A stretch of DNA of 64,000 nucleotides from Candidatus Spongiihabitans sp. Lineage in GTDB: Bacteria; Pseudomonadota; Gammaproteobacteria; Arenicellales; Poriferihabitantaceae. Positions within the stretch are counted from its first letter, which is position 1, and every line of letters starts with the position of its first letter. Shown piece after piece: positions 1 to 64,000 of the stretch. The stretch lies in NCBI GenBank assembly GCA_965237725.1, contig OZ250151.1, forward strand, positions 2,435,086 through 2,499,085, read 5' to 3'. Position numbers and translations under genes: made by a program. The notes under the pieces were generated by a model. It did not search any database. It worked only from the letters and a program-made list of their open reading frames with translations, and was not told the DNA's origin.

Positions 1-514
1 CAGAAATATAAGATATCCAGGCAATAAGCTCATACCAGACTTTCCCTATATTGCGTTTCTCCCAGAACCCCAGAACACTTCCCTGGTATAAATCTTCATT
101 CAGTCCTTCCAGGGCTCGGGTTGCATAACGTAAATGCTGATAAATATCTGATGGAACTTCGTCGTATACACCAAATAGCCAGTGGTAAAGCGATACAAAA
201 ATCAGTATCGTTACAACTGTCCAAATCGACAATGTCGTGCTGAAGAGCTGTTGGTAAATTCCAGTGTATTCTGGTCTGCGCCAGCGCTTGCCCAAGAATA
301 CGGCCAGACCCAGAACCAATAAAGACACGCCATACAACATTGTCAGATCATTGGCGGAAAATGAAAATGTGCCGGCAAGGGACAGCAATACGATAAAGTA
401 AAAATAGGACAGGACGACAGCAAACAGAAATCTATATTCACGAACTCGGAGTAATCCGCAGATAAGCAATCCTGGAATTAGAAGCGTGGCCAGTAGTAGT
501 GCCGGGAAAAGCAT
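1..514 (-). CDS. Polytopic membrane protein, N-terminal part (gene runs off the left window edge); function unknown, polysaccharide-cluster context
   Basis: Not in the ORF track because there is no stop inside the window. My own minus-strand translation from ATG 514-512 gives MLFPALLLATLLIPGLLICGLLRVREYRFLFAVVLSYFYFIVLLSLAG... and stays open to position 1. Several hydrophobic helices. It starts 8 bp after the stop of the upstream sugar-transferase gene. Confidence 0.5.
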   Translation of the reverse strand, partial: MLFPALLLATLLIPGLLICGLLRVREYRFLFAVVLSYFYFIVLLSLAGTFSFSANDLTMLYGVSLLVLGLAVFLGKRWRRPEYTGIYQQLFSTTLSIWTVVTILIFVSLYHWLFGVYDEVPSDIYQHLRYATRALEGLNEDLYQGSVLGFWEKRNIGKVWYELIAWISYIS

Positions 515-521
515 ATTCTGG

Positions 522-1850
522 CTAGCGTCCAAGGCCCTTTAGGATGACAATAAATGTACGCAGGATTATTGCCAGGTCCAGGCGCAGCGAATGATTCTTG
601 ATATAGTACAAATCATATTCGAGTTTTTTTCGAGCATCTTCCACCGTAGAACCATACGAATACATAACCTGGGCCCAGCCGGTTAGGCCCGGAGGAACAA
701 GATGTCGCAAATCGTAGTAGGGAATTTCCTGTTTTAATTGTTCAACAAATTCAGGTCGTTCGGGCCGTGGGCCAATCAGACTCATATTTCCTAGAATAAG
801 ATTCCAGAATTGCGGTAACTCGTCCAGTCTGCTTGCGCGTAAAAATTTTCCGAGCCTGGTAATTCTTGGATCATCGACTTCAGACCATTGCGCCCCTACC
901 GATTCAGCACTTTCTATCATGCTACGAAATTTGTACAGAGTAAAAACCTCTCCATTGAGTCCAACCCTGCGTTGTTTAAAAATTACGCCCCCTGGGGACT
1001 CCAAATAAATTAATCCAGCGATGGCCGGTATCAAAGGTAATGTAATAATAATTCCAGTGACTCCAAGCAAAAAGTCAGCGACCCGTTTCAGTCGAATGCC
1101 AATACTGTCATGCAAAAGGTTAAACCCGCGATTGCGAAGAAACCACCCCTCACCCAGATTCAATACTGGTAATTTAGTCCAGAATCTTTCGTAAAACTCT
1201 GAAATGGTAAGAATTGGAATTGTATCTGTACGCATGGCAATCAATTGATTGGAAATATCTTCAGCAAGTCTGGTATCGCTATCAAAAATTATTCCGGACT
1301 TTCGTGGATTATCCTCTAGCCATTGTTTTATCTGTTCACCAGACTCATCAACCCCAATGTGTTCGGCACTTAATTCGGGGTATTTTTCCTGATTATCCTG
1401 AATAAAATCTGAGAAAGTATGATCAGAGCAAATCAGCAGCCAGTTCACCACTGCGTGGGTGCTTTTATGCCACCTGGAAAAAACTAAACGGCAAATCGCC
1501 GCCCATATCGCAAACATGGCAAGGGCAACGGGCAATACGCCGCGACCGAAAATCGAAGTAAATTGATCGACACCAAATGCATAAGTCACAAATACACTGG
1601 TTATGAAAACCACGATCACCGCAACGAAAGTATTTAAAGGCAAATGTTCTGCACCGTGGGATACACTTAATCGATATACGTCCATAACATAGAGCGTCAA
1701 TATGGCCACAACAATCAGAATCCATAGATAGCCCGATGTTGGAGAAAGCCATTGGCCTAATCGCATGTTGTGCGCAAGATTGTAAAAGCAAAACAACCCG
1801 CCAATATCCAGGCAGAGTAACAGTCCACTCCTACTTAAAGATGATCGCAT
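522..1850 (-). CDS. Polyprenyl-phosphate sugar phosphotransferase (bacterial sugar transferase family, WbaP/PglC-like initiating enzyme)
   Basis: 442 aa. N-terminal TM helices plus the C-terminal block FKQRRVGLNGEVFTLYKFRSM...DPRITRLGKFLRASRLDELPQFWNLILGNMSLIGPRPERPEF, typical of this family. Confidence 0.9.
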   Translation of the reverse strand: MRSSLSRSGLLLCLDIGGLFCFYNLAHNMRLGQWLSPTSGYLWILIVVAILTLYVMDVYRLSVSHGAEHLPLNTFVAVIVVFITSVFVTYAFGVDQFTSIFGRGVLPVALAMFAIWAAICRLVFSRWHKSTHAVVNWLLICSDHTFSDFIQDNQEKYPELSAEHIGVDESGEQIKQWLEDNPRKSGIIFDSDTRLAEDISNQLIAMRTDTIPILTISEFYERFWTKLPVLNLGEGWFLRNRGFNLLHDSIGIRLKRVADFLLGVTGIIITLPLIPAIAGLIYLESPGGVIFKQRRVGLNGEVFTLYKFRSMIESAESVGAQWSEVDDPRITRLGKFLRASRLDELPQFWNLILGNMSLIGPRPERPEFVEQLKQEIPYYDLRHLVPPGLTGWAQVMYSYGSTVEDARKKLEYDLYYIKNHSLRLDLAIILRTFIVILKGLGR

Positions 1851-1894
1851 CTAGGATGATTGCAGCAAGGAAGATTGCATTTTCGAGTATCAGA

Positions 1895-3010
1895 TCAGCT
1901 GGTTGCAGATTTTATCAAATCGATGATTTTTCCTTGATCACTTTCCTGCAGATAAGGATGGATGGGCAAGCTAATCACTTCTTTGGCCAACATGTCGGAA
2001 ATCGGCATATCTTCTCCACCACCTACTGCGTCTTTGAAGGCTGGTTGTCTATGCAGCGGCGCTGGATAATAAACCGCACAAGGCACACTGTTTTCCTGCA
2101 ACAACTCTCTAATTCGATCACGTTTGCTCGATCGAATGGTATATACCGCCCAGGCACTTTGATATCCTGCAGGAATCATCGGGGTGATGACATTGTCCTT
2201 TAATTCGTTATGGTAATTATTTGCCACCATCTGTCTTTGCGCCAGTTCCTGATCAAATATTTTTAACTTGCAGCTTAAAATAGCTGCCTGTAATGTGTCG
2301 AGTCTTCCTGTAATTCCGATTCGAACATTTTCATATTGGCTCACACCTTTTCCATGAAATCGAATTGATTCAAGAACACCCGCAGTTTCAGCATCATTGG
2401 TGAACACCGCGCCGCCGTCCCCATAACAACCAAGGGGCTTTGCCGGAAAAAAACTGGTGGCAGAAATATCTCCAAAATTACCTGCCTTTTTATCTTTATA
2501 ATGTGCTCCAAAACTTTGTGCTGCGTCACTTAAAATAAACAGGTCGTATTTGTCAGCAATGGTCTGGATAGCATCATAATCCGCAGGTAATCCAAACAAG
2601 TCCACCGGAATAATGCCTTTCAATTTAAGTTTTCCATCTCGGTTAACTTTCTCGATCGCACCTTCGAGCTGATTAGCATCGATGTTAAAAGTAGATTCAT
2701 CGACATCAACGAAAACCGTTGTAGCGCCCAGCAACTGAATCACTTCCGCAGTAGCAACAAAAGTAAATGGCGGTGCAATAATGGCATCTCCCGGCCCGAC
2801 ACCATAGGCCATTAATGCCATCAGCAGGGCATCTGTGCCGCTGGCTGCACTAATCACATGCTTGGCGCCGCAATAGTCGCCGAGTTGTTTTTCCAACTCC
2901 CCAACTTCAGGGCCCATAATAAATTGTTTGTGGCCTAATACCTTGTCTATGGCACTTCGAACTTCAGTATCAATGGATTCGAGTTGCGCATCTAAATCGA
3001 CAAATTTCAT
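1895..3010 (-). CDS. DegT/DnrJ/EryC1/StrS-family PLP aminotransferase (nucleotide-sugar aminotransferase, PglE/WbpE-like)
   Basis: 371 aa. IMGPEVGELEKQL, SGTDALLMAL and DAAQSFGA...SFFPAKPLGCYGDGGA blocks are typical of sugar aminotransferases. Adjacent to the initiating sugar transferase. Confidence 0.9.
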   Translation of the reverse strand: MKFVDLDAQLESIDTEVRSAIDKVLGHKQFIMGPEVGELEKQLGDYCGAKHVISAASGTDALLMALMAYGVGPGDAIIAPPFTFVATAEVIQLLGATTVFVDVDESTFNIDANQLEGAIEKVNRDGKLKLKGIIPVDLFGLPADYDAIQTIADKYDLFILSDAAQSFGAHYKDKKAGNFGDISATSFFPAKPLGCYGDGGAVFTNDAETAGVLESIRFHGKGVSQYENVRIGITGRLDTLQAAILSCKLKIFDQELAQRQMVANNYHNELKDNVITPMIPAGYQSAWAVYTIRSSKRDRIRELLQENSVPCAVYYPAPLHRQPAFKDAVGGGEDMPISDMLAKEVISLPIHPYLQESDQGKIIDLIKSATS

Positions 3011-3034
3011 GCTTTTAAAATTCCTGATCTGGTT

Positions 3035-3886
3035 TTAGTTTTGAAACGCTGATAACACCGCTTCCTGGCTAGGTATTTTGCTCGCGCTATACCCCAATCG
3101 CCCTGGTTGCTTGATTTCGCTATCGTACATTAGTGTAGCCGCGCCGGGCACCGGTAATTGTAGCTGCACACCACAAACATTTTCCAATTCGCTTTGAGGG
3201 TCTCGGTCGAATAACCCGGTAACGTCACTTTGCCAACTATGATGATTGAGATCAACAAACAAATTGGCATGATTCATGTTGTATCGTATCCCCACGCCAA
3301 GAACTTTGCCATAAGCTTCTTTTCTGGTCCAAGCGGCTAGCATGGCATCATTACGCCCGGATTCTGGCACCGTGTCCCAACTGGATATTTCCTCAGCTGA
3401 CAGAATTCGCTTGGCCATTGCCTCATAGCTGATTTTGCGCGGAAATATTTCTAGATCCACACCCAACGCACGATTCCAGGCGATGCCATACAACGCATGC
3501 CCCATTGACAAGGTATAGTTGAAAGTCAGTTCACCTTGTTCCACCGCGTTCATCAGTTTTGGCTTGCCGCGTTGTCCGTATCCGAACGCCAGATCCTGAT
3601 TGTCAATACCGGTATATCCGGACATCAGAGCGCGCAAACCTATCCTGCCACCGAGGTACAGCTGGCGGTGGTGTTTGCTGATTATTCCCATGGATCGGGA
3701 AATTTCCCCATCACCGAGCAAGTCTTGCGGGTTATATAGGTCGGATCCGAAAACCTTATTTAGGTCAAGCAGCCAGAGATGAATTTCATTTTCCCTCAAT
3801 TGCCGATCCATGCTGGCGATTTGCCAATTCAGATTCCGCTCAGCTACAGCCGACGCCGAATTACCATGTGTCAAATATCGGTCCAA
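3035..3886 (-). CDS. 4'-phosphopantetheinyl transferase (Sfp/EntD-type)
   Basis: 283 aa. RGKPKL, GVDLE and WTRKEAYGKVLGVG motifs of the PPTase superfamily. The true start may be the internal ATG at 3811 (MDRQLRENEIHLWLLDL). Confidence 0.75.
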   Translation of the reverse strand: MDRYLTHGNSASAVAERNLNWQIASMDRQLRENEIHLWLLDLNKVFGSDLYNPQDLLGDGEISRSMGIISKHHRQLYLGGRIGLRALMSGYTGIDNQDLAFGYGQRGKPKLMNAVEQGELTFNYTLSMGHALYGIAWNRALGVDLEIFPRKISYEAMAKRILSAEEISSWDTVPESGRNDAMLAAWTRKEAYGKVLGVGIRYNMNHANLFVDLNHHSWQSDVTGLFDRDPQSELENVCGVQLQLPVPGAATLMYDSEIKQPGRLGYSASKIPSQEAVLSAFQN

Positions 3887-4088
3887 AATTATTTATTTGT
3901 GCGAGGGCTGTTTCTTCTACCGAGGCATCATACCCTTTTTGCTTTTTCTCAATGATGCGATGTTGCAAACCCTGCTTGTCGAACAAATAAGTTGTCGAAG
4001 ACAGATGTAATTCCACCACAAACCCCTCTCCGGGAATATTGTATATCCCGCCAAGTTCCGCCGTTTCACTTATGTCGATTTCAGTCAC
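3861..4088 (-). CDS. Small hypothetical protein (75 aa)
   Basis: ORF only, with no recognisable motif. It overlaps the long version of the PPTase ORF but not the 3811 start. It lies between MITE-1 and the PPTase gene. Confidence 0.25.
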   Translation of the reverse strand: MTEIDISETAELGGIYNIPGEGFVVELHLSSTTYLFDKQGLQHRIIEKKQKGYDASVEETALAQINNFGPIFDTW

Positions 4089-4109
4089 TAATACTTCAAC
4101 CTGATTGTT

Positions 4110-4306
4110 CTAAGGAGCCTCTGATTAAAACTGGGCAGATCAAGTTGCCACTTATAAATGGCACTGGGAAAATGATCAAGTTCAAGGCGCGAAACGCACG
4201 CCCAAGTCAAATAAGCTTGGGCACGGCTATTGCGAAGTTTTGCAACGCAGAAATTGATCATTTTAAACGCAAATTGACTGTTCATGTTTTGATCAGAGGC
4301 TCCTTA
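4110..4306. mobile_element. MITE-1: non-autonomous element with ~20-bp terminal inverted repeats and flanking TA
   Basis: Left end TA-AGGAGCCTCTGATTAAAAC, right end GTTTTGATCAGAGGCTCCT-TA (20/21 inverted match). The interior shares ctgggc.gatcaagtt and aaaatgatcaag.tcaaggc blocks with MITE-2/3. No coding capacity. Confidence 0.6.
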
Positions 4307-5854
4307 ACGTAAAAACAGACTATACACCGGATTTTCAGTTTCTTCGCGGTAAGCATATCCGAGCTGTTTTAAAAATGCGTTGAATGCCCCCCGACTGGCA
4401 TTTGGCACCTGGATTCCACACAACACCCGACCAAAGTCCGAGCCATGGTTTCGATAATGAAATAATGTGATATTCCAGCTTGTGCCGATTTGATCGAGAA
4501 AATTTCCCAATGCCCCGGGGCGCTCTGGAAACTCGAAGCTGAAAATCCGCTCATTGGTCAGTTCGGGCACCCGTCCCCCAACCATATACCGCCCATGGAT
4601 CTTGGCAAGCTCGTTGTCGGTCAGATCGATGCTGGGTATTCCCCGGGATTCGAGTTTCTTAATTAATTCTCCAATTTCATTGAGTTTCTTGATTTGCACA
4701 CCAAGAAATATGTGGGCTTCTTTGTCATTGGAATATCGATAATTAAATTCCGACACACTTCGTTTACCCAGTGCACGATAGAAACGTCGAAAACTGCCCC
4801 GGGATTCGGGAATGGTAACCGCGATTATCGCCTCTCGTTTTTCCCCAATCTCGGCGCGTTCTGATACATGCCTTAATCGATCAAAGTTCATATTTGCACC
4901 GGAGGCAATGGCAACCAGGCTCATCCGAGCGGGTTTCTTTTTATTCGAATGAATGCCATAACCATTGTCTTTCATCCAGCGTTTGATCCCGGCAATGCCC
5001 AATGCACCGGATGGCTCTACAATTGTCCGGGTGTCTTCACATATATCTTTGATTGCTGCACACAATTCATCCGTAGAAACTCTAACCACTTCATCAACAA
5101 AGTCCCGGCAAATTTTAAAATTTTCCTTGCCAACCTGTTTGACCGCCACACCGTCGGCAAAAATTCCGACTTTTTTCAGAACCACTCGTTTGTTCGCTTT
5201 CAATGATTGATACAGGGCATCAGATTCATAAGGTTCAACACCAATAACCTTAATCTCTGGCCGCAATTGCTTGATATAGGCGGCAACCCCTGAAATCAAT
5301 CCGCCGCCGCCAACCGGCACAAAAACCGCATCCAGACTGCTCGGGTGTTGTTTCAAAATTTCCAGCCCTACAGTGCCCTGGCCGGCGATAATCAACGGGT
5401 CATCAAATGCACTGATAAACACCCGCTTCTGCTTTTTACACACCAACTGCGCATAGTCATAGGCTTCCTGATAGGAATCCCCGGTTAATTTAATTTTTGC
5501 CCTCCATTGTCGTACTGCCTCAACTTTTATGGTTGGCGTGGTAACCGGCATAACGATGAGCGCTTCACAACCCAGCTGCCGGGCGCTCATGGCAACACCC
5601 TGGGCATGGTTTCCCGCTGAAGCCACAACCACCCCGCGAGACAGTTCCCTGGGGCTCAGGCTGATCATTTTATTGTATGCGCCGCGAATTTTGTAACAGA
5701 AAATTGGCTGGGTATCTTCGCGCTTCAGGAAAACGTTTGCGCCCAGACGATCAGACAAGCGTTGAGCCTGATCCAAATCGGTTTCCTTGGCCACCTCGTA
5801 GACCCTGGAATTGAGTATGGCCTTAAGATAGTTTGCTGGATAGTCCTTTGACAT
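4304..5854 (-). CDS. ilvA: Threonine ammonia-lyase (biosynthetic threonine dehydratase)
   Basis: 516 aa. FLKREDTQPIFCYKIRGAYNKM PLP-lysine motif, GNHAQGVA, and a C-terminal pair of ACT-like regulatory domains of the length typical for IlvA. Confidence 0.95.
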   Translation of the reverse strand: MSKDYPANYLKAILNSRVYEVAKETDLDQAQRLSDRLGANVFLKREDTQPIFCYKIRGAYNKMISLSPRELSRGVVVASAGNHAQGVAMSARQLGCEALIVMPVTTPTIKVEAVRQWRAKIKLTGDSYQEAYDYAQLVCKKQKRVFISAFDDPLIIAGQGTVGLEILKQHPSSLDAVFVPVGGGGLISGVAAYIKQLRPEIKVIGVEPYESDALYQSLKANKRVVLKKVGIFADGVAVKQVGKENFKICRDFVDEVVRVSTDELCAAIKDICEDTRTIVEPSGALGIAGIKRWMKDNGYGIHSNKKKPARMSLVAIASGANMNFDRLRHVSERAEIGEKREAIIAVTIPESRGSFRRFYRALGKRSVSEFNYRYSNDKEAHIFLGVQIKKLNEIGELIKKLESRGIPSIDLTDNELAKIHGRYMVGGRVPELTNERIFSFEFPERPGALGNFLDQIGTSWNITLFHYRNHGSDFGRVLCGIQVPNASRGAFNAFLKQLGYAYREETENPVYSLFLR

Positions 5855-6108
5855 GTTTAAACTCTATTAAAATATTTACTGGAATATTGACCGACACAAC
5901 GCCTTTTCGCAGGTCGGTTTAGTGTCGGGAATTATAAACTAAGCAACTGAGAATTCCTTTTAATTATGCAACATCAGCGTCATCGGATATCCAGAAATTG
6001 AAATTCGTAAGCAGTCAAAAAAGAACCTCGGCAAACGGTATATTCCTGATTAATTTTGATAAGATACCTTGAATTCATTTTCAGCTTACAGAATCAAATA
6101 TAAATTTT

Positions 6109-6762
6109 ATGGATTACGAAATTGCCCGCGCTAACATGATCGAACAACAGATTCGACCATGGAATGTTTTACAAGTCCAAACTCTGAATGCACTGAATTC
6201 CGTCAGGCGCGAAGACTTCGTTCCAGAGCAATACAAGGATCGGGCTTTTGCTGATGTGCAAATACCTATCGGTGACGATGAAGTGATGCTGGAACCCAAG
6301 CTCGGCGCGCGAATGATTGAATCCCTGGATATAAAGCCTGATCACAGAATACTGGAAATAGGCACCGGCACTGGTTATTTGACCGCTTTAATGGCATCCA
6401 TGGGCGCTCATGTTACCAGCATTGAAATTGATCAAAGCCTTTCCACCCAAGCCGGGATTAATCTGGCCATGGCCGGAATCACCAATGTGGAACTTGTGTA
6501 CAACGATTGCTTTGCAGTTTTTCAGGACCGTAAATATCCAAGTAACAAATTTGACCGGGTGCTGATTTCCGGATCGGTTGTTTCATTGGATCAGACTTTC
6601 TGCAGCCTGATCCATGAATCCGGGTGGGTTGTCGGCATAGAAGGAAACGACCCGGCAATGTGCGTGGTGCTTGGTCAGCATGACGGCGCGAAACGCGGAC
6701 TGTTTGAAACCAGTGTGCCGCGGTTACGAAATATCAATGAAAGCCCCACATTTACTTTCTAA
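6109..6762 (+). CDS. Protein-L-isoaspartate O-methyltransferase-family protein
   Basis: 217 aa. SAM motif ILEIGTGTGYLTALMA. The position immediately upstream of tolC is the usual gammaproteobacterial arrangement for this pcm paralog. Confidence 0.8.
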   Translation: MDYEIARANMIEQQIRPWNVLQVQTLNALNSVRREDFVPEQYKDRAFADVQIPIGDDEVMLEPKLGARMIESLDIKPDHRILEIGTGTGYLTALMASMGAHVTSIEIDQSLSTQAGINLAMAGITNVELVYNDCFAVFQDRKYPSNKFDRVLISGSVVSLDQTFCSLIHESGWVVGIEGNDPAMCVVLGQHDGAKRGLFETSVPRLRNINESPTFTF

Positions 6763-6767
6763 ATATC

Positions 6768-8096
6768 ATGAATAAATTTCAGTCTAGTATCATTTCCCTG
6801 GGCACGCTTGTGTTCACAGTGATTTCAGGGGGCACTGCCCAAACGAGCTTTGCTGCGGATTTATGGGAGATATATGAACTGGCGCTTGCAAGCGATCCGG
6901 GTTACCGCGCTGCGGCTCTTAACCACGAGGCGACGCTGTTGAATTTACCTTTAGCAAAATCGGGATTTAAACCGTCGCTATCAACCAGCGCGGTACTGGG
7001 GCGACAAACTACCGATATTAGAGGCCCCGATGTCACTTCTGACGAAAACCAGTATAGCATTGACGCCAGCTTGCCGCTGTATGATAAATCCAAACGTCTG
7101 GAAATAACCCAAAGCCGGTATGCAACAGAAATTTCTGCGCTACAGCTCCTCGACGAAAAGCATCGACTGATGCTCGAAGTAGCAAACCGCTATTTTAATT
7201 TACTTGCCGGTCAGGATGCCCGAGAGGTTGCACGGCTGGAAAAAATTGCGATCAAACGACAAATGGATTTTGCCAGCGAACGCCTCGAAGTGGGTCTCGG
7301 CACCCGAACTGATCTGTTCGATGCCAAGGCGCGATTCAAACAGGCCGAAGCCAATGAAATTCAAGCCCAGAATAAAATCAACAACGATATAGCATTACTC
7401 AAACAGCTGATTGGCAGCACCCCGGAGGCCCTGGCAACTTTGAGTGATACAGCACCGCTGGACTTGCCCTTGCCAAACGACGTGGATGCCTGGATCGATG
7501 TATCATCAAATGGCAATGTGCCTTTAAATATTGAAACCCTGAACCTGGAAATTGCCAGGGCGGAAATTGATAAACAAAGAAGCGCGCGAAGGCCAACTCT
7601 GGATCTCACCGCCAGTCACCGCATTCGAGAATCCGGCGCAAATTTTTCATCCAATTCGGAAACCAATACGTCCACAGTTGGGATAACCCTGACCTTTCCG
7701 ATATATCTCGGCGGCACCATCAACCTGCGTACCAAACAGGCCGGATTTCAGTTTAATCGAAATGAACAATTACTCGAACAGGCTAAACGGCAGGCTGCCA
7801 CCGAAACCACTACCGCGTTTTTGGCGGTATCCAGTGGGGTTAGTCAGGTGGAAGCGCTGGCTGACGCAATCACCGCAGGAGAAAGTGCGCTGGAAGCAAA
7901 AGAAGAAGGTTTTTATGCCGGACTGACCACCAATATCGATGTCCTCGATGCTCAGCGGGATTTGTCGCGTTCACGCACGGATTACTTGCGCGCCCGGTAC
8001 ACCTATATCCTGTCTGTACTTGATCTCGAAAGATCAACCGGCCAGCTTGATGAAGAAGATATCAAGCGCATAAACAGCTGGCTCGAATCTTCATAA
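6768..8096 (+). CDS. tolC: TolC-family outer-membrane efflux channel
   Basis: 442 aa. Signal peptide ending in AQTSFA, an N-terminal LWEIYELALASDPGYRAA motif, and a two-repeat OEP architecture. Confidence 0.9.
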   Translation: MNKFQSSIISLGTLVFTVISGGTAQTSFAADLWEIYELALASDPGYRAAALNHEATLLNLPLAKSGFKPSLSTSAVLGRQTTDIRGPDVTSDENQYSIDASLPLYDKSKRLEITQSRYATEISALQLLDEKHRLMLEVANRYFNLLAGQDAREVARLEKIAIKRQMDFASERLEVGLGTRTDLFDAKARFKQAEANEIQAQNKINNDIALLKQLIGSTPEALATLSDTAPLDLPLPNDVDAWIDVSSNGNVPLNIETLNLEIARAEIDKQRSARRPTLDLTASHRIRESGANFSSNSETNTSTVGITLTFPIYLGGTINLRTKQAGFQFNRNEQLLEQAKRQAATETTTAFLAVSSGVSQVEALADAITAGESALEAKEEGFYAGLTTNIDVLDAQRDLSRSRTDYLRARYTYILSVLDLERSTGQLDEEDIKRINSWLESS

Positions 8097-8148
8097 TAAT
8101 CCCTATTGGCCCTATTGGCCTAACAGCGATTTCGGAGTAAGCCGTCTG

Positions 8149-9600
8149 TCAGCTTTTCCAGAATACCGGGGATATCAAAACCAGCAGGGTAAATAATTCC
8201 AGCCTGCCCAGCAACATTGCAAATGTCAGCACAACTTTTCCAGGATCGGTGATGCTGGCATAGTTGTGTGAAACATCTCCAAGACCCGGCCCCAGATTGT
8301 TCAGACAAGCGGTTACTGCGGTAAAAGCGGTGAGTAAATCGCAACCCGTGGCGAGCATCAAAATCAACAGGATGGCGAAGCTGAAAATATATAGAGACAA
8401 AAATCCCCAAACCGCATTAACCACATTGTCGGGCACGGGTTTGCCGCCCAGCTTAATCGGAATCAGGGCGCTGGGGTGAACTAATCTGGAAATTTCCCGG
8501 GTCCCCTGCTTGAATAACAGGGTCATGCGAATAATTTTCATCCCCCCGGCGGTGGATCCGGCACACCCCCCTGCGGTGCTCAATAAGATCAGCAGCACTG
8601 GGATAAATGTTGGCCACAGCGAAAAATCTGTGGTGGCAAATCCCGTTGTGGTGACAATGGAAACCACCTGAACTATGTCCTGTATCAAACTGGTGTCGAG
8701 ATTTTCGTAGGTATCGTGCCTTACCAGCATGAATACGGTAACGATGACAGCAGACAATATCAGGCCAAAATATACTTTTGCTTCCGGGTCTTTGAGATAT
8801 ACCGAAACCTGTCTGAATCGAAACGCGGAAAAATGTAAGGCAAAATTCAAACCCGCCAGAATCATAAACAGGGTGGCGATGCCATAAACCGCATTGTTCT
8901 GGAAAAATCCCAGGCTTTGGTTATGGGTAGAGAAACCGCCGATAGCGATGGTGGAAAAGGCATGACAGATGGCATCGAATCCAGACATGCCAGCGAAATA
9001 ATAGGACAGGCCGCAAACAAGGGTCAGTCCGATATAGATATACCAGATTGCTTTCGCGGTTTCGGTTAAGCGCGGGGTTAATTTATTATCCTTGATTGGA
9101 CCTGCAGTTTCCGCTCGATAGAGCTGCATACCACCAACCCCAAGGGCCGGCATTACCGCCACCGCAAGCACAATGATCCCCATGCCACCGAGCCATTGCA
9201 ATTGCTGACGGTAATACAGCACCGAAAAAGGCAATTCGTCAATATCGGTAATTACCGTTGCACCGGTAGTGGTCAGCCCCGAAGTAGATTCGAACAAGGC
9301 GTTAATCAGGCCGATGGCCATGCTATCCATCAGTAAAAATGGAATTGATGCCATAATCGAAAGTACAACCCAGATTAACACCACTACTACAAATCCGTTT
9401 CTGAATCGCAAATCCCCCTTAAATTGCCTGGCGGGGAGCCAGAAAATGATGCCGACGGAGAGGATGATCAGGAATGCGCTGATGAAAGGCTGGTGAACGC
9501 CATCGCCGTACCACAAAGATACTGCAACTGGCGGCAGCAGAGTGGTGCTGAATATGGCAATCAAAGTGCCGAGAATTTTTAATACGCCCAGAACTTGCAT
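8149..9600 (-). CDS. trkH: Trk-system potassium uptake protein TrkH
   Basis: 483 aa polytopic protein. TrkH-like N-terminus and repeated MPM pore motifs (TTTGF, GGFST, STAGG). Adjacent to trkA. Confidence 0.95.
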   Translation of the reverse strand: MQVLGVLKILGTLIAIFSTTLLPPVAVSLWYGDGVHQPFISAFLIILSVGIIFWLPARQFKGDLRFRNGFVVVVLIWVVLSIMASIPFLLMDSMAIGLINALFESTSGLTTTGATVITDIDELPFSVLYYRQQLQWLGGMGIIVLAVAVMPALGVGGMQLYRAETAGPIKDNKLTPRLTETAKAIWYIYIGLTLVCGLSYYFAGMSGFDAICHAFSTIAIGGFSTHNQSLGFFQNNAVYGIATLFMILAGLNFALHFSAFRFRQVSVYLKDPEAKVYFGLILSAVIVTVFMLVRHDTYENLDTSLIQDIVQVVSIVTTTGFATTDFSLWPTFIPVLLILLSTAGGCAGSTAGGMKIIRMTLLFKQGTREISRLVHPSALIPIKLGGKPVPDNVVNAVWGFLSLYIFSFAILLILMLATGCDLLTAFTAVTACLNNLGPGLGDVSHNYASITDPGKVVLTFAMLLGRLELFTLLVLISPVFWKS

Positions 9601-9611
9601 AGCTATCTAAC

Positions 9612-10988
9612 CTAAAAGAAGGTTGCGGACACCTGAAACAGTTTTTCGACGTCGGGAATTTTTCGCTTATCGATGACAAATATAATCACATGATCGCCAT
9701 CTTCAATCACAACATCATCGTCCAGGCTAAGCAATTCATTGGCGCGCATGATCGCCCCAATGGTTGCGCCTTTGGGCAGTTTTATATCGGCCAGTTTACG
9801 GCCTACTATTTTTGATGTCTTTTTATCGCCGTGGGCCACGGCCTCTATGGCCTCAGCTACACCGCGGCGAAGAGAATGCGCCGCCACCACATCTCCTCGT
9901 CTTACATGGGATAACAATGCACTCACCGTACTCAACCGCGGTGAAATTGCGATATCCAACACGCTGCTTTCGATTAGCTCAATGTAAGCCGCACGATTGA
10001 CGATGGCCATTGCACGCCTGGCACCCAGTCTTTTGGCCAGCATTGCAGATAAAATATTCGCTTCATCTTCATTGGTCAGCGAGCAAAACAATTCCATACC
10101 ATCTATATTTTCCTGAACCAGTAAATCTTCGTCTGCGGCGTCACCGTGTAACACTACGGTATTTTCGAGCTGCTCGGAAACTCGTCGTGCGCGCATCGCA
10201 TCACGTTCAATTAATTTAACCTTAAATCCACGGCTCTCCAGTGACTTCGCCAGTCCAGCGCCAATATTGCCTGCGCCGGCGATCATCACCTTCTTGCCAC
10301 CTTCCTCGATGCTGCGAAGTTCCTGCATCACCTTTTTAATATCTTCCTGGGTAGCAATGAAAAACACTTCATCATCCGCTTCGATAATGGTTTTACCCGT
10401 GGGGATAATTGCCCGGTCATGTCGGTATATCGCCGCCACACGGGTTTTAACCGAAGGCAAATGATCCTTGAGATCTTTTAGTTCGTGACCAACCAGTGCG
10501 CCGCCGTGGAACGCTTTTAGTCCCACCAGCCGAATTTTCCCACCGGCAAAATCGATAACCTGCAATGCCCCAGGATACTCAATCAGGCGTTGGATTTGAT
10601 TGGTAAGAATTTGCTCGGGACTGATTAATACATCGATGGGGATGGATTCTTTACAGAACAACTCAGGGTGGTCGAGAAAATCAGAGGATCGCACCCGGGC
10701 AATTTTAGTTGGGGTATGAAACAAAGTATGGGCAACCTGGCATGCGACCATGTTGACCTCGTCAGAATTGGTCACCGCCAGCAGTAAATCCACGTCATCA
10801 ACCCCTGCCTGTTTAAGCACTTCGGGGGATGCTGCATTGCCCTGCACCGTTCGAATATCCATTCGATCCTGCATCATATTAAGCACATCGCGATCCTCAT
10901 CGATGACGGTAATGTCATTTTCTTCTCTGGAAAGAATTTCAGCGATTGATGCCCCTACCGTACCGCCGCCAAGAATGGCAATTTTCAT
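9612..10988 (-). CDS. trkA: Trk-system potassium uptake protein TrkA (tandem RCK/NAD-binding domains)
   Basis: 458 aa. MKIAILGGGTVG and a second IAGAGNIG Rossmann motif. Reads as collinear with E. coli TrkA. Confidence 0.95.
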   Translation of the reverse strand: MKIAILGGGTVGASIAEILSREENDITVIDEDRDVLNMMQDRMDIRTVQGNAASPEVLKQAGVDDVDLLLAVTNSDEVNMVACQVAHTLFHTPTKIARVRSSDFLDHPELFCKESIPIDVLISPEQILTNQIQRLIEYPGALQVIDFAGGKIRLVGLKAFHGGALVGHELKDLKDHLPSVKTRVAAIYRHDRAIIPTGKTIIEADDEVFFIATQEDIKKVMQELRSIEEGGKKVMIAGAGNIGAGLAKSLESRGFKVKLIERDAMRARRVSEQLENTVVLHGDAADEDLLVQENIDGMELFCSLTNEDEANILSAMLAKRLGARRAMAIVNRAAYIELIESSVLDIAISPRLSTVSALLSHVRRGDVVAAHSLRRGVAEAIEAVAHGDKKTSKIVGRKLADIKLPKGATIGAIMRANELLSLDDDVVIEDGDHVIIFVIDKRKIPDVEKLFQVSATFF

Positions 10989-11010
10989 AATTTAATTCCG
11001 AAACTAGAGG

Positions 11011-12270
11011 TTAGGAACCTCTGCAAATGTCATGACCGAATTGTGTAATTTCGCCAAACATATCGGGAAGGGATTGTAATTCATAACCATCCGCAGAATG
11101 GATGAATTTTTCGATAACATCGTCGTTCTCAGCCCGCAATAGCGAACAAGTGACATACAATAACAGACCTCCGGGTTTCAGAACCTGCCATGCAGAATTA
11201 ATCAAATCGAATTGCTGCTGGGCAAATTTCTCAACATCCGCGGCCTTCCTGCGGTGTTTAATATCTGGGTGCCTTCTTATAACCCCGCTACCAGAACACG
11301 GCACATCGAGTAGAATTTTATGAAATGGCTCACCATCCCACCAGGATTCAAGTTCACACAGATCCGCCGGGATAACTTTTGCCTTTAATTTCAACCGATT
11401 CAGGTTTTCATGGATCTGATCAACCCGATGGGGCAAATCCACTGCTACCATGAAAAATTGATCGAGCTTGGAGAACGTGGATTCCAGCAGCAAACAAGTT
11501 TTTCCCCCGGGGGCAGCACAGCCATCCAGCACCCGCTGATCTTCTTGAATATCCAAAATTGATGAAATCAACTGGGCCGACTCATCCTGCACAGAAACCA
11601 GGCCCTGATCAAAACCTGGAATGTTGCTCACCCCAACCGGCTTATCCAGGGTCAGGCCTAGTTCACTCTGCTCGCTCACAGTGTAATCAATATTATTTTG
11701 ATCTAGTTCTTGCTGGTATTGTGCCCTGGATAGTTTCGCCTGGTTTACTCTTAATGTCAGGGGTGGCTTTTGATTTGAAGCCTGGATAATTGCCTGATGC
11801 TGTTTTGGCCAGTCTTCGCCAATCCGGTCATACAGGAATTTCGGAAATGAATGAATCACATGGGGTTTCTTTAAACTGGCAACAACTTCGGCCTTATTGC
11901 GCAAAAAGTTTCTTAAAACGCCATTAACGAGATTTCGAGCCCAGGCCTGTTTCGAAGTTGCAGCTGCGTTTACCGCTTCGTTAACCACGGCGTGGTCGGG
12001 GCTATGCATGTATTCAATCTGGTACAAAGCACTAATCAAAAGAAAGTGAATGATCCGATCTTTTTCCTTTATGGGCTTTTGTAACAGTGCGCCCAACAGA
12101 CCATTCAAATAACCATAGTAACGACAACCACCAAACGAAATTTCCTTTAGCTCAGAATAATTGCCCTGGAAACTGTCATCAATCTGATCAAATCCCGAAT
12201 CTAGAGACTGACCCTTGTCGATCACCCAACGCAAAACCCGGGCGGCCGCCATGGATACGGGAAGTGTCAT
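11011..12270 (-). CDS. rsmB: 16S rRNA (cytosine967-C5)-methyltransferase RsmB, with an atypical C-terminus
   Basis: 419 aa. NusB-like N-domain, DGCAAPGGKT SAM motif, DVPCSGSGVIRRHPD and YVTCS catalytic Cys motifs. The last ~10 codons (TQFGHDICRGS*) match a MITE end (see findings). Confidence 0.9.
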   Translation of the reverse strand: MTLPVSMAAARVLRWVIDKGQSLDSGFDQIDDSFQGNYSELKEISFGGCRYYGYLNGLLGALLQKPIKEKDRIIHFLLISALYQIEYMHSPDHAVVNEAVNAAATSKQAWARNLVNGVLRNFLRNKAEVVASLKKPHVIHSFPKFLYDRIGEDWPKQHQAIIQASNQKPPLTLRVNQAKLSRAQYQQELDQNNIDYTVSEQSELGLTLDKPVGVSNIPGFDQGLVSVQDESAQLISSILDIQEDQRVLDGCAAPGGKTCLLLESTFSKLDQFFMVAVDLPHRVDQIHENLNRLKLKAKVIPADLCELESWWDGEPFHKILLDVPCSGSGVIRRHPDIKHRRKAADVEKFAQQQFDLINSAWQVLKPGGLLLYVTCSLLRAENDDVIEKFIHSADGYELQSLPDMFGEITQFGHDICRGS

Positions 12271-12276
12271 TCTGAT

Positions 12277-13215
12277 TTATTCGCTGGACAACACACTGCC
12301 CTGGGTAATGGGCATGCCGTTTAAAAATTCGGCGGCGGTTAACGCCTTGCCTCCGGGTTTCTGTATGATTTCCAGGTTTAGCTGGCCATCCGCGGTTTGA
12401 ATCCGAATGCCGTTTTTATCCGCGCGCATCACCTGTCCGGGCTCACCGCCACTGTTCCCGGCCACATAGCTGGCCCTTAATACTCGCAACACCCTTCCCC
12501 CGAGATTTATGGTGCAAACCGGCCATGGATTAAACGCTCTGATTTTTCGCTCCAAAGTCATTGCATCAATCTGCCATGAAATTGCAGATTCTTTCTTTTC
12601 CAGTTTTTTGGCAAAGGTCACGCCCTGACTATCCTGGGGAATGGCCTCCAGAGCTTTGTCAAGAATGTCCGGCAATTTCGTTGATAATAACTCGCCGCCC
12701 AGTTGCGACAATTTATCGTGAAGACTGCGGCCAGTTTCATCCGCGGTGATTTCAGTTTCCTGTATAGCCAAAATGGGACCGCTATCCAGCGCCAGCGCCA
12801 TCTGCATAAGGGTAACCCCGGTTCGGGTGTCACCAAATTCGATGGCTCGCTGGATAGGTGCGGCACCGCGCCAGCGAGGCAACAAAGAGGCGTGGACGTT
12901 GATACAGCCCAGAGCTGGGATATCAAGCACTGCCTGGGGCAACAGCAATCCGTATGCGGTAACCACGAGTAAATCTACATTCAGATTTTTTAATTCTTCC
13001 ACCACTGCGGTTTCCCTGAATGACAGGGGCTGGAAAACTGGCAACTCATGTTTTTCAGCAAGAACCTTTATCGGGCCCGCCGTGGATTTTTTGCCACGTC
13101 CGGCGGGCCGATCGGGTTGGGTAAAAACGCCGACAACATCAATAATCTCCGCATCGATTAGTGCGTTTAGGGAAGGCACGGAAAATTCGGGAGTCCCCGC
13201 AAATACAACTCGCAT
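12277..13215 (-). CDS. fmt: Methionyl-tRNA formyltransferase
   Basis: 312 aa. MRVVFAGTPEF and HASLLPRWRGAAPIQRAI motifs. def-fmt operon order. Confidence 0.95.
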   Translation of the reverse strand: MRVVFAGTPEFSVPSLNALIDAEIIDVVGVFTQPDRPAGRGKKSTAGPIKVLAEKHELPVFQPLSFRETAVVEELKNLNVDLLVVTAYGLLLPQAVLDIPALGCINVHASLLPRWRGAAPIQRAIEFGDTRTGVTLMQMALALDSGPILAIQETEITADETGRSLHDKLSQLGGELLSTKLPDILDKALEAIPQDSQGVTFAKKLEKKESAISWQIDAMTLERKIRAFNPWPVCTINLGGRVLRVLRASYVAGNSGGEPGQVMRADKNGIRIQTADGQLNLEIIQKPGGKALTAAEFLNGMPITQGSVLSSE

Positions 13216-13233
13216 GATTAGACAATCAGTGCT

Positions 13234-13758
13234 TTATGCCGCCTCATGCTCGGCGAGTCGGGCTTCTTTTGCTTCTTTTAAAAGCCGTTTGCGCACTTTA
13301 TCCTGCTTTAACCGGGACAAATAGTCGACAAAAACCTTGCCATTGAGGTGATCAACTTCGTGTTGAATACATATTGAAAGCAATTCATCGGCTTGAATTT
13401 CGAATGCATTGCCTTGGATATCCTGGGCATTTATTTGCACCTTTTCAACCCGCTCAACTGCAGCAAATATTCCCGGGACGGACAAACAGCCTTCTTCCAT
13501 TTCAACTGTGCCACCCAGGGGTGTAATTTTCGGATTGATGAACACCTGGAGGTCGTCGCGATTTTCAGACAGATCCATTATAACCACCCGTTTGGGCACA
13601 TCTACCTGAATCGCAGCCAGCCCGATCCCCGGTGCCTCGTACATAGTTTCCGCCATGTCATTGACCAGCACCGACAATTCTTCATCAAATTCCGTGATTT
13701 CCGCGGATTGGTCCCGTAGCCTGGGATTTGGATAGACTAATATGTCTCGAATGGCCAT
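13234..13758 (-). CDS. def: Peptide deformylase
   Basis: 174 aa. GIGLAAIQV, EGCLS and QHEVDHL metal-binding motifs. Confidence 0.95.
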   Translation of the reverse strand: MAIRDILVYPNPRLRDQSAEITEFDEELSVLVNDMAETMYEAPGIGLAAIQVDVPKRVVIMDLSENRDDLQVFINPKITPLGGTVEMEEGCLSVPGIFAAVERVEKVQINAQDIQGNAFEIQADELLSICIQHEVDHLNGKVFVDYLSRLKQDKVRKRLLKEAKEARLAEHEAA

Positions 13759-13872
13759 AAATTAAGGTGAATAACTTGTTTGGGTTGCAAAGGACGGATT
13801 GTATTCCCAACGCCGAAAAACGTCCATAACAGCACCGCTACAGCTGTCTATGGATTCCCGCGAGTTTATCGC

Positions 13873-15426
13873 TTAACCACCGTTTTTCCTGCGAATTTCA
13901 AACAATTTGACCGTATATCCGGCCCGGGAATAATCCTCGATGTGTACATCATATGCATTGTCTATTTGAGCCTGATCTACCAGCGCCTGGATTTTCCCAC
14001 CGCCGTGGATTTCGCTGGCTTTTAACAAATAAAAATGATCCGGGTACTCTGCCAGAGGCATTTGAAGATACTGTGGGGTAAAAACCGGGTAGACATTGGG
14101 GATCACAGAATCCACATATCCCATCATGGGATGTGAAACCATATAGTTAATTTCTTTGGTTACATAGGCCGGAATTTCGTCTGGCTTTTTGACTAAAGCG
14201 TTAATCCCATCAACCTTAACGGCGTTAAAACCCTGGTAGGCGTGGGACCGTTCGATAACTGAAAAACTGTTGAGATTCTCCGGGTAAAATTTACCATTGG
14301 TGTTAGCAATAAAAAAAACATGCATGGGAATCAGCAAAAACAGTATCAATTTCTGCTGACCCAGTTGTTTGATCAATAAAAGAATCGAGATTAGCGCAAA
14401 GGGTATCACCGGGACCAGGTAACGGGGCAGCAGTAAGGTTTGGGTAAATGAGGCCAATACAATAGTGGCGCAAAACACGGGGGTGATGAACAGACATATC
14501 AATTTAGCCTGACTTACTGGGTCGGGCTTGATGTTTTCCTGGGAACCTCTGAACCTGTTAGCCAACTGAAAAATAACCACAACCACTGAACAGCCAATCC
14601 CTGCCAACATTAACCATGACAAGTCAGGAATCGCGGTCATGCGGGCGTTCAATTGAGCAAACAATAATTCCGCATTGCCCCAGCCACCGCCTAGAAATTC
14701 AGAGCGACCCAGTAGCCCGGGCAAGTTCCTGATCAGGACTATCAGGCCACACAATATCAACACTCGCATACCGTTAGCAAACCGAGCCGATCTGGATTGA
14801 CCTATTGCGGTTATTAAAAGCATCAGCACCATGGCGATGCCCAAAGCTATGGCGGTGAATTTGACCAGCAGCGCAATAACGCAAATGCCAATGGCTATGT
14901 CGATTTGCCCTCGGCTCCAGCGCTCAACCGCCATGACGGATAAAACAAGGACTGGTATTTCGGTATACATATAACCCACCTGCACCAGGCTAACCGGAAA
15001 CAACAAAACAAAAAATCCGCTGGCTACCGCAACATAACGATTAAACCCCAAACGCTGGATTAGTTGCACAAAAATCATCAGCCCATAACTCATTGCCAGA
15101 AAAGTCAATGAATGCAGCGCCAGAAATGTGGATTGGGCATCGGCGGCAGATTTCATTGCCAACGCCGCGACCCAGGTTACCAGGGACAACGAATGTACAT
15201 TGGGGCCGCCTTGCCACCAGTTTTTTTCCTGCAGCAAGGCCAACAGATCAAAATTATTTTCAAACAAATAAATCGCCGGAGCAAATACGCCCATAGCCGT
15301 ATCCCAAACTGGCGGAGACAAGATGACACTATATTTGAGCACAATGATCGCCAGCAACCAGAACATCATCATGGATAAGTTGTGTCTGGATCGGGAGGTT
15401 AAATCGAAGTGTCGCGTCAGATCCAT
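13873..15426 (-). CDS. Large polytopic membrane protein with a C-terminal soluble domain; candidate GT-C-fold (ArnT/PMT-like) polyprenyl-P-sugar-dependent glycosyltransferase
   Basis: 517 aa. About 11-12 hydrophobic helices followed by a ~130-aa hydrophilic C-terminal domain. An acidic residue follows TM1 (PPVWDTAMG). Divergent from an operon that encodes an ArnC/GtrB-type GT2. The fold assignment is inferred from architecture and context only. Confidence 0.55.
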   Translation of the reverse strand: MDLTRHFDLTSRSRHNLSMMMFWLLAIIVLKYSVILSPPVWDTAMGVFAPAIYLFENNFDLLALLQEKNWWQGGPNVHSLSLVTWVAALAMKSAADAQSTFLALHSLTFLAMSYGLMIFVQLIQRLGFNRYVAVASGFFVLLFPVSLVQVGYMYTEIPVLVLSVMAVERWSRGQIDIAIGICVIALLVKFTAIALGIAMVLMLLITAIGQSRSARFANGMRVLILCGLIVLIRNLPGLLGRSEFLGGGWGNAELLFAQLNARMTAIPDLSWLMLAGIGCSVVVVIFQLANRFRGSQENIKPDPVSQAKLICLFITPVFCATIVLASFTQTLLLPRYLVPVIPFALISILLLIKQLGQQKLILFLLIPMHVFFIANTNGKFYPENLNSFSVIERSHAYQGFNAVKVDGINALVKKPDEIPAYVTKEINYMVSHPMMGYVDSVIPNVYPVFTPQYLQMPLAEYPDHFYLLKASEIHGGGKIQALVDQAQIDNAYDVHIEDYSRAGYTVKLFEIRRKNGG

Positions 15427-15617
15427 GATTAAACTTGAGAATTTAAAATCATTGTTTGTTGCAGTCCAATTGAGGATAATCCCGACATCCTATCATTTTA
15501 TTAGAATTTCTCCCCCAGTTGCAGTAAAACTCATTTTTCAAAACCAGGGCATATTGTATTTAAGAGGCAGATTCCATTGGCAGTTGAAATTACCCGACGC
15601 ATAGTCACGAACAAACT

Positions 15618-16352
15618 ATGAATAACAGTATCGATTATTTATACCACGGTGAGGCCAGGGATTTTATCAATGCCCTCGAACTGGAAATTTCCAGTCACAA
15701 GGCATTAAATCACCCATTTCTGGATCGCCTCAAGCAGGGCGATTTCGAAAACGTCGGTGCCGTGCTGCGGGATTATGCCCATCAATACTCCATTTATAGC
15801 GAATGGTTTACCCGCTATCTTGATGGTGTTATCAAAAATCTGGATTCGAAAGAGCATATTCAGGCCTTAATGGAAAACATGGAAGAAGAAAAAGGCAAGC
15901 CGAACAGCCCGAACATCGAAGAGCGGTCCCATGTGGAATTATTCCAACGGTTCAAGGATCAAATCGGTGCCGATCAGGACTATTGTAAAAATAATCCACC
16001 CTGCACCACAGTGTTGTTGTGGCGGGATTTGTTTCTGCAAAAGTGCAATTCCGAAATTCGCGGGGTCGGACTTGCTGCCATCGGCCTGGGTACGGAGTTT
16101 ATTATTTCGACAATTTACCCCAACATAATACGCGCCATCGAAGACCATACCGAACTCGGCCAGGACGGCAGTCTTTTTTTCCGCTTACACGTAGACTGTG
16201 ATGACAATCATGCAGAGGTGGTTAAAAAAATAACCGAAGAAGTTGCAGAGGATATATCTTCGCGGGAAGCCATTCGGTTTGGCGTATTTTCTTCATTAAA
16301 TTTGCGCGCCGCATTTTGGGACACCCAACTTTCCCGCGCGCTGCATCTATAA
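15618..16352 (+). CDS. Heme-oxygenase-like diiron (HDO) / iron-containing redox enzyme family protein (PqqC/CADD-like fold)
   Basis: 244 aa. LNHPFLDRLKQG, RDYAHQYSIYSEWFTRYL, NMEEEKG...SHVELFQRF and RLHVDCDDNHAE carry the E...H / E...H...D..H ligand pattern of this family. Confidence 0.7.
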   Translation: MNNSIDYLYHGEARDFINALELEISSHKALNHPFLDRLKQGDFENVGAVLRDYAHQYSIYSEWFTRYLDGVIKNLDSKEHIQALMENMEEEKGKPNSPNIEERSHVELFQRFKDQIGADQDYCKNNPPCTTVLLWRDLFLQKCNSEIRGVGLAAIGLGTEFIISTIYPNIIRAIEDHTELGQDGSLFFRLHVDCDDNHAEVVKKITEEVAEDISSREAIRFGVFSSLNLRAAFWDTQLSRALHL

Positions 16353-16527
16353 TAAATCTGTTGTCTGATCACCAGATCATGGGTTTCGAAAAACCAGTTT
16401 AGGGCAATAATCAAAACATTCATTGCGGTACAATACGCAATCGCCATAATTTTGGAAATCTGCTTTGGTTCTTTTCTGCAATAATCTGGGTTGAATAAGA
16501 ACACATGAACTTCTGTCACTAAACACC

Positions 16528-17388
16528 ATGCAAAAACAGGAAAAGTTAAATACACCATTAACTTTAAACGAATTGCTGGAGCGAACCATGATCACCGCAT
16601 CCAGCCCGGAAAATATCGATCGTAGCAAGCTCGCCGGGGTTCTCAACGATTACTCTTTTGCAGTGATTCGAGGCATCATCAACCGCGATGATATTCTCAA
16701 AGCTCGAGAAAAGTTTTTTCAACTCTATTCTCCCGATAACGATAATCCGGCGACTGGCGAGACTCCCGACCAAATAATGGATAATTACCAGAAGTTATCT
16801 ATTGGTGGCGCCGAGCACTCCGGGGTCTACCGTCCACGTTGTATGCGAACATTTTATAATCCGGTTTGGTCCGATGATATTTATGGACTGCGAAAATCAT
16901 TTACCCTGACCGCCCAGACCCGAAACATTATTTATGGCATGGATATGAATTATGCCATTGATAGAGTGGAAGACGGATTTTGGACTGCAGCGAGAATTCA
17001 CCATTTTCCTGCGGGCGGCGGGTTTCTGGTGTCCCACGTTGATGATGTGGTTCCCGTTGTACAAAAAGCAGAAGGCATTAGTCGGTATTTCCAGCCGCTG
17101 ATCGTAATGAGCAAGAAAGGCACTGCTGAAGATTGCGATTTTCAAACCGGCGGCGGATTCTTCGAAGTCAGTGGCCAACGCTACTATTATGAAGAAGGCT
17201 GTGAAATGGGCGACATTGTGATTTATTCTGGCGCAACGGTACACGGTGTGGCGGATATCGATTTGCATAAGATTTTTGATAATCGCCGCCCCGATGGCAG
17301 GATGGCGGCATTTGTTACCTTGTACAAGCATTTTGAGCGAAAGGGCCAACTGGAACAATACGTCGGCAAAGCTAAAAATGAATATTAG
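16528..17388 (+). CDS. Putative Fe(II)/2-oxoglutarate-type dioxygenase (cupin/DSBH-like)
   Basis: 286 aa. Candidate facial triad HHFPAGGGFLVSHVDD (HxD) plus a distal GATVHGV, and a basic GRMAAFVTLY near the C-terminus. Motif-level call only. Confidence 0.5.
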   Translation: MQKQEKLNTPLTLNELLERTMITASSPENIDRSKLAGVLNDYSFAVIRGIINRDDILKAREKFFQLYSPDNDNPATGETPDQIMDNYQKLSIGGAEHSGVYRPRCMRTFYNPVWSDDIYGLRKSFTLTAQTRNIIYGMDMNYAIDRVEDGFWTAARIHHFPAGGGFLVSHVDDVVPVVQKAEGISRYFQPLIVMSKKGTAEDCDFQTGGGFFEVSGQRYYYEEGCEMGDIVIYSGATVHGVADIDLHKIFDNRRPDGRMAAFVTLYKHFERKGQLEQYVGKAKNEY

Positions 17389-17400
17389 CAATTTGCAGTC

Positions 17401-18162
17401 ATGACGAAAAACAATAAACGGCACAACACTAAATCGGAATCATACAATTCCGCTGAACAAGGCATCCAGCAGGCTTTAGAGAACAGCGCCATCCCGGATT
17501 CAGAAATGCTGGAGAATTTACATTTATTTATCTCTCCCCAGCAGATGCGGCGGATTTTGTTTCTGTATGAAGTCTACAAACAAATTGTCACCGTGCCCGG
17601 GGTAATCATGCAATTTGGTGTGCGCTGGGGACGAGAGATGGCGCTATTCGAAAGTCTGCGCACGACTTTTGAGCCATTTAATCACAGCCGAAAGATCATT
17701 GGATTTGATACTTTTTCTGGCTACCAGGGGGTTGACTCCAAAGACGGTGGTCACAAGGTCATGCAAGACGGCAACCTGACCACCACCAGTAATTATGAGG
17801 ACGAACTGGAAAAAATTCTGACTCTTAGAGAGCAGCTAAGCCCTATCCCCCATGTCAAAAAATTTCAACTGATCAAAGGCAATGCAGAGGAAACCCTGGA
17901 AAAATACCTTGAAGAAAATCCCCAGACCATAATTTCCCTGGCTCACCTGGACATGAATCTGTATCGACCCACCAAAAAATGCCTGGAGTTACTGAAACCC
18001 AATATGCCAAAAGGCGCCATCGTTATTATCGACGAGGTCAATCTCGACATGATGCCGGGTGAAACCATTGCGCTGAAAGAGGTTTTTGGAATCAACAAGA
18101 TTCGTCTGCAACGAGACTCCCATGTCAATCCAACCTGGCCTGCTTATTTCGTAATCGAATAG
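17401..18162 (+). CDS. TylF/MycF-family SAM-dependent (sugar) O-methyltransferase
   Basis: 253 aa. GVIMQFGVRWGREMALF, FDTFSGY and LAHLDMNLYRPTKKCLELLKPNMPKGAIVIIDE match the TylF-type pattern (ECGV.rG / DsFeG / D.DlYesT). Confidence 0.75.
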   Translation: MTKNNKRHNTKSESYNSAEQGIQQALENSAIPDSEMLENLHLFISPQQMRRILFLYEVYKQIVTVPGVIMQFGVRWGREMALFESLRTTFEPFNHSRKIIGFDTFSGYQGVDSKDGGHKVMQDGNLTTTSNYEDELEKILTLREQLSPIPHVKKFQLIKGNAEETLEKYLEENPQTIISLAHLDMNLYRPTKKCLELLKPNMPKGAIVIIDEVNLDMMPGETIALKEVFGINKIRLQRDSHVNPTWPAYFVIE

Positions 18163-18192
18163 TTTTACGAAACTCTAAAATAATTTCTGCCA

Positions 18193-19152
18193 ATGAATGT
18201 GATTGAAGCCAGCGCGTCAAAAAAGGATTTCAGCGTTTTAATCCCGGTATACAACTCAGAAAAAAGCCTGCCGCTGGTTATCGAAGGCGTCAGGGAAGTT
18301 TTTGCGCATTCAAAATACAGCTATGAATTTGTGCTGGTTGACGATGGCAGCAAAGACCAATCCTGGGAAGTGATCAGCCAGCAACACCAACGGGGTGACA
18401 TCTGCGGGATTCGTTTCATGAAAAACCAGGGACACAGCATTGCCTTGAAACGCGGCCTGGAGTTTTGTCAGGGCGAATGGGTGATTACCATGGACGACGA
18501 TTTACAACATCCACCATCAGAATTACCCAAACTGATAAGCGCAAGCCGGGAGATGAAAGATGTAGACGTCATTATGGGCGCTTATGATTCAAGTCGTGGG
18601 AAAGCCCATAAAAGCCTGGGTGCAAAACTGTATCAATTCATTTTGCGATCGACATTTTCTTTATCCAAAGATTTAACAATCACCAGTTTTCGTATCATTC
18701 ACAAACGCGTGGTCCATGAAATTGTAAATCGAAATTTGGCAAATCCTCATGCCGGCTTCCTCATCCTCAGCGCCACAAACAAAATCGCCAACATCGAGGT
18801 TGAGCGTCACGACCGCCAGTATGGTGAGTCCGGGATGAGTCTGAAAAAATCGGTAACGACGCTTATTGACAGCCTGGTTCTGAATTCTGAAATACCTTTA
18901 AAAATGATTGGTTTTGGTGGTCTTTCACTTTCGCTGTTTGCGGTCTTGCTGGCAATCTACTATGCAGCAAAATTTTACTTTGGCCAAATTGGGGTTTCCG
19001 GATTTACCACAATTGTTTTGCTGGTGATTGGTTTTTCTGGAATTATTCTTGCTTCAATCAGTGTTGTCGGTTTATACATCATGCGACTGCTACAACAGGC
19101 GACATTTTCTCCACACTACAGTTTGCGTGAACACCTACCGCGTCCCGAATAA
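18193..19152 (+). CDS. GT2 polyprenyl-phosphate glycosyltransferase (ArnC/GtrB/DPM1-like) with two C-terminal TM helices
   Basis: 319 aa. FSVLIPVYNSEKSLP, FVLVDDGSKD and TMDDDLQHPPSELPKLI motifs. C-terminal helices LSLSLFAVLLAIYYAAKF and TTIVLLVIGFSGIILASISVVGLYI. Confidence 0.85.
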   Translation: MNVIEASASKKDFSVLIPVYNSEKSLPLVIEGVREVFAHSKYSYEFVLVDDGSKDQSWEVISQQHQRGDICGIRFMKNQGHSIALKRGLEFCQGEWVITMDDDLQHPPSELPKLISASREMKDVDVIMGAYDSSRGKAHKSLGAKLYQFILRSTFSLSKDLTITSFRIIHKRVVHEIVNRNLANPHAGFLILSATNKIANIEVERHDRQYGESGMSLKKSVTTLIDSLVLNSEIPLKMIGFGGLSLSLFAVLLAIYYAAKFYFGQIGVSGFTTIVLLVIGFSGIILASISVVGLYIMRLLQQATFSPHYSLREHLPRPE

Positions 19153-19179
19153 GCTCGTTCCGAATAAAAATGCGTCAAA

Positions 19180-20466
19180 TTACAATTTCAGACGACTGAC
19201 GATTTTATCCAGAGCCGAAGTGGGCCATTGATTCTGCTCCAGCATTTTTGTGGTTCGCTGAATGCCGGGCTCAGGATCATCTAAATCAATGAAAGCAGAA
19301 CTCAAACTGCCATCGATGGCATCCAGCCGGGAAAGATATTGTTCCATGGACAAATCCGGCTCGTCTCGTTTCCATACCTCAGCCAATGCCATCAAGTCGA
19401 CGTGGGCATAATCTGCTTTTATGGTTTCCTCACTGGCAACTACCATTTTTCCCGCGCTATCCTTTCCCAAATCATCTTGAATTAACTGTTCGGTGTAATT
19501 CAAACCCAGGCGCTGGTAGAAACCATTAAACAACCAGTGTCTGGGATTGATTTCTACCACCTTCCATCCACCACCTTTTTTGTCTTTTACAAATTCAATC
19601 ATCAGTATTCCCCGATAACCCAGAGCGCTGACAACGCTTTGCGCCAGTTCGAGCAATTCCTGCAACCAGGCGAACCTGAGCACGATGGCTGTGCCAAAAG
19701 GAAAAGGCTCTATGACTTCCTTGATTCCATTGCCCGCCATGGTGATATTGTGATTGCGATCAGCATATAAATAAAAGGGAATTTCATCGTATACCGAATC
19801 AAAAATCAGCTTTTCCTGAACCACAAGATCAAACCCATTATCGAGCTCTGCTTTTAAACAGGATCGTAGCTGATTTTGATCTTTGCATTCAATGGCCTTG
19901 TTGCCATTGTGTGCTCGATAAAATGTCTGCCCGTAATCTTTTACCGTGGGCTTGTATATAGCAGGATAAACCATGTTCTCAACAACAGTTTCAATCTCAG
20001 GGTGATGTTGGCAACGCTGGGTTACCGGCACAATTTCCGGATTTGACTTAGCCAGCAATTTGGCACATTCAAATTTATTGATCACATCCGACCGTGGCGT
20101 TGAAAAGTCCTGATGCCCCATCACCTTGATGAAATCCTGGAACTCATGGTAATGATCGAGCAGGAACATCAAGTTGGTATCTCCAGACGGCAGCACCATC
20201 AGCCGAGTGCCGTAGACCTTAAACAAATCTGAGAATATTTCTTTTAACTGAGTGACCGCCAATGCGCTATGAGTGAACGGATTGGAAATAACCCTGGGAT
20301 CGGAATAACAGTTCGAATACTGAGAATACCAAATCGGTGCTTCGGGCCAGGTAAATATGACAGGTATGGTGGGAATGCCAGCAGCCTTGCACGAACGTAA
20401 AATACCCAGAAAACAAATGTCATTGCTGCGTAACACTACCACCGGTAGCTGACTCGAATCAGCCAT
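19180..20466 (-). CDS. ATP-grasp family ligase (predicted carboxylate-amine ligase)
   Basis: 428 aa. A pre-ATP-grasp N-domain, YPAIYKPTV..., and the C-terminal GILMIEFVKDKKGGGWKVVEINPRHW motif typical of ATP-grasp enzymes. Confidence 0.7.
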   Translation of the reverse strand: MADSSQLPVVVLRSNDICFLGILRSCKAAGIPTIPVIFTWPEAPIWYSQYSNCYSDPRVISNPFTHSALAVTQLKEIFSDLFKVYGTRLMVLPSGDTNLMFLLDHYHEFQDFIKVMGHQDFSTPRSDVINKFECAKLLAKSNPEIVPVTQRCQHHPEIETVVENMVYPAIYKPTVKDYGQTFYRAHNGNKAIECKDQNQLRSCLKAELDNGFDLVVQEKLIFDSVYDEIPFYLYADRNHNITMAGNGIKEVIEPFPFGTAIVLRFAWLQELLELAQSVVSALGYRGILMIEFVKDKKGGGWKVVEINPRHWLFNGFYQRLGLNYTEQLIQDDLGKDSAGKMVVASEETIKADYAHVDLMALAEVWKRDEPDLSMEQYLSRLDAIDGSLSSAFIDLDDPEPGIQRTTKMLEQNQWPTSALDKIVSRLKL

Positions 20467-20467
20467 A

Positions 20468-21223
20468 TTACTTTTTAATTTTAAATGCGAGATGTAATGG
20501 TATGTCTTCGACGGGGGAAAAAAATTTATTATCCATTGCGATCATGTCTTCGGTGACGCCATACTCCTGAACAGTGGGAAGACGATCAAAACCTGCCTGG
20601 GCCAGTGCTTCGAAATAGTCATCCAGGGTTTTGGGAATCATCTGCACCTTTAATACGTTGCCATCCCGGCAATGAATTTCCCCCTGGCATAATTGATTTC
20701 GACTACTAAAGTAACCTTTGTTTTGGGTATCAAAATAAAACGGTGGGCTGTGACTGGTTTTGATAAAAGGGAACGAAGGGTGGGGTACAGAAAACACAAA
20801 CTCTCCTCCGGGTTTTAGCACCCTGAAAACTTCACCAAACGACGTTTTGGTTTGTTCAACATCCAGGTAGTTATAAACAAACACACCAACCGCCAGATCA
20901 AATGCCTTGTCATCATAGGGTAGCTGGGTAACATTGCCGCATTCATAGCTGATCACCTGATCATCTTCAGCCTGCTGGCCCTTTGCCATTTCCACCATGG
21001 CTTCGGACAGCTCAATGCCTCGGATTTGGCCTGCACCCATATCTGCCAGCACCCTTGCGCAATAGCCCTCTCCGGCGCCAAGATCAACAATGGATTTACC
21101 TTTCACATCTCCACATAGGGCAAACACTCGCGGGCGCGCAGTAAAATCCGACAGGGAATTCGGCTCACGCCGACTCCACCTGGCCGCGGTCTGGTTATAA
21201 AGTTCCTGGGTATCCTGACTCAA
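20468..21223 (-). CDS. Class I SAM-dependent methyltransferase
   Basis: 251 aa. VDLGAGEGYCARVLADMGA (motif I) and VLKPGGEFVFSVPHP. Its stop is 1 bp from the downstream ATP-grasp start. Confidence 0.85.
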   Translation of the reverse strand: MSQDTQELYNQTAARWSRREPNSLSDFTARPRVFALCGDVKGKSIVDLGAGEGYCARVLADMGAGQIRGIELSEAMVEMAKGQQAEDDQVISYECGNVTQLPYDDKAFDLAVGVFVYNYLDVEQTKTSFGEVFRVLKPGGEFVFSVPHPSFPFIKTSHSPPFYFDTQNKGYFSSRNQLCQGEIHCRDGNVLKVQMIPKTLDDYFEALAQAGFDRLPTVQEYGVTEDMIAMDNKFFSPVEDIPLHLAFKIKK

Positions 21224-21405
21224 AACAGTATTTGAATTATGTTAAAACTGAATTATAACCGTTGACCGATTTTATTTCGCCGGTTGTGAATACTTAAGAC
21301 ACTAACCATAAATCACAATGGAAAATTGCATAAACATCATCTGTACCTTAGGAACAAATTTCAGTAACATCCCCATGGAGCTTTATTCTAACTAAACAAC
21401 CCGCA

Positions 21406-22551
21406 ATGGAATTCGACCCAATCCCGTTTAATAGACCCTACATGACCGGGGATGAGCTCGAATATATACGTCAAGCCCACGAATACGGCAAGCTCGCCGG
21501 GGATGGTGCGTTCACTCAATTTTGTCATCGCTGGTTGGAAACTAACATCAGCTGCACAAAATCCCTGCTCACCCATTCTTGTACCGCCGCACTGGAAATG
21601 TGTGCCTTGCTGCTGAATATTCAGCCCGGCGACGAAATCATCATGCCTTCATTCACATTTGTTTCCACCGCAAATGCATTTGTTTTGCGTGGCGGAATAC
21701 CGGTTTTTGTCGATATCCGCGAAGACACCCTGAACATCGACGAATCCCTTATCGAAGCGGCCATCACGTCGCGTACCAAAGCCATCGTCGTGGTTCACTA
21801 TGCCGGCGTGGCCTGTGACATGGATAAAATTAATGCGCTGGCCAGCAAACATGATTTGCCGGTTATTGAAGATGCGGCCCAGGCCATCCTGGCAAAATAC
21901 AAAAACCAGCCCCTGGGTGGACTCGGTGATTTAAGCGCATTGAGTTTTCACGAGACAAAAAATATCATGGCAGGAGAAGGTGGTGCGTTGTTGATCAATG
22001 ACCACAAGCATATTGTAAATGCTGAGGTCATTCGGGAAAAAGGCACGGACCGATCACAATTTTTTCGTGGGGAAATTGACAAATACACATGGCAAAGTCC
22101 CGGCTCTTCATTCTTGCCCGGAGAATTGATTGCTGCTTTTTTGCGTGCCCAACTCGAAAATGCTCAGGAAATCACCCAGTCGAGAATGCTTCTCTGGAAC
22201 AACTATCACAAACTACTCGAGGACATGGAACAAAAGGGTCTGGTTCGACGACCTGTTGTGCCGCCAGACTGTGAACACAATGCTCATATTTATTATGTTT
22301 TACTGAATGATAAAATTAATCGACAAAAATTCCTGGAAGAATTTAAAAAACAGGGTATCCATCCGGTGTTCCATTATGTGCCATTACATTCATCCCCGGC
22401 GGGAAAACGATTTGGTAAAACCAGTGGCGCCATGACCCAAACCGACCGGCAGTCAGCACGTCTGGTTCGATTGCCACTATGGGTAGGATTAGCTGATTCC
22501 CAGCAGCAACGCATAGTAGAAATTCTTACCCAGCTTGCAGGTGTTTCTTAG
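21406..22551 (+). CDS. wecE: dTDP-4-amino-4,6-dideoxygalactose (Fuc4N) transaminase-like DegT-family aminotransferase
   Basis: 381 aa. Long collinear similarity to E. coli WecE as I recall it: PFNRPYMTGDELEYI..GKLAGDGAFT, IMPSFTFVSTANAFVLRG, VVHYAGVACDM, SFHETKN, IREKGTDRSQFFRGEIDKYTW, VFHYVPLHSSPAG. Confidence 0.88.
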   Translation: MEFDPIPFNRPYMTGDELEYIRQAHEYGKLAGDGAFTQFCHRWLETNISCTKSLLTHSCTAALEMCALLLNIQPGDEIIMPSFTFVSTANAFVLRGGIPVFVDIREDTLNIDESLIEAAITSRTKAIVVVHYAGVACDMDKINALASKHDLPVIEDAAQAILAKYKNQPLGGLGDLSALSFHETKNIMAGEGGALLINDHKHIVNAEVIREKGTDRSQFFRGEIDKYTWQSPGSSFLPGELIAAFLRAQLENAQEITQSRMLLWNNYHKLLEDMEQKGLVRRPVVPPDCEHNAHIYYVLLNDKINRQKFLEEFKKQGIHPVFHYVPLHSSPAGKRFGKTSGAMTQTDRQSARLVRLPLWVGLADSQQQRIVEILTQLAGVS

Positions 22552-22554
22552 ACG

Positions 22555-23313
22555 CTATTTATTGTAGCGTTTTCTCGCTATTTCAAGATCTTCTTCAGTA
22601 TCGATTCCCGGGCCCGGGGTTTCTACTGCTTCAACCACGAGAATCTTGTCTCCATGCCAGATGCTTCTAAGCTGTTCGAGTTTCTCACGATATTCCAGAT
22701 CACAACTGCTGAGGGCGGAAAACTTTTTCAGGTAAGCCACCCGATAGGCATAAATGCCCAGATGCCGACGCACGATTTCCCATGCATCAGCAGCAAGCCC
22801 TGAATCATTTTCGCTTCTCACCCAGGGAATGGTTGCGCGGCTAAAATAAACTGCATAATCATATTTATCCGTAACCACCTTAACAATGGATGGATCCTGT
22901 AACTGCTGAATGTCGTCGAGGGGTGCGCTGGCGGTTGCGGACATCGCTTTGGACTCTGAGAACAATGCATCAGCCAGCTGGTTAATCAGTGCGGCTGGCA
23001 TGTCCGGCTCATCTCCCTGAACATTGACGACGATGGTATCGTCATCGAAATTCAGAATTTCACAGGCCTCCGCTATTCGATCACTTCCAGATTCATGGTC
23101 TGATGATGTCAGCACGCTTTGTCCGCCAAATCCGGCAACCGCTTCGACAATTCGATTGTCATCGGTGGCAACAACCACACTGATCGCGTCACTACGTTTA
23201 CAACACTCGACCACATGCTGAATCATGGGCTTGTCACCTATGGTCACCAACGCTTTACCCGGCAGTCGGCTGGACTGATAACGAGCAGGAATGATAATGT
23301 GAAAAGGTGTCAT
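22555..23313 (-). CDS. kdsB: 3-deoxy-manno-octulosonate cytidylyltransferase (CMP-Kdo synthetase)
   Basis: 252 aa. IIPARYQSSRLPGKAL, NVQGDEP, and the msbA-lpxK-kdsB order. Confidence 0.95.
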   Translation of the reverse strand: MTPFHIIIPARYQSSRLPGKALVTIGDKPMIQHVVECCKRSDAISVVVATDDNRIVEAVAGFGGQSVLTSSDHESGSDRIAEACEILNFDDDTIVVNVQGDEPDMPAALINQLADALFSESKAMSATASAPLDDIQQLQDPSIVKVVTDKYDYAVYFSRATIPWVRSENDSGLAADAWEIVRRHLGIYAYRVAYLKKFSALSSCDLEYREKLEQLRSIWHGDKILVVEAVETPGPGIDTEEDLEIARKRYNK

Positions 23314-23345
23314 TTAATTAACTTCTGTTCTAATTAGCTTCTGTT

Positions 23346-24362
23346 CTAATTACTTGCTGTTGAACTTGGGAATATGTGAGATTCGATTTTCTGAAAAATC
23401 GATTCCTCGATGTTTACGTCCGCAGTCACCACCCAGATATTTTTTGCCATACTCATATCCCGACATTTTATCCCATCCTTTTCCGTCATCAGTAATTTTT
23501 CATCCCCACCAAATTCGAGATCGTTCTCGGTGTACTTATGATGATCAGGAAATGCATGGCTTACAAGATTAATTCCAGCGGCTTCGAGTTGGGAAAAAAA
23601 CCGTACCGGATTGCCCACCCCGGCTACAGCATGTACATTTTCTCCGCCAAAGTCGGATAACTCCCGTCTTGCGCCACTGGCCAGGTTATAGGTATCCCGA
23701 AGGACCATACTCATGGGGTGGATTGCGTACTCCTCCAGTTTATGCTTGCCCTGTTGAATATCATCATTGACCAGTATCAATTGCGCGCGTTCAAGGGCCG
23801 AAATCGGCTCCCGCAACGGCCCGGCGGGCAAACAAAAACCATTACCAAATCCATAGTTTCCGTCAATCACCACAACATCGAAATCACGGTTCAATGCAAA
23901 ATGTTGAAATCCATCATCGCTTACAACGACGTCACAACCCAGTTCATTAACCAAAACCTGTCCTCCGGCAGCCCGATTTGCACCCACCACCACCGCAACC
24001 TTGCAAACTTCAAAAATCATCTGCGGTTCGTCACCGACAAGATCAGTGGAAGTTGTTGCACTAACCTGGAGAGGTTGTATTTCACTGGCTCCTCCATAGC
24101 CTCTTGAAACCACGCCAGGCTGATAGCCTCGTTGTTGCAGAAATTTCACCAGGGCAATCACCACTGGGGTTTTGCCGCTACCCCCTGCGCTGATTCCACC
24201 AATCACGACAACTGGAACGGCCAGCGAAAAAGATTTAAATATGCCTACCCGATAGCAACCCTGTCGCAACTTATGTAGCAAAAGATACAAAAGCGAAAAT
24301 GGAACCAGTAAATAATTCAGCAGTCCTGGTTTGCGCCATCCTTGCTGTATTTTATCCAGCAT
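23346..24362 (-). CDS. lpxK: Tetraacyldisaccharide 4'-kinase
   Basis: 338 aa. P-loop GGISAGGSGKTP and SRGYGG motifs. Overlaps the msbA stop by 11 bp. Confidence 0.9.
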   Translation of the reverse strand: MLDKIQQGWRKPGLLNYLLVPFSLLYLLLHKLRQGCYRVGIFKSFSLAVPVVVIGGISAGGSGKTPVVIALVKFLQQRGYQPGVVSRGYGGASEIQPLQVSATTSTDLVGDEPQMIFEVCKVAVVVGANRAAGGQVLVNELGCDVVVSDDGFQHFALNRDFDVVVIDGNYGFGNGFCLPAGPLREPISALERAQLILVNDDIQQGKHKLEEYAIHPMSMVLRDTYNLASGARRELSDFGGENVHAVAGVGNPVRFFSQLEAAGINLVSHAFPDHHKYTENDLEFGGDEKLLMTEKDGIKCRDMSMAKNIWVVTADVNIEESIFQKIESHIFPSSTASN

Positions 24363-26127
24363 CTGTATCCGAATTTGTTTCTGTTTCTGTGCGCCGATAC
24401 TGGGTGTTGTACAGATGATAGTATTGCCCGTGTTGCGCCAATAATTCTTCGTGATTACCCCTCTCGATAATTTTTCCCTTGTCCAGCACCAAAATTAAAT
24501 CTGCGTTTTCGATTGTGCTCAATCGATGAGCGATTACCAGCGTAGATCGGTTTTTGATTAACTTGTGTATTGCCTTCTGTATATGCTGCTCGGACCGGGA
24601 ATCCAGTGATGAAGTGGCTTCGTCCAGAATTAAAATGGGCGCATCTTTGTATAACGCCCGAGCAATAGCAATACGTTGTCGTTGACCTCCGGATAAACGC
24701 GTCCCGGACTCGCCAACCATAGTATCCATTCCATCAGCAAAGGTATCTATAAATTCGGTGATGTGCGCCGCTTTCACCGAATCGGCCAGTTTCTTCTCAT
24801 CAATCTCACCGGATTCGCCATAAGTAATATTGTTTCTTACGTTATCGTCAAACAATACAATATCCTGGCTGACAATGGCCGCATTGTCTCGCAATGACGC
24901 CAGAGTTATGTTTTCAATGGGATGATCATCGATTGATATTTCACCTTTAAGCGGACTGTAGAATCTCATCAATGTAGATGCGACTGTGGACTTGCCTGCG
25001 CCCGATGGCCCTACCAGCGCCACTGTGGTTCCCGGTTCTATTTCAAAACTAATGCCATCCAGAATCGGCGTCTCATCTTCGGCATACCGAAATGAAACAT
25101 TTTTGAATGAAACCTTTCCCGAAACCTTTTCAAGTACCACCGTACCGTCATCTACCTCGGTCTCAAGATCCATTGTATTAAATACCGATTCCGCCCCCGC
25201 CATTCCGGTTTGTATCACTTCGTTGACCTTAGAAAGATTTTTTACTGGCCGCACGATCATGGTCATGGACACCAGATAGGATGTGAAAACCCCTGGTTTA
25301 ATTTCCAAGGCAAATGCAAACCAGATGACCACGGCAACGCCAATGCCCATAAGCAAAACCAGCAACGGAACACTGGCAGACAAAATCGCCGCTTTTTTCA
25401 TTGATTGTTGGCGATTGCGGTTATTGGCATCGAAAAATATTTTCTTTTCATGCTCATAGCCACCGAAAATTTTTACCAGCCTGTGACCCTGAAAACTCTG
25501 TTTGGCGATATGGGTTATGTCGCCGACACTTTCCTGAATCCTCGAGCTGATGTTTCTGAATCGTCCACTGGTAAACTTAAAGATATAAAACGCCGCAGGG
25601 AATATAACCAGAAATATCAGAGACAGTTTCCAGCTCAAATAAAACATCAGCGACAGCAAAAATATCGATTTAATAAAGTCTCGAAACAAAACCCTGAAAG
25701 CGCTGCTGCTGGCCCGTGCAACCTGCTCCACATCATAGGTCAATCTGGAAACCAGACTGCCGCTGGACTGATTGTCGAAATAACCCGTTGGCGCATAAAT
25801 CAAGCGATCAAACATTTTTTGTCGAAGGTCCTGGACAACCCGGCGGGCAACCCAGTTAATGCAATAACCGTCCACCAGATCTCCGAGGGCACGCGTCACC
25901 GCAATAAACACCAATGCCACGGGAATCCACTTTATATAAGTCGGGTCACGCTCAACAAAACCTTTATCCATCATCGGCTGCAAAACCCATGCGAATGAAG
26001 TATCCGCTGCAGCCACTACCAGCATGCCCAGCAATCCGGCCAGGAACGCCATTTTATAGGGCCACACATGGCGAAATAACCGTTTATACAGGTTAACGCT
26101 GGGCAATTTTTCGGTTGAGTCTGTCAC
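24352..26127 (-). CDS. msbA: Lipid A export ATP-binding/permease protein MsbA
   Basis: 591 aa. Six-TM ABC exporter domain, Walker A GPSGAGKST, signature LSGGQRQR, Walker B ILILDEATS. Upstream of lpxK. Confidence 0.9.
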   Translation of the reverse strand: MTDSTEKLPSVNLYKRLFRHVWPYKMAFLAGLLGMLVVAAADTSFAWVLQPMMDKGFVERDPTYIKWIPVALVFIAVTRALGDLVDGYCINWVARRVVQDLRQKMFDRLIYAPTGYFDNQSSGSLVSRLTYDVEQVARASSSAFRVLFRDFIKSIFLLSLMFYLSWKLSLIFLVIFPAAFYIFKFTSGRFRNISSRIQESVGDITHIAKQSFQGHRLVKIFGGYEHEKKIFFDANNRNRQQSMKKAAILSASVPLLVLLMGIGVAVVIWFAFALEIKPGVFTSYLVSMTMIVRPVKNLSKVNEVIQTGMAGAESVFNTMDLETEVDDGTVVLEKVSGKVSFKNVSFRYAEDETPILDGISFEIEPGTTVALVGPSGAGKSTVASTLMRFYSPLKGEISIDDHPIENITLASLRDNAAIVSQDIVLFDDNVRNNITYGESGEIDEKKLADSVKAAHITEFIDTFADGMDTMVGESGTRLSGGQRQRIAIARALYKDAPILILDEATSSLDSRSEQHIQKAIHKLIKNRSTLVIAHRLSTIENADLILVLDKGKIIERGNHEELLAQHGQYYHLYNTQYRRTETETNSDTDAG

Positions 26128-26212
26128 GGAATGGTTATACCAATTTTGTGTCCTTAGATTTTAACCCAGGCCAGGTTAATTCCAGCCAATTCAGTTTAGC
26201 GGGCCGGGATGA

Positions 26213-27187
26213 TTAATTGAGCTGTTTATGGGCCTTTCTTTCATCGCGAGGTGGAATACCAAAATATTCGCGATAACATTTGCTGAAGTGGGGGGTAGAT
26301 ACGAAGCCGCTGGCAAAGGCAATTTCGACTATGGGCATACTGGTCTGCAAAAGTAGCTGCCTGGCGTGCATCAGCCGCAGGCGCATATAATAACGCGTGG
26401 GCACACAGTGCAGGTATTTCTGAAACAGCCTTTCCAGTTGCCGCCGTGACAGCCCAACGTGACCGGCGATTTCATCCAGGCTAATCAACTCTTCTATATT
26501 GGCTTCCATGAATGCCACCGCTTCCGCCAGCTTTGGCTGACTGGCACCCAGTTGTAATCGTAACGGTAGTCTTTGACGGTCATTTCGACCACGGATACGT
26601 TCAACCAGAAATTCCTCTGCAATATCCGTGGCCAGGTCCCAGCCGTGTTTTTGTGCTATCAAATAAACCATCATATCCATGGCCGCGCTGCCACCGGCGC
26701 AGGTATAACGATCACGGTCAATTTCAAACAAGTCGGGGCTTATGATTAACTCGGGAAATCGCTCACGCAATCCAATCATATTTTCCCAGTGGATGGTGCA
26801 ACGATAATCTTTCAACAATCCGGCCTCAGCCAGAATATAGGTTCCCGTGCAAATCGCGCCGATGTGAACCCGGTTTTTGGCCTGCTCTCTAAGCCAGGTG
26901 GTAATTGGTCTTGTGGACTTGGTATCTATATGGGTGCCACCACAGACAAATACCGCATCAAGCTTTCCGGAACTCCTCATCTCTGTAGTGGCCACGGACA
27001 TTTCAGTACTGGCATACACAGGCTTGTCGGTCTCGGAAAGTATGACCCATTCATACAATTGTTTGCCCGATAACCGGTTAGCCATGCGCATCTGATCGAT
27101 AGCGGCGGTAAACGCCATCATCGAATACTCTGGCATAAGCAAGAAGCCATACCGATTAAATTCCGGGCTTAAACTAGTTTCTGACAT
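26213..27187 (-). CDS. GlxA-family transcriptional regulator (DJ-1/PfpI-like sensor domain + AraC HTH; GbdR/CdhR-like)
   Basis: 324 aa. N-terminal class-I-amidotransferase-like domain (GAICTGTYILAEAGLL) and a C-terminal AraC HTH (GFVSTPHFSKCYREYFGIPP). Divergent from the MttB-family gene. Confidence 0.85.
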   Translation of the reverse strand: MSETSLSPEFNRYGFLLMPEYSMMAFTAAIDQMRMANRLSGKQLYEWVILSETDKPVYASTEMSVATTEMRSSGKLDAVFVCGGTHIDTKSTRPITTWLREQAKNRVHIGAICTGTYILAEAGLLKDYRCTIHWENMIGLRERFPELIISPDLFEIDRDRYTCAGGSAAMDMMVYLIAQKHGWDLATDIAEEFLVERIRGRNDRQRLPLRLQLGASQPKLAEAVAFMEANIEELISLDEIAGHVGLSRRQLERLFQKYLHCVPTRYYMRLRLMHARQLLLQTSMPIVEIAFASGFVSTPHFSKCYREYFGIPPRDERKAHKQLN

Positions 27188-27335
27188 TAAAATCCATTGT
27201 TTTCTGAATAACAGTGATTATTAACCATGTCATGCCAGTGGCGCAATCGGTTATACCGAGGTCGCGCCATGGCCTGTGTTACAACCTGCATCACCCCATA
27301 CTCCATGTTTCGATCAAGTAACTAACAACCAATAC

Positions 27336-28868
27336 ATGTCTGAACAAGCTAAAAAACGCGGCGGTAGAAGAGGTCGCCAGGATGCCAAACAAGCCGAGGT
27401 GCCAAGCATAACGCCTTTTATTACCCGTAAGATCCCTGAGTACGAGTTAATTGGCGAGGAAGGACTGGCGTTAATTGAAAAGAATGCAGACACCATTCTT
27501 GAAGAAATAGGCATAGATTTTAGATACGAGCCGGCGTTAAAGCTTTTCAAGGAGGCCGGCGCAGATGTCCAGGGGGAACGGGTTCGTTTTCCAGCGGGTA
27601 TGTGCCGAAAAATTATTCAGAATTCAGCCCCAGCGATTTTTGAGCAAAAAGCGCGTAATCCTGCACGCAATGTCACTATTGGCGGGAAAAACACCGTGTT
27701 TGCACCGGTCTATGGACCGCCATTCATTCGCGATCTGGACAAGGGCCGTCGCTATGCCATGATCGAGGACTTTCGTAATATTGTGAAACTGACTTACATG
27801 CTGCCTTCCCTGCATCACTCGGGTGGAACGGTTTGTGAGCCCACGGATTTGCCGGTCAATAAACGCCACTTCGATATGGTGTATAGCCATATGAAGTATA
27901 GCGACAAACCGTTTATGGGATCAGTGACTCAGCCCGAGCGCGCCCAGGACACCGTCGACATGTGCAAAATCCTGTTTGGCGAACAGTTCGTAGAAGATAA
28001 TACGGTGCTGGTTAGTCTGATCAATGCCAATTCTCCCATGACCTTCGATGAAACCATGCTCGGGGCGTCGGAAGTTTATGCGCGCAATAATCAGGCCAGT
28101 GTAATTTCACCCTTCATCCTTGCTGGTGCCATGTCGCCGGTAACCTCTGCAGGCACAATGGCTCAGATACTGGCGGAAGCCATGGCCGGAATGTCATTCA
28201 CTCAGTTGGTCCGCCCGGGCTCGCCGGTGATTTTTGGTACCTTCGCAAGCTCCATATCCATGCAATCCGGCGCGCCGACTTTCGGCACCCCTGAGCCCGC
28301 CATTGTTTTACATGGCTGCGCAGCGTTAGCCCGCCGCCTTGGAGTTCCATTTAGAAGCGGTGGATCGCTATGCGGTTCAAAAATTCCCGATGCCCAGGCC
28401 GCCTATGAAAGCGCCAATACCCTGCTGCCCACTGTAACAGCGGGAGTTAATTTTGTCCTCCATGCCGCTGGATGGCTCGAAGGTGGATTGTCTTCTGGTT
28501 ATGAAAAATTAATTATGGATGCCGATCAGCTCGGCATGATGCAGGTATTCGCTGAGGGGCTGGATTTATCAGAAAACGCCCAGGCCTTAGACGCGATTCG
28601 TGAAGTGGGTCCCGGCACCCATTTCCTCGGCTGCGATCACACCCAGAATAATTTCATGACTGCGTTTTATCGCTCCAATATTGCGGATAATAATAGTTTT
28701 GAGCAATGGGAAATGGATGGCTCCCAGGACGCCATCATGCGCGCCAATAAAATCTGGAAACAGATGTTAAATGACTATGTGGCGCCGGAGATGGATCCGG
28801 CAGTGGACGAAGCGCTGCTGGCATTTATTGATCAACGAAAAGGTTCTTTTGCAGATTCGAATATATAG
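27336..28868 (+). CDS. MttB-superfamily methyltransferase without pyrrolysine (quaternary-amine:corrinoid methyltransferase, MtgB-like)
   Basis: The ORF track opens at GTG 27276. I prefer ATG 27336 (MSEQAKKRGGRRGRQ...), giving 510 aa. MttB-family blocks (HHSGGTVCEP, LINANSPMTFD, FVLHAAGWLEGGL) and no in-frame TAG. Confidence 0.88.
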   Translation: MSEQAKKRGGRRGRQDAKQAEVPSITPFITRKIPEYELIGEEGLALIEKNADTILEEIGIDFRYEPALKLFKEAGADVQGERVRFPAGMCRKIIQNSAPAIFEQKARNPARNVTIGGKNTVFAPVYGPPFIRDLDKGRRYAMIEDFRNIVKLTYMLPSLHHSGGTVCEPTDLPVNKRHFDMVYSHMKYSDKPFMGSVTQPERAQDTVDMCKILFGEQFVEDNTVLVSLINANSPMTFDETMLGASEVYARNNQASVISPFILAGAMSPVTSAGTMAQILAEAMAGMSFTQLVRPGSPVIFGTFASSISMQSGAPTFGTPEPAIVLHGCAALARRLGVPFRSGGSLCGSKIPDAQAAYESANTLLPTVTAGVNFVLHAAGWLEGGLSSGYEKLIMDADQLGMMQVFAEGLDLSENAQALDAIREVGPGTHFLGCDHTQNNFMTAFYRSNIADNNSFEQWEMDGSQDAIMRANKIWKQMLNDYVAPEMDPAVDEALLAFIDQRKGSFADSNI

Positions 28869-28928
28869 TCTGTTCGAAACCAGAGATCATGGCCTGAATC
28901 AAGACTTGTGCCAGGCCTCGATCGGACT

Positions 28929-29384
28929 TTAGATCAGGAATTTTCGCATATAGATTCGATCGAAGCCTTTTTCGGTAATCCTTCGAACTATGCTGTAACC
29001 CCATTTTTCATAAATTTCTACATTTTCAGTCATAAGTTCATGGGTATAAAGCTCAATAGCATCAAAGCCAAGTTGTGCCGCCCGCGCCTCCGCAAATGCC
29101 ACCAGTTTCTTGCCCAGCCCCTGACCCTGGGCCTGGTTTGATACCGCAACATTATCCAGCAAACAGCGTTCCTCATCGATGATCAACACCAGTACGCCAA
29201 CAACAATATCGTCAGACCTGATCACATAAGCTTCATCGTTTTTAATCCGATTCTCATAGTCATCCAGCATTGGCCCGGGGGGCTTGCCCAGGCGCTCGAT
29301 GTAATGCTCGTAAGCCTGGTTCACACAATCAATCATCCCGGGGATGTCGTCCAAAGTGGCACGCCGAATATCAGATGTGTCCAT
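28929..29384 (-). CDS. GNAT-family N-acetyltransferase
   Basis: 151 aa. AVSNQAQGQGLGKKLV acetyl-CoA binding motif (Q/RxxGxG/A). Confidence 0.85.
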   Translation of the reverse strand: MDTSDIRRATLDDIPGMIDCVNQAYEHYIERLGKPPGPMLDDYENRIKNDEAYVIRSDDIVVGVLVLIIDEERCLLDNVAVSNQAQGQGLGKKLVAFAEARAAQLGFDAIELYTHELMTENVEIYEKWGYSIVRRITEKGFDRIYMRKFLI

Positions 29385-29414
29385 TAATAGCTGGACCTGG
29401 GATGCATCCCAGAA

Positions 29415-30377
29415 CTACTTACTGGAAATAGCTCGCTTATGATCATCCCATAACCATATGTTGTCTTTGCTCAGATGAACACCGCCAATCCAACGGTCTG
29501 GACTATGCCAGTCCATCCAATTCATTTCTCCAGCCAAAATGGCCTTACCTTCCGGAGTTAACGAAAAAACATCTTGTTTGTTTCGTGGATCGAATTCGAG
29601 TTTCTTACCCGGTAATTTAATCAGCGGCCATTGCCCTTTTAATAACTCGCTCAATACATTCCAGAAACTGAGGTCTCCCATAAAAATTCTTTGCTCGCTT
29701 TTTTGCTGTGACCCGAACAGTTTCCCTGGATGAACCTTTTGGGATTGAATTATTTTCATTGTGCTGCTCGCGGTTCGTGACAGGCCGGTTTGACTATCTG
29801 GATACTCCTGGAGCTGGCGTTCAATGGCGCCATGAAGAAAAGGCAATGCCGAGGTGTCTGACTTAAGTAATTCTGCCCACTGCATCGGTGTGCTCTGGCG
29901 AAATGCAAACCATGCCCTGGAAGCAAGCTCCAGTTGCTCTGGAATTACTGGTTTTTCATGTTCAGAGAGTTCCGCAATCTGATCCGGTGTCTGGCGGCCT
30001 AGATATCGATCCGTACAAATCATGGATAATCGCGTCCCCACCAGATTTTGATTAGAGAACCAGTCCAGGATCTGCAGAATTTGCAGCTGATCATACAGGT
30101 CGTGTTCAAACCACAGGATCACTCGATCATAGTTGACAAATGAATTTAGAATTTCATCGCGCTGCTCAAAACTATTAAGAATATCCGATGCATCTCCCCA
30201 ACCTATGTCGGCAATATAATTTGCTCGCTGTCGAGACAATTGCGCCAGATTCAGATCATCGGGTACAGGGCCATCGTGCAACACATCTCGCCAGGGCAAA
30301 AACTCCCCGGGGACATCACCTTCGCGCATTAAACTCACCGCTGAATCGCCGTTGGTGATGTTGAGAATTTTTGGCAT
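29415..30377 (-). CDS. DUF1835/DUF3658-like protein of unknown function
   Basis: 320 aa. The N-terminus LNITNGDSAVSLMREGDVPGEFLPWRDVLHDGPVP matches my memory of the DUF1835 signature. Same strand, 54 bp downstream of the RACo-like gene. Confidence 0.55.
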   Translation of the reverse strand: MPKILNITNGDSAVSLMREGDVPGEFLPWRDVLHDGPVPDDLNLAQLSRQRANYIADIGWGDASDILNSFEQRDEILNSFVNYDRVILWFEHDLYDQLQILQILDWFSNQNLVGTRLSMICTDRYLGRQTPDQIAELSEHEKPVIPEQLELASRAWFAFRQSTPMQWAELLKSDTSALPFLHGAIERQLQEYPDSQTGLSRTASSTMKIIQSQKVHPGKLFGSQQKSEQRIFMGDLSFWNVLSELLKGQWPLIKLPGKKLEFDPRNKQDVFSLTPEGKAILAGEMNWMDWHSPDRWIGGVHLSKDNIWLWDDHKRAISSK

Positions 30378-30431
30378 GGCAGAAGTGTAACCAGCCGAGT
30401 TGGAACTAGCCAGCCCTGGCCAGCGCTACAA

Positions 30432-32450
30432 CTAACGCCGCTTACGTCGTCGTGGCCTTGCGCCTTCTTTTTCTTCGCTGCCACCTGAGCTCGGCTCCGG
30501 TAAATCAACTTCTTTTTTCAGGTTTACGAAATCTGCGGTTTTATGGGGTATAGCCAGGGCTTCAACAAAATGATCCTGAAATTTGGGCTCTATGGCCGTT
30601 TCCACTTTCTGGATACGCTTTACCACATCTTCAATTTCATGCCGGGCATCGATGTCGAGCAGAGTAATAGTCGCGCCCGTACCCGCGGCGTTTCCCGCAG
30701 AAGTCACATGCTCGAGCTCACAGTCCGGAATCATGCCCAGTACCATGGCATATTTTACGTCGATGTGTGCACCAAACGCCCCAGCCAACCTGATTCTGTC
30801 TACCGTATCTATATTTAATTTATCCATTAGCAATCGGGCGCCGGCGTACAGCGCTGACTTGGCCAGTTGGATGGCGCGGACGTCGTTCTGGGTAATCACT
30901 ACTTTCACCGAACCCTGATCATAAAGGTTGTAGCTCCAGGTCTTTTCGTCAGCAATTACCCGTGGGGATTTATTCGACATGGCGCCATCGATGACACCAT
31001 CGGTTTTGATTATTCCAGCCAGAAACATCTCTGCAATGACTTCAATTATTCCGGAACCACAAATACCGGTGACACCAATATCCGCAGTGGCCTGTTCAAA
31101 TCCCGGCTCATCGGACCAGACCTCGCTACCGATTACGCTGAATCGGGGCTCCAGTGTATCCCTGTCTATTCTTACTCGTTCAATGGCGCCGGGAGCAGCG
31201 CGTTGACCGCCGCTGATTTGAGCGCCTTCGAAGGCCGGTCCCGTGGGACTCGACGCCGCCACCATTTTTTTATTGTTGCCCAGTACAATTTCCGCATTTG
31301 TTCCCACATCCACCAGCAGGGTGAGTTCATCCCGCTCATAGGGTGCTTCGGACAGGGTCGCCGCAGCGGCATCAGCACCCACATGCCCGGCGATACAAGG
31401 CAGGATATACGCCCGGGCACCCGGATTTACATTTAGATCAAGATCAGAGGCTTTAATGTTTAAAGCGCCGTCGGTGGCCAGAGCAAAAGGTGCGCCACCG
31501 AGTTCCACAGGATTAATCCCGAGCAACAAATGATGCATCACCGGATTGCCCACAAGGGTCATATCCACTACATCGTTGATATCAACATCGACCTCTTCAA
31601 CCAGTTCTTTAAACAGACCTTGCAATGCTTCACGCACCGCAATGGTCATATCCACCTCACCACCCGGATTCATCATCACATAGGAAACCCGGCTCATCAG
31701 GTCTTCGCCAAACCGAATCTGTGGATTCATCCGGCCGGTAGAATTTATCGCCTCACCGCTGATCAGATCACACAAATGTGCCGCAATGGTGGTTGAACCG
31801 ACGTCAACCGCAACCCCATAGACTTTATTTTTTATCCCGGGCCAGATGGCAATGGCCTGGCGTTCATTGTGGATGGCTAAGGTCACTTTCCAGTCACCTT
31901 GACGCAAAACCGTTTGCAGCGATCCCAGTAAATGAAAATCAACTTCAATATCGGTTAGTCCCCAATCGAACTCCAGGGCATCGAGCATGCGTTGCAGATC
32001 GCCGGTGGGATCGTGCATATTCGGTTCCGGCACTTCAACATAATGTAATCTTACCGATGGGTTGACGGTTATATTATGCACATCCAGTCGTTTGCGGACG
32101 ACCTGGCGATGGGCCTGGCTTTCCGGCGGAATATCGATAACCACATCCCCCACCAGTTTGGCCTGGCATCCCAGACGCCGGGTGGACTTTGTTCCATCGG
32201 GGAAAAATTCTTTCTCGCTTTCGCTTCGGGGAGACAGATGCTCTGGGTTGGAATGAATTTTAAACTTGGCAAATTCACCCACGCTATGGTCGATCTGGCA
32301 GCGATCACAAATGCCTCGACCACCGCATACCGTATCCAGGTCAACGCCGAGCTGTTGTGCCGCTTCCAGCACCGACTTGCCCACAGCGATGTCGCCGTGC
32401 TTTCCGGAAGGGGTGAAAACAACCTGGACGGTTGTATCCTGGTTGCTCAT
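30432..32450 (-). CDS. Reductive activator of corrinoid enzymes (RACo/RamA-like; N-terminal 2Fe-2S ferredoxin + ASKHA ATPase domain)
   Basis: 672 aa. Plant-type ferredoxin Cys cluster (CGGRGICDRCQ), a central/C-terminal ASKHA-fold region (VDVGSTTIAAHL, LVDVGTNAEIV), and a basic tail ARPRRRKRR. Confidence 0.85.
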   Translation of the reverse strand: MSNQDTTVQVVFTPSGKHGDIAVGKSVLEAAQQLGVDLDTVCGGRGICDRCQIDHSVGEFAKFKIHSNPEHLSPRSESEKEFFPDGTKSTRRLGCQAKLVGDVVIDIPPESQAHRQVVRKRLDVHNITVNPSVRLHYVEVPEPNMHDPTGDLQRMLDALEFDWGLTDIEVDFHLLGSLQTVLRQGDWKVTLAIHNERQAIAIWPGIKNKVYGVAVDVGSTTIAAHLCDLISGEAINSTGRMNPQIRFGEDLMSRVSYVMMNPGGEVDMTIAVREALQGLFKELVEEVDVDINDVVDMTLVGNPVMHHLLLGINPVELGGAPFALATDGALNIKASDLDLNVNPGARAYILPCIAGHVGADAAAATLSEAPYERDELTLLVDVGTNAEIVLGNNKKMVAASSPTGPAFEGAQISGGQRAAPGAIERVRIDRDTLEPRFSVIGSEVWSDEPGFEQATADIGVTGICGSGIIEVIAEMFLAGIIKTDGVIDGAMSNKSPRVIADEKTWSYNLYDQGSVKVVITQNDVRAIQLAKSALYAGARLLMDKLNIDTVDRIRLAGAFGAHIDVKYAMVLGMIPDCELEHVTSAGNAAGTGATITLLDIDARHEIEDVVKRIQKVETAIEPKFQDHFVEALAIPHKTADFVNLKKEVDLPEPSSGGSEEKEGARPRRRKRR

Positions 32451-32451
32451 T

Positions 32452-32844
32452 TTAGTCAGCGTCGGTTAAAACAGGAAGATCGTGATAATCACTCTTGTCT
32501 TCGATAAATATATTTTTTTCGGTGATTAATCCAGTAGGCTTATCCACAGTTCCCGCTGTAATGCTGATGGAATCCGTACCGTTTCTCTGCCAGAACAAAC
32601 TGCTTCCGCAACGATTACAAAATCCGCGGCGTGCGTCCGTCGAAGAATCATACCAATGCAGAGTGTCTTCGCAAGTTAACTCGAAATTATCCATAGCGAT
32701 GCTGGTGGCAGCAAAATGATGTCCAGTGGTTTTTTGGCACTGAGTACAAAAACAGTTAGTAACCGGACGACATGGACCGGTTAATCTGTATCGAACGCCT
32801 TCACACAAACAGCCCCCAGTTCGTACTTCAACATTTTCAGCCAT
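32452..32844 (-). CDS. GFA-family (glutathione-dependent formaldehyde-activating enzyme / CENP-V-like) zinc protein
   Basis: 130 aa. GGCLCEGVRY..., CFCTQCQK and FCNRCGS cysteine clusters of the GFA domain. Its stop lies 1 bp from the RACo start. Confidence 0.85.
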   Translation of the reverse strand: MAENVEVRTGGCLCEGVRYRLTGPCRPVTNCFCTQCQKTTGHHFAATSIAMDNFELTCEDTLHWYDSSTDARRGFCNRCGSSLFWQRNGTDSISITAGTVDKPTGLITEKNIFIEDKSDYHDLPVLTDAD

Positions 32845-32881
32845 TGAAAATACCTGTAGTTATACTTCGTGTTGAGGAAAT

Positions 32882-33784
32882 TTAGGCCCGACGTCTGCGA
32901 CGGTTAGACCGGACACCGCCGGCACCGGTATTCTCTGCTGCTGGATCACGATATTTTTTCAACCACTTGACACAATTATTATCATGTCCCATGACAACAT
33001 CCGCAGCCATGACACCCTGCATGACTTCTTCGTGCATGGGATTGGTTATTGCTGAGGTCATACCAGAGCCGATAGCCATGCTGAGAAAATGCCCGTCCAT
33101 GCCCTTTCGGTTGGGAATACCAAAGCTGAAATTGGATGCACCACAGGTTGTATTCACTTTCAATTCTTCGCGCAGCCGCTTAACCAGATGCAAAACCTGC
33201 CGTCCCGCGCTGTTTACCGCGCCCACCGGCATAACCAGCGGATCGACAACGATGTCGCTGTAATGAATGCCATGGTCCGCTGCACGTTCGATAATTTTCT
33301 TGGCCACATCAAATCGCTCGTCGGGATTTTCTGAAATCCCGGCCTCATCATTAGATATAGCAACTACCGCGCAGTTATATTTTTTAACTAACGGCAGCAC
33401 CACTTCCAGACGCTCGTCTTCACCGGTCACCGAGTTCAGCAGCGGTTTGCCCTGATAGGCTTCCAGTCCGGCTTCGAGGGCGGCCACAATTGAGGAGTCA
33501 ATGGACAACGGTACGTCGGTGATAGATTGCACTAGCCGGATCGCTTCTGCAAGAATCCTGGGTTCATCGGCCAGGGGAATTCCGGCATTGACGTCGAGCA
33601 TTTTAGCACCCGCGGCCACCTGGGCCAGTGCATCACTTTCTACCCGGCTATAGTCACCATTCTTCATTTCCTCAGCGAGAATTTTCCTCCCGGTGGGGTT
33701 TATACGTTCACCAATAATTACAAATGGCTGATCGTATCCAATTCTTAGTTCTTTGGTTGCTGAACTGATAACCGTATCTGTCAT
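32882..33784 (-). CDS. Methyltetrahydrofolate:corrinoid methyltransferase (pterin-binding domain; MtgA/MetH-module-like)
   Basis: 300 aa. Pterin-binding TIM-barrel blocks (IGERINPTG, MLDVNAG, LSIDSS, LLNSV, GASNFSFG) and a basic tail SNRRRRRA. Confidence 0.85.
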   Translation of the reverse strand: MTDTVISSATKELRIGYDQPFVIIGERINPTGRKILAEEMKNGDYSRVESDALAQVAAGAKMLDVNAGIPLADEPRILAEAIRLVQSITDVPLSIDSSIVAALEAGLEAYQGKPLLNSVTGEDERLEVVLPLVKKYNCAVVAISNDEAGISENPDERFDVAKKIIERAADHGIHYSDIVVDPLVMPVGAVNSAGRQVLHLVKRLREELKVNTTCGASNFSFGIPNRKGMDGHFLSMAIGSGMTSAITNPMHEEVMQGVMAADVVMGHDNNCVKWLKKYRDPAAENTGAGGVRSNRRRRRA

Positions 33785-33828
33785 GCTTCTACTCTGATAA
33801 TAATGTTGCTGTAATGGTGTTACTTAAC

Positions 33829-33994
33829 TATGGAACCTCTGAACAAGTCATGACCGATCAAATTGAGTCCAAAATAATCAATATCGTCGTTAAAAAATCT
33901 CGGAATAGCCCTGCTATTGCTACGATGTTTTGCCTTGATCTTGATCATTTTGATTCTCAATTTGATTCGCCCAAACTTGTTCAGAGGTTCCCTA
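33829..33994. mobile_element. MITE-2: same family as MITE-3 but in opposite orientation, TA-flanked
   Basis: TA-TGGAACCTCTGAACAAGTC ... AACTTGTTCAGAGGTTCCC-TA. The reverse complement aligns along most of its length with MITE-3 (gggcgaatcaa, aaatgatcaagatcaaggcaaaa, tcgtagcaatagca, tgatcggtcatgacttgttcagaggttcc). Confidence 0.7.
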
Positions 33995-34079
33995 AATCTA
34001 CCCAGGCGCTATCGCCAAAATGTGTCTGAATATTGCCCGTTTTAATTTCGCTACACTGTCTCAATAGCGCCTCAAAATA

Positions 34080-34394
34080 TCAGGATTGGGCTGTGTTGTC
34101 CTCCTTGTTGCCATGATTTCGGATCAATGCCATTAATCTATCCTTGTCATATTCCGCTTCGAGTCGCGCGGCTTCCGCTTCAGCTTCCCCACGAAGGTCG
34201 TCGCCACAATCCACGGCGACTCTTTTCCACTCTTCGAGATAGGCATCCGAGCCCATTAGTCCGGCGCGCATGGCTGCGCGATCGATGGCATCAGCAAATC
34301 GCTCGGTAAGCTCAACTTTTTCAGAAACCCGGCGCTCTTTGGCCATAACCTGGGCTGGAATATCGCGCCAGTAAACGGTAATCAGTTTTGCCAT
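34080..34394 (-). CDS. Small virulence-factor-domain-like protein (unknown function; recurrent companion of DUF1638/corrinoid genes)
   Basis: 104 aa. The N-terminus MAKLITVYWRDIPAQVMAK matches my memory of this small family. Sits inside the corrinoid operon. Confidence 0.5.
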   Translation of the reverse strand: MAKLITVYWRDIPAQVMAKERRVSEKVELTERFADAIDRAAMRAGLMGSDAYLEEWKRVAVDCGDDLRGEAEAEAARLEAEYDKDRLMALIRNHGNKEDNTAQS

Positions 34395-34454
34395 TATTTA
34401 TAATCTCCTCTTAAAATATTGTTGTGGATAGTGGGTAGTAATTATTCTCATCAG

Positions 34455-35090
34455 CTATCCATTAGAAGGCTGGGGTTGTTTATGACTTCCAATTTTCACC
34501 GCCAAGGCAGATTGAAAATGATCATCGCCTGTAAAAATTCGTTGATATTCCAGGTCAAGATAATCAGCAGCTTCACGGGCCTTTTTATCTATGTCCTTAT
34601 CATCCAGCTGGGCGAGGTAAATCAACTTCTTGTAATTGCCGAAAAACTGCTGCTTTAACACCGGAAAACGGTCGAGTCCCAGGCCTTTTATCACCAGCCG
34701 ATCAAAATGGTTTGCCAAGAAATCGGTTAAATAAAATGTGCCCAACTCTGCCTCATGAAGCTGGTTAAAAACCTTTGCGCCGGAAAACATCTCATAACAA
34801 TGGGCGCCAGGTAAACGCTGAATACCTTCTTTTTCCAGCATCGAATCCAGCAATCCACCGGTACCGCAGTCAGAATAGGCCACAAACATTTGTTGATAGT
34901 CATTGCGATTTTCAACAATTTTCGCTTGCACCTCTCCAGGAATTTTCTGGGGATGATTATGCAATTCTGCGGGCAGGCACTGGATATCCATATGATCCCA
35001 GTTGTTCAGGGCTTTTATCCGCACGAGCTCGTGGGCCAATGCACCACAGGCGATAATCAAAACCCGATTTGAAAGCAGCTGGTCCGACAT
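34455..35090 (-). CDS. DUF1638 domain protein
   Basis: 211 aa. NRVLIIACGALAHEL N-terminus and a CGTGG block. Typical partner of MttB/corrinoid clusters. Confidence 0.7.
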   Translation of the reverse strand: MSDQLLSNRVLIIACGALAHELVRIKALNNWDHMDIQCLPAELHNHPQKIPGEVQAKIVENRNDYQQMFVAYSDCGTGGLLDSMLEKEGIQRLPGAHCYEMFSGAKVFNQLHEAELGTFYLTDFLANHFDRLVIKGLGLDRFPVLKQQFFGNYKKLIYLAQLDDKDIDKKAREAADYLDLEYQRIFTGDDHFQSALAVKIGSHKQPQPSNG

Positions 35091-35134
35091 AGTAAACGAC
35101 CTCTACCGAGATACCCCGAATTAATATGCAGCAA

Positions 35135-35212
35135 TTTCAGCAGTGCTGAAAGGTCCACCGGAAAAAATATTTTCCGGTGTTGCCTGAAGTCAAGTCCGGG
35201 GCAATTGCCCCG
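35135..35212 (-). promoter_or_regulatory. Three consecutive perfect palindromes/hairpins in the corrinoid-gene/DUF1638 intercistronic spacer
   Basis: TTTCAGCA-G-TGCTGAAA (35135-35151); CACCGGAAAA-aata-TTTTCCGGTG (35156-35179); CGGGGCAATTGCCCCG (35197-35212). The sequences are directly visible; their function is inferred. Confidence 0.3.
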
Positions 35213-35244
35213 TCCAAATTCTACGAAGTGAGTGCCGCCAGATT

Positions 35245-35943
35245 TTAGGCGGCTCGCTTTTCCGCCATTTTTGCCTGAGCGGTCTCCACTGCCACTGCAG
35301 CGTCCCGACAGTAGGCATCAGCACCAATTGCGGCACCAAATTCTTCGTTAAGTGGCGCCCCGCCAACCAATACGATGTAGTCATCGCGCATACCCTTTTC
35401 AACCAGGGTATCGATTACAACTTTCATATAGGGCATGGTTGTGGTCAACAGCGCAGACATACCAATGATATCGGGCTTGTGCTCCTCGATGGCGTCCAGG
35501 TAACTATCAACCGCATTATCGATACCCAGATTGATTACCTCAAACCCCGCACCTTCCATCATCATTGCCACCAGGTTTTTACCGATATCATGGATATCGC
35601 CTTTAACCGTGCCGATTATCATTTTGCCGATGGGTTCAGCGCCGGTTTCCGCCAGCAAGGGTCTGAGAATGGCCATTCCCCCTTTCATCGCATTGGCTGA
35701 CATCAAAACTTCGGGAACGAACAGAATACCGTCACGAAAGTCGATACCAACAATACGCATGCCTTCAACCAGTGCGTCGTCGAGAACCTTGCTCGCAGTC
35801 CATCCGCGGCCTAATAAAATATTTGTGCCTTCTATTATTTCTTCGCGCAAGCCATCATAAAGATCGTCGTGCATTTGTTCGACAAGCTCGTCGTCGGGCA
35901 ACGAGGATAAATCTAGATCATCATCGTTATTTTCATCTACCAT
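35245..35943 (-). CDS. Corrinoid (cobalamin-binding) methyl-carrier protein, MtgC/MttC-like
   Basis: 232 aa. B12-binding helical cap plus a Rossmann domain with the DxHxxG motif (GDIHDIGKNLV) and GMSALLTTT. Strongly acidic N-terminal extension MVDENNDDDLDLSSLPDDE. Confidence 0.9.
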   Translation of the reverse strand: MVDENNDDDLDLSSLPDDELVEQMHDDLYDGLREEIIEGTNILLGRGWTASKVLDDALVEGMRIVGIDFRDGILFVPEVLMSANAMKGGMAILRPLLAETGAEPIGKMIIGTVKGDIHDIGKNLVAMMMEGAGFEVINLGIDNAVDSYLDAIEEHKPDIIGMSALLTTTMPYMKVVIDTLVEKGMRDDYIVLVGGAPLNEEFGAAIGADAYCRDAAVAVETAQAKMAEKRAA

Positions 35944-36263
35944 TTCAAAATCCTGTCAAAAGTTTAGGAACAAAAGTTTTATTACGGTTTTCTTCGCATC
36001 GGGCACGAAAAATCATCGGCGAAATATACAAATCTACTACGAATAGAATTGTCGCCGCCGCGACATTACGAATCAAAATCGCGACGCCTATTCTAGGGCG
36101 ATTTTTTCCGAAATTTACGTTCTAGCTGCGACAATATTTCACCATTTTATTACGCTTATGTGTAAATCCAGCTGAAAATTCAAACAATTCAGGCTGTTAG
36201 GTCACTTCAACTTCTATAAACGGCCTGCTCCAGAGCAATACCTTCAACGGCCAATTTGGCTCG

Positions 36264-36827
36264 TTAAACTTTCACATTCTGGATGATTTTAAACAGATTG
36301 CCTTTTCCGGCTTTGAGTTCTTCTTCGCTTAAGTCCTGAACTTCGTGGGGAAAAACCAACCATTTATCGGTATTTCGCAAATAATAATCCGGCTCCCGAT
36401 CGGTTTTGTTGTTACCCGGCTTAAACCATGGCGCCGCAACCTTGATCTGTGACGGCGTATTTTTTCGAGTCCGCGCGGTGAGCTGCTCGATAACCGCTTT
36501 GATGCTGCGACCGGAGTCATAGACGTCATCCACTATTAACAATGCATTTTCCGAATTGAGGTTCTTGACCAGATAATCCAGGCCATGAACCCGGACTTTT
36601 TTGCTGGTAGACGAGATACCGGTGTATAACGAAGTCCGAACACTGATGTGGTCGGTGGAAATTCCAAAATATTCCAGCATTTCCTGGATCGCAATGCCTA
36701 CTGGTGCGCCGCCACGCCAGATGCCGACAATAAAATCGGGACGAAACCCGCTTTCAATGATCTGGCTGCCAAGCTGGTAGGAATCCTCGAGCAACTCCTG
36801 GGCGCTAATATAATGTTTTTCGGACAT
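36264..36827 (-). CDS. Phosphoribosyltransferase family protein (purine PRTase-like)
   Basis: PRPP motif LLIVDDVYDSGRS. The ORF track extends to 36896, but ATG 36827 (MSEKHYISAQELL) fits the family N-terminus better. Confidence 0.8.
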   Translation of the reverse strand: MSEKHYISAQELLEDSYQLGSQIIESGFRPDFIVGIWRGGAPVGIAIQEMLEYFGISTDHISVRTSLYTGISSTSKKVRVHGLDYLVKNLNSENALLIVDDVYDSGRSIKAVIEQLTARTRKNTPSQIKVAAPWFKPGNNKTDREPDYYLRNTDKWLVFPHEVQDLSEEELKAGKGNLFKIIQNVKV

Positions 36828-37068
36828 AGAAGATGACAGGTTGTAGTCGGTTAGATGATTTCTGGCTGCAATACCATTTCCCATTGAGTGTATCAATTGA
36901 GCCCGAATAATACGATGGTGTTTAAACTAACAAACAGAAATCTAATTCTGAAATCTGGGGAAAATCTGGGGACATAATACTCAATTAAAAACGAACGGGA
37001 TGGCGCTTATAATTATTGTTTATTGTGTCACCAGGATACTCTCTCGAATTCAATGGCTGGGAAATATA

Positions 37069-37155
37069 TGGTACCCGGGGCCGGACTTGAACCGGCACGA
37101 TGTTTCCATCGAGGGATTTTAAGTCCCTTGCGTCTACCAATTCCGCCACCCGGGC
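37069..37155 (-). tRNA. leuZ: tRNA-Leu (anticodon UAA)
   Basis: Minus strand GCCCGGGTGGCGGAATTGGTAGACGCAAGGGACTTAAAATCCCTCGATGGAAACATCGTGCCGGTTCAAGTCCGGCCCCGGGTACCA. It has a long variable arm, a CTTAAAA anticodon loop and an encoded CCA, and is close to E. coli leuZ. Confidence 0.92.
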
Positions 37156-37590
37156 ATTAGGGCTAATTTGCGTTAGGCCTGATAGTGCCTTTAAAACAAA
37201 CTGTAGACGCAGGCGTCTACTCATATCAACTTGGCCACCACCAAAACATTGTAGGTCTGATAGCACCTTGACTGCGAATTGTAGACGCTTGCGTCTACGC
37301 TTACCATTTTTGGCCACCACCCGGGCATTAGGGCTAATTTGCGTTAGGCCTGATAGTGCCTTTAAAACAAACTGTAGACGCAGGCGTCTACTCATATCAA
37401 CTTGGCCACCACCAAAACATTGTAGGTCTGATAGCACCTTGACTGCGAATTGTAGACGCTTGCGTCTACGCTTACCATTTTTGGCCACCACCCGGGCATT
37501 AGGGCTAATTTGCGTTAGGCCTGATAGTGCCTTTAAAACAAACTGTAGACGCAGGCGTCTACTCATATCAACTTGGCCACCACCCGGTAC
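37146..37590. repeat. Tandem repeat, 171-bp unit x ~2.6; copies are identical by eye; built of tRNA-Leu 5'-half-like sub-units with GTAGACGC/GCGTCTAC hairpins
   Basis: The anchor cattag recurs at 37155, 37326 and 37497 (period 171). Five perfect 8+8 inverted repeats lie at 37203-20, 37281-98, 37374-91, 37452-69 and 37545-62. The first copy overlaps nt 1-10 of tRNA-Leu. Confidence 0.92.
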
Positions 37591-37627
37591 TATCCGTTAG
37601 CGCGTAATAAACCAATGAAAATAAAAA

Positions 37628-37701
37628 TGGAGGCTGAGCCCGGAATCGAACCGAGGTCAACGGCTTTGCAGGCCGCTGCATAACCACTCTGCCACTCAGC
37701 C
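37628..37701 (-). tRNA. cysT: tRNA-Cys (anticodon GCA)
   Basis: Minus strand GGCTGAGTGGCAGAGTGGTTATGCAGCGGCCTGCAAAGCCGTTGACCTCGGTTCGATTCCGGGCTCAGCCTCCA. Cloverleaf with a CTGCAAA anticodon loop. Confidence 0.92.
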
Positions 37702-37757
37702 CCAGAATCGATACCAGTGCGCTTCTATAACAAAGTCTGGCTACGCATGAATCAAAA

Positions 37758-37832
37758 TGGAGCGGGAAACGAGATTCGAACTCGCGACCCCAACCTTGGC
37801 AAGGTTGTGCTCTACCACTGAGCTATTCCCGC
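37758..37832 (-). tRNA. glyW: tRNA-Gly (anticodon GCC)
   Basis: Minus strand GCGGGAATAGCTCAGTGGTAGAGCACAACCTTGCCAAGGTTGGGGTCGCGAGTTCGAATCTCGTTTCCCGCTCCA. Nearly identical to E. coli glyW as I recall it. Confidence 0.92.
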
Positions 37833-37902
37833 ATATATGGCATAGTGAACATGAGGGGTGTTGATTCTATGCACGCATTGACAACTGTCAATAGCTATCC
37901 GG

Positions 37903-38496
37903 TTATTTTGCCACAATATCGTTCTTTTCAAGCAGAAACGGCATGGCTGCGCGCAAATAAACCCACATCGACCAGATTGTCAGTACGGCAGCGACATAAA
38001 ATGCTATCTCCCCAATTCTGAAAATTGGTATGCCATAAATTGGAATGCCGTATAGCAAAATCCCGATAGACACCATTTGAAAAACGGTTTTTATCTTTCC
38101 GAGGGGGCCAACGGCGACATATCCGCGCTCCCCAAGCTCTGCCATCCACTCCCGCAGCGCAGAAATGACAATTTCCCGGCCAATAATGATACAAACCGCA
38201 ATGGCAAAAGGCAGGGGATGTAATACTTTATGCAGGACATTGAGATCTGAAACCAGTAATACCAGAGCAGTGGAAACAATCAACTTATCCGCCACGGGAT
38301 CGAGAAATGCCCCCAATTTGGACATGGCATTGAGTTTCCTTGCCAGATAACCATCGAGCCAGTCGGTTATTGCCGCGAGGACAAATACCCCACAAACCAG
38401 GATTTCTCGATTTTTTTCGACCCAGAAATACACAACTACCAGTACGGGTATGAGCAAAATTCTAAATAATGTCAGCAGATTTGGAATATTGAGCAT
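37903..38496 (-). CDS. pgsA: CDP-diacylglycerol--glycerol-3-phosphate 3-phosphatidyltransferase
   Basis: 197 aa. CDP-alcohol phosphatidyltransferase motif DWLDGYLARKLN...GAFLDPVADK. uvrC-pgsA-tRNA order as in E. coli. Confidence 0.95.
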   Translation of the reverse strand: MLNIPNLLTLFRILLIPVLVVVYFWVEKNREILVCGVFVLAAITDWLDGYLARKLNAMSKLGAFLDPVADKLIVSTALVLLVSDLNVLHKVLHPLPFAIAVCIIIGREIVISALREWMAELGERGYVAVGPLGKIKTVFQMVSIGILLYGIPIYGIPIFRIGEIAFYVAAVLTIWSMWVYLRAAMPFLLEKNDIVAK

Positions 38497-38614
38497 AGTT
38501 GTCGGCTGAATGTTTTAGAAATAAATGAATAAGAAGAACAAATTGGATTAGTCCATGAGTGTAAGAGATTCCATAGCTAACGGGAATGGTGATTTATCAA
38601 AAACCCGCAATTAC

Positions 38615-40456
38615 TCATGAATGAAATTGATTGTATATACGTTGGGCCAATGTTGGGCTGATCCCCTGTACTTTGGTCAGGTCTTCTACGCCGGCACGCT
38701 TGATTTCCTGCATGCCACCAAAATATCGGAGCAGATTTCGTCGCCTTTTATCCCCGACACCATCAATGTTCTCCAGGGGTGACGATGTCCTGGCTTTGGA
38801 ACGCTGCTGGCGATGGCTGGTAATGGCAAATCGGTGAGCTTCATCCCGGATACGCTGGACCAGATGAGAAGCTGCGGAAGTGCCTTTGGGCTGAATGGGA
38901 TTTTTTCTATGCAGCAAATGAAACTGTTCCTCACCGGCCTTGCGCAGCGGCCCCTTTGAAACTCCCATTAATATAACCGCGTCCACAATTTGTAATTCTT
39001 CAAACACTTTTTGGGCAATGCCAAGCTGACCCTTACCGCCATCGATCAAAACCAGATCGGGCAACTTACCGTCGTTCTCAATAACCCGTTGGTACCGACG
39101 GGTCAACACTTGCTCCATGGCGGCGTAATCATCGCCACCCTGAATTCCTGTGATGTTATAGCGCCGATAGTCTGACTTAACCGCGCCCTGATCATCGAAT
39201 ACAACGCAGGAACCCACCGTGCGCTCGCCCATGGTATGGCTGATATCAAAACATTCGATTCGTCCCGGCACTTCATCGAGTTTCAACAAATCTGCAAGGG
39301 CGGCAAACTGGGCCGTAATCTGGCTGCGTTCATTTAGATGTCGCCGCAGGTTATCCGCGGTATTAATCCGCGCAGATTCAATCCAGCGTGCGCGGTAGGA
39401 TCGACATTGTTGTTTGATTTCAACTTTGGATTTGTTCTCAATGGAAAAAACCTGCTGTAGCGAACTTCGGCTTTCGATATTCTCGCTCAACAAAATCTCG
39501 GGCGGAATCACACGACCGAGATAGTTCTGGGGCAGGAAGGCTTCGAGCAATTGCGACTCGGTAAGATCGAGGGGATTTTTCTGAATGTGAAAGCGTGCGC
39601 CCAAATTGCGGCCATTCCTGATGGATACCACACCAAAACAAACCAGCCCGGACTCCGCTGCCACCGCCACTACGTCAGCATCATTGGAATCCGAAGACAC
39701 ATATTGTTTTTCACGAATTCGTTGCAATAGGGCGATGCGATCACGATATAGCGCCGCGGTTTCAAAGCTCAATTCTGATGAGGCGGTTTCCATTCTATTG
39801 CTGAGCTCGTCCATCAATTTGGAATCTTCACCGGCCAGCATGGCCTTTGCCTGACGAATATCCTCCAGATAATCTTTTTGTTCGATGCGACCAACGCAGG
39901 GTGCGCTGCAACGTTTGATCTGATGCTGCAAACAAGGCCGTGAACGGTTTCTGAAAAAAGCATCGTCACACTGACGCAGCTGAAAAATTTTGTTTAAATG
40001 GCCCAGCATTTCACGTACCGCTCCAGCGTTAGGATAGGGGCCATAATATTTCCCCGGCCGTGACCGACGACCACGATAAAATCCAAATCGCGGAAAGGCA
40101 TCGTCTTCGGTCAGACGAATATAGGGGAAACTTTTATCATCGCGCAGAGAAATATTGTAACGTGGGCGTTTGTCCTTGATCAGATTGTTTTCCAGTAACA
40201 GCGCTTCGCTTTCTGTGCGCGTCTGCTGAGTCTCAGCATTGGCAATTTTGGACACCATCAGCTGGGTCTTTGGCGTCAGTCCGGTGCTCCTGAAATAACT
40301 CTGCAATCGCTTTTTCAAATTTCGGGCTTTGCCAACGTAAAGGGCTTTGCCTTCGTTATCATAAAACACATAGACACCAGGCATCGCGGAAGCGGTTTCC
40401 AGAAAAGTTTTTGAATCAAAATCCGAATTTGAGTTTTCAGTAGCGGAATCGGTCAA
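38615..40456 (-). CDS. uvrC: Excinuclease ABC subunit C
   Basis: 613 aa. N-terminal GIY-YIG (PGVYVFYD...ALYVGKA), a UVR domain, an RNase H-like endonuclease domain and a C-terminal HhH. Confidence 0.95.
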   Translation of the reverse strand: MTDSATENSNSDFDSKTFLETASAMPGVYVFYDNEGKALYVGKARNLKKRLQSYFRSTGLTPKTQLMVSKIANAETQQTRTESEALLLENNLIKDKRPRYNISLRDDKSFPYIRLTEDDAFPRFGFYRGRRSRPGKYYGPYPNAGAVREMLGHLNKIFQLRQCDDAFFRNRSRPCLQHQIKRCSAPCVGRIEQKDYLEDIRQAKAMLAGEDSKLMDELSNRMETASSELSFETAALYRDRIALLQRIREKQYVSSDSNDADVVAVAAESGLVCFGVVSIRNGRNLGARFHIQKNPLDLTESQLLEAFLPQNYLGRVIPPEILLSENIESRSSLQQVFSIENKSKVEIKQQCRSYRARWIESARINTADNLRRHLNERSQITAQFAALADLLKLDEVPGRIECFDISHTMGERTVGSCVVFDDQGAVKSDYRRYNITGIQGGDDYAAMEQVLTRRYQRVIENDGKLPDLVLIDGGKGQLGIAQKVFEELQIVDAVILMGVSKGPLRKAGEEQFHLLHRKNPIQPKGTSAASHLVQRIRDEAHRFAITSHRQQRSKARTSSPLENIDGVGDKRRRNLLRYFGGMQEIKRAGVEDLTKVQGISPTLAQRIYNQFHS

Positions 40457-40459
40457 AAC

Positions 40460-41119
40460 TTATTCTCTCAATTCCCGGGCAATGGTTTTGAATACATCGT
40501 GGAACATGGACTCGGTTAATCGCTTTGTCTGGGTATTGTATCTGCTGCAATGATAACTGTTAATTAACTTGATGCCGTTGTCCAGAGCATGCACCTGGTT
40601 ATGACCGAATTTATATTGATTCAATTTATAACCATAAGAACGTAACAAAGAGCGGTGGGCCAGGCCGCCAAGGGCGAGGATAATTTTCAAATCGGTCTGG
40701 GCGATTTCGGCGGTCAAAAAATGATTGCAGTTTTTTTCTTCATCACCTACGGGTTTATTTTGGGGCGGCAAGCATTTTACCGCATTGGTTATTCGGCAGT
40801 TGGTTAAGCATAATTCATCCTCGGCATGGCTGGATTGTGGATGGGAGGCATAGCCAAACTTATGCAAGGTTTCATACAGCAACACGCCGGCATAATCTCC
40901 GGTAAATGGTCGGCCCGTTGCATTGGCGCCATGTTTACCCGGCGCGAGCCCCACAACCAGCAACTGTGCCTGGGGATCACCAAATGGCGGCACAGGCTTA
41001 CAAAAATAATCACTATGCTCGGCCTTGACCGCATCCAGAAACTCACTCAGTCGTGGGCATTGTCGACAATCGGCGTCATACCACTGATCTGGCATTGCCG
41101 GGTTGTTGCCTGATGTCAT
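40460..41119 (-). CDS. Uracil-DNA glycosylase superfamily protein, Fe-S family 4/5 type (UdgB-like GLAPG motif)
   Basis: CRQCPRL and LLVVGLAPGKHGANATGRPFTGDYAG motifs. The ORF track extends to 41200, but I prefer ATG 41119 (MTSGNNPAMPDQW), which avoids overlap with the efp start region. Confidence 0.8.
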   Translation of the reverse strand: MTSGNNPAMPDQWYDADCRQCPRLSEFLDAVKAEHSDYFCKPVPPFGDPQAQLLVVGLAPGKHGANATGRPFTGDYAGVLLYETLHKFGYASHPQSSHAEDELCLTNCRITNAVKCLPPQNKPVGDEEKNCNHFLTAEIAQTDLKIILALGGLAHRSLLRSYGYKLNQYKFGHNQVHALDNGIKLINSYHCSRYNTQTKRLTESMFHDVFKTIARELRE

Positions 41120-41171
41120 TGTGAATACAATCCTCCCCTCATTAAATTGCTCAACCACTGGAATAAGCCTC

Positions 41172-41732
41172 ATGAAAATCTCAGCCTTCGAAACCCGCAT
41201 CGGTAACCTGATGGAGTATCAGGGTAAATTGTGGCGTATCCTCAAGAAAAACCACGTCAAACCCGGCAAGGGCGGTGCATTTGTCCAGCTTGAGATGAAG
41301 TGTATCAGTGATGGCACCAAACTCAATGAGCGATTTCGGTCAGAGGAAAAAATGGACAAAGCCCATGTGGAACCGCGCAATATGCAATACCTTTATCTCG
41401 ACGGCGAAAACTATGTATTCATGGATAATGAAAGTTATGAACAGATGACTATTTCTGCTGATGACCTGGAAGCCGAGGCGCCCTATTTATTGCCCAATAC
41501 CGATGTGCAGATCAATTTTCATGACGACAACCCCATTGGCGTTGAGCTGCCTCAATGGGTGGCCTTGGAAGTGGTGGAAACCGATGGGGTGGTCAAAGGC
41601 CAAACCGCATCAGGCAGTGGCAAACCCGCCACACTGGAAACCGGTCACAAGGTCACCGTGCCGACGTTCATAACCGTGGGTGAGAAAGTCAAAGTCAATA
41701 CCGATACTGGGGAGTATATGGAAAGGGCGTAA
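41172..41732 (+). CDS. efp: Elongation factor P
   Basis: 187 aa from ATG 41172 (MKISAFETRIGNLMEYQGKLW...); the track's upstream extension is unlikely. The KPGKGGAFVQ loop carries the conserved Lys. Three-domain EF-P length. Confidence 0.9.
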   Translation: MKISAFETRIGNLMEYQGKLWRILKKNHVKPGKGGAFVQLEMKCISDGTKLNERFRSEEKMDKAHVEPRNMQYLYLDGENYVFMDNESYEQMTISADDLEAEAPYLLPNTDVQINFHDDNPIGVELPQWVALEVVETDGVVKGQTASGSGKPATLETGHKVTVPTFITVGEKVKVNTDTGEYMERA

Positions 41733-41755
41733 CAGTGATTGATTAATGGTTCCCG

Positions 41756-41917
41756 GATATTGCTGCGCAATTCCGGGATGACGTCGAGGATATCGCTTCG
41801 CAATTCCGGGATGACGTCGAGGATATCGCTGCGCAATTCCGGGATGACGGTGGGGGATATTGCTGTGCGATTCTGGGATGACGGTGAGGGATATCACAGT
41901 GTGATTCCAGGAGGACG
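41756..41917. repeat. Tandem repeat, 33-34-bp unit x ~5 (GATATYGCTGCGCAATTCCGGGATGACGTCGAG)
   Basis: Units at 41756-88, 41789-821, 41822-55, 41856-89 and 41890-917 decay progressively toward the right. It begins 24 bp after the efp stop. Confidence 0.88.
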
Positions 41918-42030
41918 AAGAGCATCGTTAGGTTTTAGGCGAAAATTGTATCGTTTGAACATTTTGGCCCCTGCTCGAAAGAATCATTATCCTCAGGGGA
42001 ACTCGCCGCCTCAAACACTCACCCCTCGTC

Positions 42031-42051
42031 ATTCCGGACTTGATCCGGAAT
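42031..42051. repeat. REP-like hairpin ATTCCGGA-cttga-TCCGGAAT, preceded by CGTCATTCCGGA (related to the CGTCATCCCGGAAT core of the 33-bp repeat)
   Basis: A perfect 8-bp stem and 5-nt loop, seen directly. Confidence 0.5.
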
Positions 42052-42083
42052 CCATCAAAAAGATTTTTGGGTGTTGAAAAAAC

Positions 42084-42752
42084 TTAATCGTTGTCATTAA
42101 GCCCAGCACCTGCACCGGCAAGGCGTGACGCTTCGCTGGCTTCCACATAAGTGCGATGGGCATAAATTTCCAGCTGCTTCCAGGATTTTAGATTTACTTC
42201 AGCATCACCAATGTTCATAGGAATGTCTTTGGTATCCGCCGATATAGAAATTTGGGTATAGCTGATTTGGCCCACCAATTTCATATCAATATCTTCTGTG
42301 TTCCCAGTTACCACAAGCACGTCGCGGTTGAGCTGCATGGTCACCGACGACCATTTCAGCGCCACAGACTGGTCCGAGGTTAACGCCGTCTGACCTAAAA
42401 ATCCTGCAGTGATTAACGGCCATGCAATGGGCCCGACCGTAATGGTTCGCTCCGCCATTGTGTTAATGCAGTCACACAGACTAATACCCGCCATAATTGG
42501 GCTAAGCACACCCCGCTGGCTGGTCCAGATTCCCTCCAGGGATTGGGGCGCATAGTCCAGGTGATGGTGATGATCGTATTCCTCAAACAATCCACATAAA
42601 CTGGTCACACCATCAAATCCATAAACATGCAACCAGCGTATGGCCTTGCCTACTTCGTCAGCGATACCCCAGGGCAGACCACAGCCTTTGGCCGCCTTGC
42701 GGCAGGTGTGTTCAATTTCGCCCAGGGAACGCATATTCTTTGACTTGCTCAA
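42084..42752 (-). CDS. Hypothetical protein (reminiscent of DUF3726-type proteins; unverified)
   Basis: 222 aa from TTG 42752, which overlaps the upstream stop, or 216 aa from ATG 42734 (MRSLGEIEHTCRKAAKGCGLPWGIADEVGKAIRWL). No catalytic motif recognised. Confidence 0.5.
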   Translation of the reverse strand: MSKSKNMRSLGEIEHTCRKAAKGCGLPWGIADEVGKAIRWLHVYGFDGVTSLCGLFEEYDHHHHLDYAPQSLEGIWTSQRGVLSPIMAGISLCDCINTMAERTITVGPIAWPLITAGFLGQTALTSDQSVALKWSSVTMQLNRDVLVVTGNTEDIDMKLVGQISYTQISISADTKDIPMNIGDAEVNLKSWKQLEIYAHRTYVEASEASRLAGAGAGLNDND

Positions 42753-44464
42753 GGTATAAGTGGCGGATAAATCCAGCCGTCGGCGTCAAATTCATTGAAT
42801 TCGTCGGGGAATGGGGCATGCTGATACATATTAATCCGCACCCAGCGATCAGATTTCGGATCAAATTTATTGGCGCCGAAGAAGGACAACTTACATCGCA
42901 ACAAGTCCACCGGCATCATGGTTGATGACAGCAGGTTGTCCTGAATTTCCGAGTAATCCAATTTGTCCGTAATCTGGATACGACGCAGGCTATGACGATG
43001 CTGGGGGTGTTTAAGCGCAAAGTTCGCAATGATTTGATCAGCACCAAACTCATCAGCATAACTTTTTAAGTCATCATATAAATTCGAAACATCCCGACCA
43101 TAGGACAATGGGTGTTCTTTCTCTGCGCCGGGCTCATCGTAGCGTTCCCCTACTCGAGGTTCGAGCTTTTCCTCGGAGTAATACCAAAACCGAGCCGAGT
43201 TTTCTTTGATTGAATAATCAATTACCAGCGCCCAGGCATATTTTTGTTTGATAATTTTCAGCGCATCAGCGATGGTCGCACTACCATCGATGGGAAAGTG
43301 CTGGGCTTCATCGATGGCCATGGTGTCCGCCAGATCATCAACAAATTCTCCGTGGGGTTCAATCACCAGGCTGACCACCATCTCCTGGCCTTCAATACTT
43401 AATGCAGATTCCGACCATTGCACCAGCTGATCCCAGGGTCGAGGCATTTTTAATCCAGGCGTTTTGACATAAGCCATCAGTTTCAACAAATCCTGTTTCA
43501 GTTCCTGGACACGCTGGTGCTGTCTTTCATCCGCGGTATTCCAGCTTTCAACACCGAGCATCATTCGGGAAATCAATTCGCTAAAACGGTTTTGGGACTG
43601 AGGATCGCTTTGTTCGATATTCCGCACCCGGGCCAGGGCAGTTTCCCGGGCCAGCATCCAGCTGTGAATCAACGACGGATGGAGAATCAGAAAGGGCGCC
43701 ATACCGAGACCGGTAGAATTGCCCACCCCCAGTCGTCGCCGCAGATCAGAATTTAATTGAATCGCCTGATCGCCGCCTTCGACCCGAGCCATGTGCTCTA
43801 CGATGTCCACCGTAAACCCGCGTATCAACCACACCGCCAGCAACTCCGAATGAAACGCAGAGCGAAATTCCGGCCGGTTGGATATGCGGTCTCGGTCACC
43901 AATGCCAAATTTGCCATTACCATAAACCGCGGTGGTGCGCATCAGATATCCCACGCTATCCAGAGATTCCGCATCGGGCTGAATACCTTTTGCCAAACAG
44001 GTTTTCACATGCTCAAACAGGCGCACACTGCGATTGGCCCGGGCCAGCACCAGTTCACTCTGGGAACAATGTCCCGCCTCCTGTTTCGGCACATTGGCGC
44101 GCAATCGTTCGATATCCTCTTCGCTGGGTATGCCATCGAACAAGGTAAATGCAGCGTCCCATTCTGTGGCAATCACTCGGTCCGAGCGTTTCTCCGGTGG
44201 CAGGTCATTGGCATAGCATATTAATGAATAGGTATTTTCCGGACCCGTAGCCTGGTAAATCGCTACACCCACGCCCTTGTGGTTCACATCCCAAACCGTG
44301 CGTTCAAATTGCCAGTCATTGTCTTTGAGTGAGCGCAACAGCGCGCGCATGAAACTTAAGCGCGTCTGATGAAAACAACCCATGCGGTCCATGCGCATGA
44401 CAACCTCAGGGGGCCGCAATGGCACCGTCTGGGTGCTGGGGTTTATAATTTCAGTTTCAGTCAA
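42749..44464 (-). CDS. Large conserved-looking hypothetical protein (571 aa), no family recognised
   Basis: A long uninterrupted ORF, soluble-looking with no TM helices, tightly coupled to the downstream 222-aa gene. Divergent from a PqqD-like gene across a 120-bp AT-rich spacer. Confidence 0.6.
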   Translation of the reverse strand: MTETEIINPSTQTVPLRPPEVVMRMDRMGCFHQTRLSFMRALLRSLKDNDWQFERTVWDVNHKGVGVAIYQATGPENTYSLICYANDLPPEKRSDRVIATEWDAAFTLFDGIPSEEDIERLRANVPKQEAGHCSQSELVLARANRSVRLFEHVKTCLAKGIQPDAESLDSVGYLMRTTAVYGNGKFGIGDRDRISNRPEFRSAFHSELLAVWLIRGFTVDIVEHMARVEGGDQAIQLNSDLRRRLGVGNSTGLGMAPFLILHPSLIHSWMLARETALARVRNIEQSDPQSQNRFSELISRMMLGVESWNTADERQHQRVQELKQDLLKLMAYVKTPGLKMPRPWDQLVQWSESALSIEGQEMVVSLVIEPHGEFVDDLADTMAIDEAQHFPIDGSATIADALKIIKQKYAWALVIDYSIKENSARFWYYSEEKLEPRVGERYDEPGAEKEHPLSYGRDVSNLYDDLKSYADEFGADQIIANFALKHPQHRHSLRRIQITDKLDYSEIQDNLLSSTMMPVDLLRCKLSFFGANKFDPKSDRWVRINMYQHAPFPDEFNEFDADGWIYPPLIP

Positions 44465-44584
44465 TTAATACGATGCCAATTTATAAAGAGTTTGATAATA
44501 TAGCGCAAATATTTTTATTGAAACCCAATTCAAAATTTACATTTAATTTTTTCTTTAATATTTTTTGAGATTAGCCAGGACAAC

Positions 44585-44896
44585 ATGAACGATACCACTA
44601 CGGTAACATTTCCAGCTACATCTATACCCAAGCAGCGTCCAGGTTATGAACTTCAGAAAACAGCTTGCTGCTATTTTTTGAAAGATAGCGAAGCTGATAA
44701 ACTGGTAAAGTTAAACGACTCCAGTGTGTTGATCTGGCAGGTATGCACCGGCGAATGGTCGGTTGGAGAAATCATTGACGTGCTCAAGGAAAGTTACCCC
44801 GATGCAGCGGATTCCATGGAAGAAGATGTCCACCGCACTCTCGATTTGTTGGTAGAGGAAGGGGTGATCGATATTCCAGATGCTGGTCTCAATTAA
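44585..44896 (+). CDS. PqqD-family protein (RiPP-recognition-element-like small peptide-binding domain)
   Basis: 103 aa. LNDSSVLIWQVCTGEWSVGEIIDVLKESYPDAADSMEEDVHRTLDLLVEEGVI fits the PqqD pattern (LN.tg..IW.l.dG..tv.eI...l...y......v..Dv..fl..L...gli). Confidence 0.7.
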   Translation: MNDTTTVTFPATSIPKQRPGYELQKTACCYFLKDSEADKLVKLNDSSVLIWQVCTGEWSVGEIIDVLKESYPDAADSMEEDVHRTLDLLVEEGVIDIPDAGLN

Positions 44897-44968
44897 ATTT
44901 TCGAGTTAAACTTTTTGAGTAAAATTGGTAAAATTTTTTCCGGGTTAAACCCAAGGAATAAACAATAG

Positions 44969-45312
44969 TGGGAGTTGGCCGATAAGCCGGGTTCTGTCGA
45001 GAACAGTTATTCATCTGGGTCGTTTGTCACCAAACGCCTCTAGCAACCTACCCGGATCCAACGCGGGCCACGCCATACGGATCCCTATTCGGTCTTGCTC
45101 CAGGTGGGGTTTACCCTGCCGCTAAAGTTACCAGTAGCGCGGTGCGCTCTTACCGCACCATTTCACCCTTACCTTATAAAAAGGCGGTATATTTTCTGTG
45201 GCACTAGCCGTCAGCTCACGCTGCCCAGGAATTACCTGGCACCTTCGCCCTATGGAGCCCGGACTTTCCTCGATATCCCGAAGGATAGCGCAACTGTCTG
45301 GCCAACTCCCGA
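44969..45312 (-). ncRNA. rnpB: RNase P RNA, bacterial type A
   Basis: The minus strand reads GGGAGTTGGCCAGACAG...GAGGAAAGTCCGGGCTCCATAGGGC...GGTAAGGGTGAAATGGTGCGGTAAGAGCGCACCGC...ACAGAACCCGGCTTATCGGCCAACTCCC. It is collinear with E. coli M1 RNA, and the P1 stem closes GGGAGTTGGCC/GGCCAACTCCC. The ends are approximate. Confidence 0.92.
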
Positions 45313-45406
45313 GCCGAGGGTACTGGATCATCTACCGAAAAACAACTGTACAAATCACAGTAACATTTTTCCACAAATATTCATGGCCTAAAAGTATAAT
45401 CGCCGC

Positions 45407-46336
45407 ATGTTCGCCATACCCGCAACAAAACAAACCATCGTCGTAACCCTATTGTTACTCGCTGGCCTTTTGGTCAACACCGACCTGACTTCCCTATTAA
45501 ACTGGATTCAGATATTGGGTATTTGTGTGGGCTTTGTTTATATCTGTTTTATAGTGAACATTCCCGAGGATAAAGCCGCGGCGCTTATGCGCTGGATTTT
45601 TGTTATCGGGATTGCTGCAATACTCCTGCTGATCTGGCATAGCCAGAATGCAATCGTTGCCATTTATCTTGTTGGCGCTACGTTTTTAACGGGTTATTTT
45701 ATAGCCTGCCAGTTCAATCTGACGTCAGGCCATCGCCCTTTGACAACAACAATTAGCATCGCCATTATTGTTAGCCTTATATTAATTTGCTCTCCAACCA
45801 CCATCAGTCGAATCGAAATCAGCCTGATTAACTTACCCGTCCCGAGCAAGTTCTGGCTCTACAGTGACGATGCGCGTCAGGCGCCCCATACAGTTTCAAA
45901 AGGTTTTGGTATGCCTACCATGCATGCTCTTAAAGTACATTTGAATGCAGACAATGTGGGGATTACTGAACCCATGCCTTCGATACGACTCCAGGGACGA
46001 CACGATACGTTGTTCTCCATTGATCGTATTCGATACAAATTTTTACATGTGACTGTTCACCAACTACTGGCTGACAACCTGTCCGAGATAAAGTTGGGTG
46101 AAAACAGCGATGAGGTCATCCTGGAAAAAATACCAACTGGCATATTAATCTCGGATGTGAATCAGGGGGAATCGGTGTGGCTTGATCTTCCCGACCTGGA
46201 TTCCAAAGCGATATCCACCAGCGTAATACTAAAAACCATAGTTGTGAAAGTATTTGTCTGGTTACTGGCCTGTACCGTGTTTTTTAGCTGGGCACCCGGT
46301 CTGCGGCAAGCCAGCGTAGGAGAGTCGGGAAATTGA
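45407..46336 (+). CDS. Hypothetical membrane protein (about 5 N-terminal TM helices, ~130-aa loop domain, 1 C-terminal TM)
   Basis: 309 aa. Hydrophobicity pattern only; no motif recognised. Confidence 0.55.
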   Translation: MFAIPATKQTIVVTLLLLAGLLVNTDLTSLLNWIQILGICVGFVYICFIVNIPEDKAAALMRWIFVIGIAAILLLIWHSQNAIVAIYLVGATFLTGYFIACQFNLTSGHRPLTTTISIAIIVSLILICSPTTISRIEISLINLPVPSKFWLYSDDARQAPHTVSKGFGMPTMHALKVHLNADNVGITEPMPSIRLQGRHDTLFSIDRIRYKFLHVTVHQLLADNLSEIKLGENSDEVILEKIPTGILISDVNQGESVWLDLPDLDSKAISTSVILKTIVVKVFVWLLACTVFFSWAPGLRQASVGESGN

Positions 46337-47538
46337 GTACTGTGAAAAACCTGTCCAAAAAACTGGCTATCCCCTGGTGGTACTGGATGTGGGGAATCCA
46401 CATACTGCTGGTCGGCTCGCTATATCTTTACATGTTCACCCCATACAAGACCGACTGGTTCAAGCTGATGTTTCCAACCATCAGCCTGGGCCAGGAAGAA
46501 AACTATGCCGTGTGGTGGTCGGGAATTTGTCTGTTTATTGCATCTTCGCTGTTTTATAAGATTGCCAGCGCCAATCCGACGCTTAAGTCATCCTGGAAGT
46601 GGGGGGTTTTATCCCTGGCTATGCTTGCCCTGGCCTTTGATGAAATTGGTTCGCTACATGAAGTTGTGAGTAAATTTGGTGGTTGGGAAGCGTTGATTCC
46701 CTTTGCCCTGATTTTTATCGTCGGCTTTATGGCAGCACTATTTGTTTTAGTGCGAACCCCGGGTTACCGTATTGCCGCTGTATTGATATTTCTTGGTATT
46801 GCATTGTTCGCCTCGGTAGCGCTTCTGGAATTTGTCGAACACAATCTGGAATTGACCAATCGTCAGCAAAGACGCCGCCTGCTTATCGAGGAAGGGGTTG
46901 AGTTGTTTGCGATGTCTTTGATCATCATCGCCGGCTTAATCTCGATGAAACGCGAAGGCATAACTCAACGCAGTTTGTCCGAGGTGATCGGAAACACCCG
47001 GCAGCTGTTTTTTCATCCGACACTGGTTTTTGCGTTGTTCGGAATTCAATTTGTAGCGATTAGCGGATTTGCGGTTCCCCATGCGGGGATGTTTTCTGAG
47101 GGCAATCCCGCCAGCGTGTTTCCAATTTTCATGTACTACATCCTTTCGATGATGTGTATTCACATTGGCCATGTGCAACGCAATTATGTACTGTGGTGGG
47201 GATTTGCCGGATTATTTCTGTTTACCTCGTTGTGTCAGATTCTCAGCGTCATTTCATTAATACTGCGATTGCAGTTTAATTTTTATTATTTTCTCTATCC
47301 ACCCAGCACCTGGATGGTCACCCTGATACCCATGGCCGTGCTTTGCGCCGTATTCCTTTTTAATCGCTGGATTTCGTTAAGGAAACTAATTCCGGAATTG
47401 ATTCTGGTGTTTTGTGTGATCATCTTTTTATACCCGGACAATCACTCATACATGGTTTATTTTTTATTCAGCAGCTGTACGGCATTATTTTGTTACCGCC
47501 TGCTCAACCACTACGTCCAATCTTTGGCCGACGAGTGA
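46333..47538 (+). CDS. Hypothetical polytopic membrane protein (~10-12 TM)
   Basis: 401 aa. The TTG start overlaps the upstream stop (aaTTGA); an alternative GTG lies at 46342. No motif recognised. Confidence 0.55.
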   Translation: MSTVKNLSKKLAIPWWYWMWGIHILLVGSLYLYMFTPYKTDWFKLMFPTISLGQEENYAVWWSGICLFIASSLFYKIASANPTLKSSWKWGVLSLAMLALAFDEIGSLHEVVSKFGGWEALIPFALIFIVGFMAALFVLVRTPGYRIAAVLIFLGIALFASVALLEFVEHNLELTNRQQRRRLLIEEGVELFAMSLIIIAGLISMKREGITQRSLSEVIGNTRQLFFHPTLVFALFGIQFVAISGFAVPHAGMFSEGNPASVFPIFMYYILSMMCIHIGHVQRNYVLWWGFAGLFLFTSLCQILSVISLILRLQFNFYYFLYPPSTWMVTLIPMAVLCAVFLFNRWISLRKLIPELILVFCVIIFLYPDNHSYMVYFLFSSCTALFCYRLLNHYVQSLADE

Positions 47539-47547
47539 AGCCCTGAT

Positions 47548-48396
47548 CTAGACGTCTTGCTGTTTAAACTCCAGAGCGAGTTCATACAACCGATTTTTAT
47601 TAACATCGAAAGTTTTACTGGCAATTTTTGCCGCCTGTTTTACCGACATGGTTTCAACCAGCAATTTAAGCAAACGAATTGCTGAATCGAGCTCAGCATC
47701 ATCATTACTTTTTACCGCAACAACGATGACAAACTCGCCTTTCAGATTCATCGCATCCTGATCGATTTGAGCAATCACCGCATCAAAACTGCCGAAATAG
47801 AATGATTCAAATTTCTTGGTCATTTCTCTGGCAATGGTGACTTCGGTGTCACCGCCAAAACACTTCGCCATGTCATCCAGAGTGGCTCTGATCCGATGGC
47901 TGGATTCGTAAAATACCAGGGTACGGGTTTCATTTGACATCGCTTCGAGGCGCTGGCATCGCTGACCAGATTTTGCCGGCAAAAACCCCTCGAAAGTAAA
48001 TCGATCCGTTGGTAAACCGCTGGCACTGATCGCCGCGATAATGGCGCTTGGCCCGGGAACCGGTGAGATTTCGATACCATTGATTCTGGCGTGCCGGACC
48101 AGACGGTATCCGGGATCGCTGATTAATGGTGTGCCCGCATCGCTGATCAATGCGATGCTAGTTCCATCGCGAAGCAATTCCAGAATGCTCTCAAAACTCG
48201 CATCTTCATTATGCTCGTGAAAGGAACGGGTTTTGGTTGATATGCCAAATTTGGATAGCAATACGCCAGCGTGGCGGGTATCTTCAGCCAGGATTAACGC
48301 TACCTGTGATAATACTGATTTTGCCCGTTCGCTGATGTCATCGAGATTTCCGATGGGGGTCGCAACTATGAATAATTTTCCTGGATTGTTGTTCAT
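47548..48396 (-). CDS. rsmI: 16S rRNA (cytidine1402-2'-O)-methyltransferase
   Basis: 282 aa. LFIVATPIGNLDDIS, EDTRH and SDAGTPLISDPG motifs. Divergent from lpoA as in E. coli (yraL/yraM). Confidence 0.95.
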   Translation of the reverse strand: MNNNPGKLFIVATPIGNLDDISERAKSVLSQVALILAEDTRHAGVLLSKFGISTKTRSFHEHNEDASFESILELLRDGTSIALISDAGTPLISDPGYRLVRHARINGIEISPVPGPSAIIAAISASGLPTDRFTFEGFLPAKSGQRCQRLEAMSNETRTLVFYESSHRIRATLDDMAKCFGGDTEVTIAREMTKKFESFYFGSFDAVIAQIDQDAMNLKGEFVIVVAVKSNDDAELDSAIRLLKLLVETMSVKQAAKIASKTFDVNKNRLYELALEFKQQDV

Positions 48397-48473
48397 CTTT
48401 GCTGTTCCTTAGTGGGTCTCGTATACTTTGACACTAAATTTAGTCGATACCGAAAACCTGAGAATATAACAAT

Positions 48474-50732
48474 ATGACTCCCAATGGCCGAATAAAACCT
48501 GCCCACAGTGCCGGGGAGAACTGTTTATGGACCCTGATATCGCTTAACAGGCAATGGCTTTTCAGAAAACTGTCAGTGCTCGCGATCTGCGCACTACTCG
48601 GCAGTTGCACGCTATCGTCAAATTATCTGCCCAGAACGACCCCTGTGGTAGATGAGACGACAACAGATGAAGGATCTGAAATTGAAGAACAGGGTGCAAT
48701 AACCCATGCTTTTGTCGATGAAACAGAAATTGTCGTCATAGAAGATCCGTGGGAGCTGGTAGATCGCGCCAATGGTGCCGAACCATCTGAAGTCCCGGAA
48801 TTATTGATTCGTGCGACGGAAGAATTCCTCAATCGAGGCCAGCTGTTCACTGCGGAAACATTGGTTACGCGAATCCAGAGTTACCCCTTAAGCCCCGAGG
48901 AAAATTATTCACTGCAATTCATTCGCGCACGGCTCGCCAGTGAATTTGGACAACATAAACGGGCAATGTCATTGCTATTCAGACTGAATCGCGGTGAGAT
49001 TCACGATCTAAATAGGAAAATCCAGTATTTGGGAATAATTGCGAATTCACAAATTGCACTAGACCGAACAGCCGATGCAGTGAACACCTTGCTCGAACTA
49101 GATCCGTTGTTAGCCGATGGCGAGCAACTGGAAAATCAGAGACAATTATTAAAATTGCTGCAGTCCATGGACGATCTCCAGATTGCGTTGTTAAGAGAAA
49201 ATTCCAGTAACAATGTGCTCGAAGGCTGGTTGGCGCTGGTTGATACATTGAAAGCTACCACCCCAACCTATCGAAAGGCGGACATCGAAAGCTGGCGCTC
49301 GGTTTATTTAAACCATCCTGTGCAGGTTCAGCTGTTGGTCCCCGGAGCAGGTTCTGCCCGCAGCGAAAAATATAATCAGATCGCGCTTCTATTACCGCTA
49401 ACCTCCCAATACGGCAATGCTGCAAAGGCCTTTTATGATGGTTTTATGCAGGCCCACGCCAGTAATTATGCTTTTCATCAGCCCCAAGTTCTTTTATACG
49501 ATATTGGCGAAGAATCTTTTCTGACCTCATTTTATTACCAGGCGGCGGTAAAAGACGGCGCGGATTTTGTGGTTGGACCCCTGGGCCGTGATGCCGCAGA
49601 AAATCTGCTGAACAGCCAGCAGCCTGCTGTACCAACCCTGGTTATTGCCGAAATACCCGAGCAAAATGTTTCAGAAAATCTGTTTGGCATAAGCCTGTCT
49701 CCGGAACAAGAAGCTGCCCAGGTTGCTCAAAAAGCATTCGCTGACGGTCATCGACAGGCCACAATTTTTCGTAGCGAATCCGAATGGGGACAACGAGTGG
49801 CCAACGCGTTTGCCCAAAACTGGCAGGATCTTGGCGGCATCGTCGTCAAAAACAGTTATTTTCCCAAAGACATTTCTGACTACACCCGTATCATTCAGCA
49901 ATTTCTGGATTTGGACGAAAGCATCGTACGACATCGTTTGGTGGAAGCAAAAGCTGGGATTAGTCTGAAATTTACCCCAAGGCGCCGCGATGACATGGAC
50001 TTGCTATTTCTCGCCGCCAACGCTGGACAGGGACGACTGGTTGTACCGCAATTGCGCTTTTTCCAGGCTCACGACTTGCCGATTTATGCTACCTCCTACA
50101 TATTTGACGGTGATCCAAATCCCGGAATGGACGCAGATTTGGACGGATTAATTTTTGGGGATATGAAATGGATGCTGGACAGTGTTGCTATATACAAGGA
50201 AAAAGTTGCTACGGAAGCGGCCAAAAAACAGGCTGAGAAAGACATAGCCGCTGAGGCTGAGGCGGCGGCCCTAGCAGACGAAGAGGCAGAGTCGGAAAAC
50301 AATGATGAACCCGGTGACGTCCTCGCCATGGAAGATGACGATCTGGTTAGTGATGGCCTTTACCAGGGCGAGGGCGAGGATGAGGAAGTTGAAAGTATAC
50401 TGGTTGAACCTGTGGATGAACTCGCGGTTTCTGAATACGATTTTTCAGCCAACGTTGATAATGACCTGGCCGGTCGAAACGCGCTATCAGCTAGCAGAAG
50501 CCCTTACCAGAATTCTTCTCTGGACCGATTATATGCCCTTGGCCTACAAAGCTACCCGCTCATTCCCCAGTTAATCACCCTGAGAAAAGATGACTGGGGC
50601 ACTTTTTATGGTGAGGCAATGACGGTAAGCGTAAATCCCAATGGTAGCGTCGAGCGACACCCAACCTGGGCGAAATTTGAATCGGGACTGGCTGAACCGA
50701 TTAACCCCGTCGATCGCATTGTCACGGATTAA
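48474..50732 (+). CDS. lpoA: Penicillin-binding protein activator LpoA (outer-membrane lipoprotein), with an acidic insertion
   Basis: 752 aa. Lipobox LLGSC, an N-terminal TPR-like region and a C-terminal periplasmic-binding-protein-like domain (VVGPLGRD). rsmI/lpoA-yraN-dolP synteny. The start codon is uncertain because the signal peptide lies ~45 aa into the track ORF. Confidence 0.8.
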   Translation: MTPNGRIKPAHSAGENCLWTLISLNRQWLFRKLSVLAICALLGSCTLSSNYLPRTTPVVDETTTDEGSEIEEQGAITHAFVDETEIVVIEDPWELVDRANGAEPSEVPELLIRATEEFLNRGQLFTAETLVTRIQSYPLSPEENYSLQFIRARLASEFGQHKRAMSLLFRLNRGEIHDLNRKIQYLGIIANSQIALDRTADAVNTLLELDPLLADGEQLENQRQLLKLLQSMDDLQIALLRENSSNNVLEGWLALVDTLKATTPTYRKADIESWRSVYLNHPVQVQLLVPGAGSARSEKYNQIALLLPLTSQYGNAAKAFYDGFMQAHASNYAFHQPQVLLYDIGEESFLTSFYYQAAVKDGADFVVGPLGRDAAENLLNSQQPAVPTLVIAEIPEQNVSENLFGISLSPEQEAAQVAQKAFADGHRQATIFRSESEWGQRVANAFAQNWQDLGGIVVKNSYFPKDISDYTRIIQQFLDLDESIVRHRLVEAKAGISLKFTPRRRDDMDLLFLAANAGQGRLVVPQLRFFQAHDLPIYATSYIFDGDPNPGMDADLDGLIFGDMKWMLDSVAIYKEKVATEAAKKQAEKDIAAEAEAAALADEEAESENNDEPGDVLAMEDDDLVSDGLYQGEGEDEEVESILVEPVDELAVSEYDFSANVDNDLAGRNALSASRSPYQNSSLDRLYALGLQSYPLIPQLITLRKDDWGTFYGEAMTVSVNPNGSVERHPTWAKFESGLAEPINPVDRIVTD

Positions 50733-50753
50733 TCGTTATCTCTGTGTTTTGAT

Positions 50754-51113
50754 TTGAAGGCAAAACACCTGCAGCGAGGAGAAGATGTGGAAACTGCTTC
50801 TCGACAACACCTGGAATCCAGGGGCCTGAGATTTTTGCAAAAGAATTTCCGGTCAAAATATGGCGAACTTGATTTGATTATGATGGATAATCAGGACCTG
50901 GTTTTTGTAGAGGTGCGTTATCGAAAAAATGATCTTTTTGGTGGCGCTGCACAAAGCATAAATGCACAAAAACAATTAAAATTACGGCGCACTGCAGAAT
51001 CGTTTCTACAAAAGTATGCGACCCTAAAATTTGATGGTTGCCGGTTCGATGTGGTTGCAGTAAGCGGCAATCAGTCAGATTATAAATTTGACTGGATATG
51101 TGATGCTTTTTAA
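50754..51113 (+). CDS. yraN: YraN-family (UPF0102) predicted endonuclease
   Basis: 119 aa, TTG start. GELDLIMMDNQDLVFVEVRYR core. Synteny after lpoA. Confidence 0.85.
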   Translation: MKAKHLQRGEDVETASRQHLESRGLRFLQKNFRSKYGELDLIMMDNQDLVFVEVRYRKNDLFGGAAQSINAQKQLKLRRTAESFLQKYATLKFDGCRFDVVAVSGNQSDYKFDWICDAF

Positions 51114-51228
51114 TCGCCTGAAAAACAAAAAGAGTTTAGCGCGAATCAGGAAAGGTTCAGCAAACAGGATATACTATTGCCGAGTGTTAGAACTTTCATG
51201 TACGTGACATAAACCAGAGACTAAAAAT

Positions 51229-51843
51229 ATGCCCCAGTTTATAAAGACAAGAATCCCCTCAGTAAAAACCATTTGTTTAAGTTTGCTGTTAATTTTTAGC
51301 TTGCAAGTTTTAACCGCCTGCGTACCAATTTTTCTCGGCACAGCAACGGTAACCGCGATAGATCTGATAATGGAACGCCGTACCGTTGGAAGGAATATCG
51401 ATGACAACGCCCTGGAATTGAAATTAAGAAAAGACTATCTGATCGACGAAAAACTGGGGACGCCGGTTAACATCAGCACGACTATCATAAACGGCATTGT
51501 GCTCTTGACTGGGGAAGTTAATACCGATGAACAGCGTCAATATGCAGCGGAAATTGCCAAGCAGTATCAGGAAACCCGGGAAGTTATTAACGAGCTAGAA
51601 TTATCTGGCAGAACGAATTTAAACAGCAGGGCAAACGATACTTATCTCACTGGCAAAGTTAAGTCCAAACTGTTGCGGGCTGACAACGTGCCTTCCACCA
51701 ATATAAAGGTGGTTACCGAACGCGGCAAAGTTTATTTGCTTGGACTTGTGACCACAGCAGAAGCTGAAGCCGCAGTTACTGCAGCCCAAACCGTACGCGG
51801 CGTCACCCATATCGTTAAAGTTTTCGAATACATCGAGCCCTAA
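51229..51843 (+). CDS. dolP: Dual-BON-domain outer-membrane lipoprotein (DolP/YraP-like)
   Basis: 204 aa. Lipobox VLTAC and two BON repeats (INGIVLLTGEV / ERGKVYLLGLV). Synteny with lpoA-yraN; no diaA between them. Confidence 0.8.
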   Translation: MPQFIKTRIPSVKTICLSLLLIFSLQVLTACVPIFLGTATVTAIDLIMERRTVGRNIDDNALELKLRKDYLIDEKLGTPVNISTTIINGIVLLTGEVNTDEQRQYAAEIAKQYQETREVINELELSGRTNLNSRANDTYLTGKVKSKLLRADNVPSTNIKVVTERGKVYLLGLVTTAEAEAAVTAAQTVRGVTHIVKVFEYIEP

Positions 51844-51868
51844 CAACTACAACAAAAAATATATCGAA

Positions 51869-52366
51869 TTGTTCCGTTCACCCTATCAGAACAAAATATT
51901 CCTGTCCCCCAGTAGTCCGGGCTTCGAACAATGGCTTAACCAATTAAACCGGCCACTGGTGTTTACCAATGGTTGTTTCGATATATTGCATCGCGGCCAT
52001 GTCAGTTATTTACAAAGCGCCGCTCAATTAGGCGTCGCTCTGGTTGTTGGACTAAACACCGATGATTCTGTGAGGCGGCTTGGTAAAGATCCGCGCAAGC
52101 CCCTGAACTCGCTCGACGACCGAATGGCGCTGGTGGCTTCCCTTGAAAACGTTGACGCTGTAATTTCATTCGATCAGGAAACACCGCTGGAGTTAATAAA
52201 AGCGGTTCATCCCGAGGTTCTGGTAAAAGGTGGTGATTGGCCTGTGTCTGAAATAGTAGGCGCAGAAGAGGTCAGCGGATGGGGTGGTACGGTGCATTCC
52301 ATAGCATTTGAGTTCGAGCGATCAACTACCGCCCTGATCGATAAAATTTCAAAAGCGAAAGACTAA
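51869..52366 (+). CDS. D-glycero-beta-D-manno-heptose 1-phosphate adenylyltransferase (stand-alone HldE domain II / RfaE2)
   Basis: 165 aa, TTG start. FTNGCFDILHRGHVSYL cytidylyltransferase HxGH motif and the VLVKGGDW block. Confidence 0.85.
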   Translation: MFRSPYQNKIFLSPSSPGFEQWLNQLNRPLVFTNGCFDILHRGHVSYLQSAAQLGVALVVGLNTDDSVRRLGKDPRKPLNSLDDRMALVASLENVDAVISFDQETPLELIKAVHPEVLVKGGDWPVSEIVGAEEVSGWGGTVHSIAFEFERSTTALIDKISKAKD

Positions 52367-52372
52367 ATCAGA

Positions 52373-52813
52373 TCACCACTCGCCGATGTTTGGCATAGAC
52401 GACCAGGGCTCTTTGGCTTCCAGTGCATCGCCTTGCTGAAGCAATTCGATTGAAACGCCATCGGGGGAACGAACAAAAGCCATATGCCCGTCTCGCGGCG
52501 GTCGATTGATGGTGATGCCTGCATCCATTAATTTCTCGCAGGTAGCGTAAACATCTTCCACTCGAAATGCCAGATGACCAAAGTTTCTGCCCCTGGAATA
52601 TTCTTCTGTGTCCCAGTTATAGGTAAGCTCCAGCATGGGTGAGTTTTCACTTTTGGCACGATCGAAGTCATCGGTTGCGGCCAACATGACCAGTGTAAAT
52701 CTTCCCTCTTCATAGTCCCATCGATCGACCTGAGCCATGCCGAGACAATTACAATAAAAATCCAGCGCAGCATCCAGGTCTTTGACCCGGACCATGGTGT
52801 GTAAATATTTCAT
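52373..52813 (-). CDS. gloA: Lactoylglutathione lyase (glyoxalase I)
   Basis: 146 aa. [17 protein letters not shown] and GHLAFRVED motifs; VOC fold. Confidence 0.9.
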
Positions 52814-52838
52814 TTCGTCTCTCTATACAAATTTATCT

Positions 52839-53045
52839 CTAGTAATGGGGTGGTTTCTCAAAATTTGAAAAACTGTTACCGCCAGATTCTGTAAACTGGA
52901 TTATTCTCGATTCAAGTAGCTGAATTTTCTTTTCCATGGCCGCCGTCTTTTCCATCTGGATAATCAGTTGTTCGCTCAGGTTCTCAATGGCCCGTTGCTG
53001 ATCCATAAGCAACATTTGCAATTCGGTTAATTCCTGCTTAGCCAT
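52839..53045 (-). CDS. slyX: SlyX-family coiled-coil protein
   Basis: 68 aa. LTELQMLLMDQQRAIENLSEQL heptad pattern typical of SlyX. Confidence 0.75.
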   Translation of the reverse strand: MAKQELTELQMLLMDQQRAIENLSEQLIIQMEKTAAMEKKIQLLESRIIQFTESGGNSFSNFEKPPHY

Positions 53046-53066
53046 GTTTCAATAATTTTCTCCTGA

Positions 53067-54041
53067 TCAACTTGCAGTAAAAGATGATTCGAAAAAATTA
53101 AACCAGTTTTTACCCATCACTTTTTCGATATCCGCTTCGGAAAATCCCGCCTTCTCAAGTCCTAATACGAGATTGCTGTAGTGGGTGGAGTCGCTAAACC
53201 AATCCGGTTGTTTCGGCCAGCCGGCATTGGAAGCCGTGCCTTCACCAAAATCGGCGACCTTGCTCCATCGACCATTTCGCATCCAGGTCACCACGGCGTC
53301 TTCCTGATCCTGGCATAAATCCGAACCAATGCCGATATGATCAATTCCCATCATCTCTGCTGCTTCCCCGATCATCGCGCAAAACTGCTCCACGGTACAG
53401 TCCGGCCCATTTTTAAGATGAAATGGATACAGACTAAATCCAAGCATGCCGCCGCTCTCGCCAAGGGCTTTCATCACTGCATCTGATTTATTTCGCAATG
53501 CCGGCTCGAAAAACGTTGGGTTGGCATGAGTAATGGCAATGGGTCGTTGGGACAATTCGATGGCTTCCAGGGTGGAACGCTCGGCACTATGGGACATGTC
53601 AATCACCATACCAACCCGATTCATTTCCTGGATTATCTGTTTACCAAATCGAGTAATGCCGGGGTCGTTTTCTTCATAACAGCCCGTGGCCAGCAAGCTT
53701 TGATTGTTATAACTCAACTGCATGAAGCGCACCCCAAGGGCGTGAAAAATCTCTACCAGTGAATAATCATCTTCGATGGGAGAGCAGTTTTGAAAGCCAA
53801 AAACCACGCCGGTTTTCTTATCCTTTTTCGCCTGCAGTACCTCTTCAGCAGATCCAACTTTGGTTATCAAATCACCATACTGCTCAAATAACTGATTCCA
53901 TTTACCGATGTTGCGTAAGGTCTCCAAACAGGTTTCATGATACGCGATGGTGACATGAACACAATCCAGGTCGCCCTGTCGCATCTGTTCGAAAATTTTT
54001 CGACTCCAGTTGGAATATTGTAAACCGTCTATGGTAATCAT
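53067..54041 (-). CDS. Peptidase M19 (renal/membrane dipeptidase) family protein
   Basis: 324 aa. IDGLQYSNW N-terminus, VIDMSH, ITHANP and HIGIGSD metal-ligand blocks of the M19 amidohydrolase fold. Confidence 0.75.
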   Translation of the reverse strand: MITIDGLQYSNWSRKIFEQMRQGDLDCVHVTIAYHETCLETLRNIGKWNQLFEQYGDLITKVGSAEEVLQAKKDKKTGVVFGFQNCSPIEDDYSLVEIFHALGVRFMQLSYNNQSLLATGCYEENDPGITRFGKQIIQEMNRVGMVIDMSHSAERSTLEAIELSQRPIAITHANPTFFEPALRNKSDAVMKALGESGGMLGFSLYPFHLKNGPDCTVEQFCAMIGEAAEMMGIDHIGIGSDLCQDQEDAVVTWMRNGRWSKVADFGEGTASNAGWPKQPDWFSDSTHYSNLVLGLEKAGFSEADIEKVMGKNWFNFFESSFTAS

Positions 54042-55471
54042 GGTTTCAAGTAAGTGGTTTTGACCTGGGTATAAAACTCCGCGGCGTAGGTGCCCTGCTC
54101 TCTTGAGCCAAAACTGGAATTCTTCCGCCCACCAAATGGCACATGGTAATCCGTCCCCGAAGTTGGCAGGTTAACCATCACACACCCGGTTTTGGAATTC
54201 TTTTTGAAATCGGATGCTTTTGACAGCGACTGGGTGATGACGCTTGAAGTCAGACCGAACTCGGTATCATTCCCTAGGGCCAAAGCCTGATCATAGTCGT
54301 CGGCCTTGATCACACAGGTTATGGGACCAAACACTTCGTCCTTGTTAATCTGCATGGCATTGTTGCCATTAATAAATAATGCGGGTTGCATGTAGTGGCC
54401 AGGTGAAGCCAGTTCCAATGCTTCCCCACCGCATACCAGTTCCGCGCCCTCTTTCTTGCCAATGTCCAGATAAGCCAGGTTCTGTTTAAGCTGGGCACCG
54501 TCAACCGCAGGACCAATATTACTTTTTACATCCAGTGCATGGCCAACAACCAGTTTACCCATGGATTCTTGCATGGCTTCCACAAATTGATCATGAATAC
54601 CGGCGGTGACAATTATCCTCGAGGAAGCGGTACACTTTTGACCGGTACTACCGAAGGCGCCATTGACTGCACATGCCACTGCAGTGTCCAGATCAGCATC
54701 ATCGAGAACCACCAGGGGGTTTTTGCTGCCCATTTCCATTTGTACCTTGGTTAAGTTTTGCGCAGCAGCAACCGCTATTCGTTTGCCCGTACCCAGGGAA
54801 CCGGTGAAGGTAATTGCATCGACCTCACTGGAATTAATAATCGCCTCACCTACTTTCTTGCCCGAACCCAGAACCATATTAACCAGTCCGTCGGGCAGGT
54901 CCTGCTCGGCGATGATTTCCATTAATGCCGTACCACTGGCCGGTGTCAGATTTGCCGGCTTCCAGACCACCCCATTACCATAGGCAATGGAAGGCGCAAT
55001 TTTCCAGGCGGGTAAGGCGGTAGGGAAATTCCAAGGAGTAATGATGCCGATAACACCCATGGGTTCACGGGTTACCTGCACTTCGACTCCAGGTCGGACG
55101 GAGTCGCAAATGTCACCCATCTGACGCAGTGTCTCCCCAGCATAATAGGTAAAAAACTGACCGGCACGAAACACCTCTCCTTTACCTTCGGGCAGGGTCT
55201 TGCCTTCTTCGCGACACAACAATTCACCCAGCTCCGCACTGCGATCCATCATCGCAGTTCCGATGGCCATTAACACGTTATAACGTTGCTCGGGCCCGGT
55301 AGTTGCCCATTTTTTTTGCGCCTGGCTGGCGGCAGCAATGGCCTCTTCTACCTGGCTGGTGCTGGCCTGGGCAAAGTCACCAATGGACTCTCTCGTGTCT
55401 GATGGATTAATATTCGCTACGTTTTCTTCCCCGGCTACCCATTGACCATTGATGTAATTTTCGGTTTTCAT
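54038..55471 (-). CDS. NAD(P)-dependent aldehyde dehydrogenase
   Basis: 477 aa. ITPWNFP, FTGSLGTG, MEMGSKNP and GQKCTASSR (catalytic Cys) motifs. 4-bp overlap with the downstream dipeptidase gene. Confidence 0.9.
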   Translation of the reverse strand: MKTENYINGQWVAGEENVANINPSDTRESIGDFAQASTSQVEEAIAAASQAQKKWATTGPEQRYNVLMAIGTAMMDRSAELGELLCREEGKTLPEGKGEVFRAGQFFTYYAGETLRQMGDICDSVRPGVEVQVTREPMGVIGIITPWNFPTALPAWKIAPSIAYGNGVVWKPANLTPASGTALMEIIAEQDLPDGLVNMVLGSGKKVGEAIINSSEVDAITFTGSLGTGKRIAVAAAQNLTKVQMEMGSKNPLVVLDDADLDTAVACAVNGAFGSTGQKCTASSRIIVTAGIHDQFVEAMQESMGKLVVGHALDVKSNIGPAVDGAQLKQNLAYLDIGKKEGAELVCGGEALELASPGHYMQPALFINGNNAMQINKDEVFGPITCVIKADDYDQALALGNDTEFGLTSSVITQSLSKASDFKKNSKTGCVMVNLPTSGTDYHVPFGGRKNSSFGSREQGTYAAEFYTQVKTTYLKP

Positions 55472-55578
55472 TTCAAAGTTTAAATAATGTTAGTATCGTT
55501 AAAAATTAGTTCGGATCATAACTTGAATCAATTTTGGTTACATTATAAACAACACAATTTCCTATTTTCGGAGCCCAT

Positions 55579-56589
55579 ATGAGCGACATCACTCTTAGCC
55601 TAGACCAGGTCCATGAACTGGCCACGGCCACGCTGTTAGCGAATGGTTGCAATCAAGAAAACGCCACTGCGGTTGCAGATACCATAACCCTGGCCGAGCG
55701 CGACCTGTGCCATTCCCACGGTCTGTTTCGTCTCCCCGGCTATGTCGCCGCGCTCAAGAGCGGCAAGGTCAACGGCAAGGCTGAACCGAAAGTTGAGAAA
55801 CTGGCACCTGCTGTTTTACGGGTTGACGGTGACGACGGTTATGCACCCCTGGCATTAAAAGCTGCCCGGGATCCATTGGCACAATGCGCCAGTGAAAATG
55901 GCATTGCGGCAATGTCCCTGATTAAGGTACATCACTTTGCAGCATTGTGGGTTGAAATTGAATCGCTGACCGAAAAGGGATTGTGCGCCATGGCATTTAC
56001 CGCCTATATGCCCTCGGTGGCGCCCGCTGGCGGTATCAAACCTTTTTACGGTACGAATCCAATGGCATTTGGTTGGCCACGCCCAGGGAAACCGCCAATG
56101 GTATTCGACCAGGCTACGGCAACCCAGGCCAGAGGTGAAGTGATGATTGCGGCCCGGGATGGCCATGAATTGCCCCCAGGGGTTGGCATCGATAGTGAGG
56201 GCAATCCAACCACCGATCCCAACGAAGTATTGAAAGGCTGTCTACTTCCTTTTGGTGGACACAAAGGTGCTTCTATTGCCTTGATGATTGAACTGCTGGT
56301 TGGGCCATTAATTGGTGAGCGCGCGAGTTTCGAAGCCGCTGCCGCAGACAACAAGGACGGCGGCCCACCGCGAGGGGGTGAATTGATTATTGCTATTGAT
56401 CCAAAGCGGTTTGGAAACAGTGAAGATCCATTTGCCCATGCTGATCGTTTGTTCAGCGCATTGCTTGAACAGGAAGGCACCCGACTGCCCGGCGAGCGCC
56501 GGGTAAAAAACCGTGCCATCAGCGCCGAGCAAGGTATTTCTATTCCCCAGAGCCTGCATGACAAGATTCAGGAATTGATGGGCTCTTGA
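55579..56589 (+). CDS. Ldh_2-family (malate/L-lactate dehydrogenase type 2) oxidoreductase; family includes imine/pyrroline-2-carboxylate reductases
   Basis: 336 aa. HSHGLFRLPGYV, GTNPMAFGWP and FGGHKGASIALMIELL blocks. Confidence 0.85.
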   Translation: MSDITLSLDQVHELATATLLANGCNQENATAVADTITLAERDLCHSHGLFRLPGYVAALKSGKVNGKAEPKVEKLAPAVLRVDGDDGYAPLALKAARDPLAQCASENGIAAMSLIKVHHFAALWVEIESLTEKGLCAMAFTAYMPSVAPAGGIKPFYGTNPMAFGWPRPGKPPMVFDQATATQARGEVMIAARDGHELPPGVGIDSEGNPTTDPNEVLKGCLLPFGGHKGASIALMIELLVGPLIGERASFEAAAADNKDGGPPRGGELIIAIDPKRFGNSEDPFAHADRLFSALLEQEGTRLPGERRVKNRAISAEQGISIPQSLHDKIQELMGS

Positions 56590-56594
56590 TAAAC

Positions 56595-56615
56595 TAGGGA
56601 ACCTCTGATTAAGAC
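56595..56615. repeat. Solo MITE terminal inverted repeat (TA-GGGAACCTCTGATTAAGAC)
   Basis: Matches the MITE-1/-2/-3 termini and has the flanking TA. I found no partner TIR within about 300 bp. Confidence 0.4.
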
Positions 56616-56645
56616 TTTGTTTCTACCCCTTCGCTGAAGTATTCC

Positions 56646-57551
56646 ATGGCAATAAGTACCCAAGGCTGGGCCAAGCTTGCCAGCATATTCGCCGGACTGG
56701 TATTCGGCATCTACTGGATCCCCCTGCGCGCCATGGACCAGTCCGGGTTTGCCGGCATCTGGGCAGTGGCCCTGTTTAGCCTGGCCGCATTTTTGGTTGT
56801 TCTTCCAATAGCCATTTTTAGATTTAGACAACTGGTTCCCGGCCGCTGGCGTTTACATATTAACTGCGCACTCACTGGATTAGCATTTGTGATGTATGCC
56901 GGTGCATTCGTTTATACCGAAGTCATCCGAGTCATCGTTCTGTTTTACCTGACCCCTATTTGGGGTTTTTTAATTGCCCGGGTTGTGACTGGTGAGAAAA
57001 TAACCGGGATTCGCTGGGTGTCCATGGCCTTAGGACTACTTGGCCTGGTAGCGATTTGTGGCGTTGAAAACGGTTTTCCCATGCCCGCAAACATCGGCGA
57101 CTGGATGGCGCTGGGTGGCGGTATATTATGGGCGGCGACATCAATGTCCATTCTTACCGATCGTCAGGATTCGATCAATTACGCAATTTCGTTTTTGTTC
57201 TGGTCCACCGTGATTGCCATGGGCGCCGCCGCCATCGCCACCCATCAGGGTGCTCTGGCTGCACCCCATTGGCCACAAATTGAATCTATATGGCCATGGC
57301 TCGTTCCATTTGCGATATTCATCATTGTGCCCGGCGCTTATGCAACCTTGTATGGTCCGTCCCAACTGAACCCTGGGGTAGTGGGTTTGTTATTTATGAT
57401 TGAAATCAGCGTCGGCACAACTACCGCGGCGCTATTTGCCGGGGAGCCTTTTGGGACCAAAGAAATTACCGGTGTGGTGCTGATTACCCTAGCGGGTATC
57501 GCAGAAACCCTTTATCAATGGCTGTGTAAGAAACAGCCCATGACAACTTAG
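56646..57551 (+). CDS. DMT-superfamily (EamA-like) transporter
   Basis: 301 aa, about 10 TM helices in two repeats. Motif-poor call based on architecture. Confidence 0.7.
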   Translation: MAISTQGWAKLASIFAGLVFGIYWIPLRAMDQSGFAGIWAVALFSLAAFLVVLPIAIFRFRQLVPGRWRLHINCALTGLAFVMYAGAFVYTEVIRVIVLFYLTPIWGFLIARVVTGEKITGIRWVSMALGLLGLVAICGVENGFPMPANIGDWMALGGGILWAATSMSILTDRQDSINYAISFLFWSTVIAMGAAAIATHQGALAAPHWPQIESIWPWLVPFAIFIIVPGAYATLYGPSQLNPGVVGLLFMIEISVGTTTAALFAGEPFGTKEITGVVLITLAGIAETLYQWLCKKQPMTT

Positions 57552-57557
57552 TGCGAC

Positions 57558-58217
57558 CTAGACCCCTAGAACAATATCAAATCGACCGAGAAACTCATTG
57601 CCATTAATGGTTTCCACTTCCGTGGTTACGGCGGATTTTTGCACAGAGTTCAGTCGTCGGTATAGACCATCCCACTGATTTAACGGCTCATCCGCAATAT
57701 ACATCTGAGTAATTAATGGACGAGCGAGTAGCGGCGTATCAATTTTGTAGTGAATATGGGGCGCACGCCCGGTATATGGCACGGGTAGAATAGTTCGAAA
57801 ATAATACTCGCCACCCGCTTCGCTGGCTGTTCTGCCGAATCCCTGAAAATAGCGATCTCTTTTGCTGCCTTGGTCCCGATCAAAACGATGAATATACCTG
57901 CCATTAACATCGCACTGCCAGATTTCAATAGACGCATCAGCAATGGGTACACCGAGTTGGGTCTGTATCACACCCAGTAAATGCAGGATTTGGCCGCCCG
58001 CTTTTTTGGTTTCGGTATCCAGCTTTACCAGATCATGGTCGATGTCACTGAACCGGTCTGACTCTGGCGGATAAAACGGGCCTTCGCTTTGTGCCGGAGT
58101 CGGGGTTAAATCCAGTTGGGCCATGCCGGGTAGCGCCGCAAGTCCTGCGCCAACCCCGACCAGGGTTTGAATCAATGATCGTCGCGTCCAGTATGAAACT
58201 GTGTCATTACATTTCAT
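57558..58217 (-). CDS. Tat-exported intradiol ring-cleavage dioxygenase-family protein
   Basis: 219 aa. Twin-arginine signal WTRRSLIQTLVGVGAGLAALPGMAQ and YTGRAPHIHYKI (the intradiol dioxygenase R.AHIH motif). Confidence 0.75.
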   Translation of the reverse strand: MKCNDTVSYWTRRSLIQTLVGVGAGLAALPGMAQLDLTPTPAQSEGPFYPPESDRFSDIDHDLVKLDTETKKAGGQILHLLGVIQTQLGVPIADASIEIWQCDVNGRYIHRFDRDQGSKRDRYFQGFGRTASEAGGEYYFRTILPVPYTGRAPHIHYKIDTPLLARPLITQMYIADEPLNQWDGLYRRLNSVQKSAVTTEVETINGNEFLGRFDIVLGV

Positions 58218-58306
58218 TTGCGACTTTTCATTTTCCAGGGGATTTATCTTTTCAGGATAATTCTTTGGCCGCGAATTCGACTATAAGTTCACTGGTTTTG
58301 TATTCA

Positions 58307-59251
58307 CTAGCCGGGGTCGCGTTTTAACGCCTGACACATGCAATGCACCCCGCCGCCGCCAGGTGTGATCATAGACATATCCGGATCAAAAACTTCAATG
58401 CCGTGAGCTCGAACTTTTTCCTTGAGCACCACACTTTTTTCCGGCATCAGGATTCGATCATTTCCCAGGGCCACCACATTGCACCCCAGATCCAGAGTAT
58501 CCTGAAATGGCACAGAAATGATTTCGATGTTTTTGGATTCAAGCCATTTGACCACTTCGGGGTCGGTGGACTCGAGACATACCGCCGCCAGTTTTGGGGC
58601 CAGCATCACCACCATCAGATCGATATGCACATAAAATGGATCGATGTCGGTTAATTTGACTTCCCAGCCTTCAGCTTCAAACCAGTTTTTGAGTTGCAGC
58701 GCAGCGCCTTCCTGGCTGCGACCTTCATCACCCTCCCAGCCGATTAACACCGTGCCGGGTTCCACCACATTGAAATCACCACCTTCAAAATGACCCGCGG
58801 TGACATAATCATAAATTGGTATTCCTAGTCGATGGTAAGTTTCGATAGCGCGAAAGTTTTCCCCGCGCCGCCACCAGTTGGCCATGTTGGTAATAATCGC
58901 ACCATAGGGTGTCATCACCGATGAGTCCCGGGCGAACACCTGATAGGGCAATACCGGATCGGCTTCGTGTAAATGCACATTAACGTCGGCGGATTCGTAA
59001 GCGGCTATCATTTCCGCGTGTTGCTTTTTCGCCACCCTGGTATCAAATTTCAGCCCCCGCCTGATGCTTTTTTTGGACACCGAACTGGTCTCCAGCCATT
59101 GATAGTGATCGGCGGGGCCCAACAACACATCCCGCAATACGCCATAGTCACAATCCGCTCCCCAACTTGAAAGTTCAGGGGTGCCGCCGCCCTGCTTACG
59201 GCAGCGAATGGAAAAACTGCTAGTGACGTCTGTTTTAAGTTCGATATTCAT
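58307..59251 (-). CDS. Guanidino-group-modifying enzyme superfamily protein (amidinotransferase / arginine deiminase / DDAH-like)
   Basis: 314 aa. FARDSS, FEGGDF, VHIDL and a C-terminal GGGGVHCMCQ (catalytic Cys context). Confidence 0.7.
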   Translation of the reverse strand: MNIELKTDVTSSFSIRCRKQGGGTPELSSWGADCDYGVLRDVLLGPADHYQWLETSSVSKKSIRRGLKFDTRVAKKQHAEMIAAYESADVNVHLHEADPVLPYQVFARDSSVMTPYGAIITNMANWWRRGENFRAIETYHRLGIPIYDYVTAGHFEGGDFNVVEPGTVLIGWEGDEGRSQEGAALQLKNWFEAEGWEVKLTDIDPFYVHIDLMVVMLAPKLAAVCLESTDPEVVKWLESKNIEIISVPFQDTLDLGCNVVALGNDRILMPEKSVVLKEKVRAHGIEVFDPDMSMITPGGGGVHCMCQALKRDPG

Positions 59252-59404
59252 ATCTGTGCTCGCTGTATATTATTGGATCTGTAAATTGGAATTCTGAGTT
59301 CAATAGCCCCATGTTAAACAACATATCTCCCCTGAGCAAATGCTAATTAATGCTGAACTGGTACAAAAATTGCCGAATTAGTCTGTTCCAATTAATTTGT
59401 CCAA

Positions 59405-59797
59405 CTAATCGGTTATGCGTAATTGCGCCATGCAGGTAATCTCAACCTTGCTGCCACCAAACAGTTTTGGTGATTCCGTAGTTGTTCTTGCCGGGAATTT
59501 CTCCGGCTCAAAATGCTGTTTATAAGCCAGGTCCATGGCAGAAAAATCGTCCAGATCTGTCAGATGTACGTCTACGCGCACGATGTCATTCATATCCAGT
59601 TCGATTTCTCCGAGAATGCGTTCAATGACATTGAGCACAGCATGAGTTTCTTTCTCCACATCACCCAGCACATTTTGCCCCTCAGGGAAGTCCGCAGCTA
59701 CCAAACCCGCCAGATGTGCATAATGATGGTCGATACTAACCTGGCTGAACGGGGCATCAGATTCGGGGACGGCTTTGGGCTGAAAGTGGCGTATCAT
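59405..59797 (-). CDS. RidA/YjgF-family reactive-intermediate deaminase
   Basis: 130 aa. RidA-family length and a C-terminal PARTTTESPKLFGGSKVEITCMA block. Confidence 0.88.
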   Translation of the reverse strand: MIRHFQPKAVPESDAPFSQVSIDHHYAHLAGLVAADFPEGQNVLGDVEKETHAVLNVIERILGEIELDMNDIVRVDVHLTDLDDFSAMDLAYKQHFEPEKFPARTTTESPKLFGGSKVEITCMAQLRITD

Positions 59798-59810
59798 TGC
59801 GCTTTTATTT

Positions 59811-59999
59811 TAGGAACCTCTGAACAAGTCTGGGCGAATCAAGTTTAGAGCAAAAATGATCAAGATCAAGGCAAAAATTCGTAGCAATAGCACGGCCCAT
59901 ACAATCACTTGGGCGAGAATTTTTAACGAAGATATTGCCACGCCATATATTGGGGTTGGGCTCAAGTTGATCGGTCATGACTTGTTCAGAGGTTCCTTA
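59811..59999. mobile_element. MITE-3: TA-flanked element with 18-bp perfect TIRs GGAACCTCTGAACAAGTC
   Basis: TA-GGAACCTCTGAACAAGTC ... GACTTGTTCAGAGGTTCC-T-TA. Homologous over most of its length to the reverse complement of MITE-2. It starts 13 bp upstream of the RidA start codon. Confidence 0.7.
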
Positions 60000-60073
60000 G
60001 CCACACAGTCCGGCGCAACTAATAGCCCCAATCCATCAACCCAAGATATTCTAATTTCCCCGCAATCTCTATT

Positions 60074-61345
60074 GTGAACACCAATTCACCATCCACCGAA
60101 GTCACCCGCCGAAGTGCCATCGTGGCATTTTCCCTGGGTGCAATTTTTTTCGGCTATGCCTTCATGCAGCGGGTTGCGCCGAGCATCATGACTAATGAAC
60201 TGATGCGCGACTTTGCTGTGGGCGGCGCTGCTTTGGGCTCTTTATCGGCGTTTTATTTTTATGCCTATGCCTCAATCCAGCTGCCTGTGGGCATGCTCAC
60301 CGATCGATACGGCCCGCGTAAACTGATCAGCTTTGCCGCCGCGGTTTGTGCCCTGGCCTCCATTGGATTCGCAATCAGCGATTCCCTTTTAGTTGCCTCA
60401 TTGTGTCGGGCGTTGATTGGCGCTTCCGTGGCATTTGGTTTTGTTGGCGCCCTTGCCATCGCCGGTTACTGGTTCAAGGCTTCACAATACGCCATGCTGG
60501 CTGGCATCGTTCAGGCTGCGGGTATGAGCGGCGGAATTTTTGGACAGGCTCCTTTGCGTTATGTAGTTGAATCTTTTGGATGGCGCGGCATGATGATGCT
60601 GCTCGCGGGCATTGCGCTGTTGCTTTCTGTGCTAATTTATATGCTGGTACCAAAAAGATCGGGGGAGCAAAAACAAACTGAATATACCGTTGGCTTACTC
60701 CATGGACTTAAAGCGGTTTCGTCCAATATCCAGACCTGGTTGTGTGCCCTGATCGGTTTTGGCATGGCGGCAATTATGCTGGGCTTTGGCGCATTATGGG
60801 CGGTGCCCTGGTTAAATTCCGTCCACGGTTATTCCACGCCCCAGGCAGCCGGTATCGCTTCAACATTATTCATCGGCTGGGCCTGTTTTTCCCCACTGGT
60901 TGGATGGGCATCAGACCGCATCGGTCGACGTAACCCAATCATGATATCTGGTTGCCTGCTATGCTTGTTTGCTTTTACAACAACCATTTTCTTCACCCCG
61001 AGCAACACAGCGCTGCTAGTAGCGCTGATATTTTTAACCGGAATGGGGGGTTGCACCATGACCATCGCATTTAGTTGCGTCAAGGAACACAACACCCTGA
61101 CCTTCAGCAGCACCGCCCTGGGTCTGATGAACATGTTTGTGGTCGGCGCCGGCGCTGTCATGCAACCCCTTATCGGCTGGTTGCTGGACATCAACTGGTC
61201 TGGGGAAATTTACAATGGTGCACGGATTTATTCCGAGCACGCCTATACCGTGGCATTTTCCAGTTTACTGGTTGTTACCGCAGCCGCCTTCGTGGGGACA
61301 TTGCTGCTTCGGGAAACGTGGTGCAAGCAAGTTGAACAAGCTTGA
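60074..61345 (+). CDS. MFS transporter
   Basis: 423 aa, GTG start, 12 TM helices. The MFS loop 2-3 motif GMLTDRYGPRK. Confidence 0.85.
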   Translation: MNTNSPSTEVTRRSAIVAFSLGAIFFGYAFMQRVAPSIMTNELMRDFAVGGAALGSLSAFYFYAYASIQLPVGMLTDRYGPRKLISFAAAVCALASIGFAISDSLLVASLCRALIGASVAFGFVGALAIAGYWFKASQYAMLAGIVQAAGMSGGIFGQAPLRYVVESFGWRGMMMLLAGIALLLSVLIYMLVPKRSGEQKQTEYTVGLLHGLKAVSSNIQTWLCALIGFGMAAIMLGFGALWAVPWLNSVHGYSTPQAAGIASTLFIGWACFSPLVGWASDRIGRRNPIMISGCLLCLFAFTTTIFFTPSNTALLVALIFLTGMGGCTMTIAFSCVKEHNTLTFSSTALGLMNMFVVGAGAVMQPLIGWLLDINWSGEIYNGARIYSEHAYTVAFSSLLVVTAAAFVGTLLLRETWCKQVEQA

Positions 61346-61348
61346 ATG

Positions 61349-62233
61349 CTATTGTGGGAATTCGGTCCGAGCCTCTTCAACAATCCAGTTGCGAAATGTA
61401 GATAATACCGGGTTATCCAGCGCGCCCTTTGGATAAGCCAAATGGTAGCCATAGTCACTCAGTTCTACATCACTAAACTGAAACAATGATCCCTGGGATA
61501 TTTCGCTCTCAATCAGATAATCGTTTAGCGCAACACCCTGCCCATCGATCACCGCCTGGACCCGGACGTTGGGGTCGAGAATGACCAGATCATTGGTTTT
61601 TGAATGATAGGCCACCCCGGCAAGTTCGTGCCAGTCCCTCCATACATCACTACCCTCACAATCGTGAAGTAGGGTGATGTCTGCCATGGCATTGTCTAGT
61701 CCTTGTTGATTGATTTTCTCAATCAAGCTTTGTCCCGCAGTGGGGATTGCCGGGCAGGCAAATAATAATTCGGTTTCAAGATCGGTCCAACTGCCATTGC
61801 CCCATCGAACTTGCATGTGGATGTTTTCTTCGATGATATCAATCTCGCCTACAGTGGGCTGCAATCGCAATCCGATTTCCGGGAACTGATTGGTAAATCC
61901 CATCAGTCGTGGGGATAACCATCGCGAGGCGAAGTAGGTCGTCATGCCGATGGTGATTTGATGACTGTTGTGATTGGTAATTTGTTCCAGCTCCGACTCC
62001 AAGGCGTCGAGAGACAGCTGGGAAGCGTGCCAGACTTCTCTGCCCTTGTTGGTTAACTGGACGCCGCCATGGGCTCGGGTAAACAGTGGGAACCCAAGTT
62101 CTTCCTCCAGATGCTTAATCTGATAACTAACCGCGCCTTTTGTCAGATGCAGTTCTCCCGCGGCCTGGGTAAAACTCATATGGCGGGCCACCACATCCAG
62201 CATTCTCAAAGAATCAAATGATCGAAATTTCAT
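61349..62233 (-). CDS. LysR-family transcriptional regulator (GcvA-like)
   Basis: HTH SFTQAAGELHLTKGAVSYQIKHLEEELGFPLF. I prefer ATG 62233 (MKFRSFDSLRML) over the track start at 62284. Divergent from the second MttB-family gene. Confidence 0.9.
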   Translation of the reverse strand: MKFRSFDSLRMLDVVARHMSFTQAAGELHLTKGAVSYQIKHLEEELGFPLFTRAHGGVQLTNKGREVWHASQLSLDALESELEQITNHNSHQITIGMTTYFASRWLSPRLMGFTNQFPEIGLRLQPTVGEIDIIEENIHMQVRWGNGSWTDLETELLFACPAIPTAGQSLIEKINQQGLDNAMADITLLHDCEGSDVWRDWHELAGVAYHSKTNDLVILDPNVRVQAVIDGQGVALNDYLIESEISQGSLFQFSDVELSDYGYHLAYPKGALDNPVLSTFRNWIVEEARTEFPQ

Positions 62234-62350
62234 TATCTTGTTCAATAATTTTATACGATTGTATAAAACTTTTGCCTTGCGCAATACCCCAAAAACCCTG
62301 CAATATCGGCATCTGGCAGCAAAACAGCTATTAATACGAGAATAAATTTA

Positions 62351-63886
62351 TTGAACAAGCGAAGAATCAGAGCTGGGGGGCGAAGTGCTCGAATCGCCCT
62401 GCGTGAGAAACCCCTGGAAATCACCGCAGCAACTGCATTTCGCAACATTCCCACTACGGAAATCTTCGATGACCACGACCTGGACAAGCTCGAAGCCCAC
62501 GCCCATTGGATTCTCGAAGAAATTGGTATCGAATTTCGTGGTGATGCCGAAGTCCTGGAGTTATTCAAACAGGCTGGGGCCACCATCAAAGGCGAAGCCG
62601 TGCATTTCGATCCAGGTCATGCAAAAGCACTTTGCGCTACCGCGCCGGAAAAATTTGTCATGCACGGCCGAAATCCCGCTCATTCCATTGAGGTTGGCAG
62701 CGATGCTGTGTCCTTTACCCCAGGTTACGGCTCTCCATTTGTAACCGACAATGACAACGGTCGGCGTTATGCCACCCTGGAAGATTTTCAGAACTTCGTA
62801 AAACTAACTTACACCACACCCTGGCTCCACCATTCTGGCGGTACGGTTTGTGAGCCGGTAGACATTCCAGTTAACAAACGCCATCTGGATATGGTCTATA
62901 CCCATTTGCGTTATTCCACCAAGCCCTTTATGGGCGGCGTGACCGCAGCGGAGCGGGCCGAGGATTCCATCGCCATGGCTCGGATCGTCTATGGCGACGA
63001 GTTTATGGAAAACAATTGTGTCATTCAGGGCAATATCAATCTCAATTCACCCCTGGTTCTGGACAGCATTATGTCGGGTTCGTTAAAGGCTTATGCCCGG
63101 GCCAATCAGTGTAATTTCATTTCACCTTTCCTGCTCGGCGGCGCCATGGGTCCAGTAACCCAGGCAGCGCTTATCGCCCAGGCCCATGCTGAAACTATTG
63201 CCGCCATCGCCCTGACCCAGCTGGTTCGTCCGGGCGCCCCCGTAGTCTATGGCAATTTTCTCACCACCCTGGATCTGCAAACCGGGGCGCCGACCTTTGG
63301 CACCCCGGAAGCCAGCCTGTCCGCAATGGCACTGGGTCAGTTAAGTCGACGAATGAAACTACCCCTGCGGGGTATTGGCCAGGTGACCGCGGCCAAGGTG
63401 GCGGATGGTCAGGCTATGCAGGAATCTTCAGACAACATGACAGCGGCTTTAATGGCGGGCTCCCATATTGTTTTCCATGCCGCTGGCTGGCTGGAAGGCG
63501 GACTGACCATGGGTTATGAAAAATTTGTTATGGATCTGGATCGCTGCGGGATGATGTGTCGAATGCTCGAAGGGCTTACAATCGATGACAACCAGCTGGC
63601 TAAAAGTGCGTTTAAACAGGCCGGCCCCGGAGAGAACTTCCTCAGCGTGGACCATACCCTGGAAAATTTTGAAACCGCAAACTATAAATCAACCTTGCTC
63701 AGCGATACCCAGTCCTTCGAACAATGGACCGAAGCCGGCTGTCTGGATACCGAAACCCGGGCCAACCAGCATTACAAAAACCTTCTGGCGCAATACCAGG
63801 CTCCGGATATGGATCCGGCTATAGATGAAGCCTTACTCGAATACATGGCCTTAAAAAAACAGGCGGCAACCGATCAATGGTATTAA
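62351..63886 (+). CDS. Second MttB-superfamily methyltransferase without pyrrolysine
   Basis: 511 aa, TTG start. Collinear with the 27336-28868 paralog (HHSGGTVCEP, INLNSPLVLD, IVFHAAGWLEGGL). Basic N-terminus NKRRIRAGGRSAR. No in-frame TAG. Confidence 0.88.
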   Translation: MNKRRIRAGGRSARIALREKPLEITAATAFRNIPTTEIFDDHDLDKLEAHAHWILEEIGIEFRGDAEVLELFKQAGATIKGEAVHFDPGHAKALCATAPEKFVMHGRNPAHSIEVGSDAVSFTPGYGSPFVTDNDNGRRYATLEDFQNFVKLTYTTPWLHHSGGTVCEPVDIPVNKRHLDMVYTHLRYSTKPFMGGVTAAERAEDSIAMARIVYGDEFMENNCVIQGNINLNSPLVLDSIMSGSLKAYARANQCNFISPFLLGGAMGPVTQAALIAQAHAETIAAIALTQLVRPGAPVVYGNFLTTLDLQTGAPTFGTPEASLSAMALGQLSRRMKLPLRGIGQVTAAKVADGQAMQESSDNMTAALMAGSHIVFHAAGWLEGGLTMGYEKFVMDLDRCGMMCRMLEGLTIDDNQLAKSAFKQAGPGENFLSVDHTLENFETANYKSTLLSDTQSFEQWTEAGCLDTETRANQHYKNLLAQYQAPDMDPAIDEALLEYMALKKQAATDQWY

Positions 63887-63902
63887 TCCGATAACCATCG
63901 AG

Positions 63903-64000
63903 ATGGAATACAGCGGATCATGTCATTGTGGTGCAATAACGTTTAGTTTCAGTCACGACGAGATTGACTCTGGAATGCAATGTAATTGCTCCATTTGTAA
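63903..64000 (+). CDS. GFA-family protein, N-terminal fragment (runs off the right window edge)
   Basis: My translation from ATG 63903 gives MEYSGSCHCGAITFSFSHDEIDSGMQCNCSIC, the GFA-type Cys pattern. It is not in the ORF track because it is truncated by the window. Confidence 0.6.
   Translation, partial: MEYSGSCHCGAITFSFSHDEIDSGMQCNCSIC

What the first reader, a model, noticed from the sequence alone, without database searches (positions are those of the whole stretch)
42084..44896. Orphan PqqD/RRE-like gene divergently paired with an unrecognisable 571-aa + 222-aa operon
Seen: a 103-aa PqqD-pattern protein (44585-44896, plus strand) faces, across a 120-bp AT-rich spacer, a tightly coupled minus-strand pair. 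That pair is a 571-aa soluble protein and a 222-aa protein whose start overlaps or lies within 14 bp of the upstream stop. I can place neither in a catalytic family. No pqqA/B/C/E, radical-SAM, lasso (B2/C), YcaO or HPr-kinase-like partner is present. The locus is bounded by repeat DNA on one side and rnpB on the other.

Known: PqqD-like domains are RiPP recognition elements that bind a leader peptide and present it to a modifying enzyme.

Inference: the 571-aa/222-aa pair could be a new RRE-dependent enzyme system. Alternatively, the PqqD-like protein may chaperone a non-RiPP partner. I could not identify a convincing precursor-peptide ORF in the adjacent spacers, which weakens a classical RiPP reading.
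Basis: partly seen in the sequence, partly recalled or inferred. Interest (0 to 1): 0.6.

Follow-up and report, generated by a model that had tools for sequence, protein, structure and literature searches.

The report
Homarine-catabolism gene pair with PqqD neighbour
The two "unrecognisable" genes are very probably the HomB/HomA pair that marine bacteria use to break down the algal metabolite homarine, and the small PqqD-like gene beside them is a neighbour found only in this lineage, with no known role.

Summary
The 103-aa protein passes both the PqqD HMM test and the fold test.

The reading as an RRE-dependent enzyme system does not hold. The 571-aa + DUF3726 pair belongs to a very large, strongly conserved family. 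The two genes are adjacent in 76 of 80 genomic loci and are sometimes fused. Outside one Arenicellales-like lineage they occur without any PqqD gene.

In roseobacters the pair sits in LysR–aldehyde dehydrogenase–M19 peptidase–(BCCT)–571aa–DUF3726. This is the composition and order of the homABCDER homarine-catabolism operon published in 2026 (PMC13236597). The window also carries the M19 and aldehyde dehydrogenase genes 8.6 kb away, plus an Ldh_2 gene that I propose is homE. So the pair is HomB/HomA-like. This rests on synteny; I could not retrieve the reference sequences.

Some things are still new. The 571-aa protein has no Pfam, NCBIfam or PDB match by sequence or by fold. The DUF3726 partner has a near-invariant C-terminal tail, GAGAGLxDND. 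A small PqqD subfamily with three conserved cysteines sits divergently beside homB at all 9 distinct loci where it was found. Whether it works with HomBA is untested.

The parts
42749..44464 (-). 571-aa HomB-like protein: the large subunit of the pair, with a predicted fold that has no PDB match
   Evidence: ORF. No Pfam, NCBIfam or PDB hit. The exhaustive search found 1477 clusters at 50% identity. AlphaFold2 model pLDDT 84, pTM 0.86. Best Foldseek PDB hit E=1.7, TM <=0.13. Adjacent to BCCT or M19 upstream and DUF3726 downstream in other genomes.
42084..42752 (-). 222-aa DUF3726 protein (probable true start ATG at 42734, giving 216 aa): the HomA-like small subunit, with a near-invariant C-terminal tail EASRLxGAGAGLxDND
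   Evidence: PF12525 DUF3726 E=2e-17. Directly downstream of the large gene in 76/80 loci. Natural fusions of large protein + DUF3726 exist: P0121 (809 aa), P0129 (760 aa) and L068 Pandoraea (773 aa). Tail conservation.
44494..44525 (-). Probable homBA promoter in the 120-bp spacer: TTTCAA, 17 nt, TATTAT when read on the minus strand
   Evidence: This is the only spacer element shared with a relative: L084 has the identical hexamers and spacing, and L083 only a partial match. Assignment as a promoter is inference; the generic promoter scan did not list it.
44585..44896 (+). 103-aa PqqD/RRE-fold protein, acidic (pI 4.2), of a lineage-restricted subfamily in which Cys29 and Cys54 are invariant and Cys28 nearly so
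   Evidence: PF05402 at 47.4 bits. Below the cut-offs of the PQQ-pathway and lasso equivalogs. RRE fold confirmed. Only 42 homologue clusters, 54-72% identical. Conserved cysteines. pN 0.23-0.38 against pS of about 0.8. pI.
53067..54041 (-). M19 'membrane dipeptidase' family amidohydrolase, HomC-like
   Evidence: PF01244 E=3.5e-79. 59-61% identical to the M19 genes in roseobacter clusters and 83% to that of L007, where it lies directly upstream of the pair.
54038..55471 (-). Aldehyde dehydrogenase, HomD-like; overlaps the M19 gene by 4 bp
   Evidence: PF00171 E=3e-155. 58-62% identical to the roseobacter cluster copies and 83% to L007.
55579..56589 (+). Ldh_2-family oxidoreductase, divergent from the aldehyde dehydrogenase; my candidate for homE (imine reductase)
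   Evidence: PF02615 E=4e-97. Homologues lie immediately after DUF3726 in L025, L060, L064, L068 and L070, next to the aldehyde dehydrogenase in L007, and directly upstream of the large gene in L092. The homE assignment is inference.
44967..45309 (-). rnpB (RNase P RNA); a boundary feature, not part of the system
   Evidence: RF00010, 332.8 bits. Not next to the PqqD gene in L090, where a methyltransferase ORF overlaps the PqqD gene's end (no RNA scan was run on that locus).
41755..41917 (.). 33-bp tandem repeat, 4-5 copies; a boundary feature between efp and the pair
   Evidence: Tandem Repeats Finder.

Best explanation
The 571-aa and 222-aa genes encode the two subunits of a HomB/HomA-type enzyme.

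**What the enzyme is.** It is the specific, still biochemically uncharacterised first enzyme of the homarine (N-methylpicolinate) catabolic pathway.
- The large subunit has a fold not represented in the PDB.
- The small subunit supplies an N-terminal DUF3726 domain and a near-invariant C-terminal tail. I infer this tail reaches into the large subunit.

**Proposed pathway (inferred).**
1. HomBA opens the N-methylpyridinium ring and leaves an N-formyl-N-methyl amide.
2. The M19 amidohydrolase (53067-54041) removes the formyl group.
3. The aldehyde dehydrogenase (54038-55471) oxidises the terminal aldehyde.
4. The Ldh_2 enzyme (55579-56589) reduces the resulting N-methyl imine to N-methylglutamate.

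**Layout in this lineage.** The cluster is split. A conserved rsmI-lpoA-yraN housekeeping block separates homBA from homDC.

**The PqqD-like gene.** It is a genuine, selectively maintained RRE-fold protein.
- It is restricted to this Arenicellales-like lineage.
- It shares the 120-bp divergent promoter region with homBA.
- The enzyme family as a whole does not need it.
- Its most likely role is a lineage-specific peptide-binding accessory. Its ligand is unknown.

**What is shown.** Family membership, adjacency and fusion, co-occurrence with M19, aldehyde dehydrogenase, BCCT, LysR and Ldh_2 genes, the PqqD fold, and the restricted distribution of the PqqD subfamily.

**What is inferred.** Identity with the published HomA/HomB, the chemistry of each step, and any PqqD-HomBA coupling.
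For: **The pair is one unit.**
- The two genes are adjacent in 76/80 loci.
- Fused proteins exist.

**The context matches the hom operon.**
- M19 is present in 46 loci, aldehyde dehydrogenase in 29, LysR in 25 and BCCT in 24. All are upstream and nearly all on the same strand.
- The order is LysR-Aldedh-M19-(BCCT)-large-DUF3726.
- PMC13236597 describes homR, homD (aldehyde dehydrogenase), homC (peptidase), homT (betaine transporter), homB, homA and homE in that order in Cobetia.
- It describes SPO3188-SPO3192 in R. pomeroyi, with homA and homB adjacent in 97.7% of 11,755 genomes and predicted to form a heterodimer.
- It reports that the homA and homB HMMs are highly specific while those for homC and homD are not.
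- SPO3188 is annotated 'hypothetical protein'.

**The window carries the rest of the set.**
- M19 and aldehyde dehydrogenase orthologues, plus Ldh_2, lie at 53-56.6 kb.
- In relatives L007 and L010 they lie next to the pair or within about 1.5 kb of it.
- Ldh_2 sits at either end of the cluster. The paper reports the same behaviour for homE.

**The chemistry fits.**
- The published intermediates C7H9NO5, C6H9NO4 and C6H9NO3 and N-methylglutamate fit the proposed sequence of steps by mass balance (my inference).
- The window also holds MttB/corrinoid systems that act on methylated amines, including betaines.

**The PqqD-like gene.**
- HMM and fold tests pass.
- It is found at 9 distinct loci, always divergent to homB: the window, L001, L083, L084, L086, L088 and L090, plus two short contigs that also carry a large-subunit homologue (P0002 with P0312, P0015 with P0297).
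- The flanks differ between these loci.
- Synonymous sites are saturated.
Against: - I could not retrieve SPO3188/SPO3189 or the Cobetia proteins. No Ruegeria protein was in the top 120 hits and the paper's supplements are not held. The HomA/HomB identity therefore rests on gene order and composition, not on alignment.
- The paper says HomA has 'FAD-binding motifs'. I see no flavin domain in the DUF3726 protein, only a GAGAG tail that could mimic a GxGxxG motif.
- In the window no LysR regulator or BCCT transporter is adjacent to the pair.
- The four core genes span 13.4 kb, more than the 10-kb criterion used in the paper.
- Some lineages pair the same two genes with other partners: a histone-deacetylase-family gene in Anderseniella, and creatinase, PRTase and IMPDH-like genes in SAR324. 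Substrate range may therefore vary.
- For PqqD, the whole neighbourhood (uvrC-efp ... rsmI-lpoA) is syntenic in this order. Conserved adjacency alone does not prove a functional link, and sister lineages lost the gene with no visible change to the pair.
Confidence: 0.72

Rival explanations
1. The PqqD-like protein is a working partner of HomBA in this lineage. As an RRE it binds a peptide segment of the enzyme by beta-strand addition, and so assists assembly, maturation or regulation. The candidate segments are the invariant C-terminal tail of the DUF3726 subunit and the disordered N-terminus of the large subunit.
For: - The subfamily is found only next to homB: 9 of 9 distinct loci, across two left-flank and at least three right-flank arrangements.
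- The genes are divergent, with a short shared spacer of 120-162 bp.
- The gene is under purifying selection, at a rate between those of HomB and HomA.
- PqqD-bearing loci are spread across the large-protein tree of the clade, with L083 basal. This suggests an ancestral adjacency followed by losses.
- The protein is acidic (pI 4.2), so it is not a DNA-binding regulator.
- The DUF3726 subunit does carry a conserved, probably flexible terminal peptide.
Against: - The HomA tail and the rest of HomBA are equally conserved in the thousands of genomes without PqqD.
- No lineage-specific feature of HomBA was seen.
- The whole region is syntenic in these genomes.
- The neighbour-joining tree has no support values.
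- No interaction test could be run.
Confidence: 0.25
2. One reading: the 571-aa/222-aa pair is a new RRE-dependent peptide-modifying (RiPP-type) enzyme system, whose leader peptide is presented by the PqqD-like protein.
For: - A genuine RRE-fold protein lies next to two proteins of unknown chemistry.
- A 31-aa ORF (44473-44568) lies just upstream of the PqqD gene.
Against: - The pair lacks any PqqD gene in 79 of the 80 genome-contig loci (L001-L080).
- Its conserved partners are small-molecule catabolic genes and a betaine transporter.
- The 31-aa ORF is not conserved in any relative.
- The window holds no RiPP-class enzyme.
- Genetic evidence ties the operon type to homarine use (PMC13236597).
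Confidence: 0.04
3. The pair is a HomBA-family enzyme, but in this organism it acts on a different N-heterocyclic or betaine-type substrate, not homarine.
For: - The family occurs with varying partner sets: histone-deacetylase-family, creatinase, PRTase, IMPDH-like and ABC-F genes.
- No homR or homT lies next to the pair here.
- The large protein is only 50-53% identical to the roseobacter ones.
- The cluster is split in this lineage.
Against: - The window's M19 and aldehyde dehydrogenase are 58-62% identical to the roseobacter hom-cluster copies.
- Clade members L007 and L010 keep aldehyde dehydrogenase and M19 beside the pair or about 1.4 kb from it.
- In the tree the Arenicellales-like proteins group with those of a gammaproteobacterial locus (L046) that has Aldedh-M19-large-DUF3726.
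Confidence: 0.18
4. The PqqD-like gene is functionally unrelated to HomBA. It is an orphan RRE kept in place by regional synteny. It may serve the two unknown membrane proteins downstream, or it may be a relic of a lost cluster.
For: - Strong synteny of the whole block in this order.
- The membrane-protein pair co-occurs with the PqqD gene in L084 and L088, and in L086 as far as that contig reaches.
- The PqqD gene was lost in sister lineages without replacement.
Against: - The membrane proteins are absent from L083 and L090, where the PqqD gene is still next to homB.
- In the window rnpB, on the opposite strand, separates the PqqD gene from them.
- The gene is under purifying selection, so it is not a decaying relic.
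Confidence: 0.3

Closest known systems
homABCDER homarine catabolic operon (Cobetia sp. OBi1 ACFLL8_11490-11520; Ruegeria pomeroyi SPO3188-SPO3192; Nat Microbiol 2026, PMC13236597)
   Same: Two adjacent orphan-family genes, one of them annotated 'hypothetical'. They are flanked in the same order by a peptidase-type hydrolase, an aldehyde dehydrogenase, a betaine-type transporter and a regulator. There is an optional extra gene at either end. The distribution is alpha/gammaproteobacterial and very wide. The published predicted heterodimer agrees with the natural fusions seen here.
   Different: Sequence identity to the reference proteins was not checked. In the window the cluster is split by about 8.6 kb of housekeeping genes, no homR or homT lies beside the pair, and a PqqD-like gene sits divergently next to homB. 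The paper as held here does not mention a PqqD-like gene.
TgnAB trigonelline ring-opening oxygenase of Acinetobacter baylyi (the analogy drawn in PMC13236597)
   Same: A two-protein system proposed to open an N-methylpyridinium carboxylate ring, followed by aldehyde dehydrogenase and hydrolase steps. An N-methylformamido intermediate would fit the published masses.
   Different: The sequence and fold searches run here detected no flavin-reductase, Rieske or flavin-monooxygenase domain. HomBA is therefore not a member of that enzyme class; the likeness is in the role only.
PqqD of PQQ biosynthesis, and stand-alone RRE proteins such as lasso-peptide B1 (TbiB1, PDB 5v1v; 6jx3_B)
   Same: Same Pfam family and same fold of a three-stranded sheet plus three helices. 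Similar size and acidity.
   Different: It scores below the PQQ_PqqD and lasso B1 equivalog cut-offs. There is no pqqA/B/C/E, no B2/C and no precursor gene. It has its own conserved Cys-Cys and Cys motif. Its only constant neighbour is a catabolic enzyme pair.
DpkA-type ketimine reductase / N-methyl-L-amino acid dehydrogenase (Ldh_2 family, PF02615)
   Same: The window's Ldh_2 protein belongs to the same Pfam family. The imine-to-N-methyl-amino-acid reduction known for DpkA (from my own knowledge of the literature) is the step needed to make N-methylglutamate.
   Different: No activity or orthology test was done. That this gene is the published homE is my inference, drawn from its position at either end of the cluster.

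Membership tests
hom operon (HomA/HomB) | homA and homB directly adjacent (97.7% of genomes in PMC13236597) | tested here: met
   The genes overlap by 4 bp, or are separated by 14 bp with the alternative start. They are adjacent in 76/80 related loci.
hom operon (HomA/HomB) | Sequence orthology to SPO3188/SPO3189 or ACFLL8_11495/11500 | not testable with these tools
   The reference sequences could not be fetched. As a proxy, roseobacter loci that are 50-54% identical to the window's large protein have the same order, LysR-Aldedh-M19-large-DUF3726, as SPO3192 to SPO3188.
hom operon (HomA/HomB) | homC (peptidase) and homD (aldehyde dehydrogenase) co-located within 10 kb | tested here: inconclusive
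   Both genes are present on the same strand, at 53067-55471. That is 8.6-11 kb from homB, and the whole set spans 13.4 kb. In L007 they lie directly upstream of the pair, and in L010 about 1.4 kb downstream.
hom operon (HomA/HomB) | Adjacent transcriptional regulator homR | tested here: not met
   No LysR gene lies next to either half of the cluster. The nearest (61349-62284) is divergently paired with an MttB gene.
hom operon (HomA/HomB) | Growth on homarine, or mutant phenotype on homarine | not testable with these tools
   Requires experiment.
DUF3726 (PF12525) | Pfam HMM score above the gathering threshold | tested here: met
   63.2 bits against 22.1, over residues 8-71.
PqqD / RRE (PF05402) | Pfam HMM score above the gathering threshold | tested here: met
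   47.4 bits against 23.4.
PqqD / RRE (PF05402) | RRE fold: three-stranded antiparallel sheet followed by three helices | tested here: met
   The AlphaFold2 model has strands 21-25, 30-34 and 40-43 and helices 45-53, 60-70 and 72-92. Top Foldseek hits are 6jx3_B, 5v1v_A and 5sxy.
PqqD of the PQQ pathway (TIGR03859 / NF002535) | Equivalog score above cut-off, and pqqA/B/C/E neighbours | tested here: not met
   41.7 bits against 46, and 38.9 against 101. No PQQ genes in the window.
Lasso-peptide B1 (NF033536 / NF033530) | Model score above cut-off, and B2 and C partners | tested here: not met
   19.5 bits against 80, and 16.4 against 70. No B2 or C genes in the window.
RRE-dependent RiPP cluster | A precursor peptide gene next to the RRE, conserved among relatives | tested here: not met
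   The only spacer ORF (31 aa, 44473-44568) has no counterpart in L083-L088.
RRE-dependent RiPP cluster | The RRE co-occurs with the candidate modifying enzyme across that enzyme's family | tested here: not met
   The PqqD subfamily HMM hits only the window, L001 and L083-L088 among 88 loci. L090 was added later. The other 79 genome-contig loci that carry the large gene have none.
Two-component flavin or Rieske ring-opening oxygenase (TgnAB-like) | A recognisable flavin-reductase or oxygenase domain or fold | tested here: not met
   No such Pfam or NCBIfam hit. No PDB fold match for the large subunit. No profile match for either subunit.

The most novel reading that the evidence does not exclude
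An RRE/PqqD-fold protein has been recruited outside RiPP biosynthesis. In this reading it binds the near-invariant C-terminal tail of the DUF3726 subunit (…SRLxGAGAGLxDND), or the N-terminus of the large subunit, of a new-fold pyridinium-ring-opening enzyme. It then acts as an assembly or maturation factor. In the boldest version, the tail is post-translationally processed into part of the active site or into a cofactor.
Probability: 0.1. Interest if true: 0.8.

Novelty: new variant of a known kind. Interest (0 to 1): 0.4.

Why it matters
Homarine is one of the most abundant small nitrogen compounds made by marine phytoplankton. Its breakdown operon was described only in 2026, and the first enzyme, HomAB, has no known chemistry.

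This locus adds three things:
- The large subunit has no detectable relative by sequence or fold in the PDB, so a structure would reveal a new enzyme architecture.
- The small subunit is defined by DUF3726 plus a near-invariant C-terminal tail, and the two subunits are naturally fused in some bacteria. This gives a ready single-chain construct for biochemistry.
- In one gammaproteobacterial lineage, related to sponge-associated bacteria, a dedicated PqqD-like protein always sits beside the enzyme. If that protein works with HomAB, it would be a rare case of an RRE domain serving a catabolic enzyme instead of a peptide-modifying one.

The result also gives DUF3726 a probable function.

If the PqqD link turns out to be mere synteny, the locus is simply another, rearranged, hom cluster.

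Tried and rejected
1. **Direct link to the published proteins.**
   - The paper's supplementary tables are not held.
   - A third homologue search, seeded with the Sedimentitalea orthologue, returned no named Ruegeria protein in the top 120.
Identity with HomA/HomB therefore stays inferential.
2. **Structure of the DUF3726 subunit.** No model was made.
3. **Remote homology.**
   - Searches against Pfam, NCBIfam, PDB sequences (single sequence and profile) and Foldseek against the PDB all came back empty for the large protein.
   - Beyond DUF3726, they were also empty for the small one.
4. **Literature.** Searches for DUF3726 and PF12525 found nothing.
5. **Precursor peptide.** The 31-aa spacer ORF is not conserved. 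It was rejected.
6. **PqqD as a small winged-helix regulator of homBA.** Considered because the gene is divergent and no LysR is nearby. Rejected because the protein is strongly acidic (pI 4.2).
7. **Metagenome scan for more PqqD-subfamily loci.** It gave only three hits: one duplicate, one new locus (L090) and one weak fragment.
8. **Spacer alignment.** Apart from a promoter-like element, the spacer is poorly conserved.
9. **Generic promoter and terminator scan.** It found fewer sites than in shuffled sequence and was uninformative.

Full report
**1. The observation**

- The 571-aa ORF is at 42749-44464 (-).
- The 222-aa ORF is at 42084-42752 (-).
- The 103-aa ORF is at 44585-44896 (+).

The small minus-strand gene either overlaps the large one by 4 bp (TTG start) or begins at the ATG at 42734, 14 bp after the stop. 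Homologues align from the ATG.

The spacer between the divergent genes is 120 bp and 77% A+T. rnpB lies at 44967-45309 on the minus strand. A 33-bp tandem repeat lies at 41755-41917.

The 103-aa protein matches Pfam PqqD above threshold. It scores below the cut-offs of the PQQ-pathway and lasso-B1 equivalogs. An AlphaFold2 model built on 41 homologues has the RRE topology. Its best PDB matches are lasso B1 proteins bound to leader peptides, and PqqD itself.

The large protein has no hit in Pfam, NCBIfam or PDB sequences, either alone or as a profile. A confident model (pLDDT 84, pTM 0.86) has no Foldseek match in the PDB; the best hit has E=1.7.

The small protein carries DUF3726 at its N-terminus.

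A Pfam survey of the larger ORFs across the 64 kb found no radical-SAM, YcaO, lasso, PQQ or HprK-like gene. The survey covered ORFs of at least 110-140 aa outside the 38-50 kb stretch. Within that stretch I scanned only five ORFs.

**2. What the pair is**

The large protein belongs to a very large and well conserved family.
The top 120 are 57-78% identical, and those that carry a name are called hypothetical.
- The exhaustive search found 1477 clusters at 50% identity and no link to any other family.

In 80 species-level genomic loci, a DUF3726 gene follows the large gene directly in 76. Three of the remaining four (L035, L039, L065) are cut by contig ends.

In several bacteria the two are fused into one protein of about 770-810 aa. 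The DUF3726 part is C-terminal. Examples are P0121, P0129 and Pandoraea L068. The two proteins therefore act together, probably as a complex.

The DUF3726 subunit ends in a near-invariant tail, …EASRLxGAGAGLxDND-COOH. Close fusions keep this tail. Distant fusions have a different conserved tail.

**3. Genomic context elsewhere**

The recurrent same-strand upstream neighbours, out of 80 loci, are:

| Neighbour | Loci |
|---|---|
| M19 'membrane dipeptidase' amidohydrolase | 46 |
| Aldehyde dehydrogenase | 29 |
| BCCT betaine-type transporter | 24 |
| LysR regulator (either strand) | 25 |

About 20 roseobacter loci show the full order LysR-Aldedh-M19-BCCT-large-DUF3726. Others lack the BCCT gene.

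An Ldh_2-family oxidoreductase appears at either end of the cluster.
- After DUF3726 in L025, L060, L064, L068 and L070.
- Beside the aldehyde dehydrogenase in L007.
- Directly upstream of the large gene in L092.

More distant family members, at 41-46% identity, show the same partners.

**4. Link to the literature**

A 2026 paper (PMC13236597) defines the homarine catabolic operon homABCDER by transcriptomics, knockouts and transposon mutants. It reports the following.
- In Cobetia the locus order is homE, homA, homB, homT (glycine-betaine-type transporter), homC (peptidase), homD (aldehyde dehydrogenase), homR.
- In R. pomeroyi the genes are SPO3188-SPO3192, without homE and homT.
- homA and homB are adjacent in 97.7% of 11,755 genomes, and the proteins are predicted to form a heterodimer.
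- The homA and homB HMMs are highly specific, while those for homC and homD are not.
- homE lies next to homA in half of the genomes that have it and next to homD in the other half.

SPO3188 is annotated as a hypothetical protein.

Read from the regulator end, this is the composition and order I find around the 571-aa/DUF3726 pair. The gene next to the transporter (homB) is the large one. The next gene (homA) is DUF3726. The optional end gene behaves like the Ldh_2 gene.

I could not fetch the reference sequences. The equation large = HomB and DUF3726 = HomA is therefore an inference from synteny. I put it at about 0.9.

The paper's remark that HomA has 'FAD-binding motifs' may reflect the GAGAG tail. 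I found no flavin domain.

**5. The rest of the pathway in the window**

The window contains an M19 gene (53067-54041, -) and an aldehyde dehydrogenase (54038-55471, -) that overlap by 4 bp.
- They are 58-62% identical to the roseobacter cluster copies.
- They are 83% identical to those of L007, where they lie directly upstream of the pair.

A divergent Ldh_2 gene follows at 55579-56589.

Between the two halves lies the conserved block rsmI-lpoA-yraN-BON. There are also a cytidylyltransferase-like gene, a glyoxalase, two unknown membrane proteins, rnpB and the PqqD gene. The hom set is thus split over 13.4 kb in this lineage. L013 shows a similar split.

**6. Proposed mechanism**

All of this section is my inference. 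It uses the intermediates published in PMC13236597.

1. HomBA opens the N-methylpyridinium ring between C5 and C6. The methyl group and an N-formyl group are retained. C7H9NO5 fits N-formyl-N-methyl-dehydroglutamate.
2. The M19 amidohydrolase removes formate, giving C6H9NO4. In Anderseniella a histone-deacetylase-family amidohydrolase sits in the M19 position. This fits an amide-hydrolysis step.
3. The aldehyde dehydrogenase accounts for the pair C6H9NO3 and C6H9NO4.
4. An Ldh_2 enzyme of the DpkA type reduces the N-methyl imine to N-methylglutamate. DpkA is a ketimine reductase and N-methyl-amino-acid dehydrogenase (from my own knowledge of the literature).

Without step 4 the imine could hydrolyse spontaneously. 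That would explain why homE is optional.

How HomBA achieves ring opening is unknown. No cofactor-binding domain is recognisable.

**7. The PqqD-like gene**

It belongs to a small subfamily. There are 42 clusters, 54-72% identical. Cys29 and Cys54 are invariant, and Cys28 is conserved in at least 90% of members.

A subfamily HMM finds it only in the window, L001 and L083-L088 among 88 loci. L090 was added later.

- **Always beside homB.** In each of the seven distinct loci with readable context it is divergent to homB across 120-162 bp. Two short contigs (3361 and 2461 bp) carry both a subfamily member and a large-subunit homologue, judged by matching contig lengths (P0002 with P0312, P0015 with P0297). 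That makes nine distinct loci.
- **Varying flanks.**
  - The left flank is efp in most loci and a TPR-GT41 gene in L083 and L090.
  - The right flank is the two membrane proteins in L084, L086 and L088, as in the window, where rnpB lies between them and the PqqD gene.
  - It is a cupin in L083, and a TylF-like methyltransferase plus a PLP decarboxylase in L090.
- **Selection.** Synonymous sites between these genomes are saturated, while pN is 0.23-0.38. The gene is therefore under selection and evolves at a rate between those of HomB and HomA.
- **History.** On a neighbour-joining tree of the large protein the PqqD-bearing loci are scattered through the Arenicellales-like clade, with L083 basal. 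This suggests an ancestral adjacency with later losses, for example in sponge-associated Poriferihabitaceae. The tree has no support values.
- **Not a regulator, no precursor.** The protein is acidic (pI 4.2), so it is not a DNA-binding regulator. No conserved small ORF lies in the spacer.
- **Spacer.** The one conserved spacer element looks like the homBA promoter.

Against a functional link: the whole neighbourhood is syntenic in this order, and HomBA works without PqqD in almost all other bacteria.

**8. Verdict**

The 'unrecognisable operon' is a HomB/HomA-type enzyme of betaine-like small-molecule catabolism. It is not an RRE-dependent peptide-modifying system.

The PqqD-like gene is real and is consistently adjacent within one lineage. 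Its role is untested. I estimate about 0.25 that it is a HomBA accessory, about 0.3 that it is unrelated, and under 0.05 that the locus is a RiPP system.

What remains new:
- the absence of any PDB relative for the large subunit,
- the tail motif of the DUF3726 subunit,
- the split cluster layout,
- the lineage-specific PqqD association.

Interest is moderate (0.4).

Noticed in passing
window 26213-35943 and 61349-63886: A corrinoid-dependent methyltransferase system of the kind that demethylates methylated amines, including betaines. It comprises MttB (27276-28868), RACo activase (30432-32450), a pterin-binding methyltransferase (32882-33784), DUF1638 (34455-35090), a B12-binding protein (35245-35943) and an AraC/DJ-1 regulator (26213-27187). 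A second MttB (62351-63886) has a divergent LysR gene (61349-62284). The region is rich in betaine-type catabolism.
   Followed up: partly
window 45407-46336 and 46333-47538 (+): Two overlapping genes for unknown proteins (309 and 401 aa) that look like membrane proteins from their sequence (not tested), with no Pfam hit. They are conserved downstream of the PqqD gene in L084 and L088 and, up to the contig end, in L086. They are absent from L083 and L090.
   Followed up: partly
window 41755-41917: A 33-bp tandem repeat of 4-5 copies, 85% matching, between efp and the 3' end of the DUF3726 gene. Origin and function unknown.
   Followed up: no
window 42084-42130 (C-terminus of the 222-aa protein); alignment A2: A near-invariant C-terminal tail, …EASRLxGAGAGLxDND, in DUF3726 partners from alpha- and gammaproteobacteria and SAR324. 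Distant fused relatives of 840-960 aa carry a different conserved tail, …LVPxxEExxLRPxxxxDPLKxF.
   Followed up: partly
L081 8980-10008; L016 and L023 upstream of the large gene: In Anderseniella a histone-deacetylase-family amidohydrolase overlaps the start of the large gene, in the position that M19 occupies elsewhere. An ABC-F ATPase follows DUF3726.
   Followed up: no
L054, L059, L061, L066 (SAR324 and related): Here the pair is preceded by M19 and followed by PRTase, an IMPDH/GMP-reductase-like gene and a creatinase-type M24 gene. No aldehyde dehydrogenase is present. This may be a variant pathway or a different substrate.
   Followed up: no
L083 4039-4353; L083 2-1213; L090 61-2127 and 4854-7553: In the most divergent PqqD-bearing lineage the PqqD gene overlaps a Cupin_2 gene by 4 bp (L083), or is followed by a convergent TylF-like methyltransferase and a PLP decarboxylase (L090). 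A TPR + GT41 (OGT-like) protein follows DUF3726.
   Followed up: partly
window 13873-20466: Several ORFs without Pfam hits lie inside a sugar/LPS-type cluster that also holds a Haem_oxygenas_2 'iron-containing redox enzyme' (15618-16352). The ORFs are 13873-15426 (517 aa), 16528-17388, 17401-18162 and 19180-20466.
   Followed up: no
window 44465-44584 versus P0001: The public gene call for the large protein (P0001, 549 aa) starts at Met23. Residues conserved across the family (R17, V22) lie upstream of it, so the annotated start is probably too short.
   Followed up: yes
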